Shown: positions 1-64,000 of the stretch, piece after piece | Layout: every line of letters starts with the position of its first letter | Position numbering within the stretch: the first letter of the stretch is position 1 | From: an uncultured Saprospiraceae bacterium | Lineage (GTDB): Bacteria > Bacteroidota > Bacteroidia > Chitinophagales > Saprospiraceae | Direction: 5' to 3' | NCBI GenBank assembly: GCA_937959115.1 | Contig: CALGAW010000010.1 | Span: 63,357 to 127,356 of the forward strand | DNA length: 64,000 nt | The notes under the pieces: generated by a model | Seen by the model: the letters and a program-made list of their open reading frames with translations, nothing else | What the model was told of the DNA's origin: nothing | The model's database searches: none | Translations under genes and position numbers: made by a program

Positions 1-800
1 ACCTATCTGGTGGACCAAGTTCTATGGGCTTTGAAGCAAACGAAAACACAGGACCTTGGGGTATTGAAGATACAAATGCTGATGGATATACTTGGCGATT
101 TGCAGATCAACTAGCAACAAACGAGTTTGGACCACGAACGGGAACTAGGTACGCTCTATACTTTTATAACGATTACAATACGACTACTCCAGCAAATGAC
201 TGGTTTTGGTCGCATTGCATCGGTTTCAAATCAGGACATCAGTATGAAGTTTCATTCTGGTATGCTGCAGGTTTTGATAATACGGGGACTTTCCCTGAAA
301 AATTGGAAGTTGTATTATCTAATACTCAAAATGGTAATGCTGTAGCAGGCGTAATTGTACCAGAATTTACTATTTCTAATCCATATCCAAATTACTTACA
401 AAAGACCATCACCTTTGGCATCAATGTAGGTGGTGACGGTTATGTTGGTTTTCATGCAACCAGTGATGCTGATCAATATGCTTTGCAACTTGATGATATT
501 CTGATTAAAGACATTACTCCGGTAGCAAACGAAGAAGTAGTTGAAAATACATTGTTCCAATTGTATCCAAATCCTGCATCTGATTTGCTTCATTTAGAAC
601 TAAATAGTGACAATTTAATTGAAGATGCAGAAGTTAGAATTTATGACATGACCGGTAAGTCAATCATTAATAGACAATTAAACAGGATTCAAAAAGAAAA
701 TATTACGTTTGACGTATCTAATGTTCCAAATGGAATTTACATCGTAAACTTTATTGCAGATGGAAAAATCAGTACAGAAAAAGTAGTGATTTCTAGATAG
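1..800 (+). CDS. C-terminal part of a secreted protein with a T9SS type A sorting domain (5' end lies outside the window)
   Basis: The frame is open from window position 1. The C-terminus 'LFQLYPNPASDLLHLELNSDNL…YDMTGKSI…NGIYIVNFIADGKISTEKVVISR' is a canonical Por_Secre_tail (type A CTD). Confidence 0.7.
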   Translation, partial: LSGGPSSMGFEANENTGPWGIEDTNADGYTWRFADQLATNEFGPRTGTRYALYFYNDYNTTTPANDWFWSHCIGFKSGHQYEVSFWYAAGFDNTGTFPEKLEVVLSNTQNGNAVAGVIVPEFTISNPYPNYLQKTITFGINVGGDGYVGFHATSDADQYALQLDDILIKDITPVANEEVVENTLFQLYPNPASDLLHLELNSDNLIEDAEVRIYDMTGKSIINRQLNRIQKENITFDVSNVPNGIYIVNFIADGKISTEKVVISR

Positions 801-817
801 TTAACTATCGTAAATAA

Positions 818-862
818 AAGAAACCTGCTGTACATAAATTTGTAAAGCAGGTTTCTTTTTTA
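818..862 (+). terminator. Rho-independent terminator hairpin (AGAAACCTGCT / AGCAGGTTTCT stem followed by a T-run)
   Basis: A perfect 11-bp inverted repeat at 819-829 and 847-857 is followed by TTTTTT, directly after the stop at 800. Confidence 0.55.
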
Positions 863-960
863 GCGGTCTCAGACAACTTATTCATATAGAATTACGTTAC
901 ATTATAGAATTGTCGATTCTAATTTAATATCTTGTGAATTAATCACTTTCTTCAAGAAGA

Positions 961-3705
961 ATGAATTTTTTTTATAAAATAATACTCGGAAGCCTACTTT
1001 TCATTTCCTTCGATTGTATGGCAACACACAATCGAGCAGGTGAAATCACGTACAAGCAATTGGATGAACTCACCTTTGAGGTCACGATCACAACGTATAC
1101 TAAAACCAGTAGTGCCCAAGCAGACAGAGACAGCCTAAACCTTTGTTGGGGTGACGGTTTCTGCGAATGGGTACCTAGAAACAATGGACCAATCATAGGC
1201 GGAAACCACACAGGAGAACCACTGCCAAATGACATTAAGCGAAATACTTACGTTAGCACTCACACTTATCCAGGGCGCTATACCTATATCGTTTCTATGA
1301 CAGATCCAAATAGAAATGGGGATATCCTAAATGTAAATTTCCCAAACTCTATTCAAATTCCATTTCACCTGTCTACAAAAATAGTCATCCTTAATACTCA
1401 GTTCCAAGGAACGAATGACTCGCCGATTCTTTTAGAACCACCGATTGACAATGGAAATGTTGGACAACCGTTTATTCATAACCCAAACGCATTTGATGTA
1501 GAAGGAGATAGTCTTAATTTTGAGTTTATAGTTCCTAGAAAAGATACTTTCACAGATGTAGACGACTATAAGTGGCCAGATGAGATAATCCCTGGACCGA
1601 TGAATCAAATCTTCCTTGACGAACGAACAGGGCAATTCAGTTGGCTTAATCCTCAGAAAAAAGGAGAATATAATATTGCATTTCTAATTACTGAATACAG
1701 ATCGGGCATTCCGATTAGCTGCATCATCAGAGATATGCAGATCACGATATTAGAAGAAGACAATCGCCCACCAGAAATTGAGACCATCGAAGAAATCTGC
1801 GTAGTGGCAGGAGACACCATTGAGTTTGAAGTCATTGCTAGTGATCCAGATACTGGGCAACTCGTTCGCTTGACAACAACAGGTGGCCCTTATCAGGTAA
1901 CACCTAGCCCAGCAATCTTTACTGTAGCTCAAGGATATCAACCCTCGCCACTAACAGGAAATTTCTTTTGGGCTACAACTTGCGAACACATTCAAGATCA
2001 ATACTACCAAGTCGTTTTCAAAGCAGAAGACAACTATTTAAACGGTAATGGTGATTCTGCAATATTATCGACTCAGAAAACGGTCAGAATAAAAGTAGTT
2101 GGCCCACCACCAGAAAATCCGATTGCCTCAGGAGGAAATGGAAGCATCTCGGTTTGTTGGGACAAACCATACGCCTGCGAATATCTAGGACTTGAGTTTC
2201 GCGGATTTTCTGTTTGGAGAAAAGAATGTGGCTCTACCTTTACACCCGATACTTGTGAGACTGGACTTGCTGGACGAGGATTTATTAAAATCGCTGATAC
2301 GCTTACCGTCGGTCAAGGATCAAGTTATTGTTTTGAAGACAATGAGGTAGAACGCGGAAGGTGTTATTGTTATAGGATTCTAGGTAACTTTGCTGAGATT
2401 AATCCTGCTGGCTTTCCCTATAACTTCTCAGAAAGTATCACGTCTGAAGAAACCTGTGTACAGTTGGCCCGTGACCTTCCAATTTTAACAAATGTAAGCG
2501 TAGACGAAACAGACTTTAGCAATGGAGAAATGTTTGTGCAATGGTCGAAACCAAAAGGAGAAGATCTAGATACCACCCTCAACCCAGGACCTTACACCTA
2601 TGAAGTATGGCGTTCTCAAGGCTTTAATTTTAATAATCCTGTGAAGGTATTTTCGGCAACTGCACCAGCATTCTGGCAAGCAAATGACACCTCGTTTGTT
2701 GATACGGGGTTAAACACAGAAACAAATCCTTACACCTATGCTGTCGCCTTCTTTGTAAATGGGAATGATTCTCTAGGCATCTCACTTCCTGGGTCATCAA
2801 TCTTCCTTGAGGTTGCCTCAAGCGATGAAATCAATATGCTTACTTGGAGTGAGAATGTGCGTTGGACCAATACCGACTATGTAATTTGGAAGCGTGATAA
2901 CGCTACTACAATCTACAACCCTATAGACACCGTTCAAGTACAGTCTTATGACGATGATGGGCTTATAAACGGCGTTGAGTACTGTTATTTTATCGAAAGC
3001 ATTGGTTCCCTAGGAATTCCTGGTGTCATCGATCCTATTTTAAATTTATCACAAAGAGCTTGTGGGACGCCTTTAGACACGATTCCTCCTTGTCCTCCTA
3101 CCCTAGAAGTAACCAATGACTGCCCTACGGCTGATGACAGTGCTGTGGAATCTTCTTTTGCAAATTATCTTGTATGGACCAATCCAAATAACACCTGTGC
3201 GGATGATGTGGTATCCTACAATATTTATTATGCCGAAAATGCTGCAAGTCCCTATCAAATAATAGAAACGATTACGGTTCCGTCTGATACGACTTACACA
3301 CATACCATTGGTTTTACTGTAGCGGGTTGCTATGTGGTGACAGCCATTGATTCTGTAGGGAACGAAAGTGACTATAGTAATGCAGTATGCATTGACAACT
3401 GCCCAGTCTACACCTTGCCAAATGTGTTTACACCGAATGGCGATGGGGCAAACGATCTTTACATTCCGTTCCCATACCGTTTTATTGATCGAATCGACTT
3501 GCGCATCTTTAATCGGCATGGCCAACTGGTGCATGAGACTTCTGACCCAGATATCAATTGGGATGGAACTAATCTTAATGGAAAAGCGTTAGCAGAGGGT
3601 GTTTATTATTATCATTGTTATGTATACGAAGACCGACTGTCTGGAATTATAAAACGACCAGATCAACTATCGGGTTTTATTCACATTATTCACGGAAATA
3701 GATAG
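961..3705 (+). CDS. Large secreted adhesin-like protein with a T9SS type B (gliding-motility-associated, CHU_C-like) C-terminal domain
   Basis: A signal peptide is present ('MNFFYKIILGSLLFISFDCMA'). The body is long and beta-rich. The C-terminal 'CPVYTLPNVFTPNGDGANDLYIPFPY…DINWDGTNLNGKALAEGVYYYHCYVYE' matches the type B sorting domain consensus. Confidence 0.8.
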   Translation: MNFFYKIILGSLLFISFDCMATHNRAGEITYKQLDELTFEVTITTYTKTSSAQADRDSLNLCWGDGFCEWVPRNNGPIIGGNHTGEPLPNDIKRNTYVSTHTYPGRYTYIVSMTDPNRNGDILNVNFPNSIQIPFHLSTKIVILNTQFQGTNDSPILLEPPIDNGNVGQPFIHNPNAFDVEGDSLNFEFIVPRKDTFTDVDDYKWPDEIIPGPMNQIFLDERTGQFSWLNPQKKGEYNIAFLITEYRSGIPISCIIRDMQITILEEDNRPPEIETIEEICVVAGDTIEFEVIASDPDTGQLVRLTTTGGPYQVTPSPAIFTVAQGYQPSPLTGNFFWATTCEHIQDQYYQVVFKAEDNYLNGNGDSAILSTQKTVRIKVVGPPPENPIASGGNGSISVCWDKPYACEYLGLEFRGFSVWRKECGSTFTPDTCETGLAGRGFIKIADTLTVGQGSSYCFEDNEVERGRCYCYRILGNFAEINPAGFPYNFSESITSEETCVQLARDLPILTNVSVDETDFSNGEMFVQWSKPKGEDLDTTLNPGPYTYEVWRSQGFNFNNPVKVFSATAPAFWQANDTSFVDTGLNTETNPYTYAVAFFVNGNDSLGISLPGSSIFLEVASSDEINMLTWSENVRWTNTDYVIWKRDNATTIYNPIDTVQVQSYDDDGLINGVEYCYFIESIGSLGIPGVIDPILNLSQRACGTPLDTIPPCPPTLEVTNDCPTADDSAVESSFANYLVWTNPNNTCADDVVSYNIYYAENAASPYQIIETITVPSDTTYTHTIGFTVAGCYVVTAIDSVGNESDYSNAVCIDNCPVYTLPNVFTPNGDGANDLYIPFPYRFIDRIDLRIFNRHGQLVHETSDPDINWDGTNLNGKALAEGVYYYHCYVYEDRLSGIIKRPDQLSGFIHIIHGNR

Positions 3706-3706
3706 A

Positions 3707-4309
3707 ATGTTTACTGGAATTATAGAAGGGCTTGGAACAGTTGAAGCAATAGAGAAAGAAGGAGAAAATTACCACTTCACGATTGCCTCAGCAATATCTG
3801 ACGAGCTAAAAATTGATCAAAGTATATCCCATAACGGTGCTTGCCTAACAGTGGTCAAACAACAGCCTGGAAGGCACATAGTTACTGCGATCAAAGAAAC
3901 CATGGTCAAAACCAATCTGGGCGCGGTGTCCGTTGGCGATTTTGTCAACTTGGAACGCGCAATGCAAGCAGACGCAAGGCTTGATGGCCATTGGGTACAG
4001 GGTCATGTAGACACCACTGGCACCTGTGTATCTGTTGAATCGGCAGATGGTAGCTGGTATTACACCTTTAAGTATGACGTTTCACCCGAACACTTATTGG
4101 TTGATAAAGGATCCGTTTGTGTGAATGGGGTTAGCCTAACGGTCTGTGAGCCGGTAGAAGATCGCTTTTCAGTTGCCATCATTCCGTACACACAGGAGCA
4201 TACAACATTCAAGTCTATTCAAGTAGGCACCAAGATCAATTTAGAGTTTGATATCCTTGGCAAGTACATTTCTCGCTATTTGAAGCTGTATATGGATAAG
4301 GTGAAGTAA
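3707..4309 (+). CDS. ribE: Riboflavin synthase alpha subunit
   Basis: The N-terminus 'MFTGIIEGLGTV' and the duplicated lumazine-binding half-sites (second half 'HVDTTGTCVSVE…GSVCVNGVSLTV') are diagnostic. The gene starts 1 nt after the upstream stop. Confidence 0.9.
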   Translation: MFTGIIEGLGTVEAIEKEGENYHFTIASAISDELKIDQSISHNGACLTVVKQQPGRHIVTAIKETMVKTNLGAVSVGDFVNLERAMQADARLDGHWVQGHVDTTGTCVSVESADGSWYYTFKYDVSPEHLLVDKGSVCVNGVSLTVCEPVEDRFSVAIIPYTQEHTTFKSIQVGTKINLEFDILGKYISRYLKLYMDKVK

Positions 4310-4461
4310 TGCTTAATTATTAATTGTTAATGCTAATTAAAAATCCATCAAAACAACAGTCTGTCAAGTTGTTATAAGATTTTAACTTGCATTAATCCAC
4401 CCACTGAAAATCACGTTCTGTATTTGACTCTGTTTTTAATTAAACATTAATAATTAACAAC

Positions 4462-4469
4462 TATATTTG
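4462..4469 (+). promoter_or_regulatory. Bacteroidetes sigma-A -7 box (TATATTTG) 20 nt upstream of the 4490 start
   Basis: Matches the TAnnTTTG consensus and is positioned correctly relative to the ATG. Confidence 0.35.
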
Positions 4470-4489
4470 CAATAAAATAAAAAGAAATC

Positions 4490-5254
4490 ATGGGTATTGA
4501 TGTTTCAAAGTTTGAAAATTGGCTAAAGGAAGGTATTGGAAAAGTGAGTGACTCTCCTATCGGCAATGTGGTTGAGTCCGCAGTTGGTAAGGCCTACGAT
4601 AAAATCAAAAAGGTACAAGATCCGCATGGCGTCAATAATACAGTCAAACGAAATGAGTTTGAAGTCAGCCTTCTTGTATTGGCTGCAGCTGTGATCAAGG
4701 CGGATGGTGATGTCTCTAAGTTTCAGATTGATTATGTTCGTGAATTTTTCACAAAGAATTTTGACAATCAATTTATAGAATCAAGAATGTTCTTATTGGA
4801 GCAAATCATTGATCGAAAGTATAGTCTTAAAGAAGTTTCTCTACAAATAAAAAGGATAAAAAGTCATTCTGTTCGGTTACAACTTGTGCAGTTTCTGTTT
4901 CATGTAGCAGACGCAGATCTTGAAATTCATGCAGAAGAATTGAAAGTCATTCGTAAAATATCCGCTTATCTTGGAATCAGTGAAAAGGACTTTTATTCGC
5001 TTCGTAGCATGTTTTTGAAAGGAAAAGCTCCGATGAGCGATAAAAAAGAGGAAGAAACGAATTACACCATTTTGGAGGTGGAAAATAATGCAACAGTCGA
5101 TGATATTAAGAAAGCCTACCGCAGACTTGCAAAAAAGTTCCATCCTGATAAAATACAACACCTAGGAGAAGACATTAAAGAAGCAGCAAGGGAGAAATTT
5201 GATCAACTGACTAAAGCATACGATCAAATCATGAAAAGCAGAGGAGAAGACTAA
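4490..5254 (+). CDS. J-domain co-chaperone with an N-terminal TerB-like domain (DjlA-like, no TM segment)
   Basis: The C-terminal J domain reads 'YTILEVENNATVDDIKKAYRRLAKKFHPDK'. The N-terminal region 'FEVSLLVLAAAVIKADGDVSKFQIDYVREFF' is TerB-like. Confidence 0.7.
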   Translation: MGIDVSKFENWLKEGIGKVSDSPIGNVVESAVGKAYDKIKKVQDPHGVNNTVKRNEFEVSLLVLAAAVIKADGDVSKFQIDYVREFFTKNFDNQFIESRMFLLEQIIDRKYSLKEVSLQIKRIKSHSVRLQLVQFLFHVADADLEIHAEELKVIRKISAYLGISEKDFYSLRSMFLKGKAPMSDKKEEETNYTILEVENNATVDDIKKAYRRLAKKFHPDKIQHLGEDIKEAAREKFDQLTKAYDQIMKSRGED

Positions 5255-5256
5255 CA

Positions 5257-6267
5257 ATGGCAGCACCAACGTACGATAGCATAATAAAGGAACTAAAAGC
5301 AAAGAACTACCAGCCAGTATATGCCTTGCATGGAGAAGAATCGTTCTTTATAGACAAGATCACCAAACACATAGAAAATAAAGTGCTTTCAGAAGCTGAG
5401 AAATCCTTCAACTTCACTGTTCTTTATGGTCGTGATGTAACGGCTCAAGCGGTGACAGATGCCGCAAGACGCTATCCGATGATGGCTGAGCGACAAGTCA
5501 TCATTATCAAGGAAGCTCAAGAGATGAAAGAGTTTAATAAGCTAGAAGCTTACTTCCAGAACCCGACTCCGACTACCTTGCTACTGATCTGTCATAAGCA
5601 TAAAAAAATAAGAGGCAACACAAAGGTCGGAAAGCTACTTTCTAAAAATGCTGTGTTGTTTGAATCAAAGAAACTGTATGACAATAAAGTCCCTGATTGG
5701 ATTAGTAAACAGTTAAAAAGCAAGGGGTATTCTATTCTTCCACAGGCCAGCCTCCTGATTAGTGAATATCTAGGAACTAATTTATCTAAAGTCTCAAATG
5801 AGCTAGATAAACTGATCGTAAATATTCCAAAGGAAACCACGATTACAATTGAACATGTGCAACAAAACATTGGAATTAGTAAAGACTATAATGTTTTCGA
5901 ATTGCAAAATGCACTAGGTTCAAAATCAGTGGAGAAAGCATCGAGAATAACCAATTACTTTGTTGCGAATCCAAAAAGCGGTCCTTTGCCTATGGTGGTT
6001 GGCACCTTGTTTAATTATTTTAGTAAAGTCTATGTTCTGTCAAGCATAATACACAGCCCTGAAAGTGATCAACTCCAAGCACTTGGTCTTCGATCTAACT
6101 GGTTTTTAAAGGATTATAAAAGAGCGGTTAAAAACTATGGTCGACCTAAGTTAGAAGAAGTTATTCACTTATTGAAGGAATATGATTTAAAATCGAAAGG
6201 AGTAAATCGTGATAATACTACGGATGGTGAATTATTGAAAGAATTAACTTACAAAATATTACATTAA
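5257..6267 (+). CDS. holA: DNA polymerase III delta subunit
   Basis: Typical HolA N-terminus 'YDSIIKELKAKNYQPVYALHGEESFFIDKI' and a length of 336 aa. It sits 2 nt downstream of the previous gene. Confidence 0.8.
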   Translation: MAAPTYDSIIKELKAKNYQPVYALHGEESFFIDKITKHIENKVLSEAEKSFNFTVLYGRDVTAQAVTDAARRYPMMAERQVIIIKEAQEMKEFNKLEAYFQNPTPTTLLLICHKHKKIRGNTKVGKLLSKNAVLFESKKLYDNKVPDWISKQLKSKGYSILPQASLLISEYLGTNLSKVSNELDKLIVNIPKETTITIEHVQQNIGISKDYNVFELQNALGSKSVEKASRITNYFVANPKSGPLPMVVGTLFNYFSKVYVLSSIIHSPESDQLQALGLRSNWFLKDYKRAVKNYGRPKLEEVIHLLKEYDLKSKGVNRDNTTDGELLKELTYKILH

Positions 6268-6424
6268 CAGGCAACGAATATGATAACGTTATCGTTATAT
6301 ATGCAGTTTGATTAATGGAAAATGGTGAATAAGAGGTTGTTCAATAAGATTGTTCAACCTCTTTTCTATTTGTACTAGGATCAATTTGCAAATTTTACCT
6401 AAATTCGTTACAAATTTTTGATTT

Positions 6425-7465
6425 GTGAAAAAAGGAACGCTGAGAACAATTGCTGTTTTAATTCTTTTGCTAGGTATTGCAGGTGCTGCGATTGGTTGGT
6501 ATGTGTATGGGAAGATATTTAAACCCAACGTCGAAATAGCCTCTAATCAAACAGTTGATCTATACATTCCTAAGGGAGCAACGATGCAAGAAGTCTATGA
6601 TTCACTTGCCCTATTAAATGTGATTAAGGATTTCGATTTTTTTAAGCGTGTTGCTGAAAAGAAGAATTTAGGAAACAACATCTATCCTGGCCGTTATAAA
6701 CTGACCGATGGCATGAGCAATAATAGCTTAGTCAATAAACTGCGCTCTGGCAAACACCAACCTGTGAATCTAACCTTCAATTATATTAGAACATTGAATC
6801 AACTCGCAGGCAGAGTATCACAATACATCAATGTAGATTCGATCACCCTTTCTGAGCAACTCAACAATCCCGAAATACAAGAAAAATACGGATTTACCAA
6901 GGAGACGTTTAGTGGTATGTTTTTACCAAATACCTATCGGTTTAATTGGAGTAGCAATGAGCAAGATTTTCTTGAGCGCATGTCAAAAGAATACAAGAAA
7001 TTCTGGAAAACCAGATCAGACAAAGCAGTAAACATCAAACTTACTGAAAATGAGGTAACCACGCTTGCCTCAATTGTACAAAGTGAAACAGCAAAAGCGG
7101 AAGAGCGAAAACGGATTGCTGGAGTTTATATGAATCGACTCGAAAAAGGCATTCCCCTTGAGGCAGACCCAACCCTTATCTTCGCAATGGGTGATTTCTC
7201 GATTCGTCGGGTACTCAACAAACACAAGGAAATAGATTCACCCTACAACACCTATAAAAACCAAGGCTTGCCACCAGGCCCCATCAATATGCCAGAGGTC
7301 GCCTATATTGACGCTGTGCTCGATTACGAGCGGCACGACTACATCTTCTTTTGTGCAAAGGAGGACTTTTCAGGCTATTCTAATTTCGCTAAGACCTACA
7401 ATCAACACTTGAAGAATGCGAAGCGGTATCATCAGGCAATGAATGAGCGGAAGATTTTTAAATAG
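6425..7465 (+). CDS. mltG: Endolytic murein transglycosylase MltG (YceG family)
   Basis: An N-terminal TM helix is followed by the YceG motifs 'LASIVQSETAKAEERKRIAGVYMNRLEKGIPLEADPTLIFA'. The start codon is GTG. Confidence 0.85.
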   Translation: MKKGTLRTIAVLILLLGIAGAAIGWYVYGKIFKPNVEIASNQTVDLYIPKGATMQEVYDSLALLNVIKDFDFFKRVAEKKNLGNNIYPGRYKLTDGMSNNSLVNKLRSGKHQPVNLTFNYIRTLNQLAGRVSQYINVDSITLSEQLNNPEIQEKYGFTKETFSGMFLPNTYRFNWSSNEQDFLERMSKEYKKFWKTRSDKAVNIKLTENEVTTLASIVQSETAKAEERKRIAGVYMNRLEKGIPLEADPTLIFAMGDFSIRRVLNKHKEIDSPYNTYKNQGLPPGPINMPEVAYIDAVLDYERHDYIFFCAKEDFSGYSNFAKTYNQHLKNAKRYHQAMNERKIFK

Positions 7466-7523
7466 ATGTTTAATCTGAGTTCAGAAACGCAAGAACGGAA
7501 TTGATAAACATGAATAATTCACA

Positions 7524-10262
7524 CTAATCACAGCCATCAATAAAAGCATCAAGCACACTCCCCATCTTAGCATCAAAACCGGGCTTTAATTCAATCACCT
7601 GACCAGCATCAAAGTCAACCGTAGTGCCTGACTGTATCTGTCCATTGGAGATAATCAGCTGTCCAGTTTCAAAGTAACCAGATAGATCAGGATTGCTTAA
7701 AAACAAGTTAAACCCTTCACAGTCACAAGCTACCGTTGCTTTCGCACAAGGAGAGCTGCCAAACGGCGCAACATAGCGCACATAGTAGTCCGCATCCCCA
7801 TCAATCATAACCGAATTTGGGTTTGAGAGCGCGATTCCTCCACATTTCCCTTTATAATATTTAAGCACGCCCACCCCATGGCCATTTCCACCAATTCCAG
7901 ATAAGGAAACCGAAGTACCAGCGCATGCACCAGGATCGGAAATCACTAATTCAGTTGGCGCTTTAAGTAATTCTTCGAAAATCCAATGAGAATGTGCACC
8001 TCCATTGTAGGGCCAAATAATGATGTTTGCACCGTTGTTGGTACTTTCTCCACTTACATTTATGTATTTAGAAGGAACATGCTTGGGTGCCATTCGGAAG
8101 GCACCACCACCAACAGATTCCAGCTTAAACTGCTGGTTGGCTGCGGACAATCCTGTATATTGTACAATTGAGGCACCATTCGCCGTACTAGCACCGCTAA
8201 CATCCAATTGAAAATCATTGTAAACTGGACTGATCGTATAAAAGCCGGTAAGATTTTGCTCCACCTGGAATTTCATATTCCCTTGATTAGCATATTGCCA
8301 TTGTTCAATATTTCCTCCACTAGCGTTGGAAGATCCGTTTACAGACATATACTTATTGGAATGAACAGCTTTGATTTGGTACACTCCATCTGCGATTTGA
8401 ACGGTTGGTGTCACTGGCTCAAACAGCCATTTAAAGTTGTCGGTATCTTCATCAGGACGCTGTTTTACAATTGCTCCATTTGAGTTGGAAGCTGGATAGA
8501 TCGCCATAGTCTTATCACTATGTTTGGCAATGATCTTGAAGGAACCGTCTTCCATTGGCTGTAGCAGAAACCGTTGACTGTCGTCTCCATAATCTGAATA
8601 TTGCTTTAAATAGGCACCATTTGCAGTCGATTGTCCTGAAATGGACCAAGCTAACCCATTAAACTTTGGGCTGATCATATAGTCAAACCCTCTTTTCTTT
8701 ACTTCAAAAACAAAGTTATCTCCTCCATTATCTAACCACTGAACAATGTTCGTATTATTTGCTTGAGATAAGCCTGAAACTGCAATATGCTTCTGGCTTT
8801 GTTTGTTACGAATTTTATACATTCCATCTGCTAGTACAGTCTTAGGAGGATTGGCAACTACATTAATAACCAAGGTTGAAATTGTATTCGAAGGTGCATT
8901 ATAATTTAACGCTCCATTCGTACCTAACTTTGTATACGTATTGTGATTATTGTTTGCATTCGTCCTCACCACCGTAACTGGATCCCCTTCATAACAAAAC
9001 TGAGTCAAATCAAAGTCAAGCGTTTTTTGAGCACTTGTACGATTCACATGTACGATTACTAACTCTTTATTATCCGGACTAAGAGCAGCAACTGCTTTAT
9101 CATCACTCGTATAAATAATTTGATATCCTGGTTTTATAAACTTCGAAAAGTGTTTTCTTACATGATAGCTTTTCCTTTTTGTTAAGGATGTTCCATTTTG
9201 CGTAAGCGTATAAAACCCCCAAACAGAAGACGTGCTTGCTGCTTGCCAGTCAATCCAAGCATTGACATTGGCAATTCGTAAATCGGTAATGACTCGTTCT
9301 GCCATAAACAAATGGTTATCGAGCCCAGTAATTGGACCAATATACAATGGACCAGATTCTGACTGATACAATTTCAACCCTCTTTCTTGCACAAATCCTG
9401 ATATTCCGGCCTTGTGTTCTCCTTCGTAGCTATGTGTACTGATTTGCTTAATTTTGTCAAATATCCGATCTCCATATTGATATTGGTTAATGTCATCCCA
9501 AGTATGAGTGTAGCTAGTTTCATCTGGGCCACTAAGCCCACAATATCCAAGCATTCCCTTTGTCTGTAATTGGGTATAAACCTCTTCAATGATTGCCATT
9601 TGCTGATTTGCAAGGATACCACATCCTTCTTGGTTTCCACCAAACCCCCAATAGCCTGAGCTGGGTTCATTTGTAGGAGTGATGGTATTAAATGTGATTC
9701 CTAGATGATCATGATAATGTTTCACGATATCAGTAAGGAAATCTGCAAAATCATCTTCAAATCCTGATTTTAGATTGGGTGCAGCATTATGGTTTCCACT
9801 TGTACATCCACTTATTGTCATCCAATGAGGTGGGCTGTTGGATTGGGCGTCTAGAATCAGATTTGGATTTCGTTGTAACAGTTCCTGTAAAATCTTACGT
9901 TGGCTCGCATTCGCATTCCAATTATATCCGGATGAAGCACTTGACTTATACGAATCAATATCTCCAGAGTCCCATCTAAAGTGATTTGCTGTTGTTCCAC
10001 TATGCACTGCAGGGTTATCACCACCATGAATGTTATATCGAAAAATATTAAAATTCAGCTCATTAGGATCAGTCAAATCATCACAAATCTTGTCAATTTC
10101 AGATTGTGGGTAGTCACCGACCAGATTGGCCCACCAAGATAAAGAGGCACCCCATCCATCAAACTTCTGCATTCGGATGTTAGGATCTACGGTGATCGTT
10201 TGAGCAGAAATTGTGCAGCACCAAAAAACGATCACAGTTAATACAACTGACTTGTGATACAT
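7524..10262 (-). CDS. Secreted GH30-family glycoside hydrolase with three ricin-B (beta-trefoil, QxW) lectin repeats and a Cys-rich C-terminal domain
   Basis: A signal peptide is present. The GH30-like N-terminus reads 'QKFDGWGASLSWWAN'. QxW repeats follow ('IVQWLDNGGDN', 'IEQWQYANQGN', 'IVQYTGLSAANQQF', 'IIIWPYNGGAHSHW'). The C-terminus 'GFDAKMGSVLDAFIDGCD' is not a recognisable T9SS CTD. Confidence 0.75.
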   Translation of the reverse strand: MYHKSVVLTVIVFWCCTISAQTITVDPNIRMQKFDGWGASLSWWANLVGDYPQSEIDKICDDLTDPNELNFNIFRYNIHGGDNPAVHSGTTANHFRWDSGDIDSYKSSASSGYNWNANASQRKILQELLQRNPNLILDAQSNSPPHWMTISGCTSGNHNAAPNLKSGFEDDFADFLTDIVKHYHDHLGITFNTITPTNEPSSGYWGFGGNQEGCGILANQQMAIIEEVYTQLQTKGMLGYCGLSGPDETSYTHTWDDINQYQYGDRIFDKIKQISTHSYEGEHKAGISGFVQERGLKLYQSESGPLYIGPITGLDNHLFMAERVITDLRIANVNAWIDWQAASTSSVWGFYTLTQNGTSLTKRKSYHVRKHFSKFIKPGYQIIYTSDDKAVAALSPDNKELVIVHVNRTSAQKTLDFDLTQFCYEGDPVTVVRTNANNNHNTYTKLGTNGALNYNAPSNTISTLVINVVANPPKTVLADGMYKIRNKQSQKHIAVSGLSQANNTNIVQWLDNGGDNFVFEVKKRGFDYMISPKFNGLAWSISGQSTANGAYLKQYSDYGDDSQRFLLQPMEDGSFKIIAKHSDKTMAIYPASNSNGAIVKQRPDEDTDNFKWLFEPVTPTVQIADGVYQIKAVHSNKYMSVNGSSNASGGNIEQWQYANQGNMKFQVEQNLTGFYTISPVYNDFQLDVSGASTANGASIVQYTGLSAANQQFKLESVGGGAFRMAPKHVPSKYINVSGESTNNGANIIIWPYNGGAHSHWIFEELLKAPTELVISDPGACAGTSVSLSGIGGNGHGVGVLKYYKGKCGGIALSNPNSVMIDGDADYYVRYVAPFGSSPCAKATVACDCEGFNLFLSNPDLSGYFETGQLIISNGQIQSGTTVDFDAGQVIELKPGFDAKMGSVLDAFIDGCD

Positions 10263-10603
10263 AACTAGGGATTTAAGGATGATTTACACTAAATTTAACG
10301 ATGTTTCCAGACAATAAAAAATTTAAACGCTCCTAACACTAGGATTCCAACTACTTCAAATCTAAAGGAAAAAGAAGCGTTTTAAAAAGAAAATAATTGC
10401 ATTTTTTACACTCAAAGGAATCAGTAAACGATCTAACACAAACCTAATCAATCGATAAGAAGATTTAAACGCTTGCTTTTTTAATCATTCTTCTTTTCAT
10501 TTGGAAATCGAATAAAGTCTTTTAGATAGATTTGAACAACGACGAACGTGTCAAATTCTATTTTTTCACTCAAGTTGTTCTAGTAATTTCATATTTTCGC
10601 ACC

Positions 10604-11809
10604 ATGAAAATCGGAATCATTAGAGAAGAGAAGAATCCACCAGATTCAAGAGTACCCTTGACGCCTTCCCAGTGCGCCTACCTAATAGACAAATATAGTA
10701 TTGACATCTCTGTCCAATGCTCCTCGGGACGCTGTTATTCTGATGAAGAATATCAAGAAATGGGCATTCGACTGGTAGATGATGTTCAAGACAATGATAT
10801 CTTAATGGGTGTGAAGGAAGTTCCTATTGAGAAATTGATAGCGAATAAGATGTATTTTTTCTTCTCACACACCATCAAAAAACAAGCATACAATAGAAAA
10901 CTGCTCCAAGCAATTATCAAAAACAACATCTCACTAGTAGATTATGAGACACTCACCAACGAGAACGGTGCTCGGTTGATTGCTTTTGGACGGTTTGCTG
11001 GTATAGTAGGAGCACACAATGCTATTATGACCTACGGTTGGAGATCCAAGAAGTACGACCTCAAGAGAATGAAGGATTGTAAGGATTATGCTGAAGCGAA
11101 AGCACACTATCAACGCCTAGCGTTACCTCCTATTAAAATCGTGGTAACTGGAAATGGAAGAGTCGCTAATGGTGCAGCAGAAGTCCTTGATTTCATGAAC
11201 ATCAGAAAAGTGTCTCCTCAAGATTTCATATCTGAAACCTTCAACGAAGCAGTATACACTCAGTTAGCGCCTGAAGACTATGTAGCAAAGAAGGACAATA
11301 CGCCTTTTGAACTCAATCATTTCTTCGAAAACCCTGCTCAGTACAAGTCTATTTTTGAGCCATTCACCAAACAAGCAAACGTGTTGATTAATGGGATATA
11401 CTGGGACAATGCAGCTCCTGTGTTCTTTACTAAGCAGGACATGAAGCAATCTGATTTCAAGATTGAAGTGATTGGCGATGTTACTTGTGACATTGCACCT
11501 GTTTCTTCTATTCCTAGCACCTTGCACGCGAGTACGATTGCAGACCCCATATTTGGGTATGACGTCACCAAGGAGACCGTAACAGAGCCACACGGCGCTG
11601 GAACAGTCGATATGATGACGATTGACAACCTTCCCAATGAAATGCCAAGGGACGCCTCAGAAGCGTTTGGAGAGCAGTTTATCAACAATGTTTTGTCTGA
11701 ACTAATTAGTCCTACTGAAGGAGGAGTTTTGGAACGGGCCCGGATGACTAAAGACGGTAATCTGTGCACACGGTTTGAGTATTTGAGGGATTATCTAGAA
11801 GGAAGATAA
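10604..11809 (+). CDS. Saccharopine dehydrogenase-like / alanine dehydrogenase-PNT family NAD(P) oxidoreductase
   Basis: 'MKIGIIREEKNPPDSRVPLTP' is a typical AlaDH/PNT N-terminus. The track ORF starts at 10532, but the ATG at 10604 is the plausible start. Confidence 0.6.
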   Translation: MKIGIIREEKNPPDSRVPLTPSQCAYLIDKYSIDISVQCSSGRCYSDEEYQEMGIRLVDDVQDNDILMGVKEVPIEKLIANKMYFFFSHTIKKQAYNRKLLQAIIKNNISLVDYETLTNENGARLIAFGRFAGIVGAHNAIMTYGWRSKKYDLKRMKDCKDYAEAKAHYQRLALPPIKIVVTGNGRVANGAAEVLDFMNIRKVSPQDFISETFNEAVYTQLAPEDYVAKKDNTPFELNHFFENPAQYKSIFEPFTKQANVLINGIYWDNAAPVFFTKQDMKQSDFKIEVIGDVTCDIAPVSSIPSTLHASTIADPIFGYDVTKETVTEPHGAGTVDMMTIDNLPNEMPRDASEAFGEQFINNVLSELISPTEGGVLERARMTKDGNLCTRFEYLRDYLEGR

Positions 11810-11927
11810 GATTGAATAGAGCTATCTAATTGACAATAATCCAAATGGTAAGAACAAACCGCCATTTTTTTTGTTTAATAAATGTTGATTGTCAATAATA
11901 GTATAAGTAAATTGTAAAAAAAATCTT

Positions 11928-12455
11928 ATGATCGGTCAGGATATTTTAGAAATGGGAGAAGTAATGACAAGCACTGGTAATACCTTAGCAGAGTTATCAA
12001 AAGAAAGTGCGGTCATGCTAATATTTCTTAGGCATTTCGGTTGCACATTTTGTAGAGAAGCCCTTGCGGATATTTCTGAGAAACAAGGCAAACTGAGAGA
12101 AATGGGTGTTAAAATCGTCTATGTACACATGGCTACAAATGCTGAAGCAGATGAATATTTCCCAAAATTTAAACTAGAAAACGTTGTACATATTTCTGAT
12201 GAAGAATGTGAATTGTATGAACGATTTGGGCTAGTAAAAGGCAATTTCAAGCAGCTGTTTGGCTTAAATACATGGATAAGAGGTTTCGAGGCAGGTGTTG
12301 TTCGAAAGCTAGGCATTGGTAAAATCATTGGAGATGGGTTTCAAATGCCAGGCGTTTTTATCATTCGAGATGGTATTGTTCGTGAACAGTTTATCCATCA
12401 ATCCGTCTCAGATCGTCCTGATTATGAACAGATATCTCAATGCTGTATCGCTTAG
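11928..12455 (+). CDS. AhpC/TSA-family thioredoxin-like redox protein
   Basis: 'FLRHFGCTFCRE' is a CxxC motif in a thioredoxin-fold context. Confidence 0.6.
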   Translation: MIGQDILEMGEVMTSTGNTLAELSKESAVMLIFLRHFGCTFCREALADISEKQGKLREMGVKIVYVHMATNAEADEYFPKFKLENVVHISDEECELYERFGLVKGNFKQLFGLNTWIRGFEAGVVRKLGIGKIIGDGFQMPGVFIIRDGIVREQFIHQSVSDRPDYEQISQCCIA

Positions 12456-12494
12456 AGGTGGTAAGCGATCAAACTAATTACTAAGAACTCAAAC

Positions 12495-13592
12495 ATGATA
12501 GGATGGCAATTTAAAGAATATGTTCCTGATGAAGAAGAAGGTTCTATTTTTGAGCAACTACTCAAACTCTTTAAGGATATCCTCATCTACACAAGTGGTG
12601 ATGTCAATGAAGCACTTTCTTGGCTTAACCAAATAGATAACGAGCATAACATCACCAACGATGAGTACGGAATGGCAGACTTCATTCAAGACTTAATCGA
12701 CAAAGGATACATCGACAATCCCGATCCTCAGAACCCAGGTTTTAGACCAACCAAGAAAATAGAAATCGCGCTCCGTCAACAAGCCTTAGAGGATATTTTT
12801 GGATTGCTTAAAAAGTCAAAACGAGGCAATCATAATACTAACTTTACAGGTAACGGTGATGAAAACACCTCGGATAGGCGCCCTTATCAATTTGGTGATC
12901 GGTTAGACAACATTGCGATGTCTGATTCTCTCAAAAATGCTTATATCAATCACGGCCTAGACGAATTTAGACTTACGCAAGATGATTTGGAAGTACGGGA
13001 AACCTACTACCAAAGTCAAATGAGCACAGTCTTAATGATTGATATTTCTCATAGTATGATATTGTACGGCGAAGATCGGATTACGCCAGCAAAGAAAGTA
13101 GCAATGGCATTAGCTCAGCTAATCCAGACTAGGTATCCGAAAGACACGCTTGACATTTTGGTTTTTGGCAACGATGCTTGGCAAATTGAGGTAAAGGATC
13201 TCCCCTATTTACAAGTTGGGCCTTATCACACTAATACTGTTGCTGGCCTTGAGCTTGCAATGGATCTGCTACGCCGTCGTCGAAATCCTAACAAGCAGAT
13301 TTTTATGATTACAGATGGTAAACCTACTTGTATCAAGAAAGGTAAGAAGTATTATAAAAACAGTTGGGGACTAGATCGGCAAATCATTCGACGAACACTC
13401 AATCTTGCTACTCGATGTCGAAAAATTGATATCCCTATCACCACATTCATGATCGCAAAAGATCCATATCTAGTCGATTTTGTAGAGCAATTTACCCAAG
13501 CAAATAACGGTAAAGCCTTTTACAGTAGCCTCCAAGGTTTAGGAGAATTCATTTTTATGGATTATAAGAAAAACAAGAACAGACGGCGATAA
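12495..13592 (+). CDS. von Willebrand factor A (VWA) domain protein
   Basis: The MIDAS motif 'VLMIDISHS' and a later '…ITDGKPT' fit a VWA fold. Confidence 0.7.
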   Translation: MIGWQFKEYVPDEEEGSIFEQLLKLFKDILIYTSGDVNEALSWLNQIDNEHNITNDEYGMADFIQDLIDKGYIDNPDPQNPGFRPTKKIEIALRQQALEDIFGLLKKSKRGNHNTNFTGNGDENTSDRRPYQFGDRLDNIAMSDSLKNAYINHGLDEFRLTQDDLEVRETYYQSQMSTVLMIDISHSMILYGEDRITPAKKVAMALAQLIQTRYPKDTLDILVFGNDAWQIEVKDLPYLQVGPYHTNTVAGLELAMDLLRRRRNPNKQIFMITDGKPTCIKKGKKYYKNSWGLDRQIIRRTLNLATRCRKIDIPITTFMIAKDPYLVDFVEQFTQANNGKAFYSSLQGLGEFIFMDYKKNKNRRR

Positions 13593-13985
13593 TTATTAAT
13601 GTTTAGTATTAGAATGTCCTTAATCGTCTAGGTGCAACAGTTATCTATTTCAACTCCCCAGATCGACTTATTTACTTAATTTGAACGACAGACGTCGGAA
13701 GCGTTTTATAACTCAGCCTGCCTTTAGTCGTGTAGCAGGCAGGCCAATGGAGGAACCCTGTGGTAAGGAAAGCACAAACGCTGAACACTGGAAACGTTTT
13801 ATCAAGCTACAAGCATTATTATCTTTAAAGCCGTAAGGATTCTTAGATTATTGATTATGAGGTATGAATTCTTTTCTTTAAATTTAAGATATTATTCGAA
13901 TCCTCTAGAATAATAGAATGTATTCTACCAGAATATTTTCAGTAAAACTCCTCTGTTCAATCAAGATTATTAAACCAAATTGTCT

Positions 13986-16900
13986 ATGAAAACTAAACTA
14001 TTTTTCTTGACAGTAATGTGCTATTTAAGCACTTACTCAACAATATCTGCACAAGTGTGTGATTGTAACGTTTCACAAGTAAAAAACAACACTGTCCAAC
14101 CCTGCACAACCACAATTGGAACAGTGGTCAATGTTTCTACTGCAAGTCAATTCAGGCAAGCCATCAATCAAGCAAATGGCAGTGGTGGAAACATGACAAT
14201 ACTAATGGCAGATGGCGTGTACCAGGTCGCAAACCTTAGTTCTTACCCCTACATTACAGCAAGTAACATTGTGATCCGTAGCCAAAGTGGGAACAGAGAT
14301 GCCGTCATTCTAGAAGGAACTGGGATGTTAGATGTCGATCCAGCTACAGTGATCGGATTGAGCTTCCAAGGAAATAATAGCGTAGTTGCGGACTTGACCA
14401 TTCGTAATATGGGCAACCATGCTATTTCAGTTAATGGTGATGAATTGTATGTGCACAACGTCCGATTTGTAGACATCTATCAACAAATGATAAAAGGAAC
14501 AAGTTCGGGAGATGGATCTGATAATGGAAGAATTCAGTGTTCTTTGTTTGAATATACGGGAGGAATCGGCCCCAATTGGTACATTGGAGGAATTGATGTC
14601 CACAAAGGCGATGACTGGATTATCAGAGACAACGTGTTCAGAGATATAGCGTCTCCATCTATCTCAACAGCTGAACATGCAGTACACTTTTGGCGATCAG
14701 GGTCCAACATCACCGTTGAACGAAATGAAATTGTAAACTGTGACCGAGGCATTGGTTTTGGACTTGGAGATGGCCCAGCAAATGGACAAAATGGTGGCAT
14801 TATCCGAAACAACACTATTTATAACAATGGAAACGATCAATTCCACGATGTTGGTATTGGTTTAGAATCTTGTCCGAATACCAAAGTGTATAACAACACA
14901 ATTCACATTGAACATCAAAATGCAATTGAATATAGATGGACAACTACGACAAATGTTGATATTGCAAACAATCTTACGAATAAACCAATCACTTCTCGAA
15001 ATGGAGGAGCTGCAACTGTTTATTCAAATTATGTACAAGCAACTGCTAGCTGGTTTGTCAATCCCGCAATTGGCGATCTAAGGCTTTCTGGAAGCCCTGG
15101 TGCAGTGATAGACCAAGGAACAACACTAGCAGACGTAACGGTTGATTTAGACCAAACAGCACGCCCTAGTGGCGCAGGATATGACCTAGGAGCTTATGAG
15201 GTAGGCAACCAGCCACCTCCACCTTCAACTCCTAATTGTAACTGTACAGTGCAACAAGTAAAAACGAACACAGTACAACCCTGCAACTATACCATCGGCA
15301 CTGTAGTAAATGTTTCTAATGCTGCTCAGTTTAGACAAGCGATCAACCAAGCAAATAGTACTGGAGGAAACATGACGATCCTAATTGCTGATGGGGTGCA
15401 TCGAATTGCTGATGTCAATTCCTATCCTTATGTTACGGCAAGCAACATTGTCATTAGAAGTGCTAGCGGTAATAGAAATGCATGTATCTTAGAAGGCGAT
15501 GGCATGGTGGACAACAATCCAACCACTGTGAACGGGTTTTACTTTGTAGGCGACAACAATGTCGTCGCTGACTTGACCATTCGAAATGTAGGGAATCATG
15601 GCATTCAAACTGATGGTGACTACCTCTATGTCCATAATGTCAGATTTGTTGACCTATATGAGCAAATGATTAAGGGATCAAGTGGTGGCGATGGTTCTGA
15701 TAATGGTCAAGTGCAATGTTCTTTGTTTGAATATACGGCTGGAATTGGCCCGAATTGGTACATTGGAGGAATTGATGTCCATGAAGGAGATAACTGGCTT
15801 ATTCGCGACAATGTATTTAGAGATATTGCTTCTCCTTCCTTTGCAATCGCAGAACACGCTGTTCACTTCTGGCGGACAGGCTCAAACATTACGGTAGAAC
15901 GAAATGAAATTGTAAACTGTGATAGAGGGATTGGCTTTGGACTAGGAAACGATCCTGCAAATGGAATTGTTGGAGGAATTATTCGAAACAATACAATTTA
16001 CAATGAGGGTGTTGATCCTTTCAATGATGTAGGGATCGGTTTAGAGCATTGCCCAGATACAAAAATCTATAACAATACGGTCTTCGTACAAAGTTTCAGA
16101 GCGATCGAGTACCGATTTCCAGCGACAACGAATGTAGACATTGCAAACAACTTGACAAATAAGGTAATTGGACCTAGAGATGGCGGTACCGCAAATGTAT
16201 ATTCCAATAATCAACAAGCACAAGGAAGTTGGTTTGTCGATCTTGCAAATGGCGATTTAAGGCTTTCAGGAAGCCCTACAGCGGTTGTAGACCAAGGCGT
16301 AACACTAGCAGACGTAACGGTTGATTTAGATCAAACACCACGCCCCAATGGTGGCGGGTATGATTTGGGTGCACATGAGACAGGGCAAACAGCAGGACCA
16401 ACTGAAGTTGTATTAAAGGTAGAATTGGAAGGAGCGCTTTTTGCAAACAATCAGTATTTGTTTGAAATGCGAAATGATCTCTTTCTAGCTGGATTACTGC
16501 CTGGACAAGCCCCAGTCTCTCCTACTGTTCCTCCAACACCTCAAGGACATCCATATCAAGGACCACCTTGGAACTATAGCGGTACTGAAGGCGGAAACTG
16601 GACAGATACAGATTATTTATCTATTGCCAACCAGACAGGACAGCAACCAATAGACTGGATTCTGGTTAGTTTTAGAAGTGGCATAGCGAACTCAACAGAA
16701 ATTACTAGAGTAGCGGCTTTACTTTTACAGAATGGAACCGTTTATTTTCCTAGTAAAAGTGTATTTAATCAGCCTTTTTCCGTTCCTGTCTATATCGTAG
16801 TGGAGCATAGAAATCATTTAGCGGTGATGTCTGCTTCAGCAGTTCCTACAGTAAATGGTGTACTAACGCATGATTTCAGCTTAGGCAATAGTTACACGGG

Positions 16901-17144
16901 CGGTGGTTTTGGCCAAAAGGAAATCACCCCTGGCCGTTGGGTAATGTATGGTGGAGATGGTGATCAAGAAACAGATGGGCCTGGCTATGAAATTACTGGG
17001 AAAGACAGGATTCTTTGGAGTCAGGAAAATGGGAATTTTGCCTTGTATAACAATAGTGATTTTACAATGGATTTAGACATTACTGGATTCGATAAAGTCT
17101 TTTGGTCATTAAACAATGGTATTTTCTCCAATATTCAACGATAA
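13986..17144 (+). CDS. Secreted protein with two tandem right-handed parallel beta-helix (pectin-lyase-fold) domains plus a ~250-aa C-terminal module shared with the next gene
   Basis: A signal peptide is present. Residues ~25-410 and ~425-805 are ~65% identical repeats, each opening with 'C(D/N)C…VQPC…IGTVVNVS' and rich in 'NNTIYNNG'-type PbH1 turns. They are joined by the linker 'GNQPPPPSTP'. Confidence 0.75.
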   Translation: MKTKLFFLTVMCYLSTYSTISAQVCDCNVSQVKNNTVQPCTTTIGTVVNVSTASQFRQAINQANGSGGNMTILMADGVYQVANLSSYPYITASNIVIRSQSGNRDAVILEGTGMLDVDPATVIGLSFQGNNSVVADLTIRNMGNHAISVNGDELYVHNVRFVDIYQQMIKGTSSGDGSDNGRIQCSLFEYTGGIGPNWYIGGIDVHKGDDWIIRDNVFRDIASPSISTAEHAVHFWRSGSNITVERNEIVNCDRGIGFGLGDGPANGQNGGIIRNNTIYNNGNDQFHDVGIGLESCPNTKVYNNTIHIEHQNAIEYRWTTTTNVDIANNLTNKPITSRNGGAATVYSNYVQATASWFVNPAIGDLRLSGSPGAVIDQGTTLADVTVDLDQTARPSGAGYDLGAYEVGNQPPPPSTPNCNCTVQQVKTNTVQPCNYTIGTVVNVSNAAQFRQAINQANSTGGNMTILIADGVHRIADVNSYPYVTASNIVIRSASGNRNACILEGDGMVDNNPTTVNGFYFVGDNNVVADLTIRNVGNHGIQTDGDYLYVHNVRFVDLYEQMIKGSSGGDGSDNGQVQCSLFEYTAGIGPNWYIGGIDVHEGDNWLIRDNVFRDIASPSFAIAEHAVHFWRTGSNITVERNEIVNCDRGIGFGLGNDPANGIVGGIIRNNTIYNEGVDPFNDVGIGLEHCPDTKIYNNTVFVQSFRAIEYRFPATTNVDIANNLTNKVIGPRDGGTANVYSNNQQAQGSWFVDLANGDLRLSGSPTAVVDQGVTLADVTVDLDQTPRPNGGGYDLGAHETGQTAGPTEVVLKVELEGALFANNQYLFEMRNDLFLAGLLPGQAPVSPTVPPTPQGHPYQGPPWNYSGTEGGNWTDTDYLSIANQTGQQPIDWILVSFRSGIANSTEITRVAALLLQNGTVYFPSKSVFNQPFSVPVYIVVEHRNHLAVMSASAVPTVNGVLTHDFSLGNSYTGGGFGQKEITPGRWVMYGGDGDQETDGPGYEITGKDRILWSQENGNFALYNNSDFTMDLDITGFDKVFWSLNNGIFSNIQR

Positions 17145-17279
17145 TAGTTTTCATTAATAATGATAGACAATATTAAATTAACGACTAACTTTATGGACGA
17201 TTTCATTTTCAAAAGGGTTCAAAAACAATTAAACAATAATGAAATGAATTCCTGCTTGAACATTAATTTACAGACTATT

Positions 17280-20200
17280 ATGAAAAAAACATTCTTTGTT
17301 TTTATACTAATTGGATTCCTACTCTCAAACGTACTAGGAAATACGGTTACTTATAACGGTACAAATACAATAGTTCCAAATCCAGAAAAAGGATTGTACC
17401 AATATACCGCTGTTTACACTTCTAACTATACGCCATTAACGGTAGCCGAAGTGCAAAGTGCGCGGACGAATAAAGACATTACACTCATCTTTCGATACTT
17501 TATTCTTGATAATTTCAAAACTGGCCCTATTGACAATGCAACACTCAATAAAATTGAGCAGGATTTGCTTGCAATGCGCAATGGTGGAGCAAAAGGGATC
17601 ATTCGATTTTCATACATCAATACTTGGAATGGAAGTTCACAAGGACCATTTGGCGATGCAAGTAAAGCAGTCGTTTTGCAACACATTGACCAGTTGACTC
17701 CAATTCTACAGAATTATAGTGATGTGATTGCTACGTTACAAGCAGGTTTTATCGGTATTTGGGGTGAATGGTTTTATTCTGATTATTTCCAACCAGCTTC
17801 GACAACACAAGGCAGAATTGACCGAAAAGAGGTATTAGATAAGTTGCTAGATGTGATGCCAACAAACAGAATGGTGTCTCACCGATATCCAGAAGGAAAA
17901 GCGCAAATGTATGGGGTTTCAGTTCCTGGAGGTGCTATTGGACTCAGTGATGCTTATAGTGGAAGTGCTCTGAGCAGAATCGCCTTCCATAACGATTGTT
18001 TTCTGGTCTCAGCAAATGACTATACTTACGATAACAATACAAACGGACGAGCATATGCTGCTCAGGAATCAGACTTTTATGTGATGGGAGGCGAGTCGTG
18101 TGGTACGAGTAGCTTCTCCAATTGTACAAACGCGATTAGTGATTTGGAAACTTATAACTGGTCTTATCTCAATGATTATTACCATCCCGCAGTTATGTCA
18201 CAATGGCAAAATGAAGGCTGTTATGATGAAGTGGTTCGTAGATTAGGCTACCGATTTCGCCTAATCAACTCAACCGTTTCACCTTCTGTAGAAACAAGTC
18301 AGAATGTTGACATCACGATTGAAATGGCGAACGATGGCTTTGCACGACCATACAATCCTAGGAATGTGGAGGTCGTTTTCCGAAGCCAAGCTGATCAAAG
18401 TGAGTATACGTTTTCTATTGTCCCCCAAGGACAAGACGCTCGCCTTTTGTTACCAGCACATGGTCTTACAAAGACGTTGACTGCTTCCATTCCCGCTTCA
18501 GGATTACCAGTTGGAGATTATGATCTATTCTTGAATCTTTCAGATCCTGAATCAACCTTAAGCAACAATCCAAACTATAGCATTCGGACTGCAAATACTG
18601 GACTGTGGGAAGGAACTACGGGTTACAATGCTTTGCAAAACCCAGTAACAATAACGCAAGGAGGAAATCCTCAAAACCCAACGGTAACCTACAATGGATC
18701 AAATGCTATCGTACAAAATCCGGAGAAGGGACTGTATCGATATACGGATACGTATGCTTCCAATTACAACCCGCTAACACTTGCTGAAGTACAGTCTATT
18801 AGAAACGAGGATATTACATTAGTATTTAGATACTTTATCCTCGATAACTTTAAAACTGGGCCTATTGACAATGCGACTTTAACTAAGATCGAACAAGATT
18901 TTACAAACATGAGAAATGGTGGGGTAAAAGGCATCATTCGATTTTCATACATTAATACTTGGAATGGAAGCTCTCAAGGCCCGTTTGGTGATGCTAGTAA
19001 AGCAATCGTCTTACAGCATATCGACCAACTGACTCCAATTCTTCAAGCAAACAGTGATGTAATTGCTACATTACAAGCAGGTTTTATTGGTATTTGGGGA
19101 GAATGGTTTTATTCTGATTATTTCCAACCAGCCTCTACTACACAAGGAAGAATCGATCGAAAAGAGGTTTTAGATAAGTTACTAGACATCATGCCGACCA
19201 ACAGAATGGTTTCACACCGTTATCCAGAAGGGAAAGCTCAAATGTATCAATTAACGATTCCTGATGATTCAATCACAATCAATGATGCATATAGTGGTAG
19301 TAATTTGAGTAGAATCGCATTTCATAGTGATTGTTTTCTTGTGTCTGCGAATGACTATACCTTTAGCGACAACGTAAAGGGACGTCAGTACGCAGCTGGA
19401 GAAAGTCAATACTACGTAATGGGTGGTGAGTCTTGCGGAACGAGTAGCTTTTCAAATTGTACAAATGCACTAAGTGATCTGGAAGATTATCATTGGTCTT
19501 ATATCAATGATGGCTACCACCCGGCTGTATTGGCTCAATGGCAAACTGAAGGCTGTTTTGATGAAGTGGTGAGACGATTGGGCTATCGGTTTAGGCTAAT
19601 CAACTCTACCATTACGCAAACCGTATCTGGAAATCAGAACATTGATGTCTCCATAGAAATGGCAAATGATGGCTTTTCTCGCCCTTACAATCCTAGGAAC
19701 GTCAATCTAGTGTTTAGAAGTCAAGCTGACCAGAGTGAGTACTCTTTTTCAATTGTTCCTCAAGGTCAGGACGCTCGGCTATGGTTGCCCGCACATGGTG
19801 TAACAAAGACATTGAGTGCTGCTATTCCTGCTTCTGGATTACCGAATGGAGATTATGATGTATTTTTAAACTTAAACGATCCAGAAACAAGCCTATCCAA
19901 CAACCCTAACTTCAGTATACGTACTGCGAACACTGGGCTTTGGGAGGCATCGACTGGCTACAATGATTTGCAAACAGTTGTGACCGTTTCTGGAGGAGAT
20001 AATCTTGCCGTATCTGCTTGGTTGGAAGGCGCGCTATACGTTAGTAACAATCAGTATGCTACCACAATGCGTACGGACCTTTTTGACGCAGGTCTATTGC
20101 CCGGTCAAACGCCTGCTGGTGGCACGGCAACTCCTGCAGGCCAACCGTACTCAATTGCTCCTTGGAATTATAATGGGACAGAAGGCGCTAACTGGACGGA

Positions 20201-20732
20201 TACCGATTATCAAGCTGTCGTTTCACAAACGGGACAAAAGCCCGTAGACTGGGTGCTAATTAGCTTTAGAACGTCTATTACCAAGGCATCACAGGTTGCA
20301 AAGACCGCAGCACTGCTTATGGAGGATGGAACGGTGTACTTTCCATCACCAGTTACCTTAAATCCACAGACTCCAGTTTACGCACTTATTGAACACCGAA
20401 ATCATTTAGGCGCCTTGAGTGCGACTGCAAATTCACCAGTAAACAATCTGTTGACGTTTGACTTTAGAACTGAAAATGGTTATATGAATGGAGGTTTTAG
20501 CCAAAAGGAGGTATCTACTGGCAGATATGCGCTTTATGGAGGTGACGGTGATCAGTTAACAGACAGTCCTGGCTATGAAATTACAGGGAAGGACCGAATA
20601 CTTTGGAGTCAGAACAATGGGCTGTTTTCTTTGTATGATGCGAGCGACTTTACTATGGACAAAGATATTAGTGGGTTTGATCGGGTTTTCTGGTCCGCGA
20701 ATAACGGTATTTTTTCTAATGTGGAGCGGTAA
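17280..20732 (+). CDS. Secreted protein with two tandem DUF4874/DUF4832-like (putative glycoside-hydrolase-like) domains plus the same shared C-terminal module
   Basis: The likely start is 'MKKTFFVFILIGFLLSNVLG' (signal peptide). The repeats 'VTYNG(T/S)N…NPEKGLY(Q/R)YT…FRYFILDNFKTGPIDNATL…GFIGIWGEWFYSDYFQP' occur twice. The domain-family assignment is from memory and uncertain. Confidence 0.65.
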   Translation: MKKTFFVFILIGFLLSNVLGNTVTYNGTNTIVPNPEKGLYQYTAVYTSNYTPLTVAEVQSARTNKDITLIFRYFILDNFKTGPIDNATLNKIEQDLLAMRNGGAKGIIRFSYINTWNGSSQGPFGDASKAVVLQHIDQLTPILQNYSDVIATLQAGFIGIWGEWFYSDYFQPASTTQGRIDRKEVLDKLLDVMPTNRMVSHRYPEGKAQMYGVSVPGGAIGLSDAYSGSALSRIAFHNDCFLVSANDYTYDNNTNGRAYAAQESDFYVMGGESCGTSSFSNCTNAISDLETYNWSYLNDYYHPAVMSQWQNEGCYDEVVRRLGYRFRLINSTVSPSVETSQNVDITIEMANDGFARPYNPRNVEVVFRSQADQSEYTFSIVPQGQDARLLLPAHGLTKTLTASIPASGLPVGDYDLFLNLSDPESTLSNNPNYSIRTANTGLWEGTTGYNALQNPVTITQGGNPQNPTVTYNGSNAIVQNPEKGLYRYTDTYASNYNPLTLAEVQSIRNEDITLVFRYFILDNFKTGPIDNATLTKIEQDFTNMRNGGVKGIIRFSYINTWNGSSQGPFGDASKAIVLQHIDQLTPILQANSDVIATLQAGFIGIWGEWFYSDYFQPASTTQGRIDRKEVLDKLLDIMPTNRMVSHRYPEGKAQMYQLTIPDDSITINDAYSGSNLSRIAFHSDCFLVSANDYTFSDNVKGRQYAAGESQYYVMGGESCGTSSFSNCTNALSDLEDYHWSYINDGYHPAVLAQWQTEGCFDEVVRRLGYRFRLINSTITQTVSGNQNIDVSIEMANDGFSRPYNPRNVNLVFRSQADQSEYSFSIVPQGQDARLWLPAHGVTKTLSAAIPASGLPNGDYDVFLNLNDPETSLSNNPNFSIRTANTGLWEASTGYNDLQTVVTVSGGDNLAVSAWLEGALYVSNNQYATTMRTDLFDAGLLPGQTPAGGTATPAGQPYSIAPWNYNGTEGANWTDTDYQAVVSQTGQKPVDWVLISFRTSITKASQVAKTAALLMEDGTVYFPSPVTLNPQTPVYALIEHRNHLGALSATANSPVNNLLTFDFRTENGYMNGGFSQKEVSTGRYALYGGDGDQLTDSPGYEITGKDRILWSQNNGLFSLYDASDFTMDKDISGFDRVFWSANNGIFSNVER

Positions 20733-20812
20733 CACAAGAGTTAATTGACAGTTGATAATTGATAATTTTGAGGCGAGCAGCTTAAAAAGTAATTAAGCCA
20801 GTTGCATTGTGT

Positions 20813-21268
20813 TCAACGATGAACCTTTTTCCAACTTTGTAGTTCGATTAAATTTCCTTCTGGATCCCTTGCATAGACAAAGGTAATTTCACCGACACCG
20901 TGGATTTCTCTTTTGGTTGTTTCACCGAACAAGCTTCCTCCATTTTGTAATAGGTCTTTTACAACTTCTTCAACACTTTCGACTTCAAAGGCGATGTGTC
21001 CGAATCCTCTTTTGTTCGGTGGTATAAAATCTTGTTGTTCGATGTTCCCATATTGGTATATTTCAAGTGTGGGTCCATTTTCTCCGTGTCCGGGAAGTAA
21101 TAAGTGTGCGCCTTCTAGTGAAGCATTTTCTACTCCTGTTCCTCTATCAAGCCATTTTCCTGATTGTTTTCTTAAAGGAGGAACAATTTGACAGTCAAAC
21201 GTCTTTACATAGAAATCTACGAGTTCTTTCCAGTTGGTGCTTACAATATTTGTATGTGCAAACCTCAT
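20813..21268 (-). CDS. VOC family (glyoxalase/bleomycin-resistance fold) protein
   Basis: 'GFGHIAFEVESVEEV' and the N-terminus 'MRFAHTNIVSTNWKELVDFY' fit the family. The probable start is the internal Met of the track ORF. Confidence 0.65.
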   Translation of the reverse strand: MRFAHTNIVSTNWKELVDFYVKTFDCQIVPPLRKQSGKWLDRGTGVENASLEGAHLLLPGHGENGPTLEIYQYGNIEQQDFIPPNKRGFGHIAFEVESVEEVVKDLLQNGGSLFGETTKREIHGVGEITFVYARDPEGNLIELQSWKKVHR

Positions 21269-21386
21269 TTTACCAGTATTCTTTTCACTCAAGATATGCA
21301 ATCAATCATCAAAATTCAATTGATTGAAATAAGAAAGTTTCAAAAGAACTTTACTCCTCAATAAAGATCTTCCTAACAAATTACTA

Positions 21387-21394
21387 TATATTTG
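21387..21394 (+). promoter_or_regulatory. -7 box TATATTTG 33 nt upstream of the 21427 start
   Basis: Matches TAnnTTTG. Confidence 0.35.
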
Positions 21395-21426
21395 CAGAGA
21401 TGAACAATACTATATTTAGTCGATAA

Positions 21427-22881
21427 ATGAAATTAACGAAGCTTCAATCTATTTTCATTCTTCTTGTATTTGTAATGACAAGCTACGTGCAACATGCAAA
21501 ATACATTGATCTAGATATTCAGGGAATTCATGCCTGGCGACAGTCCCAGACGATGTGGAATATCAGAAACTTTGTAAGGCATGACAACAACATTTTAAAT
21601 CCACGTTCAAATAGACTAAGATCGGGAAAAACGTTAATGTTAAGATATGAGTTCCCTATTATGCAATGGGGCATTGCGCAGTTTCAAAGAGTCTTTGGTG
21701 AGGGCATTTCTGTGACGAGAAATCTGATTTTCATCATTGGTATTTTTTCAATATTCTGCCTGTTTGGGATTGTCCAAATCTTATTTGAAAACTGGTTGAC
21801 CTCATTAGTCACTGCGATTTTGTTCATGTACACGCCTTTGTTTTTTTCTTATACGATAAATCCACTTCCTGACAACTTAGCCTTATGCGGTGGTTTATTC
21901 TACATTTATTTTATATTAAAACACAGGGATTCAGAGAAGTTCAGTCATCTCATCTTAGCGGGATTGTTTTTACTTCTTGCGACACTAAGTAAGCTTCCTT
22001 ACCTGATGTTCTCGATTTTGAGTATCACCTTCTTCTTTCATGACATTATTAAGAACAAAAAAGTAGATCAATCATTGATCAAATATGCTCTTATACAACT
22101 GTTGCTTATTGTTCCAGCCTTTGCTTGGTATCTATGGGTCATGCCCAATTGGACCAATAATCCTGTATTGATGGGGTTTGGTGACAACTTTGTTTTGGAT
22201 GAATATTTAAAAATTGCTACCTATCATGTGAATGTTATGTTTCCTTATATTATCCTTTCACAACCGACTTGGATATTGGTTGTGTTGGGCTTGCTAAGCT
22301 TTCTTAACAATTGGAGGTCCTATGCTTGGATATTCAGCTTGATCGTCATTACTTTTGTCTATCTGTTATTGGAATTTAAACCAATTGGAGTTGGTCATGA
22401 TTATTACATGATGCCGTTCCTCCCTTGGCTATTTTTTGTCATTGGATTTGGTGTTCATTTAATAAATAGATTCAAATATGGAATAATCCTCCTAGGAATT
22501 CTTTGTAATTGGAGCATCAATCATACGCCAAAAGTAACAAAACGAATGTGGCAAGTAGAAACCTCCTACCTGAGTGCTGATCTCTTTAAATATTCTGAGG
22601 AACTAAAAAATGCGGTACCTAATCACGAGCCCTGTATTATTTTCAATGACAAATCAAGATGTGTGTTTTCCTATCGAATAGACAAAATTGGATACATCTA
22701 TGGAGACGACAGCTTTAAGCCGATGTGGATAAAAGATTTGTTGCCCAAACATAATGTGAAATACTTGTATTCCAATTCAAGAAAAATAGATGAATCCGCT
22801 GCGTTCCAACCATATATTGACTCTACTCTGCTAATTAGAGGTGATATAAGAGTGTTTAAACTCAAATTACCAGAGGAGTAA
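21427..22881 (+). CDS. Polytopic membrane protein, possibly a GT39/GT83-like (ArnT/PMT-type) glycosyltransferase
   Basis: There are more than ten hydrophobic segments. The family assignment is tentative. Confidence 0.5.
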   Translation: MKLTKLQSIFILLVFVMTSYVQHAKYIDLDIQGIHAWRQSQTMWNIRNFVRHDNNILNPRSNRLRSGKTLMLRYEFPIMQWGIAQFQRVFGEGISVTRNLIFIIGIFSIFCLFGIVQILFENWLTSLVTAILFMYTPLFFSYTINPLPDNLALCGGLFYIYFILKHRDSEKFSHLILAGLFLLLATLSKLPYLMFSILSITFFFHDIIKNKKVDQSLIKYALIQLLLIVPAFAWYLWVMPNWTNNPVLMGFGDNFVLDEYLKIATYHVNVMFPYIILSQPTWILVVLGLLSFLNNWRSYAWIFSLIVITFVYLLLEFKPIGVGHDYYMMPFLPWLFFVIGFGVHLINRFKYGIILLGILCNWSINHTPKVTKRMWQVETSYLSADLFKYSEELKNAVPNHEPCIIFNDKSRCVFSYRIDKIGYIYGDDSFKPMWIKDLLPKHNVKYLYSNSRKIDESAAFQPYIDSTLLIRGDIRVFKLKLPEE

Positions 22882-22931
22882 TGTTTAATTTTCAATGTGT
22901 TTTACGTTGTGCGTCTTGGGGCTTCTTGTTG

Positions 22932-23606
22932 TTAGTTATTAATGAGCCTTAGCGCTTCTCTTTTGCTTAGATTACTTAATGGGTATTTTTCTGTAATCTG
23001 AATTACCCAATCGGGGTCTCGTCTACTGTAATCTCTTAATGCCCAGCCGATGGCTTTATTGATGAAAAACTCCTTGCTACCCAATGATTGACTGATCGCG
23101 TGTTCCAATAATCGGAGATCCGTTTTTTCCTTGTATTTTAATTGATAAATGATGGCGGTGCGTTGTAGCCAGATGTTTCCAGAACCTAGCCATTTCTGTA
23201 CAAATGTTTGCTGTTTATCTGGGTAGTTTGAAAAATAGTTGCTCACCAGCTTCGTGGCAATCATGTCAACTGTATCCCACCAAGAATTGTTTGTTATGAG
23301 AAATTCAAACAATTCGATATCAGAAGGGTCAGGTTGCTTTTTATACTTGAATGCAAGCTCCTGGGCGAAATAATGGTATTCTCGTTGTGGTTTTCCCCAT
23401 AGGGTTTTTACCATTTTAAATGCTTGGTCTTTGGATGGGAGAAAGTCCTTTGCTAAAAACGGTTTTTGAAGGGCTCTTCGATCTGGCGTCTTCATTCCGT
23501 AAAAAGAAAATTTGTGCTTCAGGTAAGCGGATTGCTGCTTGGCAAGTGCTGGGTTAGCTGATTGACTAAATTCGGTGGTCAGTGCGCTGATATATTCCTT
23601 TTCCAT
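22932..23606 (-). CDS. DNA alkylation repair enzyme (AlkD/AlkC-like HEAT-repeat glycosylase family)
   Basis: The N-terminus 'ALTTEFSQSANPALAKQQSAYLKHKFSFYGMKTPDRRAL' is typical of the family. Confidence 0.7.
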   Translation of the reverse strand: MEKEYISALTTEFSQSANPALAKQQSAYLKHKFSFYGMKTPDRRALQKPFLAKDFLPSKDQAFKMVKTLWGKPQREYHYFAQELAFKYKKQPDPSDIELFEFLITNNSWWDTVDMIATKLVSNYFSNYPDKQQTFVQKWLGSGNIWLQRTAIIYQLKYKEKTDLRLLEHAISQSLGSKEFFINKAIGWALRDYSRRDPDWVIQITEKYPLSNLSKREALRLINN

Positions 23607-23884
23607 TATTTATTCTTCAAATTAAACAGACAGTCAATTTCCATAGTAGTAGAGCTGTTATCAAGGGATAACTGTGCCTTCCTGCGATCAGCTAGCAAGG
23701 CTCAAAAATGGTTGAAAGACTCTTTGGGATTGATTTCATCTTCAAAAATATTCTTACGTAAACGTTCTTGTAACTTACTCATGATTTTTAATTATGAATA
23801 TTTTCACATATATGCAAAGCGCCATCTCTGGGAGGTAAGAAGCAGATATGGTCGTCTTATATAATGTTAGCTGTAGGTACTCGT

Positions 23885-25219
23885 TCATTGTATTAAGCTC
23901 TTACAGTATTTCAAGGCAGTATCTTCATTTTTCAATATGTCTGAGATACTAGGCTTTATTTCGTAATCAGGACTGATTCCTTTGTTTTTTGGTAAATACT
24001 CAACGTTGGATTCAAATGTTCTCGTTGCTACAAAAGGAGTTATACTTGTATTTGCCAGTGTATGTGATTTAACGGTGGCATTACATCTGTAGGTCGCTCC
24101 AGTTTCTTGACCAACGAATATTCCGAATTTACCCTCTTTAATTAGGGCACAAAGTTGTCCAGTTGTTGATGCACATTTTCCATTAATCAAAATATATGGT
24201 TTTCCTTTGAATCGATTAGGGTTAAGTCCTATTTCTTTTTGCAAATCCAGATAGTTGAATGTGCCGGTTTTATAATATTGAAAAGGTTTGTCAGCAATGT
24301 GTTGTAACAAATAGGCACCGCAGTATGGATCACCTCCACCATTATTTCTTAAATCTATAATTAGATTTTCAATTTGTTTTTTGTTGATATCGACAAAACA
24401 ACTGTCAATAAACTCCTTAAACGTTTCAAAATTTTCTCTGTAGTAATAGAAACTTCTTATAGTAACTATAGCAACATTATTTTCGGTTTCATAACACAAA
24501 TTATTTACGCATGTTTCTTGATTATTTGCTTCTTCATAGCTATCAAGTTGCTTTAAAACAGTTGAATTTGACTTACCATCTTTTAAATATTCAATTTCAT
24601 ATTTGTTGGTAAATTTGAATACAAATGCTGCGTATTCCATAAAACTCTGATTGATATATTCTTCTTTAAAACTCAAATTATTTGCATCTGAGGAAATATG
24701 TTTAAACATTTCGGTTTTTAATTCCTTAACACCCATCCCGTTTATTTTCAAAATCTCACTACCTTTTGAAAGGCTAGCCGCATTTTCCAATGGGTCGGTT
24801 ACAAATAACTGATTGTCGATATAATTTACTGTCAATGGGAATAGAAGAAAATCGGGTAAAAAATAAGTTAACCCAAGTGTAGGAACGACAGTATGTCCGC
24901 AACCAACTTCGGCTACTAGAGAACGGCATAACCAAATAAATTCTCCAATTTTGAGTTTATCTTCAATTTGGTTCTTTTTCTTTTCTATTAATACAGCGAA
25001 GTCTTTTTTCGAAATGTACTCATTCAATTGAGGGTGGTTGTCTTTGAGGATGTTGACAAATTGATTGAAATCTTGAATGTATTTTTCTTTTGAAAATGTT
25101 GTTAAGATGCTTAGTCTTTCAATGTCTTCGTTTATGATTTGTGAGTTTGATTCTGAACTGTTTTGGTTGCAACTTAGAAATGTGAGTAGAATTATTATAT
25201 ATATTATTTTGTTAATCAT
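23885..25219 (-). CDS. S41 family (tail-specific/C-terminal processing) peptidase with a lipoprotein-type signal
   Basis: 'LIIDLRNNGGGDPYCGAYLLQHI' is the S41 motif. The N-terminus carries a 'LSC' lipobox. Confidence 0.8.
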   Translation of the reverse strand: MINKIIYIIILLTFLSCNQNSSESNSQIINEDIERLSILTTFSKEKYIQDFNQFVNILKDNHPQLNEYISKKDFAVLIEKKKNQIEDKLKIGEFIWLCRSLVAEVGCGHTVVPTLGLTYFLPDFLLFPLTVNYIDNQLFVTDPLENAASLSKGSEILKINGMGVKELKTEMFKHISSDANNLSFKEEYINQSFMEYAAFVFKFTNKYEIEYLKDGKSNSTVLKQLDSYEEANNQETCVNNLCYETENNVAIVTIRSFYYYRENFETFKEFIDSCFVDINKKQIENLIIDLRNNGGGDPYCGAYLLQHIADKPFQYYKTGTFNYLDLQKEIGLNPNRFKGKPYILINGKCASTTGQLCALIKEGKFGIFVGQETGATYRCNATVKSHTLANTSITPFVATRTFESNVEYLPKNKGISPDYEIKPSISDILKNEDTALKYCKSLIQ

Positions 25220-25361
25220 CTCTTTTTTTGTCCTAGTTACATGCGGCGTGCTGACGAAGGAAGCATGATCGTCATGTCACATGTAATGTGCTGCCCCTGT
25301 TACACTCTGTGGGCTTTATATGATTTTCAATAAATGCCTTACAGAATGTTTCAATATTTAA

Positions 25362-25553
25362 TCAATCGTTTCTTAGAAATAGCGCTTCATCTGAATCTTT
25401 AATTAATTTAGAAAATTTTAATCTGATTTTTTGGATTAGAGAAAGCTTTTTAGAATCGGATTCTTGGTTATTTCTAACATCTTTTATTTCCTTTTCTCTT
25501 TGTTCCTTTAGTGCTCTGATATATTCGTTTTTACCTCCGCTATGTAATTGCAT
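25362..25553 (-). CDS. Small hypothetical protein (63 aa, Lys/Glu-rich)
   Basis: This is the only ORF in an otherwise non-coding AT-rich stretch at the island edge. Nothing else supports it. Confidence 0.2.
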   Translation of the reverse strand: MQLHSGGKNEYIRALKEQREKEIKDVRNNQESDSKKLSLIQKIRLKFSKLIKDSDEALFLRND

Positions 25554-25914
25554 ATTGATTAATGTTTATACGTAATTTTTAGTATTTGTAAAATAGTCTT
25601 TTTTCAGAAAATAAACAATTTCACTCTTATGTCTACCTGTTTTCGAATTTCTTTGCAAGTTTCAATTTATCCAAATTGTTTGATTAAGGAAAAGACTCAT
25701 ATTCCCTTTTTTCTGATGCGCTCATTCAATGTAGTTTCCAGATTTTGATTGATGTTCTTTTCATATTAAATCCTAAGTGAAGTTTGTGATTGATTTCAAC
25801 TTGTGGCCTTTTTGGCTTTATTTAACGGCCAACTTTCTTAACGTTTCTATCATTCGTTTTTCTTTCCATTTCGTCTGATATTAGTTGTGTAATGTAAATC
25901 ATTCTGTAGTATTT

Positions 25915-26277
25915 TTATTCAGAGTAGTTTACGATTGCTTTAACAACCTTTTTGTTGTCATTAAATATCATTAATTCAGCAGATTTTTTATTTGTTGCTG
26001 TATTTATATAATAGATAGTAATACTATTAACTCCGATTAATACATTAATAATTTCAAAGTGTAAATTAGGGTTTGATTCGAGTCCAATATTCCAATATTT
26101 TCTGACATTATCTTTTCCAATTACGATTCCATTAGTTTCAGGAAGTCTTTTTAAAGCAAGTGGACTCTCAATCGTAAAATCATCAGTATAATGAGATAAT
26201 ATTTTTTCGAGATTATGAGAATTCCAATCTTTTGTCCAATTTTCGGAGAACTGTTTAGCGAAATCTATGGTTATCAT
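25915..26277 (-). CDS. SnoaL-like / NTF2-like small protein
   Basis: 'FAKQFSENWTKDWNSHNLEKILSHYTDDFTIESP' fits the SnoaL fold. The track's N-terminal extension to 26352 is generated by the CATATG inside repeat copy A, so the start is probably the internal Met. Confidence 0.5.
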   Translation of the reverse strand: MITIDFAKQFSENWTKDWNSHNLEKILSHYTDDFTIESPLALKRLPETNGIVIGKDNVRKYWNIGLESNPNLHFEIINVLIGVNSITIYYINTATNKKSAELMIFNDNKKVVKAIVNYSE

Positions 26278-26302
26278 ATTTTGTTGTTTTGAGCTTGTAG
26301 AG

Positions 26303-26363
26303 AACGTTTCGCATATGCGACGGCATAACCGAATGGGAAGGCTGGACGTCATATGCTTTTGTT
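26303..26363. repeat. Direct repeat copy A (~61 bp, internally palindromic: CGCATATGCG … GCATATGCGACG/CGTCATATGC)
   Basis: It is ~87% identical to copy B at 27555-27615 and in the same orientation. It sits 4 nt 3' of the Fic stop codon. Confidence 0.75.
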
Positions 26364-26367
26364 CGCT

Positions 26368-27444
26368 TTAGTCTTCTTTCCTATCCTTATCACTAATCAC
26401 ATAAATTGTTGCCCTTGCTTTTCCAATTCTTTTTACTACTCCTTCATCCGACAAATACTTCATATCCTTTTTTATAGTAGCTGAAGTGTAGTCTGTTATT
26501 GATGTCGTTATATCGCTAATTTTCACCGGTTCATTTTCTTCAATAAATTTCACCAATTCCTTTTGCCTTTCATTCAAGTAACTTTTCTTTTTCTTTATCT
26601 TAGCGTATCTATCCTCCAATTTATTTATCGTTGCTTCCAGTGTTTCTAAAAAAAACAGAATCCATTGATTAATAATTTCTTTCTTCGTTCCCCGATTTTT
26701 CTGAGCACTCATTAGTGCTTTATAGTATTCCTTTTTTTTCTTTTCTATTTCAATTTCCATTGAGGCATATCGCATAAAATCATACCCTTGTTTCAATAGC
26801 AATAAGGTTGTTAATAACCTTGAAAGCCTTCCATTTCCATCTTGATATGGATGGATTGATAAAAATTCATACACGAAAGTTGCAATAATTATTAATGGGT
26901 GTAATTCTTCATTTTCTAAATTCTTGTTTGCCCAACCAATCAAACTTTCCATTTCTCCTTTTACCAAAAAGGGATCAGTTGTATTGAAAATTATTTTTTG
27001 ACGCCCACCAGGATAATTTGCTACTACTTTATTTGATAATTTCTTGTAATTACCTCTATGACTTTCATCTTTTGAACTTACCTGCAATAATGACTTATGA
27101 AGATGATGGATATGATTTTCCTTTAGGTCTATTGCATCATAAGAATCCAAAATTATATTTAGTACCTCATAATATCCAAATACTTCTTGCTCATCTCTTG
27201 TTTTAAATGAAGTAATTTTTACGGCGTTGATCAGATTTTTTACTTCCTCATCAGTTAATGTTGAACCCTCAATTCTTGTTGACGATCCAATGCTTTCAAT
27301 TGTGGCTATTTGCTTTAATTCTTTAAGATAAATCGATTCTTTAACTTCTAGTCCCGTCCATTTCCCTCTAAATGAATCTATAAAGGCTATCTTCCTTATT
27401 ATTTGCTGATTGGTTTTAAAATCGAATGTTAACTTGGATTCCAT
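26368..27444 (-). CDS. Fic family protein (AMPylase), class II with an N-terminal inhibitory helix
   Basis: 'HPYQDGNGRLSRLL' is the Fic motif HPFx(D/E)GNGR. 'SSTRIEGS' matches the (S/T)xxxE(G/N) inhibitory motif. The C-terminus is wHTH-like. The track's TTG start at 27480 lies inside the upstream tandem repeats, so ATG 27444 is preferred. Confidence 0.8.
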   Translation of the reverse strand: MESKLTFDFKTNQQIIRKIAFIDSFRGKWTGLEVKESIYLKELKQIATIESIGSSTRIEGSTLTDEEVKNLINAVKITSFKTRDEQEVFGYYEVLNIILDSYDAIDLKENHIHHLHKSLLQVSSKDESHRGNYKKLSNKVVANYPGGRQKIIFNTTDPFLVKGEMESLIGWANKNLENEELHPLIIIATFVYEFLSIHPYQDGNGRLSRLLTTLLLLKQGYDFMRYASMEIEIEKKKKEYYKALMSAQKNRGTKKEIINQWILFFLETLEATINKLEDRYAKIKKKKSYLNERQKELVKFIEENEPVKISDITTSITDYTSATIKKDMKYLSDEGVVKRIGKARATIYVISDKDRKED

Positions 27445-27461
27445 TACAAAATATTTGATAT

Positions 27462-27528
27462 TTATCTGATTTTTATCCAAAAATAAACTTAATTATTGAA
27501 TTATCTGATTCTTATCCGATTTTTATCC
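27462..27528. repeat. Short tandem direct repeats TTATCTGATT(T/C)TTATCC / GATTTTTATCC (three or four units) upstream of Fic
   Basis: Units lie at 27462-27478, 27501-27517 and 27518-27528, with a degenerate fourth unit. Confidence 0.5.
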
Positions 27529-27554
27529 GATTATTTTTCTTATAGATTGAAGGC

Positions 27555-27615
27555 AACGGTTCGCATATGCGCCTGCCTGACCGAATGGGAGGGTTGGACG
27601 TCATATGCTTTTGTT
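27555..27615. repeat. Direct repeat copy B (~61 bp); it supplies the last four codons and the stop of the pAgo-associated gene
   Basis: The reverse complement of 27601-27615 is 'AACAAAAGCATATGA', encoding N-K-S-I-stop. Confidence 0.75.
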
Positions 27616-28758
27616 AGGTGGAGTTTTTCTCATGTTTAAAAATAGGTGATAAACTTCTATTGGCATCTGGTTGTAAAGAAAAGTTCCTATTGCAATTTTA
27701 ATGTTAGTGAATATTGGAAAATTTGCCGTACTATCGATAATGAGCTTTTCTTGAAATTCTGAAGAATAGTCAAACTCTTGTATGAACGTTAAATATCTTT
27801 GCCAAATGTCATTGAAATTTGAATTGTTTACATATACTACTGCATAGTTTCTTGATAGACCATTTGGGTCATAGTTGAGAGTCAATTTATTTAAGTGCTT
27901 AGATATATATTCTGTTTTAATAGATGATATTACAAAAGCTTCGATTATCGAAAGAGGATATTTTTCTTCTTTTGTAAATACTTTTAAATCCAATTCACCA
28001 AAAGTATTACCTGTACCAGAAACTCCTCTTTGACTTTGATTCTCTACAGTAAAATTCATTGACAGCATTGAGTGTAAAACACTATTGTATTGATCTTCAT
28101 TATTATTAAATAGTCTGTGTTTACTTTGAATTTCTCTTGTTGAAAAAAGGACTGCTTCTAATAATTCTTTCTTATCTTTTTCATATTGAAGAACTTGATT
28201 ATTCTTGAATTCAAGAAGCAACAGTAAGTGTATAATGTCATCTAAATCAAAATTGGCAGGGTATTGCAAGTCATTATAGCTATCCTTTAAGAATCTCTTT
28301 TTTAGAAGTTTGGTTTCGAAGTTCTCTTTGTTGTTGCCAGAAAGATCCTGAATAAATTGACTTTCATATTCGGAAAATATTTTCGAAATGAGAAATTTTA
28401 CTCTTATTGATTTATGTTCAAACCATTCATTGATTAACGACTGATATCTAAAATCATTTTCATTTTTGAACAATAGAGATATACCTATGATATGGAAAAC
28501 AGAAATTGACTTTTTAATGATAGGGTTACTCAGTTGGCTATATATTTCATCAAACTTAATTTCAGGAGAATTAATGCTTAAAAAACCATAAGCGGCTGAC
28601 TTTTCCAAAAAGCCTTCAAAAGAATCGATAATTGACTCAATTTGAGAATTGTCAATTATTTGTGAAATATATTGAAAGCATAAACCTCCTAAGTCAAAGT
28701 GGTTACTATACCGTGCTTGAAGTTCTGATATTTTGGAAGCCAAATTCATAGAAACCAT
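27601..28758 (-). CDS. pAgo-associated protein of unknown fold (candidate effector), translationally coupled to the upstream Argonaute
   Basis: It overlaps the pAgo gene by 13 nt and shares its strand and AT-rich composition. I recognise no SIR2, TIR or TM signature. A weak 'ELDLKVFTKEEK' stretch could be a PD-(D/E)xK-like element. Confidence 0.6.
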   Translation of the reverse strand: MVSMNLASKISELQARYSNHFDLGGLCFQYISQIIDNSQIESIIDSFEGFLEKSAAYGFLSINSPEIKFDEIYSQLSNPIIKKSISVFHIIGISLLFKNENDFRYQSLINEWFEHKSIRVKFLISKIFSEYESQFIQDLSGNNKENFETKLLKKRFLKDSYNDLQYPANFDLDDIIHLLLLLEFKNNQVLQYEKDKKELLEAVLFSTREIQSKHRLFNNNEDQYNSVLHSMLSMNFTVENQSQRGVSGTGNTFGELDLKVFTKEEKYPLSIIEAFVISSIKTEYISKHLNKLTLNYDPNGLSRNYAVVYVNNSNFNDIWQRYLTFIQEFDYSSEFQEKLIIDSTANFPIFTNIKIAIGTFLYNQMPIEVYHLFLNMRKTPPNKSI

Positions 28759-30797
28759 GGTGAATTGTCGGGCATTGAAATTTGGGACATGTAAAAGCCA
28801 TCGACTAGTTTTAGTTTACTACTCATTCGAGCCATTAATTTTGAATACTTTATACTTATTGGCGAAGCCTGCTTATTAAAACTCGAATGAGACAAGTTTG
28901 AAAAATCATAAACTTGTTTTGCTAGGTATTCCATATTTATAACATTAGATCTTCTATCAATTTCTATTTTGCAACAAGTTGAACTGTTCTTTCTTAGTGC
29001 TATAAAGGACAATACCTCATTCACATTTATATATGTACCTCTTGGTAAATCAACTAATATGGTCGATTCTTGATCAGTATTTTTTTTATATTTATTAAAT
29101 CTAAAATTATGTCCGTCGCCCACATAGACAAAAGAATATTTAAATTCAATTCCCTTAAAACCTTCGATCACACTATTCAATGCTTCTATTTCATTACTGT
29201 AACCTGGTTTCTTGAATAAATGAAAGACTAAATAGACCGCCTTAGAAGAATCTAAAATTTTAGCTTCTAGGCAATTGTTTATATTTTTTGTTAAAACAGT
29301 GTATAAATGCTTGTTATAATCTTCAACACTAGTTACAGCAGCTACATCTCCTACAAGATATTTTCCATCACCCCTAAATACGGAAGTCATTCCTATTTGA
29401 GGAATGCCTTCTTTGTCTGTTGTCGCCCCAACTCCAATGACAAGTTCATTTCGATGTTCTCCTTTTGGCTTTACAGTCCAAGCAGCCCCGCCTAATTTGG
29501 CATAAATATTTAGAGATATAGTGTGATCAGCATAATTAGTAAAACCAGATTTGTGATCTGCAATGAACTTGTTAATTTGTTGGATTTGGACTTCTTGACT
29601 ATTAATACCTCTTTTGATGAATTCAGCTTTACAAAAGTAATATGGTGATTCGTGTATAGGTAGTAATTCATGTATCTCATCAACTACAACAATCGCAAGA
29701 TCTATATCTTTCGCATTTTGAAGAATTTCTTGATAGGATTTTAAATTAGAATCTTCAATTGGAAAAGTTTCGTATTTAAAGTTTTCTTTTGGGATTCTGT
29801 AAATAGTGCAGAGTTCTTCCTGTATAGCCTTAGTGAAAGTCGCTATTTTTAGATGGTGCTCTTTAGGGAAAACCACTCCAATGGTAATATCTTTGTTTTC
29901 AAAATTATCATAAGTTGTAGGCTTGTTATATTTTATTTTACTTCGCATTGCATACTTTACAGTATTTGCAGGTGGGGTTGCATTGCGATAAAAATAATAT
30001 TTGGGATCTTCCAATTTTTCAAAACAACTTTTGTGAATTACGCTGGATTTTTTTTGAAAATCGGATTTTACAATTTTTTCAATTTTACAGCTTCCTGGTA
30101 GTTTGAAATCTGCTTTATTGGGATTGAAAAATTCTTTCACAAAAGCTTTGCAGCAAGTTATTTGAATACTTTCTTCAGTTAGCTTCTCAATTGATTTTTT
30201 TAATTTGCTAGAGTCCCCATATAAGTTGCTTATTTTATAAATGGCAGTTGAGTCAGCTCTAACTTTTCCGTTATCTAGGATTGTTAGGTTGTCAGTAGAT
30301 AGATCATTGTCATTAAATTCCTCAAGTCCCCAAGTTATCTGATGGCTGATTCCAGAGGTAATATTGAAGCCATACTTTAGTTCGTTATTAATTATTAACG
30401 AACTGAATGTTAGGTTGTAGCTTCTGTATGTGTTCAGATATGGAAAATCATTGTTTGAGATATCTACGCGATAATCAGTGATTCTAATTAGTCCAAACGA
30501 TTTTGTTATGAATAATTTTGGTTCAGAATAAAACTGATTCAACATTGATTCTGAAATGATTTTAGAAATTAGAAAGTCGTCAACACCTTTTTTAATATTT
30601 TGAGTAACTACTCTGTCAAAAGCTATGTTGCCCCATATGTAAACTTTATCTCTAAATCTCAAAAAGGTTGAGTTGTTATATTTATCTCTGAATGATTTTA
30701 GATTTTCAGGATTTCTATATTCGATTGACTGGATATCAAATGCTGAATGAGATAACTCAATTTCATGCCAGTTACTTCTTATCAATTCCTTAATCAT
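28746..30797 (-). CDS. Prokaryotic Argonaute, catalytically inactive (long-B-like) with MID and degenerate PIWI domains
   Basis: The PIWI architecture is conserved: '…ISLNIYAKLGGAAWTV' (KLGG), 'ELVIGVGATTD' (in place of IGxDVxH, first Asp to Gly), 'VYLVFHLFKK' (RDG to HLF) and 'FVYVGDGHNFRF' (in place of the QKRHHTR element). The MID domain reads 'SPYYFCKAEFIKRGINSQEV…NKF', a Y-K-Q-K-type 5'-phosphate pocket. Confidence 0.8.
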   Translation of the reverse strand: MIKELIRSNWHEIELSHSAFDIQSIEYRNPENLKSFRDKYNNSTFLRFRDKVYIWGNIAFDRVVTQNIKKGVDDFLISKIISESMLNQFYSEPKLFITKSFGLIRITDYRVDISNNDFPYLNTYRSYNLTFSSLIINNELKYGFNITSGISHQITWGLEEFNDNDLSTDNLTILDNGKVRADSTAIYKISNLYGDSSKLKKSIEKLTEESIQITCCKAFVKEFFNPNKADFKLPGSCKIEKIVKSDFQKKSSVIHKSCFEKLEDPKYYFYRNATPPANTVKYAMRSKIKYNKPTTYDNFENKDITIGVVFPKEHHLKIATFTKAIQEELCTIYRIPKENFKYETFPIEDSNLKSYQEILQNAKDIDLAIVVVDEIHELLPIHESPYYFCKAEFIKRGINSQEVQIQQINKFIADHKSGFTNYADHTISLNIYAKLGGAAWTVKPKGEHRNELVIGVGATTDKEGIPQIGMTSVFRGDGKYLVGDVAAVTSVEDYNKHLYTVLTKNINNCLEAKILDSSKAVYLVFHLFKKPGYSNEIEALNSVIEGFKGIEFKYSFVYVGDGHNFRFNKYKKNTDQESTILVDLPRGTYINVNEVLSFIALRKNSSTCCKIEIDRRSNVINMEYLAKQVYDFSNLSHSSFNKQASPISIKYSKLMARMSSKLKLVDGFYMSQISMPDNSPWFL

Positions 30798-31180
30798 TCT
30801 TTTATTTTAATACTGACTAACGTAAGAAAATTATATTGATTTTCAATAAATTATACAATGAAAATTATCACAAATTTCGATTCGTTAGCGTTGTAGGTTT
30901 ACTTCCAAAATACTATCTGCTCAAATTTACTAGCATTTTAAAAGTGAATTTGAGGGATTGGATTTGGGAAGGCCGTTGAATTCCACCTAACATCTATATA
31001 AACGCGACTTTCATACCTCAATCACGTATATATTACTAATGTTCGCACCAAATTACAACTTTTTATCATTACCTCCTAAGAACGTTCTGCACGATAAGCC
31101 ATGCACAACAAATGAATTTAACGCATGATAGTTCTCTAACTTTTGGTAAAATTACTGCAATGCTACCTTTTCATTCAGTA

Positions 31181-31217
31181 ACAAAAAAGTCCACAGCAGT
31201 ATAAGCAACTGTGGACT
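31181..31217 (-). terminator. Rho-independent terminator for the flotillin operon (GTCCACAG…CTGTGGAC followed by a T-run on the minus strand)
   Basis: An inverted repeat at 31187-31216 is followed by TTTTTT when read on the minus strand. Confidence 0.5.
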
Positions 31218-31282
31218 CGTATGTTTTAAACCTAGGACGGATCAGAGCAATTCTTCGTTAAAAAACGCGCTGGCACGAATCC

Positions 31283-32719
31283 TTACGCTGGTTCTTCATT
31301 TTCATTCTTAGAAGTTTTGCCATTCGTCTGTTGATTACCATTTAGTTTCAACTGGTCTTCAGCTCGTTTTACTAAACTGTTTGGCAGATTCATACCACTT
31401 TGATTTAAGAAGTCATTGAGTTGTGGCATCATCCCGTACAACCCTTGCACGAAGTTACCCACGCCTTGTCCGTTCCCACTGTCGTAGACGACTACTTTGT
31501 CGATTTCAAGGTCTTTGATCGCGCCGGTTTGGATTTTAGCCATTTCGGTCAGCTTATCAATCATTAGGAATCCGATTGCACTTTGCGCATCACCGCCAGC
31601 AGCACGAACTAATTTGTCAAAACCTTCTGCCTGTCTAGTCAAGAGTTCTTCACGTCCTTTTGCTTGAGCCATTAGTTTGGAAAGGATGGCATCTGCTTCC
31701 CCTTTTGCAATTTCTCTTTGTCTTTCTGCTTCTGCTTGCGCGGCAATGACTGCTTTCTGTTTTTCGATGTCGGCAGTGACAACGATATCGGCTTCCATTT
31801 TTGCTTTTTCCATGGCAGCTCTTGCCTCTTCAGAAGACTTCTCTGCTAGGTAAGCCTCTTCTAACGCTTTTGCTGCGGCTACTTTCTGCGCAGCAGTTGC
31901 GCGTCTTGTGGCTTCTGCCATTTCGATATCTCTTTGGGCATCAGAGTTGGCAATTTTAATCGCAGAGGTGTTTTTTCCTTCTGTTGCTGCTGCTTCAGCA
32001 ACGGCTTCACCGATTTCGGCTCTACTGTTTGCGTCAGAAACCTTAATTCGTTGTTCTTGTTTTGCTTCTGCTTGTCCAACAGCACCATATCGTTCTTCAC
32101 CTGCTACCTTCACTCGAGCATCGTTGATCGCTTTCGCAGCAGCTTCTTTACCAAGTGCTTGGATATAGCCAGATTCATCGTGAATATCAGTCACGTTTAC
32201 GTTGATTAACTCTAGACCGATTTTGTGTAATTCTTCTCCTACATTCTCATAAACTGACTTTACAAACTTATCTCTGTCCGTGTTAAGCTCCTCAATGTCC
32301 ATATTAGCGATTACGAGACGCATTTGTCCCATTATGATGTCATGTGCTAGAGAACTGATATCTGGTCGCTGAAGGCCTAGTAAACGCTCTGCAGCGGCAA
32401 CCATAAACTTAGAGTCATTGGAAATACCGACTGTAAACTGAGCGGGTACAGAAACCCGGATGTTTTGCTTTGATAGAGCGTCCTGCAGGTTTACGTCAAT
32501 AGATAGCGGTGTCAAATCTAGGTAACGATAGTCTTGGATCACAGGCCATACAAACGCAGCACCACCGGCGTAACACTTAGCAGAACTGCCGCCTCCTGTT
32601 TTACCGTAGACCACTAGAATTTGATCTGAGGGACATCTTCGATATCTACTAATGAAGAACATGAGCATTAGCAAAACGACAAGGACAATTGCTCCAATAA
32701 GGATAAGAATTGAATTCAT
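31283..32719 (-). CDS. Flotillin-like SPFH/band-7 protein (YqiK/FloA-like)
   Basis: An N-terminal TM segment, an SPFH domain and a long Ala/Glu/Lys-rich coiled coil ('EAERQREIAKGEADAIL'). Confidence 0.85.
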   Translation of the reverse strand: MNSILILIGAIVLVVLLMLMFFISRYRRCPSDQILVVYGKTGGGSSAKCYAGGAAFVWPVIQDYRYLDLTPLSIDVNLQDALSKQNIRVSVPAQFTVGISNDSKFMVAAAERLLGLQRPDISSLAHDIIMGQMRLVIANMDIEELNTDRDKFVKSVYENVGEELHKIGLELINVNVTDIHDESGYIQALGKEAAAKAINDARVKVAGEERYGAVGQAEAKQEQRIKVSDANSRAEIGEAVAEAAATEGKNTSAIKIANSDAQRDIEMAEATRRATAAQKVAAAKALEEAYLAEKSSEEARAAMEKAKMEADIVVTADIEKQKAVIAAQAEAERQREIAKGEADAILSKLMAQAKGREELLTRQAEGFDKLVRAAGGDAQSAIGFLMIDKLTEMAKIQTGAIKDLEIDKVVVYDSGNGQGVGNFVQGLYGMMPQLNDFLNQSGMNLPNSLVKRAEDQLKLNGNQQTNGKTSKNENEEPA

Positions 32720-32745
32720 AATGTTAAGTTTTATTATTGTTAAAT

Positions 32746-33276
32746 TTAATTTTTAAGTTTTGAAACAGTAGCCATTCCATCTACTACATCATCAATCACC
32801 ACAAGCATCCCAGTAGGAATTTCTTCCTGATTTGTTGTTATCGCCTTTATTTCTCTATACACTCCGTTGATATCCACCTTTATAACACCATAGCCAGCAT
32901 CCGCAGGAATTTTCAAATAAACTTTCGCTTCTTTAGCGATCGCATCTTCTGCTTGCCAATTGACATTCTCTTGATTTTTCAACAACAATTTCAGCATTAG
33001 ATTGAGCAAAAAGACGGCAATTATACCCGCTACAATCCCAATACTAAATGCGTATACTGGGTTTTTATCAAATTCTAAGATGATTTTTATCACCCAAGAT
33101 CCAACGGAAATAAAAGTCAGTATTCCTTTGATAATGCCTGCGTCACCCCCTCCATCTACATCCACATCGGCTCCAATATCAATATCGAGATCAAGTCCTC
33201 CAAGAATGGATAGCAACAAAAGAAAAACGAGTATTCCTCCACAAATAATGGAGATCCAGGTGAGTATAGCAATCAT
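32746..33276 (-). CDS. NfeD/YqiJ-like membrane protein, the usual partner of flotillin
   Basis: N-terminal TM helices and a C-terminal OB-fold-like region ('VYREIKAITTNQEEIPTGMLVVIDDVVDGMATV'). It lies immediately upstream of the flotillin gene. Confidence 0.7.
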   Translation of the reverse strand: MIAILTWISIICGGILVFLLLLSILGGLDLDIDIGADVDVDGGGDAGIIKGILTFISVGSWVIKIILEFDKNPVYAFSIGIVAGIIAVFLLNLMLKLLLKNQENVNWQAEDAIAKEAKVYLKIPADAGYGVIKVDINGVYREIKAITTNQEEIPTGMLVVIDDVVDGMATVSKLKN

Positions 33277-33557
33277 AGTATTTTATTTATTAACATCAAC
33301 ACAACAAGGCGCGTGTATAGTTCCAGCTTTTATTTAAAATCGACCAGCGTAAGGAAATGATAGATTAGTGACTCAAATATAATGTTTAATGATCAATGTT
33401 TAATTATTAATGATAAATTAATGTAATGTTTAATGATTACTATAGTTTGTACAAAAAAAGCCGACAGTTTTGCTGTCAGCTCTATTTCTTTAGTACGAGA
33501 ACGATATCATTTTAGTAAGAATTATGTTAGAAATCCTTCTTACACTAATCTCAACTA

Positions 33558-33854
33558 CTATCTTAGTAAGCTTTGTAATTTCATTGCTAGTCCCATATCT
33601 CCTTTGATTTTCACCTTACCGCTCATTACAGCAGACATAGGATTCAAATCTCCAGATTGTAACTGAGAAAGTACATCCATACTAGTAATGACTGTGCAGT
33701 TTGCTTCTTTATCATCTTGAGAAATTTCATTCGCTTCGCCTGTTCCGTCAATGAAAATTGGCTGCTCATCTAGCAAAAACTTAAGGGTTCCACCAATTGG
33801 AGATACTCCATCTGCCTTTTCTTTGAATGTTGCTACTACTGTGTCTAGACTCAT
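33558..33854 (-). CDS. SCP2 sterol-binding domain protein
   Basis: 'LKFLLDEQPIFIDGTGE…LSQLQSGDLNPMSAVMSGKVKIKGDMGLAMKLQSL' fits the SCP2 fold. The start is probably the internal Met of the track ORF. Confidence 0.65.
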   Translation of the reverse strand: MSLDTVVATFKEKADGVSPIGGTLKFLLDEQPIFIDGTGEANEISQDDKEANCTVITSMDVLSQLQSGDLNPMSAVMSGKVKIKGDMGLAMKLQSLLR

Positions 33855-33968
33855 TGTATTTAAATTAATTGATTTTTCTAAAACGTTTGTCGGTGCGAAG
33901 ATAAGCTTCTTCACTGTGAATTGTCAATGATTAATTGTTATTTTTTTTGTAATATCCTTAAAGATCAG

Positions 33969-35435
33969 CTACCATTTAATAAACTTACCTGAATATTGCG
34001 TTTCATCAAACATTAAAGAATAAAAATAGACACCTTTCTGTAAGTCACTAACCAATAGCTTATTATTGGTCAACAACTCAACCTTAACCAACCGTCCGAT
34101 TTCGTCATAAACAAGTACATTTACACTGGAACGCTCAGATTCTAATCCAAATGACAAGTAATCGACTACAGGATTTGGGAAGATCAACAGGGAAGGATCT
34201 CGAATTTCAGATGTCTTAAAATAAGGCGAATAAACATATGTACTTTGCTCTACAACATTCATTGACTCCATCTCCAACCGTTCCACTGTTTCTGTTGCGA
34301 TCTTATTTCTATAAGGTGAGATTAAATCAGCAGTATTTACTTCATCATAGGTCCATGTTGTTCGATCTGTTGTTTCCCAAACATCGTAAGTAGAATTAGA
34401 AAAAGCACTACTTAGCAGCCTGTTTTCTTCATCATATTCATACACACGTCTATTCCCATTTATAAACTCATTGGTTCCTTCTGCCCATACAAAATAGGAA
34501 GAAACAGAAGTTTGATATCCGTCCGCATTGTAGGTGAATTCAATTTTATGACTTGGATTCCAAATTAGCTTTGCATGATCATAATGATACCACATTGAAA
34601 GAAGTTGATTTCCATCTAGATCAAAGGTATAAATTTGTCTGGTGTTAAACTCCCAGTTTGAATCTAGTTCATTCCATCTATAGGAGAGCAATTGTATAAT
34701 ATTTCCAGCAGAATCTAGATTGTACATTTTTTTCTCTGCCTTCAACCACTCATCAGTTTGCCTGTCCCAATTGTAGTTAACAGATTCAGTTAATTTTCCA
34801 TCATTATTATAGGAATACTCATCCTTCCATTTATTGTAAAATTGCAGATCGTAAGCATCCTGAGCCTTCGTTACCAGTTTAATCAATTTATCCTCTGAAG
34901 AATAATAATGTTGTATCTTGTTAATATAATTCCAACTCCGCGAAAGTGTATCAAACGAGCTATAATATACTAGCTCATCAAGTAAATCGTTGGTGGTATA
35001 GTTTTTTGTCGTTTTAACGATTGGATCGTATCTTCCATTACTATATTTTCCGCTTTCATAAAGCGTTTGCCTATCCTTTAGATCATATTGATAAATACTT
35101 TCTTGCTCTGGGAAAAAACGATCTGTCCAATCATTGTAAAACCCAATCGTTTTCTTTGTTAGTTTGTGGTTTGAATTATAATCATAAAGTATTTTCTCTC
35201 TACTTAACGAATTATTGTACTTTTCAATCACCATTCCTTCTGAGTTATAAGTATAGGTGATCGTTGCTTCAGAGCAAAACCCATCTACAAAACATTCCTT
35301 ACCAGCCGGTTGTCCATAAGAATATATCGTTTCTATTTGATCCAATCGTTGTTGAAACGAAGTATGAAATTGTGCTAGAACGAATTCTGGAAGAAAAATG
35401 AGAATGGTAATGACCACTAGGATTAGCCTTTTCAT
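33969..35435 (-). CDS. Secreted repeat protein with a T9SS type A C-terminal sorting domain
   Basis: A signal peptide is present ('MKRLILVVITILIFLPEFVLAQ'). The C-terminus is 'IFPNPVVDYLSFGLESERSSVNVLVYDEIGRLV…GVYFYSLMFDETQYSGKFIKW'. Confidence 0.7.
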   Translation of the reverse strand: MKRLILVVITILIFLPEFVLAQFHTSFQQRLDQIETIYSYGQPAGKECFVDGFCSEATITYTYNSEGMVIEKYNNSLSREKILYDYNSNHKLTKKTIGFYNDWTDRFFPEQESIYQYDLKDRQTLYESGKYSNGRYDPIVKTTKNYTTNDLLDELVYYSSFDTLSRSWNYINKIQHYYSSEDKLIKLVTKAQDAYDLQFYNKWKDEYSYNNDGKLTESVNYNWDRQTDEWLKAEKKMYNLDSAGNIIQLLSYRWNELDSNWEFNTRQIYTFDLDGNQLLSMWYHYDHAKLIWNPSHKIEFTYNADGYQTSVSSYFVWAEGTNEFINGNRRVYEYDEENRLLSSAFSNSTYDVWETTDRTTWTYDEVNTADLISPYRNKIATETVERLEMESMNVVEQSTYVYSPYFKTSEIRDPSLLIFPNPVVDYLSFGLESERSSVNVLVYDEIGRLVKVELLTNNKLLVSDLQKGVYFYSLMFDETQYSGKFIKW

Positions 35436-35572
35436 TGAAATTGCTTTATTCAGGTTTATAAATCTTACTAAATGGTCTTCGATAAGATACAAATCTTCAA
35501 ATAATAAGCCAAAAATCTTAACCAATTTAACAAGTATCGGAAAATCTCATTTGATTTTTCTAACTTCATTCC

Positions 35573-36175
35573 ATGCAAATTCAGCCAATCCTACTTGCAG
35601 GAGGTGCCTCCACCCGAATGTCTTCACCGAAGCAGCTGCTATCGCTTAAACAGTCTACACTAATTAGGCTCACAGCAGAAAAGCTGATCCCCTGCTCCAC
35701 CCTACCAGTCATCTGTATCACTGGCTTCCTGCACACAGCACTTCAACAAGCCCTCACCGGGCTCCCAATACAGTTCATCAGAAATCAGAATTTTAGTCAA
35801 GGGATCCATACTAGTATTCAAACCGCAATGCATCATATAATCACTGAAATTGAGAGTGATGCTGTATTAATCGCCCTAACAGACCAACCGCTTATTCCGA
35901 ATGAGCATTACCTAGCCTTGACGCGTGCAGCTTCTAGCAACCCAGATCAAGAGATCATCGCTACTCAATACAATGGTATTGCCGGTGTCCCAGCACTGTT
36001 TAAACGTTCGCACTTTTCTGATTTAGTAGACCTTCAGTCGAACAGTGGAGCAAAGCAATTGATTGCAAACAACCTTGAAAACACAATACTCATTACTTGT
36101 GAGATGGCTGGATTCGATATTGACACGGATGCCGACTATCAGCTGCTACTAAAACGGTTGGATGAGCGCTTTTGA
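35573..36175 (+). CDS. MobA-like NTP transferase domain protein (molybdenum cofactor cytidylyl/guanylyl-transferase family)
   Basis: 'ILLAGGASTRMSSPKQLL' is the family's nucleotide-binding motif. Confidence 0.65.
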   Translation: MQIQPILLAGGASTRMSSPKQLLSLKQSTLIRLTAEKLIPCSTLPVICITGFLHTALQQALTGLPIQFIRNQNFSQGIHTSIQTAMHHIITEIESDAVLIALTDQPLIPNEHYLALTRAASSNPDQEIIATQYNGIAGVPALFKRSHFSDLVDLQSNSGAKQLIANNLENTILITCEMAGFDIDTDADYQLLLKRLDERF

Positions 36176-36240
36176 TTAGTTGGTCAGAAAATGGTAATTA
36201 TTCACCTTCATTGCATCAATATCAACAGTCTATTATGAAT

Positions 36241-38802
36241 TCAATCGTTTTTCACCAACCGACTTCCTTTTCCAATCGGCTTACCATCCACCAGCACTCT
36301 TAAAAAATAAATACCTGCTGCCAACCCATCACCTGATACTGGCACTTCTTGCTTTCCAATCATCAGCTCACCGCTATAAACTGTTTTCAGCAATCGCCCA
36401 TTTACATCAACCAGTTGCACCGTATAGCGCCCAGCCTTCTCAATGGCTAATGCTAGTGTAGTGGCATCAATAAACGGATTAGGAAAAACCGATGACATCA
36501 ATTTCGTATTGTCGGACTCAGTAATTGGAGTACTAACATCTAGAGAGATACTGTACATCCCTCGTCCATAGGTCGCAGCAACTAGCTTATTTTCTCCTGC
36601 ATGATAATCAAGATCCATAACAATCAAATTTGGTAAATCCGTTCCTAGGATATTCCAAGTCGCGCCTTCATTTTCAGAATAAAAAACACCCACATCATTT
36701 GCTAAATACAAATTGCCATTTGGCGTTTTAAGCAAGTCACTTACTGGCAAAACGATTAAATTGTTTGTGATGTCTGTCCAAGTAGCCCCTTGATCAGTGG
36801 TCTTATATATGCTACCCGTATTTGAAGAATATCGGTAACCTGAAAGCGTAACATAAGCTGTATTTATATTAGCAGGATCTGCTAGGACGGTACTCACCCA
36901 TCGCGTTGGCAAGTTTCCAGAAATCAGATTCCAATTAGAACCGCCATCCGTAGTGATTTGTACATTTCCATCGTCCGTTCCAACATAAATCACATTGTCA
37001 TCAATTGGAGAAACACTTATCGTAGTAATCGTTCCAAACGTAAGCGTTGTGCCCTGTGGGTTGGTCGTCAAATCACCACTAATTGCATTCCAGAAATTTG
37101 CTCGATTTGTGGATTTATATAATCTATTAGAACCATAAAACAAGATGGTTGGATCGCTCGGGTGAAAAATTACGGGTGTATTCCAGTTTTTCCGATCACC
37201 ATTTGAGATACCAGAAGTCGCTCCATTGAATGAAAATGGCGAACCGTAATCAATTGATTTTGCGAAATTGCCATTTTGATATTCCGTATAGACATACTTG
37301 TTATCACTTGGATCCACCATACAAACAAACCCATCACCATAGTAGATAATTTCCCAGTCGTTTACATTCCCTGTGGTTGTTCGCATACTACTATTATCTT
37401 GCGTTCCACCATACAATCGCTCCGGAAATTGTTCATCAATTTCACAAGTATAGAATTGAGTAATCGGTAGATTATCTGATTTAACATAGGAGTTTCCACC
37501 ATTACTACTAAAATAAATTCCACCATCATTTCCAAGAATCACAAAATTTGGATTTTGAGGATCGATATAAATGGCATGTTGATCGACATGTGCTCCAGCA
37601 AAGACATCATTCCAGCTGTTTCCACCATTGGTTGATTTATGTGTTTCGAACGCTGGAAGATATACGGTATTTGCATCAGTCGGATCGACTTCTATTTTTC
37701 CAAACCACCACATGTAGGGCACTGAGTTGACCCCATTCGTAGAAATGGTATTCCAACTTACTCCACCATCCGTTGTTTTATACAATCCTTTCAATCCCTT
37801 GGTAACCTCATCTTCGATTGTCGCGTACAAAATCTGGGGATTAGTAGGAGCAATCGACAACCCAATTCTACCAGCACTAGATGGTAATCCATTCGTCTGA
37901 CGTGTCCAAGTAATTCCTCCATCTGTAGATTTAAAAACACCACTAGACGGGCCTCCAAAATGCCGCTTGTAATAATAACGAATTCGCTCCCACGTTGCCA
38001 TGTATAAGGTATTGGGATCAGTAGGGTCAATCACCATATCAATCACACCAGTAGAATCGTTCATAAAAAACACTTGCTGCCAAGTAGATCCGCCATCTGT
38101 TGTTTTATAGACTCCCCTTGCCGTATTTTTTTCGAATAAGTACCCCGTTGCGCTAATCCAACAGGTATTTGGGTTGGTTGGATGAACAATGACTTTCCCT
38201 ACACTTCCTACGCTATCTAGTCCAAGATGGTTCCAAGTTGCACCAGCATCATCTGATCGGTAAACTCCGTTGCTGGTGTATGTGATAGAATTGCCGCTCC
38301 CATTTGCTTCTCCCGTTCCTACATAAATGATGTTTTGATTAGAAGGAGCCAATGCCAAGTCACCAATGGTCAGACTTCCCTGTTGGTCGAATATCGGCAA
38401 CCAATTGGTTCCCATATCATCTGATTTAAAAATCCCTCCTGAAGCAGCACCAACATAGATTGTTTTCGGATTTGTAGTAGTCATTTCAATTGCTGTGACC
38501 CTTCCGCCGATATTTGTTGGTCCTGAGAATTGCCAAGCATTGTTTTTAAAGCTAGCATTCTGAGAAGTGGTTTGCTGTTTTAACATCTTCTTGCGGTACT
38601 GTGCTGCTTTTGGGTACATACTCACCTCTATTTTGCCCGTTGGGTAGGCACGTTGACGGTACAACCAATCATTCGGCTTGCGCTTGTCTTCTTCAATTTC
38701 TGGATGATCAGTGGTGCGTCTCTCTTCGTGATCACAGGAGAATTGAAATATGGCAAGGAATAAACCAATAAAAAGCAAATAAAACGTAAGTCGATTTTTC
38801 AT
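36241..38802 (-). CDS. BNR/Asp-box repeat (sialidase/sortilin-like beta-propeller) protein with a T9SS type A C-terminal domain
   Basis: Multiple S/TxDxGxTW motifs ('SDDAGATWN', 'TTDGGSTWQ', 'STDGGITWT', 'TTDQGATWT', 'SENEGATWN'). The C-terminus is 'VFPNPFIDATTLALAIEKAGRYTVQLVDVNGRLL…GIYFLRVLVDGKPIGKGSRLVKND'. Confidence 0.75.
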   Translation of the reverse strand: MKNRLTFYLLFIGLFLAIFQFSCDHEERRTTDHPEIEEDKRKPNDWLYRQRAYPTGKIEVSMYPKAAQYRKKMLKQQTTSQNASFKNNAWQFSGPTNIGGRVTAIEMTTTNPKTIYVGAASGGIFKSDDMGTNWLPIFDQQGSLTIGDLALAPSNQNIIYVGTGEANGSGNSITYTSNGVYRSDDAGATWNHLGLDSVGSVGKVIVHPTNPNTCWISATGYLFEKNTARGVYKTTDGGSTWQQVFFMNDSTGVIDMVIDPTDPNTLYMATWERIRYYYKRHFGGPSSGVFKSTDGGITWTRQTNGLPSSAGRIGLSIAPTNPQILYATIEDEVTKGLKGLYKTTDGGVSWNTISTNGVNSVPYMWWFGKIEVDPTDANTVYLPAFETHKSTNGGNSWNDVFAGAHVDQHAIYIDPQNPNFVILGNDGGIYFSSNGGNSYVKSDNLPITQFYTCEIDEQFPERLYGGTQDNSSMRTTTGNVNDWEIIYYGDGFVCMVDPSDNKYVYTEYQNGNFAKSIDYGSPFSFNGATSGISNGDRKNWNTPVIFHPSDPTILFYGSNRLYKSTNRANFWNAISGDLTTNPQGTTLTFGTITTISVSPIDDNVIYVGTDDGNVQITTDGGSNWNLISGNLPTRWVSTVLADPANINTAYVTLSGYRYSSNTGSIYKTTDQGATWTDITNNLIVLPVSDLLKTPNGNLYLANDVGVFYSENEGATWNILGTDLPNLIVMDLDYHAGENKLVAATYGRGMYSISLDVSTPITESDNTKLMSSVFPNPFIDATTLALAIEKAGRYTVQLVDVNGRLLKTVYSGELMIGKQEVPVSGDGLAAGIYFLRVLVDGKPIGKGSRLVKND

Positions 38803-39057
38803 TAAATGAAAGTTGAAAGCGTTTTGGAATGTTGAACTATAAAAATACAAAATCTCTTATTGTTAAATAAATTAATTCGTTATGATAACCATTTCTAACA
38901 ATGGTCAATCGAATCAACGGCAGTTGAGCCTACACAACTTTCGGTAACGAAGTTTATTATAGCGCTATCCCCGCTATCTGCTATTCCTAGTATTATCCAT
39001 CTAATCAGCAATTCTTCTAATAGCCAATAGTTTCCTACTCTGTTCTACTCAAGTAAA

Positions 39058-39089
39058 ACAAAAAAGGCTTCCAGTAAACCGGAAGCCCC
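39058..39089 (-). terminator. Rho-independent terminator for the M36 peptidase gene (GGCTTCC/GGAAGCC stem followed by TTTTTT on the minus strand)
   Basis: The inverted repeat lies at 39066-39087. Confidence 0.5.
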
Positions 39090-39112
39090 AATATTTATTG
39101 TTCGATTACTTT

Positions 39113-42100
39113 TTAATCAAAGTAAATCATAATCTCTGCATCTGTATTGTTTGTTGCATCACACTCTCCACCTGAGAATGGGAAAACAGTTGCTGTAATT
39201 GTAGTTAAACCTTCCGTTCCTTGTGGATTATAAATTCCATTGAACCCAAATGCTTTTCTACCATTAGCAGGAATAGTAAGGTTATATTGGAATTCATATA
39301 CAATTCCGTTATTTCCTAAGAAAGACCATTCTCCATTTTGAACAGGTTTGAATGCTACATTTGAAAGTGTTGGATCCCAAGAGAAATTTAGTCTAGGGTC
39401 ATAAGGCATTCTAACTTTTAAAGGAGAGGTTGGATCAGAAGCATTCCCTGACAACTCAGTAATCTCTACTGCGACACCAATTGCAGAAATACCAACAATG
39501 TTACTTGGTACAACTGTAAGAATAGGAGAAAGATCACAACATGTTGGAGGAGGAGTTCCTGCGATTTCGACACACACCGCACCTACATCCGTACTAGTAC
39601 CTAAAGTAGCTGAAGCGGAGTTTATAACCATAGGAGCTGCATTTACTTCAACGTTATCTACATACCAGCCATCAGGAATATTGTTTACTGTACCAACAGC
39701 TAAAGGATCATAGTAGAAGTTAAATCGAATAATAGCAGACTCGCAATTCGAGAAAGATGCTAAATCGACTTCAGTTGTCAGACAACTAGGAGCTAAACCT
39801 GCAAAACCAGGAATTGTGCTATTTGCGATTGAACTATTATAACCATTTGAAGTCATGAAATTACCAAGATCAGTCCAAGAAGTACCACCATTTGTTGAAA
39901 TCTCAACTGTACCACCGTCCCAGAGATCTTCTGTATCGTAGAAGTGATCAAAAGTTAATATTGCATCAGCAGTTAAACCTACTGGTACATCAAGGTATTG
40001 ATTTACATAATAATTTGCGCCACCACCTGGGCTTGCTTCCAATTCTTCCGCATAAAAAGAAGATGAACCACAAGGCGTACCTGCTTGTATTCTCCAATTA
40101 GAAGTAGACCCTGCAGGGTTCGTCGCTTCATTCGAAATCATCCACTCTGGAGCACCACCTGATTCCATATCATCTTCAAATACAATTGAAGGAGGCACTG
40201 AGTTAACCGTTGCTTGGTAGGTTAAATTTGTTGGGCTAGTACTCGCTGGAATAGTCCAAGTGATTACGCCATTACTATGAGATCCTCCGTTACTTGCTGA
40301 ACCAGCAACATATGTTAATTCTGCAGGTAGATTATCGACAACATTTACGTTACCCGCTGGGCCACCGCCAGAACATGCGCTTGCAGTACCAGTAGCTCCA
40401 AGTGTATAAGTAATCACCTCGTTTACAGCAGCAGTAGTCTTATCAGCAGTCTTAGTGATCGTAGCTGATCCAGGACCGCCACCAGGAGGCGTATCAAATG
40501 CTTCTGTTCCATCAGTTTTACTAGCAGTAGAACCTTGATTTGCACTGTATCCCAGACCTCTTCTTGCGAATGCTGCCCATATAGTACAATTATTAGCACC
40601 GCCGTACAACGCTTGGTCTGCTGCGATGATCGCATCTCTACCAGATACAAACCCAGGAGAACAACCTTGCAGTTTACAACCTTCAATGACCAAATTCATG
40701 GCAATATTATTTCCGCCTGTTCCAGTATACATATCTGCGTCAAAACCATGAACATCAATTAAATCCCAGTATAAATCCCAAATCATAGTACACCAAACAT
40801 ATCCAACTCCGTGAGGAGCAGGGATGTTACTTTGCTTAATTGTGTTATACGTAGAAGGGTTAATGCTCATATCATGCGTATATCTCGTTGGTCGTATACC
40901 AGCACCTGAGGTTGGTTGAGCGAGTGCATAAGTACCAATTCCTCTTGGTGTATTTTTAGTATGTGCAAGCTCTTGTGTCATCACAAGACCGAACCAGTCA
41001 CTCCATCCTTCTCCCATTTGCTCAGTGTTACTTAGGCATGAAGAGTTAGGACCACCAGTCAAACGAATTGAGATACCATGTCCATATTCATGAACAATAA
41101 TTCCATTATCTAAGTCACCATCTCTATCAGGATTTGGAGCAGTCCACAAAAACATCTGCATTCTTGGATCCGATCCATCACTCGGTGTAAAGAAGTTTGC
41201 ATTGTTCGAACCACTTCCATCTTGGCATTGTGCGTCAACAGGGTCACCTGCTGCACCACCATTCCCATAGTTATTCTGTTGAAAGTTACCACTTGGCTCA
41301 TCAAAACCATAGTGATGCCATACATCATGTGTGAAGTTGTTCCAAACGAATAAGTTAGTCGTATTATTATCAAGATTACTTGCAGGAGGTAGATTTAGGT
41401 TTAATGGAAAATCAAACACCAAAGCAGCTCCACCACTAGGAGAAGCTCCAATTCCATTATTTCCGTTTTGATCTTCATGAGCTAAAACGTTATTTCCTCT
41501 AGTAATTGTATATTCAGCACCATTAGCACCATTCGTATCATGCCAGCCAAAGGGAGAAGTTGCTGGATCGTCTGGATTCGTTAGAAGTACTCTAGAACCA
41601 TGTGTTGGGCTTTCAACTCTTAATGGCAATGCCCTGTAAGTTCCTGCCATTCCATTACCGAATTGTTGCGCATCTAGATCTTCTTCCATAACGTCATATT
41701 TATGAGCGTGATTCGCACAATCATCTCCAACGTCTGGAGTTCCAAAGTTACAATGAATGACTGCATCTCTCTGTTCTACGATAGATCCGTCATTTACATT
41801 TACATAAGTTTCCCAGTAGTGTTGAGTATCTTCTGTATAGATACCTACTTTCCATGTAGGAACGATTTTTCCATCTTGATGTAAGTACATTTTCTCAGCC
41901 TTAATTGGCTCAAAAGCAATACCTGCTTCAGAAAAAGTTGATAAATTTCCTTTGTTTGAAAGGATGGAAAGATTAATTGGAACTAGTTGTAAGTCTCCTG
42001 CAGCAATTTGCACTGCACTTGACGCAGAAATTCCTTTTGCTTTTCCTACAACTAGACTTTTCGCATCCTTTATAAATTGTGATCTTGAGTATAAAACAGA

Positions 42101-42373
42101 ATTGTCCGGCATGATGTGGATGTTCATCGTCGCATTTTCAATTGCAATTCCGTCAATTTGTTGTTTGTAGTAGAAATGTGTCACCCCACTTTTCTTACTC
42201 GTGTAAGAATCTGTTAGGATAGGATTTTTTATATCAGCAGGTGTCAAACCATCAGACTGTTGAATAGAATGAAAATGTTTGTTTGCAGAGGTTTCTTTGA
42301 TATCTCGAGCAAGAAGAGCCCCAGATATAAATAAGATTAAGAGCGTAATTTGAATAGAATTTTTCATAAGCAA
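39113..42373 (-). CDS. M36 (fungalysin-like) zinc metallopeptidase with an FTP propeptide, a DUF11-like repeat and extra C-terminal domains
   Basis: 'GVTHFYYKQQIDGIAIENA' is the FTP domain. 'IIVHEYGHGISIRLTGG' is the HExxH active site. 'TITKTADKTTAAVNEVITYTLGATGTAS' is a DUF11-like repeat. A signal peptide is present. Confidence 0.8.
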   Translation of the reverse strand: MLMKNSIQITLLILFISGALLARDIKETSANKHFHSIQQSDGLTPADIKNPILTDSYTSKKSGVTHFYYKQQIDGIAIENATMNIHIMPDNSVLYSRSQFIKDAKSLVVGKAKGISASSAVQIAAGDLQLVPINLSILSNKGNLSTFSEAGIAFEPIKAEKMYLHQDGKIVPTWKVGIYTEDTQHYWETYVNVNDGSIVEQRDAVIHCNFGTPDVGDDCANHAHKYDVMEEDLDAQQFGNGMAGTYRALPLRVESPTHGSRVLLTNPDDPATSPFGWHDTNGANGAEYTITRGNNVLAHEDQNGNNGIGASPSGGAALVFDFPLNLNLPPASNLDNNTTNLFVWNNFTHDVWHHYGFDEPSGNFQQNNYGNGGAAGDPVDAQCQDGSGSNNANFFTPSDGSDPRMQMFLWTAPNPDRDGDLDNGIIVHEYGHGISIRLTGGPNSSCLSNTEQMGEGWSDWFGLVMTQELAHTKNTPRGIGTYALAQPTSGAGIRPTRYTHDMSINPSTYNTIKQSNIPAPHGVGYVWCTMIWDLYWDLIDVHGFDADMYTGTGGNNIAMNLVIEGCKLQGCSPGFVSGRDAIIAADQALYGGANNCTIWAAFARRGLGYSANQGSTASKTDGTEAFDTPPGGGPGSATITKTADKTTAAVNEVITYTLGATGTASACSGGGPAGNVNVVDNLPAELTYVAGSASNGGSHSNGVITWTIPASTSPTNLTYQATVNSVPPSIVFEDDMESGGAPEWMISNEATNPAGSTSNWRIQAGTPCGSSSFYAEELEASPGGGANYYVNQYLDVPVGLTADAILTFDHFYDTEDLWDGGTVEISTNGGTSWTDLGNFMTSNGYNSSIANSTIPGFAGLAPSCLTTEVDLASFSNCESAIIRFNFYYDPLAVGTVNNIPDGWYVDNVEVNAAPMVINSASATLGTSTDVGAVCVEIAGTPPPTCCDLSPILTVVPSNIVGISAIGVAVEITELSGNASDPTSPLKVRMPYDPRLNFSWDPTLSNVAFKPVQNGEWSFLGNNGIVYEFQYNLTIPANGRKAFGFNGIYNPQGTEGLTTITATVFPFSGGECDATNNTDAEIMIYFD

Positions 42374-42868
42374 GTGGATAATAAATCGTGAAAATTAGGT
42401 TATGTAAAAATGAGTGAGGAAAGATGTTTTAGATTATTTTCCGTGTTATACTCCTCATAAAATTAAATTATATTTTAGAGGCAAAAGACCATATTAATTA
42501 TTGTTAACATAAGTTTAACGTAATGAAAATTCAATATTGACTTCCTATTTTGACCTCATCATCTAACATTTTTTTAAAATATGTCAATTTACTTATGTAA
42601 CTAATTTTTAACGCCCTCTTTAAGATTTAGATTTATTCGTTTTTTTGAAAGCAGGATTGAAGTTTCTTAATTATTGTAAATCAGTAATTTAATAGATAAA
42701 CTGTTTATAGACTTAGAAAAATCCACCTATCTAACTTGCCTAATCTTTTTCCTATTGACAGGAGTATACATGATCTTTTGAGTTATTTGATCTAATTTTT
42801 TTTCGGCAAAAATTCTCCGTGAACTTTAAATTGTATCGTTTTCTATCGTTAACAAATAATTAACAATG

Positions 42869-43606
42869 CTAGTAGCCTAAATCACTCAGATCTTTGGGAG
42901 AATCGATACTTTGAGATTCAAAACGTGTTTGACATACACCAATTGAGTGCCCTGCTTGCATCCATCTTAGTTGTTCTAGACGTTCAGCTTTTTCAAGTTT
43001 TCCCATAGGAAGTATGGTGAGCTTAGGCAATAAATCAGCTCTGAAAATGTATAATCCAATATGTTTGAAAAATTGATGCTTCTCCAAGCTACTTTCGATT
43101 TCAATTCCTCGAAGAAAAGGAATTGGGTGCCGGCTAAAATACATTGCTTTTCCTTCTTGATCAAAAACTAACTTAACGCAATTTGAATCCTTCAGTTGTT
43201 CAACATTATCAATTTGCTTTGCTAGCGTACCAATTCCAAATTGACTATAATTATCTTTGAAGAACTGTATTAATAAATCGATTTGTTCTGGTTGAATAAA
43301 TGGTTCATCTCCTTGAATATTCATTACAATTTCGCTTCCTGCCTTAAGTAGATTGATTGCCTCCGCACATCGATCCGTCCCTGTTTCATGTAGCGTAGAT
43401 GTAAGAACCACCTCGCCTCCAAAATCAGTAACATGATTAAAGATCCGTTGGTCATCCGTGGCAACCACTACCCGATCCAGTAGCTTCGATTGCTTCGCTT
43501 GCTGATATACTCGCTGAATCATTGATATGCCTCCAATGTCAACAAGTGGCTTCCCTGGAAATCTGGTAGAAGCATAGCGAGCTGGTATTATTGCAATTGT
43601 TTTCAA
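42869..43606 (-). CDS. kdsB: 3-deoxy-manno-octulosonate cytidylyltransferase (CMP-KDO synthetase)
   Basis: 'MKTIAIIPARYASTRFPGKPL' and a length of 245 aa. Confidence 0.9.
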   Translation of the reverse strand: MKTIAIIPARYASTRFPGKPLVDIGGISMIQRVYQQAKQSKLLDRVVVATDDQRIFNHVTDFGGEVVLTSTLHETGTDRCAEAINLLKAGSEIVMNIQGDEPFIQPEQIDLLIQFFKDNYSQFGIGTLAKQIDNVEQLKDSNCVKLVFDQEGKAMYFSRHPIPFLRGIEIESSLEKHQFFKHIGLYIFRADLLPKLTILPMGKLEKAERLEQLRWMQAGHSIGVCQTRFESQSIDSPKDLSDLGY

Positions 43607-43738
43607 ACGTAAAATTTTTGAAAATATATTGATTTCCAGTTCAATTCTGAATTAAATCACTGTTTTTTTATGTAAATAACTCATACTGCTGTAATTTGCA
43701 GTCGAATTATTTGATTCGTGCACTTAATTATATTCCCA

Positions 43739-44614
43739 ATGTATAGAATAGCAAGCTTCTTTAGTTTTCTACTCATCTTACCACATTTTCTCCTTTGTCA
43801 AGACAGTAGTTCAACAACTACAACGTATAAAATCGACCAGAATATATTAATCGTTTCTGTAGGACAAAATGCACAAAAAACCTTTAACCATATTCTTAAG
43901 GAAAATCAAACTTTGTATAGCTTATCTAAGTTTTATGGTGTCAACTTAGAGGATATCTACTACCATAATCCCAACCTTAAAACCAAAACGCTAACAATAA
44001 ACCAACCAATCAGTATTCCTGTTACCAACAAAGCAATTGTTAGAAAATACGACGAATCACTAGACAGATCAATGCACGTCCCACTAGTCTATATTGTTAG
44101 ACAAGGCGAAACCATTTACACCATTTCTAGAACCTACTTCAGAATGGCGCCAGAACTGTTCCTAAGAAATAACGAAATGGAATCCGCAGATCTAACTGTT
44201 GGAGATTCTTTGCTTGTCGGTTGGTTGCCCATCGATGGTATTTCAAATAATCAGAGCAAACAAAGTAGTATTCAGGCTTATTACTCGAAGGAAAATGAAC
44301 CGCTCCGTCTTAAATATAACAAACAAGCAAAAATTCAGTCGCCAGCAAAAGAAGATGGAATTGCTTACTGGCAAATGACTGGTACCGCAAAAGGAAAAAC
44401 GAACTTCTATGTCTTGCATCGAACTGCAAAACAAGGATCCGTTATCAGATTAACCAACCCAATGTCAGGAAGAACACTATATGCTAAAGTGACAGGTAGT
44501 ATTCCCGATTCTTCTTACGATCCAGCAATTAAGGTAGTAATAACGCCCTCATTGGCAAAAGCACTAGGCGCCCTTGATAAAAAGTTCCACGTCAAAATCG
44601 CATATTTTAATTAG
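43739..44614 (+). CDS. LysM-like / RlpA-like double-psi beta-barrel peptidoglycan-binding protein
   Basis: A signal peptide is present. Two LysM-like segments ('TLYSLSKFYGVNLEDIYYHNP', 'TIYTISRTYF…ELFLRNN') are followed by the C-terminal 'FYVLHRTAKQGSVIRLTNPMSGRTLYAKVTGSIPD'. Confidence 0.6.
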   Translation: MYRIASFFSFLLILPHFLLCQDSSSTTTTYKIDQNILIVSVGQNAQKTFNHILKENQTLYSLSKFYGVNLEDIYYHNPNLKTKTLTINQPISIPVTNKAIVRKYDESLDRSMHVPLVYIVRQGETIYTISRTYFRMAPELFLRNNEMESADLTVGDSLLVGWLPIDGISNNQSKQSSIQAYYSKENEPLRLKYNKQAKIQSPAKEDGIAYWQMTGTAKGKTNFYVLHRTAKQGSVIRLTNPMSGRTLYAKVTGSIPDSSYDPAIKVVITPSLAKALGALDKKFHVKIAYFN

Positions 44615-44646
44615 ATAGTGCTAAATTTATAGTCTAATTTTACGAA

Positions 44647-45060
44647 ATGAAAAAAGATCAGGTTCCTCAAGACGATGAAAATCTATTAGAAGGTAAGTTC
44701 AAAGTCCTTAAGTACGCCATGGATGATGAAGGAAAATACATCGGAGTTGGAAGCAAAGGATGGGAACCTGAAAACGTAGCACTCAAGCAAGCCTGGGAGG
44801 TCATTAATGAAAAAGTGGAGGAAGCAAGGCAACTTGTATTGCAAGGCAAAGCTAGCCCAATTTTATACTTCATGGAAAAGAACCTAATGGATGCAAAATT
44901 ACTAGCAAGCCATTCTGGTTATTTCACTTGGACAGTTAAAAGACATTTGAAACCTGATGTATTCAAAAAATTATCCGAAAAACGCTTAGAAAATTATGCT
45001 CGAGTATTTAATATCTCGGTTCAAGAATTAATCACCCTAAAAGAGAAGAATGAGCATTGA
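44647..45060 (+). CDS. Hypothetical protein (137 aa) with a possible C-terminal HTH-like segment
   Basis: It overlaps the downstream BtrH-like gene by 11 nt. I recognise no family for it. Confidence 0.45.
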   Translation: MKKDQVPQDDENLLEGKFKVLKYAMDDEGKYIGVGSKGWEPENVALKQAWEVINEKVEEARQLVLQGKASPILYFMEKNLMDAKLLASHSGYFTWTVKRHLKPDVFKKLSEKRLENYARVFNISVQELITLKEKNEH

Positions 45061-46054
45061 TTTTCAGCATTTTCAGTCAGCACATTGTGAAAATGGAGCA
45101 GTCGTTAACTTATTAAACCATCAAGGACTCAAACTAAGCGAACCAATGGTCTTTGGCGTTGGTTCAGGGCTATTTTTCGCCTACCTACCATTCTTTAAAT
45201 TGAATGGGATACCCGTTATCAGCTATCGGTCATTACCAGGGTGGATCTTTAAATGTGCTTCAAAGCGACTCGGAATAAAGTTTAAAACCAAGATGTTCTT
45301 TAGCGAAAACAATGCAATGGACGAATTGGATAAATGCCTAGACAAAGGAATTCCCGTAGGAATGCTATCAAGCGTTTTCTATCTCCCCTATCTCCCTAAA
45401 GCCTTCAGATTCCACTTCAATGCACACAACATCGTTGTCTATGGAAAAGAAGGGAACGAATACCTGGTCAGCGATTCCGTTATGGAAACAACGACAAGGA
45501 TTGACAGAAAAGACTTGATTCGAGCACGCTTTGCCAAAGGAACTTCTCCTCCAAGAGGGAGAATGTACTATCCAGTTAGCATGCCAGATGATATCCCTTG
45601 GGAAAAAGCCATCCGACATGGCATCCGACGGACAGCCTACGAACTAACAAGCATTCCAGTCCCACTGTTTGGACTAAAGGGCATTCACACCTTCGCAAAA
45701 CAAGTCCGCAAATGGCCCAACAAACTAAGTGCAAGGAAAGCTTCCCAGTATGCCGGCAACGTGATTCGGATGCAAGAAGAAATAGGTACAGGTGGTGCTG
45801 GATTCAGATTTGTTTATGCCGCCTTCCTGCAAGAAGTAGCTCCGATCATCGGTGAAGAATGGCTCACTGAAAAAGCAACTGAACTGACGAGTATCGGAGA
45901 CCGATGGAGAGACATGGCATACATTGCTGGTAGAATTTGCAAAGGTAGAAATGATGAAAATGAAAGCTACGATGCTATGGCTGACATCATGGTAGAATGT
46001 GCCGAACGAGAACACGCCTTGTTCACTGAATTATCTCAAAAGGTAAAACGATAA
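45050..46054 (+). CDS. BtrH N-terminal domain protein (papain-like, C39-related; DUF4872-type)
   Basis: 'FQSAHCENGAVVNLLNHQGL…GVGSGLFFAYLPF' is a BtrH_N-like Cys/His fold. Confidence 0.5.
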   Translation: MSIDFQHFQSAHCENGAVVNLLNHQGLKLSEPMVFGVGSGLFFAYLPFFKLNGIPVISYRSLPGWIFKCASKRLGIKFKTKMFFSENNAMDELDKCLDKGIPVGMLSSVFYLPYLPKAFRFHFNAHNIVVYGKEGNEYLVSDSVMETTTRIDRKDLIRARFAKGTSPPRGRMYYPVSMPDDIPWEKAIRHGIRRTAYELTSIPVPLFGLKGIHTFAKQVRKWPNKLSARKASQYAGNVIRMQEEIGTGGAGFRFVYAAFLQEVAPIIGEEWLTEKATELTSIGDRWRDMAYIAGRICKGRNDENESYDAMADIMVECAEREHALFTELSQKVKR

Positions 46055-46063
46055 GTTCCACCA

Positions 46064-46801
46064 ATGATTGAAATAAAAGACCTTATAAAACAATACCCAA
46101 AAGCCATAAGCCCAGCTGTTAACTCCATTTCTATTCATATAAAAGAAGGTGCGTTTTTTGGCCTGTTTGGACCCAATGGCGCTGGTAAAACCACCACCAT
46201 CTCAATACTCTGCGGACTGATACGCGCGAATGCTGGATCCGCAAAAATCAATGGGTTAGATGTTCAGAATGACAGTGAACAACTAAAACACTTTATAGGC
46301 GTTGTCCCACAAGAGATCGCCTTGTTCCCTAGCCTCACCGCAAGAGAAAACCTTCGCTACTTTGGTAAAATGTATGGCATCCCAGAACCCGAACTTACTC
46401 AAAGAATTACACAATATTTAGACATGTTTGGCTTGCTACAAAATGCAAATCGATTGCTTGAAACCTTTTCAGGCGGGATGAAGCGCCGTACCAATCTGAT
46501 TGCTGGTATTTTACATCACCCAAAGCTATTATTTTTAGATGAGCCGACTGTTGGAATTGATGTGCAATCAAAGGCAGTGATCAATCAGTTCTTAAGAGAA
46601 TTGAACCAAAGCGGAACCACCATCGTCTACACGTCTCATCACTTAAAAGAAGCAGAGTCATTGTGCAATGCTATCGCAATAATAGACCAAGGAAAAATTG
46701 TAACCACTGGCCAGCCTCAACAGCTTATCGCCTCTTGTGAAGGGGCCAAGCACTTAGAAGACGTATTTTTAGCATTAACCGGAGAAGCCTTAAGAGATTG
46801 A
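46064..46801 (+). CDS. ABC transporter ATP-binding protein
   Basis: Walker A 'GPNGAGKTTT', signature 'FSGGMKRR', Walker B 'LLFLDEPT'. Confidence 0.85.
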   Translation: MIEIKDLIKQYPKAISPAVNSISIHIKEGAFFGLFGPNGAGKTTTISILCGLIRANAGSAKINGLDVQNDSEQLKHFIGVVPQEIALFPSLTARENLRYFGKMYGIPEPELTQRITQYLDMFGLLQNANRLLETFSGGMKRRTNLIAGILHHPKLLFLDEPTVGIDVQSKAVINQFLRELNQSGTTIVYTSHHLKEAESLCNAIAIIDQGKIVTTGQPQQLIASCEGAKHLEDVFLALTGEALRD

Positions 46802-48090
46802 TGGAAAAACTGATTGCATCCATAAAGAAAGAGTATTTAGTGCTGATTAGAGATCGAGCAGGTCTTGCTATATTGTTTCTGATGCCGGTTACATTGGTCT
46901 TTATCATGTCAGTCATTCAAGACGCGCCGTTCCGAGATTTTCAGGAAGCAAGCATTCCACTTCTTATCATCAATCAAGACCAAGATTCCCTAGGCGTTGC
47001 TATTGAACGAGGCTTGCGAAATTCAGATATTTTCAAACTAGAGTCTTCCGCCCTTTCAAACCCAACTGAGATCAGCAAAAAGATCAGAGATGACGGGTAT
47101 GCATTAGGTATTCTTATACCGAAAGGTGCAACAACCGCCTTGCGCAAAAAAGCAGATATTCGCGTCTCCAAAACATTGGAAGGCCTTGGCTTGTCAGAAG
47201 GGATTGATGAGGAAGCCATAGACAAGGTCAACGTTCAGCTTTTCCTTGACCCTGCCACCAAAAAATCCTTTAAAAGCTCCTTGTTATCTGCTATCCGTCA
47301 ATTCACTACAGCCATTGAAAACAAGATACTACTCGAATCATTTGCCAAGTCGCTCACCGAAGTGATACCAGGCGCTTCCGAAGGCGAACCACTCGTTTTT
47401 GAGCAGAAAGAACTCATTCACTTCGAAGAGCATTATACTGGACAAAATGAACAAATCATCTCCGCTTCGATGAACTCTGTCCAGCACAATGTACCTGCTT
47501 GGACCATGTTTGCCATGTTCTTCATCGTTATTCCCTTAGCTGGTCATATGATCAAGGAGCGCGATCAAGGAAGCACACTACGATTACACCTAATGCCTGG
47601 CTCAGATTTAATTGTCCCCGCAGGCAAGCTCCTTTTGTACGTTGGTGTCTGTATGCTTCAGTTTTTAATGATGTTATTGGTCGGTTTACTGATTTTACCG
47701 TCGTTTGGTTTGCCAATGCTTGTGCTAGGGAGCAGTCCATTCGCTTTATTGCTCGTTGCACTAGCGTCTTCTTTTGCAGCTACTGGATACGGCATCATGA
47801 TTGGCACCGTTTTCAGAACCCACCAACAGGCAATGTCCTTTGGTGCGGTATCCATTATCATCCTAGCAGCCATCGGCGGTATTTGGGTGCCTCTTTACAT
47901 TATGCCTCAGGCCATGCAGACACTCGGCAGCTTATCACCATTAAACTGGGGGCTGAGTGGATTTAATGATATCTTTCTTCGCGGTGGTGGGTTACCAGCT
48001 GTCGTTCCTGAAGTGACGAGATTGATGCTATTTGCCGCCTGCACTGCGGGAATATCTTGGTGGGTAGGCAGGAAGGGATTAAATATCTAA
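46798..48090 (+). CDS. ABC-2 family transporter permease
   Basis: The start overlaps the ATPase stop in an ATGA arrangement. It has six C-terminal TM helices and a large periplasmic loop. Confidence 0.75.
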   Translation: MMEKLIASIKKEYLVLIRDRAGLAILFLMPVTLVFIMSVIQDAPFRDFQEASIPLLIINQDQDSLGVAIERGLRNSDIFKLESSALSNPTEISKKIRDDGYALGILIPKGATTALRKKADIRVSKTLEGLGLSEGIDEEAIDKVNVQLFLDPATKKSFKSSLLSAIRQFTTAIENKILLESFAKSLTEVIPGASEGEPLVFEQKELIHFEEHYTGQNEQIISASMNSVQHNVPAWTMFAMFFIVIPLAGHMIKERDQGSTLRLHLMPGSDLIVPAGKLLLYVGVCMLQFLMMLLVGLLILPSFGLPMLVLGSSPFALLLVALASSFAATGYGIMIGTVFRTHQQAMSFGAVSIIILAAIGGIWVPLYIMPQAMQTLGSLSPLNWGLSGFNDIFLRGGGLPAVVPEVTRLMLFAACTAGISWWVGRKGLNI

Positions 48091-48131
48091 CATCATTTCT
48101 TCACTGCGGATGTTTTTTTGCATCAAAATCG

Positions 48132-48139
48132 TATCTTTG
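48132..48139 (+). promoter_or_regulatory. -7 box TATCTTTG upstream of the 48170 start
   Basis: Matches TAnnTTTG. Confidence 0.35.
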
Positions 48140-48169
48140 AATACACCAGTATATTTCAACCTCACAATT

Positions 48170-48970
48170 ATGAAAAAAGTCCTTGTAATCCTTTTCGTTT
48201 TAGCTGCATCTATCTCCTTCATTCATGCGCAAACTTGCTCCAACAACCCCTTTCTTGCAAATGGCAGCATCAGTCCATCACCTTTGGCTCCAGGGGGCAC
48301 AGGCATTGCTTCTTTTACGTTTAACGACAATATGGGTAGTTATGATGGTTGGCAAAATGATCCAATCACCGTTACCATGTGTTTTCTAAATATTGCTCCA
48401 ACAAATGGAGTAAGTGCGATTTCTGGAAACGGTGCGGGCTGGTTTACTTGGATTTACAACTCGAGTATCAACTGCCTTCAGGGAACTCAAAACCAAACTA
48501 CAAACGCAAATACACCTGGCAATATTTCTGTTAACATTTACCAAACCGTTCCTAAAGTTTGTGGCAGTAGTGCAAACAGTATGGGTTACAACATAAATCT
48601 TCAACCTGCAGCATGCATGAATGGTACAAATAGTGCTTCAGATGATGCAACGAGCAGCTATACCTGCGTTGCGCCTACATCTGTCGAACAAATCAACAAG
48701 CAACTCCAGCTAGATGTTGCAATTTACCCAAACCCAACAGCTTCACAATTAAATATCAATATTACCAATGGCTCAGCACCGAAAACTGTGTTTTTCTCCA
48801 TCACCAACTTACTAGGAAGCGTCATCAAAAAAATGGAAGCACAAGAAATAACAACTGGCGAACAGCTGATTACCTTCAATGTCAGCGATCTTGCAGATGG
48901 AGCTTACTTCCTAGGCGTTCAAGATGCCAATGGCAAGGGAGGCGTAGTCAGATTTACAGTTGTACAATAG
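48170..48970 (+). CDS. Secreted protein with a T9SS type A C-terminal sorting domain
   Basis: A signal peptide is present ('MKKVLVILFVLAASISFIHAQ'). The C-terminus is 'VAIYPNPTASQLNINITNG…ADGAYFLGVQDANGKGGVVRFTVVQ'. Confidence 0.7.
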   Translation: MKKVLVILFVLAASISFIHAQTCSNNPFLANGSISPSPLAPGGTGIASFTFNDNMGSYDGWQNDPITVTMCFLNIAPTNGVSAISGNGAGWFTWIYNSSINCLQGTQNQTTNANTPGNISVNIYQTVPKVCGSSANSMGYNINLQPAACMNGTNSASDDATSSYTCVAPTSVEQINKQLQLDVAIYPNPTASQLNINITNGSAPKTVFFSITNLLGSVIKKMEAQEITTGEQLITFNVSDLADGAYFLGVQDANGKGGVVRFTVVQ

Positions 48971-49034
48971 ACCATCGTTAAGAAGTTACCTTTACTGAAA
49001 ATTACGATCAGAAAAATAAGATTTCTTTGGGCGT

Positions 49035-49150
49035 ATCCCTCCACATTCCTAAGGTCATGTTTCGGGTCGCGTCATCCGCTCTTATGTGCTCCTTACAGTC
49101 CGCGCATACCGCTTCTACCGCTTACGCGCGGTTGAAATCTATTCGTCTTT
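49035..49150 (-). ncRNA. ffs: Candidate signal recognition particle RNA (4.5S / small SRP RNA, ffs-like)
   Basis: The minus strand reads '…GCGCGGACU-GUAA-GGAGCACAUAAGAGCGGAUGACGCGACCCG…'. This aligns with E. coli 4.5S helix 8, 'GGUCC-GGAA-GGAAGCAGCCAAGGCAGAUGACGCGUGUGCC' (GNRA tetraloop, AAGGA…GCA, and the identical 9-mer GAUGACGCG). The region is a GC-rich island in AT-rich DNA, and only spurious ORFs are called there. The ends are approximate. Confidence 0.45.
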
Positions 49151-49466
49151 CGAACCCTGTAAAAATGATGTTGGAAGTTAAACCAAACAACAAAGCTTCT
49201 AGCGCTTGAAGAAAATCACTGAAGATCATCGCTCTAATCTAACTTCCGTCTTCGGTCTTCTGTCTCCAGTTTTCTGGCTTCCCCCACAAAATTTGCTAAC
49301 AAATAATCACGTTCAACGAATAATAAAAAAGTATAAAGTAGTCAAACCATTAATTTCTACAAGTTTTTTTGGGATAACTTATAAATTCAACCTACATTTA
49401 TAGCTTGTTGAAACGATTCGTAATCGCACGAATATCCATTGATAACAACGAAATTCGAAGAATAAT

Positions 49467-51278
49467 ATGAGCTCAAGAAAGCTGTTGGAAGTTAGAAACC
49501 TGAAAACTCAATTTAATACAGAAGGCGGTCTTGTCAAAGCAGTAGACGACGTCTCGTTTGATATTGCCCGTGGTGAAACGGTTGGTATTGTTGGTGAATC
49601 AGGATCTGGAAAATCTGTTACCTCGCTTTCTATCATGAGGCTAATACCTAATCCACCTGGTAAAATAGCCGGTGGAGAAATCATTTTTCATGACCCTAAC
49701 ACAGGGAAACCAGTCGATCTTGTACAAGTAGACGAAGATGATATGCGGAAATATCGCGGCAACGAAATCTCGATGATTTTTCAAGAGCCAATGACTTCCC
49801 TAAATCCTGTATTCACCTGTGGAAATCAAGTAACTGAAGCGATTATTCTTCACCAAAAAGTTTCGGACGAAAAAGCAAAAGAGCTGACACTCGATCTATT
49901 TGAAAAAGTACAGTTACCTGATCCTGAACGTGTGTTCAACGCTTATCCCCATCAGTTATCTGGTGGACAAAAGCAACGGGTAATGATCGCCATGGCAATG
50001 TCCTGCAATCCTAGTATTCTAATTGCGGATGAACCAACTACAGCATTGGATGTAACCGTTCAAAAAACCATCCTTCAATTGATGAATGATCTGCGTAAAC
50101 AGATTGACGCATCCATTATTTTCATTACACATGATTTAGGAGTAATCGCTGAGATCGCAGATCGTGTAATCGTTATGTACAAAGGAAAAATTGTAGAACA
50201 AGGGAATGTATATGATATCTTTTCAAACCCAAGACACCCCTATACAAAAGGCTTACTCGCCTGTCGCCCACCCTTAGACTACAGAATGCACAAACTTCCA
50301 ATCGTAAGCGATTTTATGGACGTCACCTTCGATGCAAACGGCGACCGTATCATCGAAGAGAAGGAAGCTTCTATGGAAAAGGTGATTGAAGCAGCCAAGA
50401 TTAAGCCAGATGAACACGCAGCAAGAAAAAAACGACTATACGATCAAAAACCGATTCTAGAAGTTGAAAATCTTCAGACCTGGTTCTCAACAAAAAAGAA
50501 CTTCTTTGGTAAAACGACCTCGTGGGTCAAAGCAGTAGACGATATTTCCTTTAAAGTATATCCAGGAGAAACACTTGGGCTTGTAGGAGAATCAGGATGC
50601 GGTAAAACGACCCTAGGACGAACTATTTTACGTTTAGCGCCTGCAAGAGGTGGAAAAGTACTATTTGAAGGCAAAAGCGTATTAGAACTGAACCAGCGAG
50701 ATCTCAAGGAAATAAGACGCGATATGCAGATTATCTTCCAAGATCCTTACTCATCACTCAACCCACGTATGACCATCGGGAATGCCATAATGGAGCCGAT
50801 GCAAGTCCACAAAGTACTGGCCAATGATGTAGAAAGAAAAGAAAAGGTGATCGAATTACTCGAAACAGTAAGTCTAGAAGCTGATCACTTCAATCGTTAC
50901 CCTCACGAGTTCTCAGGCGGTCAGCGTCAACGGATCTGTGTTGCACGTGCCTTGGCTCTTGAGCCGAAGTTTATTATCTGCGATGAGTCGGTTTCCGCAT
51001 TAGACGTATCTGTTCAGGCGCAAGTGTTGAACCTGTTAATCGAATTGAGAGAGAAGTTCAACTTCACCTACATTTTCATTTCACATGATTTGTCCGTTGT
51101 TAAATTCATGAGCGATCGAATGATTGTTATGAATAAAGGAAAAATTGAGGAAATGGGAGATGCAGATGAGATCTACGCCAATCCTAAACGTGAGTATACT
51201 CAAAAGTTGATTCAAGCCATTCCAAAAGGAAGAATAGAAGACATTTCAAAAAGAATGACAGATACATTACCTAAATAG
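49467..51278 (+). CDS. Fused double-ATPase ABC transporter protein (YejF/GsiA/DppDF-like peptide-transporter ATPase)
   Basis: Two complete ABC domains ('GESGSGKSVT…LSGGQKQR…' and 'GESGCGKTTL…FSGGQRQR…'), each followed by an oligopeptide-transporter C-terminal region ('PRHPYTKGLL'). Confidence 0.8.
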   Translation: MSSRKLLEVRNLKTQFNTEGGLVKAVDDVSFDIARGETVGIVGESGSGKSVTSLSIMRLIPNPPGKIAGGEIIFHDPNTGKPVDLVQVDEDDMRKYRGNEISMIFQEPMTSLNPVFTCGNQVTEAIILHQKVSDEKAKELTLDLFEKVQLPDPERVFNAYPHQLSGGQKQRVMIAMAMSCNPSILIADEPTTALDVTVQKTILQLMNDLRKQIDASIIFITHDLGVIAEIADRVIVMYKGKIVEQGNVYDIFSNPRHPYTKGLLACRPPLDYRMHKLPIVSDFMDVTFDANGDRIIEEKEASMEKVIEAAKIKPDEHAARKKRLYDQKPILEVENLQTWFSTKKNFFGKTTSWVKAVDDISFKVYPGETLGLVGESGCGKTTLGRTILRLAPARGGKVLFEGKSVLELNQRDLKEIRRDMQIIFQDPYSSLNPRMTIGNAIMEPMQVHKVLANDVERKEKVIELLETVSLEADHFNRYPHEFSGGQRQRICVARALALEPKFIICDESVSALDVSVQAQVLNLLIELREKFNFTYIFISHDLSVVKFMSDRMIVMNKGKIEEMGDADEIYANPKREYTQKLIQAIPKGRIEDISKRMTDTLPK

Positions 51279-51428
51279 GTTCCTGTTAGAGATATATCGG
51301 GTATGTTAATGAGCTAAACGGATTAGAATTCTATCCGTTTTAGTAATAGTAGTTCCGATTTTTAAACTACAATTTATATTAGTTTTCCGATTTAACAGAA
51401 TTACCTTATCAAATTGCCTAATATTTTA

Positions 51429-51436
51429 TAATTTTG
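51429..51436 (+). promoter_or_regulatory. -7 box TAATTTTG upstream of the carboxyltransferase gene
   Basis: Matches TAnnTTTG. It is so close to the 51446 ATG that the real start may be the ATG at 51458. Confidence 0.3.
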
Positions 51437-51445
51437 TGCACTTAA

Positions 51446-53107
51446 TTGAGCACACCTATGGCCACAAAGAAAAAAAAGGTTTCCGACTTAGAGTTTAACC
51501 AAAACGAAGATGCAATGAAACTGTCCCTCTCAAAGTTGGACAGAATTTTACGAAAAGTGCATCTTGGTGGTGGACAAAAACGGATTGACAAGCATAAAGC
51601 AAAAGGAAAGCTAACAGCTCGTGAGCGTGTGGATTATCTGCTAGACAAAAACTCGGATTTTATTGAAGTTGGCGCGTTAGCCGGTTATGAGATGTATGAG
51701 GAGTACGGAGGATGCCCTTCAGGTGGCGTGGTCACAGGCATGGGATATGTGTCAGGTCGACTTTGTATGATTGTAGCAAATGATGCTACAGTGAAAGCAG
51801 GAGCTTGGTTTCCTATCACTGGAAAAAAGAACCTGCGTGCTCAGGAAATTGCAATGGAAAACCGCTTGCCAATCATATACCTTGTAGACAGTGCGGGCGT
51901 ATTCTTACCAATGCAAGATGAGATCTTTCCTGACAAGGAACACTTTGGTCGAATGTTTCGAAATAACGCAAAAATGTCAAGCATGGGCATCCCTCAAGTT
52001 GCCGCTATTATGGGACCTTGTGTCGCTGGTGGTGCTTACTTACCCATTATGTCCGACGAAGCGCTAATCGTTGATAAAACAGGGAGCATTTTCCTAGCAG
52101 GGCCATACCTTGTGAAGGCAGCAATTGGTGAAGAGGTGGACAAGGAAACACTTGGCGGAGCAACAACTCAATGTGAAATTTCTGGAGTGACAGATTATAA
52201 ATTGCCAGATGATAAGTCATGCCTTGAAACAATCCGTGACTTGATCGATAAAATGGGCACGTTTGAATCTGCTGGTTTTGATCGTGCAAAAGCCAAATTA
52301 CCGAAAAAGGACATGGCTGAGATCTATGGTCTTTATCCTGAAAAAAGCTCAAAACCTTACAACTCATACGAAATTTTGGAACGTCTGGTGGATGATTCTA
52401 AATACACAGAATACAAAGCTGGATATGGAAAAACAATCATCTGTGCTTATGCTCGCATTGACGGCTGGTCTGTAGGGATTGTGTCCAATAATCGCCAAGT
52501 AGTTAAAAATAAGAAAGGAGAAATGCAGTTTGGTGGTGTCATCTATTCTGATTCAGCAGATAAGGCGGCGCGATTTATAATGAATTGCAACCAAAAGAAA
52601 ATCCCTTTAGTTTTCCTTCATGACGTGACTGGTTTTATGGTCGGTAAGCGTTCAGAACATGGTGGAATAATCAAGGATGGTGCAAAAATGGTGAATGCAG
52701 TTTCTAATTCTACTGTACCTAAATTCAGTATTGTAATTGGTAACTCTTATGGAGCTGGAAATTATGCAATGTGTGGTAAAGCCTATGACCCACGCCTTAT
52801 TTATGCTTGGCCTACAGCAAAAATAGCAGTAATGGGTGGAGCACAAGCCGCAAAAGTTCTCGTTCAAATTCAAATGGCTTCAAAGAAGGCAAAAGGTGAA
52901 GCACCTAATGAAACGGAAGAAAAAGAACTCTACGAAAAGATCAAAGCAAGGTACGACAAGCAGACTACTCCTTATTACGCTGCTGCCCGTTTGTGGGTAG
53001 ATGGTATTATTGACCCACTTGATACTCGTAAAGTGATTTCTAGTGGAATAGAGGCTGCAAATAATGCTCCTGTAGAAAAATTCAACCCTGGAGTTATTCA
53101 AACTTAA
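51446..53107 (+). CDS. Acyl-CoA carboxylase carboxyltransferase (beta) subunit (PccB/MccB/AccD5-like)
   Basis: A carboxyltransferase domain is present in both halves ('LTARERVDYLLDK', 'GMGYVSGRLCMIVANDATVKAGAW', 'HDVTGFMVGKRSEHGGIIKDGAKMV'). Confidence 0.85.
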   Translation: MSTPMATKKKKVSDLEFNQNEDAMKLSLSKLDRILRKVHLGGGQKRIDKHKAKGKLTARERVDYLLDKNSDFIEVGALAGYEMYEEYGGCPSGGVVTGMGYVSGRLCMIVANDATVKAGAWFPITGKKNLRAQEIAMENRLPIIYLVDSAGVFLPMQDEIFPDKEHFGRMFRNNAKMSSMGIPQVAAIMGPCVAGGAYLPIMSDEALIVDKTGSIFLAGPYLVKAAIGEEVDKETLGGATTQCEISGVTDYKLPDDKSCLETIRDLIDKMGTFESAGFDRAKAKLPKKDMAEIYGLYPEKSSKPYNSYEILERLVDDSKYTEYKAGYGKTIICAYARIDGWSVGIVSNNRQVVKNKKGEMQFGGVIYSDSADKAARFIMNCNQKKIPLVFLHDVTGFMVGKRSEHGGIIKDGAKMVNAVSNSTVPKFSIVIGNSYGAGNYAMCGKAYDPRLIYAWPTAKIAVMGGAQAAKVLVQIQMASKKAKGEAPNETEEKELYEKIKARYDKQTTPYYAAARLWVDGIIDPLDTRKVISSGIEAANNAPVEKFNPGVIQT

Positions 53108-53146
53108 ACTTTATACTAAAACCCTTGTTTTACTAAAAAAAAGAAC

Positions 53147-53401
53147 ATGAATATCGCGTTTAGTCCCATTATCGTTGTCATTTTGCTTGTCGTGGCTATC
53201 CTAATGAGCCTAGTTGGAAGAGCCCGTAAGAAACAATTAGCCTCAGAAGACACCCTTGATACTGCAATAGAGGAAAATACAGAGGGTCAGAGTAAGGCGA
53301 AGTTATGGTTTAAGCGGTTAGGCTTTGCTGGCTTCATGTTTTTTTTAATCAAAGGTATTGTCTGGTTATTTATCTTTTACTACGCAGGAAAGTCACTTTA
53401 A
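53147..53401 (+). CDS. Small membrane protein (two TM helices), hypothetical
   Basis: Hydrophobic N- and C-terminal segments only. Confidence 0.4.
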   Translation: MNIAFSPIIVVILLVVAILMSLVGRARKKQLASEDTLDTAIEENTEGQSKAKLWFKRLGFAGFMFFLIKGIVWLFIFYYAGKSL

Positions 53402-53502
53402 CGAATTCTGTTCGCAACCTGAAGGATTTTCAACACTAAAAACTAGTAGGTTCTAAGTTTCTAGATATACAGAATTTTATCCGCTCAATTCAATAATTAA
53501 AT

Positions 53503-53510
53503 TAACTTTG
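53503..53510 (+). promoter_or_regulatory. -7 box TAACTTTG; it implies that the methyltransferase starts at ATG 53514 rather than at 53508
   Basis: Matches TAnnTTTG and overlaps the track's TTG start. Confidence 0.3.
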
Positions 53511-53513
53511 TGG

Positions 53514-54731
53514 ATGCCTAAACCACACCGTAGACCAAAGCGCCCCGATAGTTTCATAGCAAAAACACTCTTTGGACTAGAAGAGCTGTTAGCTGAAGAA
53601 TTACGAGCGATCGGCGCGCTAAATGTAACTGTCATCCGAAGAGCTGTAGCCTTTGATGGGGATGATGAGATTATGTACAAGGCCAATCTGTATTGTAGAA
53701 CGGCCCTTCGAATCTTAAAAATAGTATTCCGATTTCGAGCAGAGAATGAAAAGGAATTGTATGAAGGAATGTTATCGATTTACTGGGATAAATACATGCT
53801 TCTAGAAGATACATTTGCGATCGACGCCGTAACGTCTTCTGAAGTGTTTCGACATTCGAAGTATGCAGCACTCAAAACAAAGGATGCAATTGCAGATCAG
53901 TTTAAAAGACGCAAAGGCCGTAGGCCATCGGTGGATACGAAATACCCGAATGTCCGGATAAACGTTCATATTTTTGACACCAGAGTTACTGTCACCCTAG
54001 ATAGCTCAGGTTCTTCTTTACATATGCGAAATTACCGTCAATCGCAACCGCCCGCACCAATCAACGAGGTATTGGCAGCAGGACTACTTAAGCTAGCAGG
54101 TTGGAATGGTGACACCGATTTTGTGGATCCCATGTGTGGGAGTGGTACGTTCTTGGCTGAAGCAGCAATGGTTGCTCAAAACATAGCACCAGGCGCTCTG
54201 CGCAGACATTTTGGATTTGAAAGCTGGAAAGAGTTTGACCGTCCTCTCTGGGAACGAATTAAGAAAGAAGAGCGGGCTGGACGCAAGGAAGCCACCTGTA
54301 AGATATTTGGATACGACCAGTCTCACATGGCCATCCGACATTCCAAGGATAATTTGTTTGGTAAAGAGTTCTCAATGATCCGACTAAAGAAATGCGCATT
54401 TGAAGATCTAGAATCCCCTTTTCCAGAAGGAGGCACGATGATGTTTAACCCACCTTACGGAGAACGTATGGACATGGAGGAGACATTCTATACCATGATC
54501 GGCGATACTTTAAAACAAAAGTTTACAGGGTATGATGTTTGGATGATTTCTTCTAATCTTGAAGCGCTTAAAAAGGTAGGCCTGAAGGCCACAAATCGAC
54601 ACTCACTATACAATGGGCCATTAGAGTGTAAATTCTTGTGCTATCAGATGTATAAAGGGTCGAGAAGAGAACAACCAATTGACCGCGAAAGTAAAAACGA
54701 TGCTGAGAGTGAAACTGAAACAACTGATTAA
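53514..54731 (+). CDS. THUMP-domain class I SAM-dependent RNA methyltransferase (RlmL/RlmKL-like m2G methyltransferase family)
   Basis: N-terminal THUMP region ('FIAKTLFGLEELLAEEL') and MTase motifs 'DPMCGSGTFLAEA' and 'MMFNPPYGERM'. Confidence 0.75.
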   Translation: MPKPHRRPKRPDSFIAKTLFGLEELLAEELRAIGALNVTVIRRAVAFDGDDEIMYKANLYCRTALRILKIVFRFRAENEKELYEGMLSIYWDKYMLLEDTFAIDAVTSSEVFRHSKYAALKTKDAIADQFKRRKGRRPSVDTKYPNVRINVHIFDTRVTVTLDSSGSSLHMRNYRQSQPPAPINEVLAAGLLKLAGWNGDTDFVDPMCGSGTFLAEAAMVAQNIAPGALRRHFGFESWKEFDRPLWERIKKEERAGRKEATCKIFGYDQSHMAIRHSKDNLFGKEFSMIRLKKCAFEDLESPFPEGGTMMFNPPYGERMDMEETFYTMIGDTLKQKFTGYDVWMISSNLEALKKVGLKATNRHSLYNGPLECKFLCYQMYKGSRREQPIDRESKNDAESETETTD

Positions 54732-54738
54732 TTGAGTT

Positions 54739-55137
54739 TTGTTTAAGAAAGCGAGTTCTAAAAAATTGAAAGTGATGGCAAGAAGCTATATTCAATTACG
54801 AAATTTACGATTGCTTTTCGGAGTCTTATCTCTTTGCGGCTGTTTAGAGATCAGTGCTCAAAAACTTTCCACAGACCTATTACAACAGTACATAAACCAG
54901 GTGATAACGCAACCGCTGATATCAACCTTTGAGCCAGTCGATGTTTTGATCTTGACAACTAGAAGTAATAAGTCAATGCTAAAAGTGGCCGAAGTTCCTA
55001 AAGTTTTCTGCTACGAATCTCTTGGATTTTTCTGCAAACTGGAGCATAATACAATGAAGCGCGGAAACTTCCCGTTACGGTTTAGGCTCGGTGAGTATTG
55101 GAGTACTGTGAATGCAGAATATGGAAGACTCTATTAA
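54739..55137 (+). CDS. Hypothetical secreted protein (132 aa)
   Basis: A signal-peptide-like N-terminus ('LLFGVLSLCGCLEISAQ'). I recognise no family. Confidence 0.4.
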   Translation: MFKKASSKKLKVMARSYIQLRNLRLLFGVLSLCGCLEISAQKLSTDLLQQYINQVITQPLISTFEPVDVLILTTRSNKSMLKVAEVPKVFCYESLGFFCKLEHNTMKRGNFPLRFRLGEYWSTVNAEYGRLY

Positions 55138-55160
55138 AATTACGAGATGTCTAAAAATGA

Positions 55161-55200
55161 AAAAGCCGAACTATGAGTAGAATCAAGTTCGGCTTTTTCT
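55161..55200. terminator. Bidirectional rho-independent terminator (AAAAAGCCGAAC…GTTCGGCTTTTT)
   Basis: A perfect stem is flanked by an A-run and a T-run between convergent genes. Confidence 0.55.
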
Positions 55201-55214
55201 TCCTATATAATCTA

Positions 55215-55577
55215 TTAATTAATATCTAACTGCTGATGAACAGTGTGTTTGTATGTATGAATTTGAAAAGAATAACTTCCTTTCTCAAGGTTGTTTAAAT
55301 CAAACTCATAAATAGAATCTTCAGGTAAGTCTAATAAATTTTCTGAAAAAACCACTTCCCTTTGATCATTCAATACTTTAAAATTGGTTGGAAGATGTTC
55401 AAGGTTTTCAAAATCAATAAATAAACTCTTTGAATTGTTGAAGATTCCAGAGTGCTCCGACACATCTGATTCTTCAACGGAAATATCCATTCCATTGAGT
55501 TCACTTACTTCTTGAGCCAACATTGTATTACAGCTTAAAAAAACCAAGGTAAAGAATGCAATAAGGTATGTTCTCAT
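55215..55577 (-). CDS. Hypothetical small secreted protein
   Basis: A signal peptide is present ('MRTYLIAFFTLVFLSCNTMLAQ'). The track ORF probably extends too far at the N-terminus. Confidence 0.45.
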   Translation of the reverse strand: MRTYLIAFFTLVFLSCNTMLAQEVSELNGMDISVEESDVSEHSGIFNNSKSLFIDFENLEHLPTNFKVLNDQREVVFSENLLDLPEDSIYEFDLNNLEKGSYSFQIHTYKHTVHQQLDIN

Positions 55578-55890
55578 GATCAAGTTTGTAGATCGTTTGT
55601 TAGTTGATAACACTAAATTACGGAAATCAAATTGCTCAAGCAAGGATTTTACTTGGACCATCGACTGAGCTATTCAAAAATAGCCAAATTATATTCTGAA
55701 TTTCAAAAAACGAATTTCTTAAGTAGATATAAACCAATCAGTTACCTCAATTTTAACCCCATCTACTTCTTCGAGTTAAAGATATGTTAACAAAATTAAA
55801 TGAAGTGTTAAGCTAATATGTTATTAAAATTATTTACTACTTTCTACTTTAGAGTAGAATAAACATTTAATTTATTTAAAACAGTAATCA

Positions 55891-56841
55891 ATGACAGATG
55901 GGACATTAAAAATTGGAATGGCACAAATTTCTCCAATTTGGTTGAATAAAGAATTAACTGTGGCAAAAATCACTTCTTATATGTCAGATGCAAAAGACAA
56001 AGGATGTGAGTTATTGGTTTTTGGTGAAGGACTATTGCCAGGCTATCCATTTTGGCTGTCTTTGACGGACGGAGCTTCTTTCAACTCAGCCGTCCAGAAA
56101 GAAATTCACGCTCATTATATTCAGAATTCAATTCAAATCGAGGCTGGTGATTTAGATGCGATAACAACTCTGGCAGCTTCCTATGGCATTGCTGTTTACC
56201 TAGGAATCATAGAACGTGCTCAAAACAGAGGTGGGCACAGCCTTTACTGTTCATTGGTTTACATCAATGCCTTCGGGCAAGTCAAATCCGTCCACAGAAA
56301 ACTGCAACCGACTTATGAGGAGCGACTCACTTGGGCGCCAGGAGATGGCAATGGCCTTCAAGTACACCCGCTTAAAAAATTTAAAGTTGGCGGTTTAAAC
56401 TGTTGGGAAAACTGGATGCCTTTGAGCCGAACAGCGTTGTACGGCTTAGGAGAAAACCTTCATATCGCGGTTTGGCCTGGATCTGAATACAACACACATG
56501 ACATTACTAAGTTTATCGCCAAAGAAGGCCGATCTTTCGTGGTTTCAGTTAGTGGCTATATGCAGGTTGATGATTTTCCAAAACAAACCCCACATTATGA
56601 CAAAATAATAGAAAATGCATCCCAAATTCTTGCTAATGGAGGCTCTTGTATTGCAGGACCTGATGGCGAATGGGTAGTGCCTCCAATCATTGGCAAAGAA
56701 GGATTGTTTACTGGAGTCATAGATTACAATAAAGTACTTGAAGAACGACAAAACTTTGACCCAACAGGTCATTACTCTAGACCTGACGTGACTAAGTTAT
56801 CTGTGAACAGGGAACGACAATCTGTTGTGCATTATTTTTAA
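55891..56841 (+). CDS. Nitrilase / carbon-nitrogen hydrolase family protein
   Basis: The catalytic Cys lies in 'GGLNCWENWMP', and 'ELLVFGE' supplies the Glu. The length is 316 aa. Confidence 0.8.
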   Translation: MTDGTLKIGMAQISPIWLNKELTVAKITSYMSDAKDKGCELLVFGEGLLPGYPFWLSLTDGASFNSAVQKEIHAHYIQNSIQIEAGDLDAITTLAASYGIAVYLGIIERAQNRGGHSLYCSLVYINAFGQVKSVHRKLQPTYEERLTWAPGDGNGLQVHPLKKFKVGGLNCWENWMPLSRTALYGLGENLHIAVWPGSEYNTHDITKFIAKEGRSFVVSVSGYMQVDDFPKQTPHYDKIIENASQILANGGSCIAGPDGEWVVPPIIGKEGLFTGVIDYNKVLEERQNFDPTGHYSRPDVTKLSVNRERQSVVHYF

Positions 56842-56907
56842 GTCTGGAGACTGGAGAAAAAGGAAGGAAGAATAGGTGATTGGTTAGACCTTTCACTTCT
56901 TGGAGAA

Positions 56908-57001
56908 GTAACAGGTCTTTGGGGGACGAGTCTTTGGGGGATGGACAGTTAGAGCCTCACTAAATTCGAGCAATAAGGAACGGGCTGACCTGTTACTTTT
57001 T
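56908..57001 (+). terminator. Long structured 3' region after the nitrilase gene (GTAACAGGTC … GACCTGTTAC followed by TTTTT)
   Basis: A 10-bp inverted repeat encloses ~70 nt that contain the direct repeat TCTTTGGGGGA twice. The loop is atypically long for a simple terminator. Confidence 0.3.
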
Positions 57002-57065
57002 AAAAAAGTGATAGGTCTTTTGAGACCGAAATAATATAGCGCGTGATCTTCGGTCTTTCCGCTTC

Positions 57066-57100
57066 ATAAAAAAGACCATCACAAATGAATGGATGGTCTC
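57066..57100 (-). terminator. Rho-independent terminator for the M48 peptidase gene (GACCATC…GATGGTC followed by T7 on the minus strand)
   Basis: The inverted repeat at 57074-57098 is preceded on the plus strand by AAAAAA. Confidence 0.5.
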
Positions 57101-57130
57101 ATTACTAGTAGTTTATGGGAAAACTCCTAA

Positions 57131-58621
57131 TTATCTCTTTTCCAGGACTTTAATCAATGTTCCTTGTTTTATAGTTTGCGTAAGTTCCATACTATTAAGG
57201 ATCGCAATTTCTTCTAGTCGTTTAGTTTCAACACCATTTTGCTTTAAAATGTTGGAAAGTGTTGTATTACTTTGAGCAGAAACTACATTAACCCGTTCTG
57301 GCTTAACATTTAACTTTGTTGGGTCAGTCAATTTTCCAAACTTATCAAGTGTATTACTGAATAATCCTTGGTAAGCTGTCCACTGATCCTGTGAAGTTAC
57401 ACCCAAATATATGTAAATCTTCCCACCATGTTCAATAAAGTAGGACATAATCCTAATTGGTTCTTGCTGTTGTTGTTGAGTTTGCTGTTGAGTTTGTTGC
57501 TGTGGTACTTGTTCAGCAACGATTCCAATTGCATTTAGCCCATCTAATTTAGGTGTTGGTTGGCTAACAATTTTTAACTGATAATTTTTAACAAAATTGT
57601 CTCTTGCAGCTTGAACGGTAGTTTCCTTAGCCATTGTGAGCATCATCATGGCCTTTCCATCTTTAGGGCCCATCTGAAATTGAGTCGGACTATTGACATG
57701 CTGCCAACCTGAAGGAACATTCATTTTAAACTTTAAAGTGGGGTGATAAAACACATTACTTTCAACGTAGCCTTGCCTTGGATCTTCGCCGTACACAATT
57801 CCATCAATCAATCGGAGGTACTCATCGCGGTTCACTTTAAACTGTTGGCCTTGTGTTTGCCTTCCTTGATAAGCTTCTGCCATTGTTTTTACATTATTAT
57901 ATCGATCACCTGGATCAGGATGAGTAGACATAAAGGTTGGAATGGTTTGACCAGACTTGACACGCATTCTCTTAAGTGTTTTAAAAAAATTAGCCATATG
58001 CACTGCGTCATAGCCAATTCTTGAAGAATACTCAACGCCCAATTTGTCAGATTCAGTTTCCGCATCTCTACCAAACTTAAGGAAAAGCAATTGCATTGCA
58101 GTAGAAGCCTCTTGCGCATACTGTCTAAAGTAAGGTGAAGCAATCATACCAGCAATGAAGCCAACCTGAGCAACCATGTTCTTACTATACTGCCTAGCAG
58201 AGTGCCTAGCAGTAACGTGACCGATTTCATGTCCGAGAACACCTGCAAACTCTGCTTCATTGTTAAAGTGTGCTAGGATACCTCTAGTGAAGTAAACATA
58301 GCCACCAGGAACGGCAAAAGCATTGATAACAGGGGAATCTAATACCTTAAATTCATACTTCAAGTCTCTTCTGTGTGAGATTCTGGCCATCTGTTGACCT
58401 TTGTCATTAATAAACTTCTGAATCTTGCTATCAGGATACACTCCAAAAGATTGGAGAATTTGGGGGTCAGATTGTTTACCGAGTGCCAATTCCTGATTAA
58501 GTGACATCAACATAAATTCTTTTTTCCCAGAAACTGGATTCCTAGAACAGGAGTAAAGAATCATACTAGCTGCAATAAATAAGAGGGTGTAGATTAATTT
58601 GTTTACAACAGGCGTTTTCAT
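57131..58621 (-). CDS. M48 family zinc metallopeptidase (BepA-like) with a poly-Gln/Thr tract and a C-terminal LysM-like domain
   Basis: Active site 'GVLGHEIGHVTARHSAR'. A signal/lipoprotein N-terminus. 'QQQTQQQTQQQQQE' is low-complexity. The C-terminal 'LSNILKQNGVETKRLEEIAILNSMELTQTIKQGTLIKV' is LysM-like. Confidence 0.8.
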   Translation of the reverse strand: MKTPVVNKLIYTLLFIAASMILYSCSRNPVSGKKEFMLMSLNQELALGKQSDPQILQSFGVYPDSKIQKFINDKGQQMARISHRRDLKYEFKVLDSPVINAFAVPGGYVYFTRGILAHFNNEAEFAGVLGHEIGHVTARHSARQYSKNMVAQVGFIAGMIASPYFRQYAQEASTAMQLLFLKFGRDAETESDKLGVEYSSRIGYDAVHMANFFKTLKRMRVKSGQTIPTFMSTHPDPGDRYNNVKTMAEAYQGRQTQGQQFKVNRDEYLRLIDGIVYGEDPRQGYVESNVFYHPTLKFKMNVPSGWQHVNSPTQFQMGPKDGKAMMMLTMAKETTVQAARDNFVKNYQLKIVSQPTPKLDGLNAIGIVAEQVPQQQTQQQTQQQQQEPIRIMSYFIEHGGKIYIYLGVTSQDQWTAYQGLFSNTLDKFGKLTDPTKLNVKPERVNVVSAQSNTTLSNILKQNGVETKRLEEIAILNSMELTQTIKQGTLIKVLEKR

Positions 58622-58737
58622 AAATTATATCTGTTTAATTAAATATACTATAGTTAATTAGACGCAAATTTATCAAAATGGTTTTAAATTTTATTTGAAT
58701 TCGTTTTTATTTAATTTCCTTGATCCCTTAAAAAACT

Positions 58738-58745
58738 TATCTTTG
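58738..58745 (+). promoter_or_regulatory. -7 box TATCTTTG upstream of ffh
   Basis: Matches TAnnTTTG, 28 nt before the ATG. Confidence 0.35.
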
Positions 58746-58772
58746 GCAATTATTTAAACTAAAAAATAACCA

Positions 58773-60101
58773 ATGTTTGATAACTTGTCAGACAGGCTGG
58801 ATTCTGCTTTTAAGAATTTAAAGGGAGAAGGAAAGCTAACCGAAATCAATGTCGCCACTTCAATTAAAGAGATTAGACGTGCTCTTGTTAGTGCCGATGT
58901 GAACTATAAAATTGCAAAAGAGTTTACGGATAAAGTACGGGATGAAGCCTTAGGCTCAAAAAATGTACTTTCTTCTGTTTCTCCAGGACAGTTAATGGTA
59001 AAAATCGTTCAAGATGAGCTGATTGAGCTTATGGGCGGTCAAAGTGTAGGGATTAATATCAAAGCTAAACCTGGTATTGTCCTAGTTTCTGGACTTCAAG
59101 GCTCTGGGAAAACTACATTCTCAGCAAAATTGGCACATTTTCTCAAAACAAAGAAGCAGAAACGTCCTTTGCTTGTTGCTTGTGATGTCTACCGTCCAGC
59201 AGCTATTGACCAGCTTACTGTTTTAGCTGAGCAGATTGGAGTGGGTATCTACAGTGAAATTGAAAATAAAAGCCCTGTTTCAATTGCTCAAAATGCAATT
59301 GATCACGCAAAGAAAAATAGTTTTGATGTTGTCATTGTGGATACAGCTGGTCGATTGGCCGTTGACGAAGAAATGATGACTGAAATCGAAAACATCAAAA
59401 CTGGGATTCAACCAACAGAAACTCTTTTCGTTGTTGATTCCATGACTGGTCAGGATGCAGTCAATACAGCAAAGGCATTTAACGACCAAATCAACTTTGA
59501 TGGCGTGGTACTCACTAAACTCGATGGTGATACCAGAGGTGGAGCTGCATTATCCATTAAGTATACCGTAGGCAAACCAATTAAGTTTGTCAGTATGGGT
59601 GAAAAAATGGATACACTAGATGTCTTCTACCCAGAAAGAATGTCTCAACGGATTCTTGGTATGGGAGATATTACTTCCCTTGTTGAAAAAGCACAAGAAC
59701 AGTTTGATGAAAAAGAGGCTGAACGTTTACACAAAAAAATCAAGAAGAATAAATTCGATTTCAATGATTTCCTCAGTCAATTAAACCACATCAAAAAGAT
59801 GGGAAATATCAAGGACTTAATTGGTATGATCCCTGGAATGGGAAAGATGACCAAAAATCTTGACATTGATAATGATTCTTTTAAGAAAGTAGAAGCAATT
59901 ATTCTTTCCATGACCCCTAAAGAACGGACAAGTCCTGAACTATTAAATGGTAGTCGAAAGAAAAGAATCGCTCTAGGAAGTGGCAACACAATCATGGAAG
60001 TCAATCAGTTCATCAGACAATTCGACCAAATGAAAAAGATGATGCACACCATGTCAAAAGGTGGAGGAATGATGCCCCCAAACATGAAAGGAAGACGGTA
60101 A
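58773..60101 (+). CDS. ffh: Signal recognition particle protein Ffh
   Basis: The N-domain and GTPase G-domain ('GLQGSGKTT', 'DTAGR', 'TKLDGD') are followed by the Met-rich M-domain ('MMPPNMKGRR'). Confidence 0.95.
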   Translation: MFDNLSDRLDSAFKNLKGEGKLTEINVATSIKEIRRALVSADVNYKIAKEFTDKVRDEALGSKNVLSSVSPGQLMVKIVQDELIELMGGQSVGINIKAKPGIVLVSGLQGSGKTTFSAKLAHFLKTKKQKRPLLVACDVYRPAAIDQLTVLAEQIGVGIYSEIENKSPVSIAQNAIDHAKKNSFDVVIVDTAGRLAVDEEMMTEIENIKTGIQPTETLFVVDSMTGQDAVNTAKAFNDQINFDGVVLTKLDGDTRGGAALSIKYTVGKPIKFVSMGEKMDTLDVFYPERMSQRILGMGDITSLVEKAQEQFDEKEAERLHKKIKKNKFDFNDFLSQLNHIKKMGNIKDLIGMIPGMGKMTKNLDIDNDSFKKVEAIILSMTPKERTSPELLNGSRKKRIALGSGNTIMEVNQFIRQFDQMKKMMHTMSKGGGMMPPNMKGRR

Positions 60102-60322
60102 TTAATAAATAATTGGGAGTTTATTCCGTTAATGTTTAATTATTAATAGACTTGTTAAGGCCTACTAGCTGATGAACTGTGAATATGTTTTTTGAAAACG
60201 ACAAAGTGAAAAATTGATCGTTTATAATTGAACATTCATACAAAACAAACTGTTCATCGCGTAGAACCTCTATTAGCTACTTAGGGTTAAGTAAACATTA
60301 AATAATAATTATCAATTAAAAA

Positions 60323-60814
60323 ATGGATTCAATTCATCAATTTTCAGTTAAAAAAGCGGATGGGAGTATTGTGCCACTTAAAAGTTATGAGGGTAAAGTA
60401 TTACTCATCATTAACACAGCTTCAAAATGTGGCTTTACGCCGCAATTAGATAAGATGGAAGAATTATACAAGGAATATAAGGATAAAGGCCTTGAAATCC
60501 TTGCATTTCCATCCAATGATTTTGCCAATCAAGAACCACTAGAAGGCAAAGCACTTGAAGAATTTTGTGTATTGAAATACAATGCCAATTATCCTATTTT
60601 TGATAAAATCCACGTAAAAGGAGCTAAAGCACATGAGCTGTTTCAATTTTTATCCGATAAAAAGAAAAATGGGAACGTATCCTCTATCCCAAAATGGAAT
60701 TTCCATAAGTATTTGGTAAACAAGAAAGGTGAAGTGGTTGACTACTATTATTCGATCACGAGTCCAACTGCAAAAAAAGTTAAAAAGTCAATTGAACAGC
60801 TGTTAACCGAATAA
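60323..60814 (+). CDS. Glutathione peroxidase
   Basis: 'LIINTASKCGFTPQ' and 'FPSNDFANQEP' are GPx signature motifs. Confidence 0.9.
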   Translation: MDSIHQFSVKKADGSIVPLKSYEGKVLLIINTASKCGFTPQLDKMEELYKEYKDKGLEILAFPSNDFANQEPLEGKALEEFCVLKYNANYPIFDKIHVKGAKAHELFQFLSDKKKNGNVSSIPKWNFHKYLVNKKGEVVDYYYSITSPTAKKVKKSIEQLLTE

Positions 60815-60820
60815 ATCACA

Positions 60821-61546
60821 ATGAAAAATACGAAGCTAGACATATTAGCCATTGGCGTACATCCAGATGATATCGAATTAGCTTGCGCGGGAACACTACT
60901 AAAGAGTATTGCTGCTGGTAAAAAGGTGGGATTGCTAGATCTAACACGTGGAGAACTAGGAAGTAGAGGCTCTGCCGAAATAAGAGATGAGGAAGCTTCG
61001 AATTCAGCTAAGATCATGGGTGCAACAGTAAGGGAAAACTGTAAAATGAAAGATGGCTTTTTTCAGCACACAGAAGCCAACCTTCTAAAAATAATTGAGG
61101 TCATCAGAGCTTACCAACCAGATATTGTGCTAGCGAATGCAATTCGTGACCGACATCCCGATCACGGTAGAGCGGCAAAATTGATTGCTGATGCCTGTTT
61201 CTTATCAGGTTTGCTCCGAATTGAAACAACAAGAAATGATGAGATTCAAGAAAAATGGAGACCTAGGGTCGTTTATCATTATATTCAAGATTATCACATA
61301 AAGCCTGATTTTGTCGTAGATGTATCAGATTTTATGGAAAAAAAGTTGGAACTCATTCTTACATTTAAATCTCAATTCTTTAATCCTCAATCAAAGGAAC
61401 CAGAGACACCGATCTCAAGTAAAGCGTTTATTGATTTTTTATATGCCCGTGCCCAAGACTTCGGCAGACCTGCAGGAATAAAGTATGCTGAAGGGTATAC
61501 GGTGACACGAACACCTTCTATAGATCAAATATTTAATTTAGGATAA
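60821..61546 (+). CDS. bshB1: Bacillithiol biosynthesis deacetylase BshB1 (LmbE/PIG-L family)
   Basis: 'LDILAIGVHPDDIELACAGTLLK' and 'HPDH' are metal-binding motifs of the family. The length is 241 aa. Confidence 0.75.
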   Translation: MKNTKLDILAIGVHPDDIELACAGTLLKSIAAGKKVGLLDLTRGELGSRGSAEIRDEEASNSAKIMGATVRENCKMKDGFFQHTEANLLKIIEVIRAYQPDIVLANAIRDRHPDHGRAAKLIADACFLSGLLRIETTRNDEIQEKWRPRVVYHYIQDYHIKPDFVVDVSDFMEKKLELILTFKSQFFNPQSKEPETPISSKAFIDFLYARAQDFGRPAGIKYAEGYTVTRTPSIDQIFNLG

Positions 61547-61716
61547 GCAACTTTTATCGAATGGTTTTCGTAGTTAAAGTGGAAGATTCGTCTAAAAATG
61601 AATATAAATTGTCTTTAAATCATCTAATTATCGGGGATCAATTGTGTTTTAGAAAAATTCGTTGTTAATTTTTTTTACATTTGCAATCCGTTTGAATTAA
61701 TTGAACTATACTAGGT

Positions 61717-64000
61717 ATGACTAAGAACTTACTCATTGTTGAGTCTCCTGCGAAGGCAAAGACTATTGAAAAATATCTCGGAAAGAACTTTTTTGTTAAA
61801 TCCAGCTACGGCCATATTAGGGATTTATCAAAGGAAAAAATGGGAGTAGAAATTGATAATAATTTCTTGCCCAACTATGTTATTTCTAAAGATAAATCAA
61901 AAGTTGTTAAAGAATTAAAGGAATCCGTAAAGAAAGCTACAGAAGTCTGGCTCGCAACGGATGAAGACCGCGAAGGAGAAGCTATATCTTGGCACTTGTG
62001 CAAAGTTCTTGGCCTAGATGAAAATTCTACGAAGCGGATCGTCTTTAGAGAAATCACAAAACCAGCACTCGAATCAGCCATTAACAATCCAAGAACAGTT
62101 GACATTAACCTAGTCAATGCACAACAAGCAAGAAGAGTGCTTGACCGATTAGTAGGTTTTGAGCTTTCTGGATTGCTTTGGAAAAAAGTAAAAGGAAAAC
62201 TCTCTGCAGGTCGTGTGCAATCAGTCGCCGTAAAACTAATTGTAGATCGGGAACGAGCAATCAACAAATTCGAACCAGAAATCTTTTATAAGGTAATTGC
62301 ATTATTTAATGTTGAAAACCGAGCTGGTAAAATGGTGGAGCTTAAAGCTGATTTGAAAGAACGCTTTAAGTCACAAAAAGAAGCCACCGATTTCCTCAAC
62401 AATTGTATTGGCGGAACATTCTCTATCAATAATATCCAGGTAAAACCGTTGAAACGGAACCCTGCCCCACCGTTCACGACATCAACGTTACAACAAGAAG
62501 CAAGTAGAAAGCTTGGTTTTTCAGTAAAACGAACAATGTCAAACGCTCAACGCTTATATGAGCAAGGACATATCTCTTATATGAGAACGGATTCAGTCAA
62601 TCTTAGTGAAACATCCAGAGCCGCTATTGGTAAGACCATCGTAGGCAACTACGGTGAAAACTACTTACACCCTAGAACATTTAAAGGAAAATCACAGAAT
62701 GCCCAAGAGGCGCACGAAGCCATTCGCCCTACTGATCCTGCAAAGTTTAATGTAACACAAGACAGAGACCAGCAAAGACTATATGAGTTGATCTGGAAAC
62801 GGACAGTCGCTACACAGATGGCCCAAGCTCAATTGGAAAAAACAACCGTAAGCATCGGTGTATCTACAATTGATACCGCAAATTTTGTTGCCATTGGTGA
62901 GGTATTGAAATTCGACGGGTTCCTTAAGGTTTATATGGAATCTATTGATGATGAAGACACAGAAGGAGAAGCAAAGGGGATCTTACCTCCGTTATCTGTA
63001 GGACAGAAACTACAGGAAAAAGTAGTTACAGCCACTGAGCGGTTTACCAAGGCATCACCAAGATATTCAGAAGCAAGTCTTGTAAAGAAAATGGAAGAGT
63101 TAGGGATTGGACGACCATCAACTTATGCCCCTACCATCAGTAAGATTACGGAAGAGACTAGAGGTTATATCACAAAAGAAAGCAAAGAAGGTGTAGAACG
63201 TGAATATAATGTAATCAATCTCATTGATGGCGTAGTAGAGACATCAAAAGCAACAGAAAAAACTGGAGCAGAAAAGAGTAAACTATTCCCGAATGATATT
63301 GGTATCTTAGTCAGTGATTTTCTTTCTGACAACTTCGAAAACATAATGGATTATAAGTTCACTGCTGAAATCGAAGCTGAGTTTGATCAGATTGCAGAAG
63401 GTAAAGTGAAATGGGAAGAAATGCTAGAGCGGTTCTACTCTCCGTTTCATGATACAGTGGAGCAAACACTAGAAACAGCAGAACGTGTAACAGGAGAGCG
63501 TAAACTAGGGAAAGATCCTGAAACTGGATTGACACTCCTAGTAAGAATGTCTCGGTTTGGCCCTGTGGCTCAAATTGGTGCATCTGATGAATTGAAAGAA
63601 GATGAAAAACCCAAATACGCTAACCTCAAACCTGGGATGTCTTTAGAACACGTCACTTACGAGGAAGCTATTGAACTGTTTAAATTACCCAGGGAGCTAG
63701 GTGCTTATGAGAACCATCCCGTTACGATTGGAGCTGGACGTTGGGGTCCGTACATCAAGTACAATGAAAAATTTATCTCAATCCCTAGAACACAAGATCC
63801 ACTTGAAATCACCAAAGAGGAAGCTATTGAGTTGATTGAAGAAAAGAAAAGAGCGGATGCACCGTTTGGACAATTTGAAGGTCATGACATGGTAAGAGGT
63901 AAAGGTAGATTTGGCCCTTTTATTAAATGGAATGGCATCTTTATTAATATTCCTAGAAAATACGATCCTGAAAATCTTTCTATTGACGATGCTTATGAGT
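61717..64000 (+). CDS. topA: DNA topoisomerase I (N-terminal ~760 aa; the gene continues beyond the window)
   Basis: 'MTKNLLIVESPAKAKTIEKYLGKNFFVKSSYGHIRDL' is the Toprim domain. Further on come '…LDRLVGFELSGLLWKK' and '…QRLYEQGHISYMRTDS', the active-site tyrosine region. The frame is open to the window end, which is why the ORF track does not list it. Confidence 0.9.
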   Translation, partial: MTKNLLIVESPAKAKTIEKYLGKNFFVKSSYGHIRDLSKEKMGVEIDNNFLPNYVISKDKSKVVKELKESVKKATEVWLATDEDREGEAISWHLCKVLGLDENSTKRIVFREITKPALESAINNPRTVDINLVNAQQARRVLDRLVGFELSGLLWKKVKGKLSAGRVQSVAVKLIVDRERAINKFEPEIFYKVIALFNVENRAGKMVELKADLKERFKSQKEATDFLNNCIGGTFSINNIQVKPLKRNPAPPFTTSTLQQEASRKLGFSVKRTMSNAQRLYEQGHISYMRTDSVNLSETSRAAIGKTIVGNYGENYLHPRTFKGKSQNAQEAHEAIRPTDPAKFNVTQDRDQQRLYELIWKRTVATQMAQAQLEKTTVSIGVSTIDTANFVAIGEVLKFDGFLKVYMESIDDEDTEGEAKGILPPLSVGQKLQEKVVTATERFTKASPRYSEASLVKKMEELGIGRPSTYAPTISKITEETRGYITKESKEGVEREYNVINLIDGVVETSKATEKTGAEKSKLFPNDIGILVSDFLSDNFENIMDYKFTAEIEAEFDQIAEGKVKWEEMLERFYSPFHDTVEQTLETAERVTGERKLGKDPETGLTLLVRMSRFGPVAQIGASDELKEDEKPKYANLKPGMSLEHVTYEEAIELFKLPRELGAYENHPVTIGAGRWGPYIKYNEKFISIPRTQDPLEITKEEAIELIEEKKRADAPFGQFEGHDMVRGKGRFGPFIKWNGIFINIPRKYDPENLSIDDAYE

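Follow-up and report, generated by a model that had tools for sequence, protein, structure and literature searches.

Clostridia dock their cellulosomes on the cell surface through a dyad of X-module and type II dockerin (XDoc) in their scaffoldins, as in C. thermocellum CipA (2b59, 3kcp, 5g5d) and A. cellulolyticus ScaA (4wi0, 4u3s). In this dyad, an Ig-like beta-sandwich is followed at the C-terminus by two loop-helix motifs of calcium type, the second loop having the canonical D-x-T/N-x-D-x6-D spacing. Dockerin modules have also been reported outside cellulosome producers, Bacteroidetes included (PMC6487960). [quoted passage not shown] Proteins that combine DUF4874 with DUF4832 (PF16173, PF16116) mostly have one such unit and then a T9SS tail; the literature found mentions this family only in passing.

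Here, we describe two adjacent genes on the forward (+) strand of a 64,000-nucleotide stretch of Saprospiraceae DNA (the window). We consider it probable that they encode old two-headed enzymes with an XDoc-like docking tail, and that they are separately evolved neighbours. Gene 1 (13986-17144; 1052 aa) and gene 2 (17280-20732; 1150 aa) each comprise a signal peptide, two internal units, and a C-terminal domain. The first-pass annotation had described two adjacent secreted proteins, each with an internal tandem repeat, and we recover both reading frames at these coordinates, as well as both repeats. It had also assigned signal peptides to both, and direct reading of the N-termini agrees, giving predicted Sec type I peptides at 13986-14054 (MKTKLFFLTVMCYLSTYSTISA, then Q; hydrophobic h-region, no lipobox) and 17280-17339 (MKKTFFVFILIGFLLSNVLG, then N). 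In public data, P0115 is identical to the gene 1 protein, and P0012 is the gene 2 protein with an upstream start.

The internal repeat of gene 1 is direct and gap-free, with a period of 1179 nt (393 aa). Unit A (14070-15221; aa 29-412) and unit B (15249-16400; aa 422-805) share 75% protein and 72% DNA identity, and each keeps all 48 family-invariant residues. The earlier description of two parallel beta-helix domains of ~390 aa fits these units: although they fall below the Pfam Beta_helix threshold in profile searches, 16 of 30 close relatives match that model and eight of 30 match NosD. Thus, the units are most readily read as right-handed beta-helix modules, the fold being taken from homologues. 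They resemble beta-helix proteins with a choice-of-anchor Q end (PF13229; NF041518), since the NCBIfam choice_anch_Q model matches gene 1 in two stretches (47.1 bits, both above threshold) and unit A has the motif at its end. They differ from them in lacking a Pfam Beta_helix match of their own and any sequence-related solved structure, even when profiles are used.

Gene 2 repeats with a period of 1335 nt (445 aa) and a single 1-codon indel. Unit A (17343-18668; aa 22-463) and unit B (18681-19988; aa 468-903) share 81% protein and 75% DNA identity (residues 22-463 versus 468-908). Pfam resolves the gene into two full copies of DUF4874 plus DUF4832 (E-values 1e-87 and 4e-114), in place of the family's usual one. 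A high-confidence model shows a TIM barrel like those of glycoside hydrolase clan A, unit A being a (beta/alpha)8 barrel followed by a C-terminal beta-sandwich, so that the two glycoside-hydrolase-like domains proposed earlier are borne out. All 23 family-invariant residues are kept in each unit, and each has two invariant glutamates (codons 17766-17768 and 18093-18095 in unit A, 19101-19103 and 19428-19430 in unit B). The likeness to clan GH-A enzymes (GH5, GH14, GH10, GH42) is one of fold: identity is 7-13%, profile searches detect no sequence-level relation, and no sequence-related solved structure was found for these units even with profiles.

Both proteins end in a domain of ~250 aa that the first-pass annotation overlooked (gene 1, 16392-17141, 250 aa; gene 2, 19989-20729, 247 aa). 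The two copies are ~59-60% identical. Searches of Pfam, NCBIfam and PDB sequences return no match to this domain. Its AlphaFold model is of high confidence (pLDDT 94.6), and the top nine Foldseek matches are all XDoc dyads (probability 0.97-1.0). On this model, the domain looks like an N-terminal extension followed by an X-module-like beta-sandwich packed on a dockerin-like pair of calcium-loop/helix motifs. In gene 1, the dockerin-like tail (16947-17141) has helices at residues 203-212 and 232-241 of the domain; its first loop (D189..D205) has a 5-residue insertion, and its second is canonical (D223-F-T-M-D227-L-D-I-T-G-F-D234). The tails of the window proteins do not match Pfam Dockerin_1, but that of a family member, P0023, does (27.1 bits; cut-off 22.9).

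The domain also differs from XDoc. Sequence identity is only 12-15%, and XDoc has no counterpart of the domain's ~85-residue N-terminal elaboration, in which aromatic and proline motifs (QPY..PWNY) are strictly conserved, or of the first-loop insertion, which is found in the window subfamily. The hosts are Gram-negative Bacteroidota rather than clostridia, the domain is carried by enzymes and adhesins rather than by a scaffoldin, and it has no known cohesin partner. The resemblance to the module with which clostridia dock cellulosomes is, in our view, more notable than the doubling of the catalytic units.

The domain is widespread, with 13,579 cluster representatives and at least 16 copies in single Saprospiraceae genomes; among the matches listed, every genome that carries it is a Saprospiraceae metagenome-assembled genome (MAG). 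Of 150 domain matches in listed proteins, 139 end no more than six residues before the C-terminus, and the same holds for 83 of 85 ORFs taken from Saprospiraceae loci. The proteins that bear it are diverse, including adhesin repeats, S8 and M36 proteases, esterases, a sulfatase, a lyase, LRR proteins and cadherin-like adhesins. In homologues of the two catalytic modules, PF18962 is usually found in its place; in these two architectures, the domain replaces the T9SS sorting domain.

This distribution raises the alternative that the domain is a third, unrecognised class of T9SS signal, by which the proteins would be exported and perhaps cleaved, and not a docking module. Its extreme C-terminal site, its T9SS-like range of attached proteins, its restriction to Saprospiraceae MAGs among the genomes listed, and the presence of T9SS cargo of both types, A and B, in the window genome all favor such a role. 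That both proteins carry Sec signal peptides alone, and no lipobox, points the same way; gene 1 also has choice-of-anchor Q, whose name refers to the alternative sorting signals that it precedes. Against it, neither protein matches Pfam or NCBIfam models of T9SS tails at E ≤ 0.1, as the first-pass annotation had anticipated, while five other window ORFs do match type A/B models and provide a positive control. At 250 aa, the domain is also about three times larger than Por_Secre_tail (75 positions) or CHU_C (86 positions), no PorP/SprF-like neighbor was found at loci with the domain, and its predicted fold is best explained as XDoc-like. We therefore regard an export signal in place of docking as unlikely, although one role need not preclude the other.

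We consider it quite unlikely that the domain is instead a non-docking accessory, that is, a calcium-stabilised module that binds carbohydrate or surface glycans and has only its fold in common with XDoc. Dockerin modules have been reported outside cellulosome producers (PMC6487960), which is compatible with such a function. The N-terminal elaboration without an XDoc counterpart points the same way, as does the absence of a Pfam Cohesin match in the 33 window ORFs scanned outside the two genes (of 38 with at least 150 aa). However, the domain is found on proteins that are not carbohydrate-active (proteases, LRR proteins, and cadherin-like adhesins). Furthermore, carbohydrate-binding modules are not normally confined to the very end of a protein.

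Under the docking interpretation, which we favor, each of these adjacent chromosomal genes would encode a separately evolved, Sec-exported two-headed enzyme in a T9SS-bearing Bacteroidota genome, and the tail, in the architectural place of the T9SS sorting domain of homologues, would dock the enzyme in a Ca2+-dependent manner to a surface receptor, cohesin-like or of another kind. Several points weigh against it. None of the 33 scanned window ORFs has a Cohesin match, and no recurrent neighbor gene was detected beside genes with the domain across 80 loci. The tails of the window proteins themselves lack a Dockerin_1 match and have the first-loop insertion, and Sec export by itself would leave passage across the Gram-negative outer membrane unaccounted for.

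The catalytic module of each gene would have been duplicated in tandem long ago, with both copies then kept. The first-pass annotation had taken the copies to be strongly similar in DNA and had attributed this to recent duplication or ongoing gene conversion at an unstable, collapse-prone locus. The repeats are real, but at 72% and 75% DNA identity their similarity was overstated. The proportion of synonymous differences between copies (pS, Nei-Gojobori) is 0.70 in gene 1 and 0.71 in gene 2 (dS about 2), and at third positions the copies are identical at fractions of 0.505 and 0.525. Where the copies encode the same amino acid, the codon agrees in 48-50% of cases, against 39% expected from independent draws on local codon usage and 43-45% for cross-genome orthologues. 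The two-unit layout is already present in orthologous proteins, namely P0013 at 75% identity and P0116/P0117 at about 67%, and the units of P0116 and P0117 cluster by position (86% and 84% identity). An indel specific to the A copy is common to the window and L001. Because synonymous sites are near saturation and orthologues at 67-75% identity have the same layout, the duplications appear to be ancient, predating the split from these relatives, and the “recent” part of the earlier reading is largely refuted. Nonsynonymous divergence is low (dN 0.18 and 0.13; dN/dS about 0.06-0.09), which indicates that both copies in each gene are held by purifying selection. The nucleotide similarity of the copies is thus what protein conservation leaves behind. 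The same modules have been duplicated recurrently and independently elsewhere, the beta-helix unit in P0118 and the DUF4874/4832 unit in P0015, P0017 and P0102.

Several observations do lean toward exchange between copies. The near-identical stretch previously placed at 17751-17900 and 19081-19230 exists, with coordinates a few bases off: a 53-nt motif is present at two sites in the window and no others (17745-17797 and 19080-19132, identical but for the two degenerate positions) and matched in 0 of 100 shuffles. It lies in a patch of gene 2 (17718-17867) with 89% nucleotide identity. The units of gene 2 are slightly closer within the genome (81% aa) than to positional orthologues (77-78%), and in a four-unit quartet the within-genome grouping is favored by 64 informative nucleotide sites versus 34 and 30, and by 12 amino acid sites versus 8 and 2. 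Copies also use the same codon slightly more often than cross-genome orthologues do. However, after control for amino acid identity and codon degeneracy, the patch at 17718-17798 is not significant (p = 0.10), which leaves ongoing conversion unsupported, and differing codon usage in the two genomes could alone produce within-genome grouping at synonymous sites. Either a degree of old homogenisation or compositional attraction may lie behind the quartet lean, which leaves no more than a faint sign that conversion once took place. Taken as a whole, a recent or actively converting, unstable repeat is therefore very unlikely.

The locus had also been called prone to recombination and assembly collapse, but there is little risk of either. 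The copies have no exact run in common that is longer than 30 nt in gene 1 or 32 nt in gene 2, the 32-nt run (17766-17797 and 19101-19132) encoding EWFYSDYFQPA around a putative catalytic glutamate. An independent k-mer assembly (L086) is identical to the window over 13290-17795 (4506 nt, zero mismatches), covering all of gene 1 and stopping within the 32-nt run of gene 2. It is conceivable in principle that the two-unit structure is itself an artefact, whether from spurious duplication or from two strains having been joined into a chimera, as the assembly is of metagenome type and assemblers can be misled by repeats. We find this extremely improbable, given that 25-28% of bases differ between the units, that both genes are uninterrupted reading frames, and that L086 matches the whole of gene 1. 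Orthologues with a matching layout also occur in other datasets, P0013 being present on four contigs from JGI, ENA and Logan.

The two neighbouring genes at 13986-17144 (gene 1; an ORF of 1052 aa) and 17280-20732 (gene 2; 1150 aa), both on the + strand, each encode two tandem units followed by a C-terminal domain, here called the tail. In gene 1, the direct repeat has a period of 1179 nt and no gaps, with residues 29-412 and 422-805 being 75% identical in protein and 72% identical in DNA sequence. In gene 2, the period is 1335 nt with a single 1-codon indel, and residues 22-463 and 468-908 are 81% and 75% identical at the protein and DNA levels, respectively. A 53-nt motif highlighted by the first-pass annotation occurs exactly twice (17745-17797 and 19080-19132) and had 0 matches in 100 shuffles. 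Thus, the internal repeats reported for both genes are borne out, far above chance. A scan for terminators and promoters returned fewer hits than in shuffles, with zero between genes 1 and 2.

Gene 2 comprises two copies of a DUF4874 plus DUF4832 pair (E-values 1e-87 and 4e-114), with both families exceeding their Pfam gathering scores (291.9 and 380.3 bits, respectively) in two stretches each. The AlphaFold model of its first unit (unit A; pLDDT 94.2, pTM 0.92) is a (beta/alpha)8 barrel, as in glycoside hydrolase clan GH-A, with a C-terminal beta-sandwich. Two Glu residues that are invariant in the family (within GIWGEW and GGESCG) are retained in both units, and each follows a strand in the model. 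The PDB holds no sequence-related structure for these units, even when queried with a 34-sequence profile, and the literature mentions DUF4832 and DUF4874 only in passing (as Pel-cluster neighbours and in an amphioxus gene-transfer study). Gene 1 matches the NCBIfam choice-of-anchor Q model (NF041518; 47.1 bits against a cut-off of 25) in two stretches, one ending each unit. The gene 1 units themselves fall below the Pfam Beta_helix and NosD models, giving only a weak DUF5123 match, and sequence and profile searches of the PDB returned no usable relative. Among 30 relatives (40-60% identical), 16 match Beta_helix (PF13229; best E-value 9.5e-12) and eight match NosD. The domain classes first proposed, beta-helix for gene 1 and glycoside hydrolase-like for gene 2, are therefore supported, the latter by the fold of the model and the former via homologues.

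The similarity between copies had been read as a sign of recent duplication or ongoing gene conversion, but the synonymous sites tell otherwise. Nei-Gojobori estimates of pS between copies are 0.70 (gene 1) and 0.71 (gene 2), corresponding to a dS of ~2, while dN is 0.18 and 0.13, respectively. Synonymous sites are thus near saturation. Identity at third codon positions is 0.505 in gene 1 and 0.525 in gene 2. At codons where both copies have the same amino acid, codon choice agrees in 48% of cases in gene 1 and 50% in gene 2, compared with 39% expected for independent draws from the codon usage of the window and 43-45% in cross-genome orthologues. The longest exact runs common to both copies are 30 nt (gene 1) and 32 nt (gene 2). 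These pS values and short runs argue against both recent duplication and active concerted evolution. The patch of high identity at 17718-17798 encodes the strictly conserved GFIGIWGEWFYSDYFQPA, many of whose residues have just one or two codons. A local gene-conversion tract at 17.72-17.80 kb was also considered and rejected, since a permutation preserving amino-acid classes showed no significance (p = 0.10). We conclude that the flagged repeats are genuine but ancient domain duplications, selectively maintained, in two secreted two-headed enzymes, and that they are ordinary in kind. They serve as a caution that protein conservation alone can yield 72-75% DNA identity together with a short, near-identical patch.

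Nor do we find support for the suggestion that the locus is unstable and at risk of misassembly. Efficient homologous recombination is unlikely at the 25-28% divergence separating the copies, as is their collapse by read mapping. L086, a k-mer assembly made independently from run ERR9287619, agrees with window positions 13290-17795 without a single mismatch and covers all of gene 1. It terminates inside a 32-nt stretch (17766-17797 and 19101-19132), the one place where the gene 2 units are identical over 31 nt or more, and this end marks where short-k assemblers break at this locus.

Comparison with orthologues helps place the duplications. An orthologue of gene 2 (P0013) is 75% identical to it and has the same pair of units and the same tail. 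The four units of this pair form one clade, whose sister is a single-unit protein with the same tail (P0014), and a one-residue indel is common to the A copies of both genomes. In the quartet, 64 nucleotide sites group the units by genome, 34 by position, and 30 in the cross arrangement; the corresponding amino-acid sites number 12, eight, and two. These counts lean toward within-genome grouping, and thus the gene 2 copies may have undergone some old homogenisation, or may reflect compositional attraction at synonymous sites. For gene 1, the units of two orthologues (P0116 and P0117) cluster by position (86% and 84% identity), the placement of the window units is ambiguous, and all six units together form one clade. 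Independent tandem duplications are found elsewhere, of the beta-helix unit in one homologue (P0118) and of the DUF4874/4832 unit in three others (P0015, P0017, and P0102); in each of these proteins, the two units are mutual closest relatives. This repeated, independent duplication suggests that two-headed versions of these modules have been repeatedly favoured.

The tail matters more than the repeats, since it represents a huge family with no model, a predicted cellulosome-anchor fold, and the position of a type IX secretion system (T9SS) domain. The final ~250 aa of the gene 1 and gene 2 proteins are 59-60% identical, and neither tail has a sequence match in Pfam, NCBIfam, or the PDB. A word-indexed search with the tail recovered just 11 relatives, and the proteins of the window itself were not among them. 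In contrast, an exhaustive profile search returned 13,579 representatives of clusters defined at 50% identity (E ≤ 1e-3), of which 2,927 reach 1e-30. The tail is thus not rare; the low word-indexed count is a sensitivity artefact, and low counts from an indexed protein search should not be taken as evidence of rarity.

The tail stops no more than six residues short of the C-terminus in 139 of the 150 domain matches among the proteins listed, and 0-6 residues ahead of the stop codon in 83 of 85 ORFs taken from genome loci. Proteins bearing it are between 284 and 5082 aa long. A scan of 65 members showed it attached to cadherin-like and Big_9 adhesin repeats, S8 and M36 proteases, LRR, SASA esterases, beta-helices, a sulfatase, and PL8, among other domains. 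At least 537 loci in GTDB genomes match the tail; the best 80 of these all come from just eight MAGs of Saprospiraceae, and a single MAG can hold as many as 16 even when this subset alone is counted. Pfam and NCBIfam have no family model for the tail of any protein tested, bar weak Dockerin_1 matches on a few divergent members. The tail is therefore a very large, Saprospiraceae-expanded family without a model in any protein-family library tested. The family norm is a single terminal copy; in five proteins (P0235, P0237, P0293, P0315, and P0317), a tail-like domain is internal or present in 2-5 copies.

The AlphaFold model of the tail, built from a 22-sequence alignment (pLDDT 94.6, pTM 0.92), starts with an N-terminal elaboration (~85 residues), continues with a beta-sandwich, and ends in a pair of loop-helix motifs. 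The top nine Foldseek matches to this model are all XDoc dyads, that is, the X-module plus type II dockerin of clostridial scaffoldins (probability 0.97-1.0). As in these dyads, the model has two tandem calcium-loop plus helix (F-hand) segments, with an Asp-rich loop before each helix (203-212 and 232-241), and its beta-sandwich is packed immediately upstream, as the X-module is upstream of the dockerin. Loop 2 has canonical dockerin spacing, and loop 1 has a 5-residue insertion in the window subfamily; both loops are canonical in more divergent members (for example, P0150 and P0023). At the gathering score, Pfam Dockerin_1 (PF00404) matches neither window protein nor their isolated 70-aa tails. 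The isolated tail of P0023 does match it (27.1 bits against a threshold of 22.9), over positions 1-56 of the 57 in the model, while full-length P0023 and another family member, P0057, give matches below threshold. An XDoc-like fold of the tail is thus established at the level of structure prediction.

We infer that the tail functions as a docking or sorting module. If so, it would define how extracellular enzymes are displayed in a major polymer-degrading group of environmental Bacteroidota, it would offer a simple sequence tag for predicting the surface proteome, and the question of its receptor would be directly testable. It is conceivable, though we consider it rather doubtful, that the tail belongs to a surface-docking system of Saprospiraceae, cohesin-dockerin-like or coupled to the T9SS, for which no model has existed. 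Each genome would then use an XDoc-type module to display dozens of its secreted enzymes, proteases, and adhesins on a putative receptor. If true, a cellulosome-style assembly principle would be at work on a Gram-negative outer membrane. A Pfam scan of 33 window ORFs other than genes 1 and 2 detected no cohesin. Across 80 loci, no partner gene recurs beside tail genes; the search there gave just the tail's own antisense frame and further long cargo genes. Literature searches yielded nothing specific on dockerins in Saprospiraceae or with T9SS.

Alternatively, the tail itself may be a T9SS-related signal. Like the T9SS C-terminal sorting domain, it lies at the extreme C-terminus of Sec-exported cargo. 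Furthermore, for both catalytic modules, PF18962 is the C-terminal domain of most homologues, and the XDoc-like tail therefore fills the architectural slot of the T9SS signal. As first annotated, both proteins have signal peptides, which read from sequence are of type I only; such a signal would not by itself account for passage across the outer membrane, and this keeps a T9SS-related role alive. The earlier reading that canonical T9SS tails are lacking also holds, since neither PF18962/TIGR04183 nor PF13585/TIGR04131 matches gene 1 or gene 2 at E ≤ 0.1. As positive controls, five window ORFs at 24-800, 961-3705, 33969-35525 (-), 36241-38850 (-), and 48110-48970 have T9SS tails, four of type A (PF18962) and one of type B (CHU_C). 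Thus, this genome does have T9SS cargo, and, together with the XDoc-like tails, three kinds of C-terminal module occur within 64 kb. Docking and T9SS-signal roles of the tail are not mutually exclusive.

The adjacency of genes 1 and 2 is not conserved. In the closest relative (locus L001), AhpC-like and VWA genes, the same two found upstream in the window, come immediately before the gene 2 orthologue P0013. Gene 1 is absent from this otherwise syntenic locus (window 13593-17279 vs L001 9676-10000), so that either the window lineage acquired it by insertion or the other lineage lost it. Its orthologue P0116 lies in a different neighbourhood. The gene 1 tail (16392-17141) is 60-62% identical to the tails of gene 2 (19989-20729) and P0013, but only 43-46% identical to those of its own orthologues, P0116 and P0117, and has two insertions in common with gene 2-type tails. 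These alignments suggest either that tails were swapped long ago or that each lineage has its own tail types. Between the gene 1 and gene 2 tails, synonymous sites are saturated (pS 0.79-0.92). This relationship is therefore also old, and we reject the idea that gene 1 recently acquired its tail from gene 2. Speculatively, tails that are alike within a lineage and do not track their catalytic partner, a pattern seen here in few genomes, would fit co-evolution with a lineage-specific partner.

Two other large ORFs of secreted type lie nearby, at 7524-10262 (-) and 39113-42373 (-), both without an XDoc-like tail. One combines a GH30-like domain and six ricin-type lectin repeats; the other is an M36 fungalysin with DUF11 and MAM-like domains. 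Window positions 24000-30000 have a GC content of 0.31, compared with about 0.39 elsewhere. Two overlapping ORFs (27601-28758 and 28746-30797, both -) have no Pfam match, and a Fic-domain ORF occurs at 26368-27480 (-). This 24000-30000 segment may be a foreign island.

Follow-up and report, generated by a model that had tools for sequence, protein, structure and literature searches.

A two-gene long-B Argonaute locus with a predicted restriction-endonuclease-fold effector whose C-terminal domain recurs in other immune proteins

The question raised by this locus is what a protein of no recognizable family is doing directly behind the gene of a prokaryotic Argonaute (pAgo) that seems unable to cut its target. 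The window, by which we mean the whole 64,000-nt stretch of DNA from an uncultured Saprospiraceae bacterium analyzed here, has on its minus strand an ATG-initiated open reading frame of 385 aa (27601..28758, the longest ORF possible there). The original prediction regarded this frame as a genuine gene on the same strand as the pAgo, and both the gene and its coordinates hold. Long-B pAgos are, to our knowledge, the least understood Argonaute group. Our main reading, to which we give a probability of about 0.6, is that the 385-aa protein would be the effector half of a two-gene long-B pAgo defense module that works like BPAN, with abortive infection as the outcome. Most likely it would be a DNA-cutting "suicide" effector, in which an N-terminal domain private to the family is joined to a C-terminal module resembling restriction enzymes.

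The upstream gene (28746..30797, minus strand, 683 aa) was assigned as a long-B pAgo, the predicted and catalytically inactive sensor subunit, from its PADLOC matches and its relatives in the PDB. The full-length protein is matched by the PADLOC pAgo model PDLC02395 (E = 2.4e-125), and the pAgo_II models match it at E = 1.5e-75. Among solved structures it is closest to EcAgo, which is the long-B pAgo of BPAN in E. coli (23wq, E = 2.5e-28); the 5awh and 6d8a-series Argonaute chains follow at about 1.5e-19. The protein is thus what is meant by a long-B pAgo: a full-length Argonaute, related to RsAgo and EcAgo, with a substituted DEDX tetrad. In the one pairwise alignment used, its DEDX positions are G457/E492/F528/K653, set against G492/E532/Q568/D700 of EcAgo, the tetrad positions given in PMC13535254. 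Because these positions read G/E/F/K, the window pAgo is predicted to be catalytically dead and cannot be a slicer, and the original prediction had likewise called it inactive. When the EcAgo alignment was inspected by eye, the Tyr/Lys of the MID pocket was found to be kept (PYYFCK, PYYLGK in EcAgo), as was the C-terminal WFL (...PWFL), so that the features used for guide binding appear to be preserved.

The two genes meet at the junction ccATGgtttctATGA (28746..28758, minus strand), where the terminal P-W-F-L-stop of the pAgo is overlapped by two possible effector ATGs, its W-F-L-stop codons lying over starts at -13 and -4 (ATGA). The longest effector ORF overlaps the pAgo by 13 nt, which is how the original prediction placed the start, and the ATG of M4 (28747-28749, minus strand) would give a 382-aa protein with a 4-nt ATGA overlap with the pAgo stop. 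The same-strand overlap is real, but 4 nt is likelier than 13. Among ten related loci the offsets were -13 in two, -4 in three, -1 in three, +1 in one and +8 in one. The -13 ATG was limited to the loci in which the pAgo Pro codon is CCA, namely the window and L003, and the identical protein is publicly annotated as 382 aa. Since the -13 ATG depends on CCA, the eight other loci start at -4, -1, +1 or +8 and the public annotation agrees, M4 (28749) is more likely to be the start. Whichever start is used, the tight stop-start coupling of pAgo and effector is, as far as the sequences tell, conserved.

The two genes also belong together across genomes. The full-length effector family consists of 25 proteins in a collection of 5.8 billion, and scans of GTDB genomes and JGI metagenomes gave 20 loci, to which the identical contig L001 was added. 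A relative of the window pAgo lies directly upstream of the effector in all 19 loci with sufficient upstream DNA. In the reverse test, each of four pAgos of the same clade, picked independently of the effector, was overlapped at its stop by a family member, in one case an effector cut by the contig end. The pAgo-then-effector order is thus found in 23 of the 23 checkable loci. The sequences of the partners co-vary, with pairwise identities of pAgo and effector correlating at a Pearson coefficient of 0.95 and a Spearman coefficient of 0.71 over 45 non-independent pairs. An all-against-all comparison of flanking ORFs at 13 loci left the pAgo and the effector as the only conserved genes and revealed no third. 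The genome-derived loci come, among others, from Flavobacteriia, Saprospiraceae and Hymenobacter within the Bacteroidota and from Chloroflexota and Planctomycetota, and the two-gene module therefore moves horizontally as a unit.

The effector is almost certainly a dedicated pAgo partner, the arrangement that the original prediction had read as a pAgo-then-effector operon. That prediction had proposed co-occurrence as a check, and had named homologs living mostly away from Argonautes, or a match to a housekeeping enzyme, as what would overturn it. Full-length homologs lie 3' of an inactive pAgo at every one of the 23 loci, and no housekeeping enzyme match was found. We give a negligible chance to the notion that the adjacency is incidental or that the ORF is not a gene, for which only the absence of annotation speaks. 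Incidental adjacency is hard to reconcile with a pairing that holds in 23 of 23 loci over Bacteroidota, Chloroflexota and Planctomycetota with stop-start coupling conserved, and a frame that was not a gene would have neither a confident predicted fold nor the strong purifying conservation seen here, with 31 invariant columns.

The 3' end of the effector gene has a history of its own. Two copies of a 61-nt repeat (two matches in the window, with none expected by chance) lie in direct orientation and bracket a Fic gene: copy A (26303..26363, no strand assigned) just 3' of that gene, and copy B (27555..27615, no strand assigned) at the end of the effector, where it provides the codons N382-K-S-I and the TGA stop, as had been proposed. 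No third copy, and no copy upstream, was found. In the closest relative, L034, whose protein is 73% identical, the coding match runs up to ...CCACCTAAC in the stretch shown and is lost exactly where the repeat begins, which supports the earlier view that the repeat shaped this end of the gene. Downstream of the effector in L034 there is a fragment of an IS91-type transposase in place of Fic. The break in homology at the repeat, together with the absence of Fic from L034, suggests that a repeat-bounded Fic cassette was inserted. The Fic gene, which is SoFic-like and local to the window, was considered as a third component of the system and rejected, being absent from all other loci.

Each copy of the repeat can be folded into an imperfect hairpin, GCAUAUG(A)CG...CGCAUAUGC, flanked by AAC...GUU. 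A resemblance to attC sites is offered as a lead only, and no Rfam family was detected in the region.

Database searches with the 385-aa protein were empty, as the original prediction of a protein lacking known signatures would have it: there was no Pfam match below E = 0.2, no PADLOC or NCBIfam match, and no match by sequence in the PDB at E <= 10. The SIR2, TIR, Mrr/DUF4365 and HNH signatures that had been reported missing were indeed missing, and bAgaN and bAgaM were unmatched as well. The claim that the protein has no transmembrane helices also stood, with no segment predicted and a maximal 19-residue Kyte-Doolittle mean of 1.53. The sole PDB profile match, to helical repeats of the Elongator subunit Elp1 (E = 0.002), was set aside as a low-complexity helical match.

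An AlphaFold2 (AF2) model built from the family alignment (pLDDT 85.9, pTM 0.76) divides the protein into three parts, namely a helical part ending near residue 156, a long helix from 175 to 213, and an alpha-beta-beta-beta-alpha-beta unit with further strands. On the basis of the model and the profile matches, we delimit an all-helical N-terminal domain at residues ~4-190 (28189..28749, minus strand), in which the helices from 6 to 156 and the connecting helix 175-213 have pLDDT values mostly above 85. This domain was found only in the pAgo-linked family: among the best 150 of 1,074 profile matches, about 10 cluster representatives match over the full length. It also evolves faster, with 23-47% identity, compared with 40-65% for the C-terminal domain. 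By analogy, it is predicted to be a pAgo-docking or autoinhibitory module. Some proteins not linked to pAgo align to the profile from positions 50-100 onward, but posterior support there is low, and we make no claim of a shared helical region.

The remainder of the protein (residues ~191-376, 27631..28188, minus strand) is the predicted nuclease effector cassette. The model contains the alpha-beta-beta-beta-alpha-beta core of the PD-(D/E)xK fold, and it is very probable, as far as a model can indicate, that this domain has a restriction-endonuclease fold. A Foldseek search with an AlphaFold model had been suggested as the way to find such a fold, and it pointed in that direction for the C-terminal domain; the top matches, all weak, were the restriction and defense nucleases BstEII, EcoT38I, Can2 and EndoMS. 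The closest structural matches are active DNases, one of them a CdiA toxin.

Conservation within this fold delineates a predicted active site spanning 27886..28098 on the minus strand. Using 385-aa numbering and 126 distant copies of the C-terminal domain, we found E221 (codon 28096-28098, minus) conserved at 97%, D257 (27988-27990, minus), E273 (27940-27942, minus) and H288 (27895-27897, minus) at 100% each, and K291 (27886-27888, minus) at 97%; all five are invariant within the pAgo-linked family. A further set of residues, Y296, D297, G300, Y309, Y322 and H371, is conserved at 94-99% each in the same 126 copies. D257, in the motif G-E-L-D, opens the second core strand (256-262) and is invariant in 25 of 25 family members and 126 of 126 distant domains. 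E273 lies in "IIEAF" in the middle of the third core strand. D257 and E273 thus occupy the canonical positions of the PD and (D/E)xK acids. The canonical (D/E)xK lysine, by contrast, is missing, position 275 being a Phe here and variable across the family. A conserved H288-x-x-K291 is found in the helix that follows the E273 strand, and we propose from this pattern that K291 replaces the canonical lysine and that K291 and H288 have catalytic roles.

The original prediction had pointed to a degenerate PD-(D/E)xK core made up of the Asp of "ELD" and an "EEK" motif. Its Asp is D257 and is invariant, but the "EEK" (264-266) sits in a variable, unconserved loop between strands; the conserved third-strand acid is E273, with no Lys two residues on. 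The pAgo-linked subfamily does not follow the wider family throughout: D240 is mostly N and R362 is replaced by Y or N, both at otherwise well-conserved positions. The window copy has in addition K251 changed to N at another such position. These changes could mean altered or reduced activity.

The C-terminal domain is found far beyond the pAgo-linked family. An exhaustive HMMER search with the family profile against 1.84 billion cluster representatives gave 1,074 matches at E <= 1e-3 and 812 at E <= 1e-10, with E-values down to 1e-50 outside the pAgo-linked family. Among the best 150 of the 1,074, most cover only profile positions ~190-373, nearly always at the extreme C-terminus, in proteins of 200-1,450 aa. 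When 71 of the longer proteins were scanned against Pfam, Roc-COR was present in 22, leucine-rich repeats in 24 and the N-domain of a Cap17-like CBASS sensor in two. Individual cases include an EruA-like NACHT protein that ends in the domain, a GNAT fusion, and a protein that combines it with an HSDR_N_2 domain and a predicted pPIWI-associating nuclease domain. The Lamassu protein LmuA P0177, encoded after LmuC and LmuB (PADLOC, 3e-69), carries it as well. There is no Pfam or NCBIfam model for the domain, and one PADLOC LmuA model already includes it. Lenient Pfam scans of 23 near-standalone copies gave no consistent family, the nuclease-like hits being one CdiA_C and one HSDR_N_2.

Given its C-terminal position in Roc-COR, NACHT, LmuA and Cap17-like proteins, the domain is, on sequence grounds, a widely reused output module of immune proteins. 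The original prediction of a new pAgo-associated family stands for the N-terminal domain and the pAgo pairing, which are specific, but not for the C-terminal domain, which is widespread and already within the PADLOC LmuA model. A bolder reading, to which we would give somewhat less than even odds, is that the locus represents a distinct and unnamed class of long-B pAgo systems. In such a class, a new Argonaute-adaptor domain unrelated to that of bAgaN would be joined to a member of a large and uncurated clade of restriction-endonuclease fold with a relocated catalytic lysine (E-D-E-HxxK). This clade would act as an interchangeable "death cassette" in at least five kinds of immune architecture, those of pAgo, Lamassu, Roc-COR GTPases, NACHT NTPases and CBASS-type sensors.

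How the module might operate can be sketched from these parts. The guide-loaded, non-cleaving pAgo would recognize invading plasmid or phage DNA, and short RNA guides would be expected by analogy with EcAgo and RsAgo. The N-terminal helical domain would dock on the target-bound pAgo and hold the enzyme in check. Once released or assembled, the C-terminal domain would degrade nucleic acid non-specifically, most likely DNA, and the infected cell would die or become dormant, which amounts to abortive infection.

It is also conceivable that the partner is not a toxic nuclease. Its restriction-enzyme-like domain could be an accessory that binds nucleic acid or processes guides, or an enzyme with some other substrate, and could aid the pAgo in loading guides or in repressing targets without killing the cell. 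Some pAgo partners are guide-generating nucleases, of which a study of an RNase-associated pAgo reportedly provides an example. The lack of the usual (D/E)xK lysine speaks for such a role, as do the three substitutions that set the pAgo-linked subfamily apart from the wider family at otherwise well-conserved positions. Long-B pAgos of the RsAgo type, moreover, were first described as repressors of plasmid expression (summarised in PMC10620215). Nevertheless, E221, D257, E273, H288 and K291 are all kept and invariant, and the nearest structural matches are active DNases, including the CdiA toxin. In Roc-COR, Cap17-like-sensor and LmuA proteins, the same domain also stands in the output position, where toxic effectors are the rule. 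We therefore consider the accessory role improbable and retain the DNA-cutting effector as the preferred reading.

If the preferred reading is correct, the consequences reach beyond this locus. Three effector classes of long-B pAgos have been characterized, the nuclease bAgaN, a SIR2 protein and a membrane protein, and BPAN is the only class for which we know of a structure. An additional partner family that has an N-terminal domain of its own would take the exchange of long-B effectors past these three, and the window system would give a second, independent test of how a nuclease is switched on by a target-bound dead Argonaute. The C-terminal domain may outweigh the pAgo pairing in importance, as more than 1,000 sequence clusters contain it and yet it has no Pfam or NCBIfam model. 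Because so many clusters carry it, as the output part of Roc-COR, NACHT, Lamassu and Cap17-like proteins, a single biochemical characterization would annotate many predicted defense proteins. At two genes and about 3.2 kb, the system is small and compact, and hence easily tested.

The nearest known system is BPAN. Its partner protein is ~390 aa long and has two domains, of which the C-terminal PD-(D/E)xK domain is toxic alone and the N-terminal domain docks on EcAgo and restrains it (PMC10620215, PMC13535254). In EcBPAN, a loop of the N-terminal domain enters the MID-PIWI interface of the target-bound EcAgo, and the catalytic motif of EcbAgaN is D...E-V-K, comprising D298, E309 and K311 (PMC13535254). 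The window system shares with BPAN the two-gene operon, in which an inactive long-B pAgo comes first and the partner starts over its stop, and a partner of ~385-390 aa with a non-catalytic N-terminal part and a C-terminal domain of the PD-(D/E)xK fold. The window pAgo moreover has EcAgo as a relative (2.5e-28), and bAgaN is the partner in sister pAgo clades: downstream of the pAgo in the nearest outgroup clades (identities of 28-32% and about 25%) lie PF18742 proteins of 344-438 aa that match EcbAgaN (PDB 23wq) at 3e-28 and 2e-9 and have the RxDL...IEVK motif.

The differences lie in the partner. In neither of its domains could the window effector be related to bAgaN by sequence, and in place of the D-EVK motif of bAgaN it has E...D...E...HxxK. 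Its C-terminal domain comes from another large family, with structural matches that are BamHI/BglII-like rather than of the DpnII-MboI Pfam family. The 8:8 assembly and the dependence on RNA guides are features of BPAN.

These likenesses raise the alternative that the effector is a highly diverged true bAgaN (og_15, BPAN), whose docking domain has eroded and whose nuclease domain has diverged or been swapped. The operon position, the size (382-385 versus 390 aa), the two-domain plan and the C-terminal fold superfamily are the same, and the nearest outgroup pAgo clades have bAgaN as the partner. With a profile built from three bAgaN sequences, an alignment covering the first 135 residues reached a probability of 82%, and a deeper profile picks the same region, including a G..E/R..VA..GF-like stretch. 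However, the probability fell to 1.9% with the 62-sequence bAgaN profile and was 0.05% with EcbAgaN itself (hhalign), the N-terminal domains gave no significant profile match to each other, and N-terminal homology is to be taken as unproven. The window effector has no Pfam match to PF18742, the DpnII-MboI type family of bAgaN, and lacks the RxDL...IEVK motif. The C-terminal domain clearly belongs to a different large family (E to 1e-50), so that at best the N-terminal domain would be held in common. Direct descent from bAgaN is for these reasons unlikely, and the most economical account is that a BPAN-like pAgo lineage exchanged its effector for another.

Other systems resemble the locus in single aspects. 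LmuA of Lamassu (PADLOC PDLC03853 type; P0177 in the LmuC-LmuB-LmuA locus L029) has a homologous C-terminal domain (3e-31) with the same invariant residues, but its N-terminal region of ~350 aa is a different one, and its partners are LmuC and the SMC-like LmuB. Neither LmuB nor LmuC was called beside the effector in the window or the other loci examined, and the window protein did not match the PADLOC LmuA models. The type II enzymes BamHI, BglII, BstYI and OkrAI and the DNase toxin CdiA-CT (EC869) are structural matches without sequence similarity, at 6-10% identity and not significant by hhalign. Unlike the BamHI-type enzymes, the window effector has no methyltransferase partner and has an added N-terminal domain; whereas those enzymes are site-specific, it is probably non-specific. 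The BPAS (bAgaS, SIR2) and BPAM (bAgaM, membrane) systems have the same operon logic and presumed abortive-infection strategy, but the window effector has no SIR2 match and no transmembrane segment, and its hhalign probability against the membrane partner EabAgaM was 0.12%.

In the literature, we found no named pAgo partner of this type and no nuclease domain of bacterial Roco proteins. A minority of long-B pAgos with "other" partners was recorded by Song et al. 2023, and Ryazansky et al. 2018 listed pAgo-operon orthogroups "without known domains" (og_257, og_603) with predicted PD-(D/E)xK motifs, among which the window family may already have surfaced. Neither the effector family nor its connection with Lamassu, Roco, NACHT and CBASS-type proteins appears to have been described before, and the system as a whole is of a known kind, in which a dead long-B pAgo is coupled to a nuclease-fold effector.

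All pAgos of the clade end in W-F-(L/I/V)-stop, as read at the junctions with the partner gene in the window (28746-28758) and at the effector-family loci L002-L019. At these same loci the start codon of the partner is made of the last pAgo codon and the TGA stop, in either an ATGA or a TGATG form. The C-terminal carboxylate of pAgos is functionally important in Argonautes. The "MV(S/F)" N-termini of the partner proteins in the window and at L003 are a by-product of the pAgo CCA-TGG codons.

Upstream of the pAgo gene, a flotillin-like SPFH/Band 7 gene, a gene for a small membrane protein and a hairpin with a T-run lie on the minus strand (31180-31225 and 31283-33276). The hairpin is clear and is followed by the T-run (CCACAG...CTGTGGACTTTTTTGTT), closing the flotillin-like and small membrane protein genes, which argues that the pAgo operon probably has its own promoter within the ~380-nt spacer.

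On its other side, the pAgo pair is directly upstream of a gene (26368-27480, minus strand) encoding a Fic/DOC protein that carries a winged-helix domain at its C-terminus and matches the PADLOC SoFic defence model (3.8e-45). The Fic/DOC gene was found in no other locus of the effector family; it is a second defence-type gene at the same spot, independent of the pAgo pair. Direct repeats of 61 nt flank it, one on each side (26303-26363 and 27555-27615), within a more extended similarity (26271-26375 and 27523-27627). Each repeat has AAC...GTT ends enclosing a palindrome that is imperfect and contains a bulged base and, by these sequence features, resembles an attC site. The first base of the second copy is the exact break point of homology with the locus of the closest relative (L034). 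Given the flanking repeats, their attC likeness and this break point, the Fic gene may be an inserted cassette. The first copy also touches a SnoaL-like ORF (25915-26352, minus strand), the first ~25 codons of which (MTSSLPIRLCRRICETFSTSSKQQN) read through the repeat; the true initiation codon probably lies near 26277, encoding the Met of MITIDF.

Elsewhere in the window, long internal direct repeats (14058-16384 and 17475-19208) have periods of 1179 and 1335 nt and 69-85% identity. The second set is enclosed by the gene for a 1190-aa DUF4832/DUF4874 protein (17160-20732), so that this protein contains a tandem domain duplication. A protein with a Por_Secre_tail, the type IX secretion sorting domain (33969-35525, minus strand), marks a Bacteroidota host, and this signal fits Aquimarina litoralis, the named organism whose relative of the pAgo pair is closest.

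Among relatives of the effector, a frameshift at about codon 110 breaks the homologue in a Lewinellaceae MAG (L004, 7977-9109) into two ORFs, which either makes it a pseudogene or reflects an error in the assembly. A Lamassu-type locus (L029, 3252-7692), with the gene order LmuC-LmuB-LmuA, encodes a 563-aa LmuA that shares its terminal restriction-enzyme-like domain with the window protein. In the Lamassu literature, LmuA effector domains are located at the N-terminus, whereas in this LmuA the restriction-enzyme-like domain is C-terminal.

Follow-up and report, generated by a model that had tools for sequence, protein, structure and literature searches.

The locus analysed here probably represents a two-gene, BPAN-type abortive-infection operon, of a kind known to defend against plasmids and phages, in which an inactive prokaryotic Argonaute (pAgo) of the long-B class is paired with a partner protein whose effector domain has been swapped. 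The positions of the genes and of their domains in the window (the whole 64-kb stretch of DNA that was analysed) are listed in Table 1. For the pAgo itself, the result confirms an earlier note on this DNA and is not surprising: the observations in that note are partly confirmed and its interpretation is supported. The unusual feature of the locus is the partner gene.

Table 1. Features of the pAgo–partner locus (positions in the window)
Feature	Positions	Strand	Remarks
Long-B pAgo gene	28746-30797	minus	683 aa, intact ORF; TGA stop 28746-28748 included
pAgo residues 1-299: N domain, linker 1, reduced PAZ*, linker 2	29901-30797	minus	Boundaries approximate; from AF2 secondary structure, RsAgo alignment and EcAgo boundaries
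MID domain, pAgo residues 300-449	29451-29900	minus	5'-phosphate pocket Y386, K390, Q401, K434
Predicted inactive PIWI* domain, pAgo residues 450-683	28749-29450	minus	Tetrad G457/E492/F528/K653
ATGA overlap, pAgo stop/partner start	28746-28749	minus	...CCA TGG TTT CTA TGA ATT...
Partner (effector) gene	27601-28749	minus	382 aa from ATG at 28749
Partner N-terminal all-helical domain, ~residues 4-190	28189-28749	minus	Homologous to bAgaN-type nuclease N-domain
Partner C-terminal restriction-endonuclease-fold domain, residues 205-385	27604-28146	minus	
Intergenic region upstream of pAgo	30798-31282	minus	Read from sequence and GC profile

The open reading frame described earlier is intact, and its product matches the PADLOC pAgo model with E=2.4e-125 over model positions 7-656 of 656; its sequence matches in the PDB are EcAgo, RsAgo and AfPiwi. 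Both results bear out the identification as an Argonaute. Pfam profiles for Piwi, MID and PAZ, which had been proposed as a check, give no match to this pAgo at E<=1, although PF02171 (Piwi) is present in homologues from the same clade. This protein is too divergent for PF02171, and its classification therefore relies on PADLOC, the PDB and structure. Placement in the long-B class was made by proxy, from profile E-values and Foldseek ranking in place of a MID–PIWI tree. The clade profile matches EcAgo (E=5e-70), RsAgo (1e-46) and AfAgo (5e-20) in the PDB, whereas the best long-A structure, CbAgo, reaches just 4e-5. The AF2 model (pLDDT 83, pTM 0.83) aligns in Foldseek with RsAgo of Rhodobacter sphaeroides (PDB 5awh, 6d8p) over its full length with a TM-score of 0.80 and E=6e-40, the best full-length structural match, which answers the suggestion that a predicted structure be superimposed on a long-B pAgo. 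The PAZ position of the model (~155-230) holds a small helical insert without a beta-barrel, comparable to the ~60-residue PAZ of EcAgo. The PAZ signature had been reported as missing; Pfam PAZ indeed finds no match, and the small size of the region is what a long-B protein should show. An RsAgo-type NCBIfam equivalog was considered and rejected, since the score of 109 bits falls short of the cutoff, 700. Sequence and model together point to a long-B pAgo of full-length architecture, not a short MID–PIWI protein. This architecture does not correspond to the short pAgo systems (SPARTA, SPARSA and SPARDA), and neither Pfam nor PADLOC finds SIR2, TIR, APAZ or DUF4365 at the pAgo locus, in line with the earlier statement that the Argonaute carries no SIR2, TIR or APAZ fusion.

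Catalytic and guide-pocket residues were mapped with a HMMER alignment to EcAgo, which is the nearest relative by sequence among solved structures, and with the residue numbers published for EcAgo; the alignment covers L2–MID–PIWI only. All of the peptides quoted in the earlier note are present in the pAgo, namely SPYYFCKAEFIKRGINSQEV (384-403), ISLNIYAKLGGAAWTV (427-442), ELVIGVGATTD (451-461), VYLVFHLFKK (521-530) and FVYVGDGHNFRF (556-567). The tetrad positions G457/E492/F528/K653 correspond to G492/E532/Q568/D700 of EcAgo, so that the glycine at the first position and the glutamate finger are shared, whereas the third and fourth residues are F and K here and Q and D in EcAgo. Within the pAgo clade (n=35), position 1 is glycine in 34 members, position 3 is phenylalanine or tyrosine in all 35, and positions 1, 3 and 4 are acidic in none. 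The claim that every catalytic position is non-acidic thus holds for G457, F528 and K653 and fails for E492, where the glutamate finger is retained. The finger position varies across the clade and is acidic also in EcAgo and RsAgo. The fourth position had been assigned to FVYVGDGHNFRF, which is the wrong strand; it is K653 in IKYSKLMARM. With three of four positions non-acidic, this tetrad indicates that the pAgo is catalytically inactive, as had been proposed, and together with the CbAgo E-value it sets the protein apart from long-A slicing pAgos. The MID pocket Y386/K390/Q401/K434 (EcAgo Y426/K430/Q441/K469) is invariant in the 35 clade members. It is therefore intact, as the earlier note had it, with the correction that the last lysine is K434 in YAKLGG and not the lysine of NKF. 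A W-F-L sequence is kept at the C terminus, which ends in leucine as in EcAgo. Judged by these residues, the protein would retain its 5'-phosphate pocket and be unable to slice. RsAgo likewise has an inactive PIWI*, a reduced PAZ* and a 5'-phosphate MID pocket; it differs in that sequence similarity is confined to MID–PIWI. It is also ~100 aa longer and is not known to have a dedicated effector in an operon.

The AT-rich island described earlier is evident in seven consecutive 1-kb windows (24-31 kb) with a mean GC of 0.308, compared with 0.391 +/- 0.033 elsewhere, and in a GC3 of 0.25-0.27, compared with 0.31-0.37 in flanking genes. The stretch carrying the pAgo was probably acquired horizontally. 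The flotillin-like gene that precedes the operon has a terminator-like hairpin (GTCCACAG...CTGTGGAC then TTTTTT, ~31181-31217), after which GC drops; the operon promoter must lie within 30798-31180. A sigma-70 scan, which does not cover Bacteroidota promoters, returned 24 sites against 30.8 expected from shuffled sequence, and a terminator scan returned nothing relevant. No tRNA genes were found in the 64-kb window, and 25-31.5 kb is free of Rfam families; the neighbouring genes scanned include neither an integrase nor a transposase. One neighbour is a Por_Secre_tail gene, which together with the nearest homologues points to Bacteroidota.

The ATGA shared by the pAgo stop and the partner start suggests translational coupling, and an ATGA or TGATG junction is found at most close-clade loci. 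The start at 28749 is the one picked by gene callers; an alternative in-frame ATG at 28758 gives a 385-aa partner, and partner residues are numbered here in the 385-aa frame. The partner lies immediately downstream of the pAgo in 12/12 distinct close-clade loci, and the 25 partner homologues are on the same contigs as pAgo homologues. The relatives of the locus, ~25 in several phyla, spread the pAgo–partner pair over Bacteroidota, Chloroflexota and Planctomycetota, with the remaining neighbours varying between loci. This conserved, probably coupled gene fits the earlier proposal that the Argonaute works with a downstream effector. At a related locus (L003/L007) the partner gene is split. One could ask from the retained E492, and from a related locus with a frameshifted partner beside IS66, whether the pAgo is an active long-A-like slicer or the pair a decaying, non-functional remnant. 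We consider this barely credible: the tetrad has G, F and K at three positions that lack an acidic residue throughout the clade, the match to EcAgo is stronger by 65 orders of magnitude than the best one to a long-A protein, both ORFs are intact with the MID pocket and all C-domain residues kept at >=90% present, and the pair is maintained across phyla.

The partner is predicted by AF2 to be a soluble, two-domain protein (pLDDT 85). As a whole it has no match in Pfam, PADLOC, NCBIfam, PHROGs or the PDB, by sequence or by profile. Its N-terminal domain is shared with the partners of a sister clade of Bacteroidota/Chloroflexota-type BPAN loci (L013-L024, L026 and L027; examples are Tenacibaculum singaporense, Ancylomarina salipaludis and Agriterribacter humi), whose pAgos are 25-31% identical to this one over the full length and whose partner genes also overlap the pAgo 3' end. 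The partner-family profile matches the sister-clade partners within residues 4-185 only (E=1e-12 to 1e-25), and hhalign of the N-domain against them gives a probability of 99.6% (E=8e-25). The sister-clade partners differ in being ~345 aa long, in starting inside a pAgo Trp codon rather than at an ATGA overlap and in carrying a PF18742 DpnII/MboI nuclease homologous to that of EcbAgaN. A profile of the N-domain retrieved at least 152 proteins; PF18742 occupies the C-terminal part of 119/120 among the matches listed, and two spot-checked proteins adjoin a pAgo. The N-domain is a putative pAgo-binding, autoinhibitory adaptor. No similarity to the EcbAgaN N-domain was detected with hhalign. A match of the helical N-domain to Elongator (E=0.003) was weak and judged to be spurious coiled/helical similarity. 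Whole-protein homology through loci matched by both the partner-family profile and EcbAgaN was likewise discarded, the two matches covering different domains.

[quoted passage not shown] Its kept residues are E221, D257, E273, H288, K291, D297 and H371, of which E221, D257, E273, H288 and K291 are kept at 93-99% over 145 superfamily members, and every residue kept at >=90% in the superfamily is present in this partner. The motif reads E...D257...E273-A-F275, with an HxxK in the next helix; where an ExK motif normally has its lysine, this partner has F275, and all 145 members have F or L. Catalysis, if this reading of the residues is correct, would need H288 or K291 of the following helix. Sequence identity to BamHI, BstYI, OkrAI, BglII and the CdiA-CT(EC869) DNase toxin is 6-10%. 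BamHI-type enzymes have E or Q at the third motif position where the partner has a hydrophobic residue, and the HxxK, a YD...G...N motif and the C-terminal His have no stated counterpart in them.

Relatives of the C-domain are also found outside Argonaute systems. It aligns end to end, with 29-34% identity over ~172 aa, with domains of Roc-COR and LmuA-like (Lamassu) proteins. The module recurs on Roc-COR GTPases and on LmuA-like, weakly NACHT-like and pP_pnuc_1-containing proteins, always at or near the C terminus, a placement on conflict proteins that is typical of toxic effector domains. The Roc-COR, LmuA-like and NACHT-like proteins combine it with an NTPase or sensor in a single chain; the partner joins it to a pAgo-specific adaptor, and the sensor, the pAgo, is a separate protein. 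Weak recurrent matches lead to DUF6602, described as RmuC-like and CBASS-endonuclease-like. The family comprises >1,000 clusters at 50% identity, and none of Pfam, NCBIfam, PADLOC and PHROG has a model for it. Searches of the literature turned up no account of such an effector variant; the domain may or may not be the REase clade that Kaur et al. 2020 introduced as 'previously unreported'.

One alternative is that the C-domain is simply the bAgaN (RecB2, DpnII/MboI) nuclease of an ordinary BPAN system, diverged beyond recognition and without any exchange of domains. Both C-domains have a PD-(D/E)xK fold, the size and layout of the partner are those of EcbAgaN, the N-domain is common to the partner and bAgaN-type proteins, and the reported EcbAgaN structural neighbours N.BspD6I and Can2 are among the weaker matches of the partner model. 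Several observations make simple divergence distinctly unlikely. PF18742 matches EcbAgaN and the sister partners with E=1e-31 to 1e-42 and never this family. Profile–profile comparison of the C-domains gives a probability of just 0.3%, hhalign probabilities as a whole lie at 0.04-0.3%, and the partner-family profile shows no similarity to EcbAgaN. The Roc-COR and LmuA-like domains that do align end to end are unlinked to any pAgo. The motifs also differ, being E...D...E-x-F plus HxxK here and D...EVK in bAgaN. Finally, homology to the sister partners ends at ~residue 185-193 and the shared module begins at ~205-221, a pattern consistent with recombination at a junction within the linker helix. 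We favor the view that the partner is a chimera, on the evidence of these alignments, of a bAgaN-type N-domain and a sequence-unrelated REase-fold module.

It is also conceivable that the C-domain is not a nuclease, being instead a degenerate REase fold that binds DNA or a ligand or mediates oligomerisation, or an enzyme with some other substrate. In that case the system would work differently, for example by RsAgo-like interference without cell death or through a contribution of the partner to guide generation. In favour of this view, the domain lacks the canonical catalytic lysine and is annotated by no library model, and RsAgo is a long-B pAgo that can act with no effector dedicated to it. 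A role in guide acquisition is reported for some pAgo-associated nucleases, ACE1 among them. We regard a non-nuclease role as rather unlikely, because acidic, His and Lys residues are kept at 93-99% where a metal-dependent REase active site is expected, and because NTPase-type conflict proteins carry the module where their C-terminal effector belongs and a bona fide DNase occupies the same position in the sister systems. Moreover, the top structural neighbours BamHI (E113) and BglII (Q95) are active enzymes that lack the lysine.

A close known counterpart of the proposed chimeric operon is EcBPAN of Escherichia coli (EcAgo + EcbAgaN; PDB 23wq), likewise a two-gene operon with an inactive long-B pAgo upstream of a ~385-aa effector, whose N-terminal domain is regulatory and whose C-terminal domain has a PD-(D/E)xK fold. 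The present locus shares with BPAN the pAgo–effector operon, the two-domain effector organization and an N-domain homologous to the bAgaN-type family; it differs in that the C-domain is not the PF18742 (DpnII/MboI, 'RecB2') domain and lacks the D-EVK motif, and in that the effector N-domains show no detectable similarity. In EcBPAN, RNA-guided recognition of DNA is what activates the system, which then degrades genomic DNA (PMC10620215; PMC13535254). By analogy with EcBPAN, and for guide and target with EcAgo and RsAgo, we infer that the guides of the pAgo are most likely small 5'-phosphorylated RNAs, with which it would find complementary invader DNA. Target binding would recruit or release the partner via its N-terminal helical domain, the REase-fold C-domain would become active and degrade DNA indiscriminately, and the infected cell would be killed or arrested, that is, abortive infection. 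Recruitment in EcBPAN works through loop Q81-R90, and this mechanism may not transfer to a partner whose N-domain has no detected similarity to that of EcbAgaN. Also weighing against the reading as a whole are the missing (D/E)xK lysine, the retained E492 glutamate finger and the split partner at L003/L007.

Two other classes of long-B system were considered. For BPAS, Pfam and PADLOC find no SIR2 in the partner, and GbbAgaS has no relative in the 25 loci searched, which include the window's own (L001). For BPAM, the partner is not a transmembrane protein (maximum 19-residue Kyte–Doolittle hydropathy 1.53) and hhalign against EabAgaM gives a probability of 0.13%, that is, no similarity.

Among the Argonaute classes, long-B pAgo systems have been studied least, and those dissected comprise one nuclease type (EcBPAN), a single Sir2 type and a single membrane type. 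Because the present operon retains the sensor and, in the effector, the adaptor half, but has a different putative nuclease module, it constitutes a natural experiment on whether the adaptor domain drives activation independently of the catalytic domain. It is possible, rather than probable, that a pAgo-specific adaptor carries interchangeable toxic modules and that the C-domain belongs to a large, unannotated family of REase-fold effectors with an atypical active site, common to Argonaute, Roc-COR GTPase, NACHT-like and Lamassu-like systems. If so, activation through the BPAN adaptor would be independent of which nuclease is attached, and the C-domain family would represent a new type of abortive-infection DNase in broad use. 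Activity demonstrated in the simple two-gene pAgo setting would annotate >1,000 protein clusters at once.

The pAgo is an intact open reading frame in which all of the peptide strings quoted in the earlier note were found, and it adds a further member to the long-B Argonautes, a known class. The Pfam Piwi, MID and PAZ models gave no match at E ≤ 1, and the PADLOC pAgo model covers the protein from end to end (E = 2.4e-125). A phmmer search of the PDB returned EcAgo (2.5e-28), RsAgo (1e-19) and AfPiwi (7e-9) and no others. With a profile of the 35-member clade the corresponding matches are EcAgo (5.4e-70), RsAgo (1.4e-46) and AfAgo (5e-20), and the best catalytically active long-A match is CbAgo (E = 4.2e-5). 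The AlphaFold2 model (pLDDT 83, pTM 0.83) superimposes over its full length on RsAgo with a TM score of 0.80 (E = 6e-40), compared with 0.64 (E = 4.5e-28) for CbAgo. At the PAZ position, the model has a small helical insert of ~70 residues, the reduced form of PAZ (PAZ*) that characterizes long-B proteins. Our comparison scan took in 185,579 GTDB species representatives, a set that does not include the genome of the window; the exact pAgo protein is recorded only on one NCBI/ENA contig of 210 kb and one Logan contig of 4.6 kb.

Residues were mapped by HMMER alignment to EcAgo, using the EcAgo numbering from the cryo-EM structure of EcBPAN, the Escherichia coli system composed of EcAgo and the nuclease EcbAgaN (PMC13535254). 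The 5′-phosphate pocket is formed by Y386, K390, Q401 and K434, all four of which are invariant in the clade, and the slicer tetrad positions are G457, E492, F528 and K653. Within the clade, 34 of 35 members have Gly at tetrad position 1, all have Phe or Tyr at position 3 and none has an acidic residue at position 4; the glutamate-finger position varies freely. The invariant pocket and the tetrad pattern identify the protein as a guide-binding, non-slicing long-B pAgo, as had been proposed from the sequence. The accompanying claim that every tetrad position is non-acidic holds for G457, F528 and K653 but not for E492, and the alignment to EcAgo relocates both the fourth catalytic position (to K653) and the last MID lysine (to K434), which the earlier note had misplaced. 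The protein ends in W-F-L, as does EcAgo, where the terminal carboxylate holds a Mg2+ ion at the guide 5′ phosphate (PMC13535254). An active slicer and a decaying locus were considered and rejected.

Features of the pAgo locus (window positions)
Feature	Position	Strand	Details
pAgo gene	28746-30797	-	683 aa
Partner gene	27601-28749	-	start ATG overlaps pAgo stop codon (ATGA)
Terminator-like hairpin, strong	about 31181-31217	-	GTCCACAG-N12-CTGTGGAC then TTTTTT
Fic/DOC gene, C-terminal winged-helix HTH	26368-27480	-	PADLOC SoFic E = 3.8e-45; Pfam Fic 3e-16
Direct repeat, 105 nt, two copies	26271-26375 and 27523-27627		flanks Fic gene
SnoaL-like ORF	25915-26352	-	first ~25 codons within repeat copy

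The coupled downstream gene encodes the partner, a 382-residue protein (numbered here in a 385-residue frame) with no match in Pfam, PADLOC, NCBIfam, PHROGs or the PDB. Its 25 homologues lie on the same contigs as pAgo homologues. In 12 of 12 distinct close-clade loci, from Aquimarina, Saprospiraceae, Lewinellaceae, Hymenobacter, Caldilineaceae, Anaerolineae and Phycisphaerae, the partner is the gene directly downstream of the pAgo and the other neighbours vary, and the junction between the two genes is mostly ATGA or TGATG. Given the constant position of the partner, the differing neighbours and these junctions, the functional unit consists of two genes, pAgo and partner.

In loci L003 and L007, from a Lewinellaceae MAG, the partner is split by a frameshift into ORFs of 111 and 269 residues (10040-11181 in L003), and the pAgo is immediately preceded by an IS66 element. 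An identical pAgo on a short Logan contig (L004) has an intact partner of 375 residues. Either the assembly is wrong at this point or the partner gene was recently inactivated. In a sister clade of pAgos (L013–L024, L026 and L027), the partner start codon lies inside the codon for the invariant C-terminal Trp of the pAgo (xxA TGG TTT AT. stop at the pAgo 3′ end, so that the partner begins MVYL...). In 10 of 11 of these loci, A is the synonymous wobble base preceding TGG, a bias that indicates selection keeping the overlapping ATG.

The AT-rich surroundings described in the earlier note are evident in base composition, overall and at third codon positions: mean GC is 0.308 from ~24 to 31.1 kb, against 0.391 ± 0.033 in the remainder of the window, and GC3 is 0.25–0.27 in the six island genes versus 0.31–0.37 in genes just outside. 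The island edge on the pAgo side is abrupt, with GC rising from ~0.31 to ~0.46 across 31.0–31.4 kb. The drop into the island coincides with a terminator-like hairpin that follows the neighbouring flotillin-like (SPFH) gene and was missed by a consensus scan because of its 12-nt loop. A search for island markers found no tRNA gene in the window and neither an integrase nor a transposase among the neighbouring genes scanned. A T9SS sorting domain occurs in one neighbouring protein and the closest homologues come from Bacteroidota, which makes this phylum the probable host lineage.

Directly downstream of the partner is a Fic gene that accompanies the pAgo pair only in the window's own locus and is absent at the other loci; it therefore appears to be an additional, independent defence gene within the low-GC islet. 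The two copies of the repeat around it are 77–80% identical with an exact 16-nt core, and they are the only two in the window (chance expectation 0.00). Both copies start close to a minus-strand stop codon (that of the partner gene or of Fic) and can fold into the same GCAUAUG...CAUAUGC hairpin, with z-scores that are not significant. The repeat has no match in Rfam and does not occur in the loci of other organisms. This repeat may mark a cassette boundary or act as a shared terminator, and its position on either side of Fic points to an insertion of that gene between the partner and SnoaL genes. The N-terminal ~25 codons of the SnoaL-like ORF are probably an artefactual extension, the true start likely being the Met of MITIDF.

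The partner is composed of a helical N-domain (residues ~4–190) and a C-domain with an REase fold (205–385). The sister pAgos, which are 25–31% identical to the window pAgo, are followed by a gene of ~350 codons whose product is matched by both the partner-family profile and EcbAgaN, in segments that do not overlap: the profile matches the N-domain only (residues 4–185, E down to 2.5e-25) and EcbAgaN the C-terminal nuclease domain only (E down to 1e-12). In profile–profile comparisons, the N-domains of the window family and the sister partners are related with a probability of 99.6% (E = 8e-25), and the probability for the C-domains of the window family and the bAgaN type is 0.3%. EcbAgaN and the sister partners have a PF18742 (REase_DpnII-MboI) nuclease domain (E = 1e-31 to 1e-42), whereas the window partner has its C-domain module in place of it, and the Pfam search gave no PF18742 match in its family. 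A weak but recurrent Pfam match in the window family (5 of 17 members, best E = 0.011) is to DUF6602, described as distant kin of RmuC, Cas and CBASS PD-(D/E)xK nucleases.

At least 152 proteins were retrieved with an N-domain profile. All but one of the 120 matches listed are ~304–358 residues long with PF18742, and two that were spot-checked are immediately downstream of a pAgo gene, which they overlap by 13 nt. These proteins point to the N-domain as the standard adaptor of the abundant bAgaN-type effectors, and the partner is in part a bAgaN. The window-type effector is rare (~25 proteins; the canonical type numbers at least 120).

A C-domain-only profile searched against 1.84 billion cluster representatives matched 1,159 proteins at E ≤ 1e-3 and 836 at E ≤ 1e-10. 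Among the matches listed, the domain lies at the C-terminal end or within ~30 residues of it, in proteins of ~110–1,450 residues. Ten fusion proteins were scanned, and no Pfam model covers the C-domain itself in these. LRR-Roc-COR GTPases account for five; of the others, one matches the Lamassu LmuA model, another has a weak NACHT match and a third has a GNAT domain. Also among the ten is P0121 (987 residues), where HSDR_N_2 and a "predicted pPIWI-associating nuclease" (pP_pnuc_1) precede the C-terminal REase-fold module, a further link of this module to PIWI-related conflict systems. The window C-domain aligns end-to-end with a Roc-COR copy (29% identity, E = 5e-30) and an LmuA-like copy (34% identity, E = 1e-32); no pAgo was found near the Roc-COR protein. 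Such clear homology to domains of non-Ago proteins disfavours the alternative that the C-domain is a bAgaN nuclease domain after extreme divergence. The family may correspond to an REase clade that Kaur et al. 2020 mention without naming it.

Conservation among 145 C-domain members is high at E221 (93%), D257 (98%), E273 (99%), H288 (99%), K291 (96%), D297 (95%) and H371 (97%), all retained in the window partner. This pattern is consistent with a putative metal-dependent REase-fold active site with a basic residue contributed by the helix after strand 3. The lysine position of the (D/E)xK motif is Phe or Leu in all members and, because this canonical lysine is missing, it is possible that the domain is non-catalytic or acts differently.

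The simplest interpretation is that an effector of the BPAN type (the nuclease of a long-B pAgo–bAgaN system) has swapped its DpnII/MboI nuclease domain for another REase-fold toxic module, drawn from the common pool of effector domains used by conflict systems. The homology with sister partners extends to residue ~185–193 and the shared C-terminal module begins at ~205–221, which places the likely exchange junction in a linker helix. The class, operon, domain homologies, fold and residue conservation are observed here; the kind of guide, the recruitment of the partner, its nuclease activity and an abortive-infection outcome are proposed by analogy with EcBPAN (PMC10620215; PMC13535254). On this model, small 5′-phosphorylated RNA guides would be loaded by the pAgo, which would recognize DNA of an invader. 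It would then recruit the partner and relieve its repression, and indiscriminate DNA degradation by the partner's nuclease would abort the infection. This type of system was known, as were dead long-B pAgos accompanied by downstream effectors; in the literature searched, we found no description of the chimeric effector or its domain family. What is new here is this effector and the large unannotated domain family behind its C-domain.
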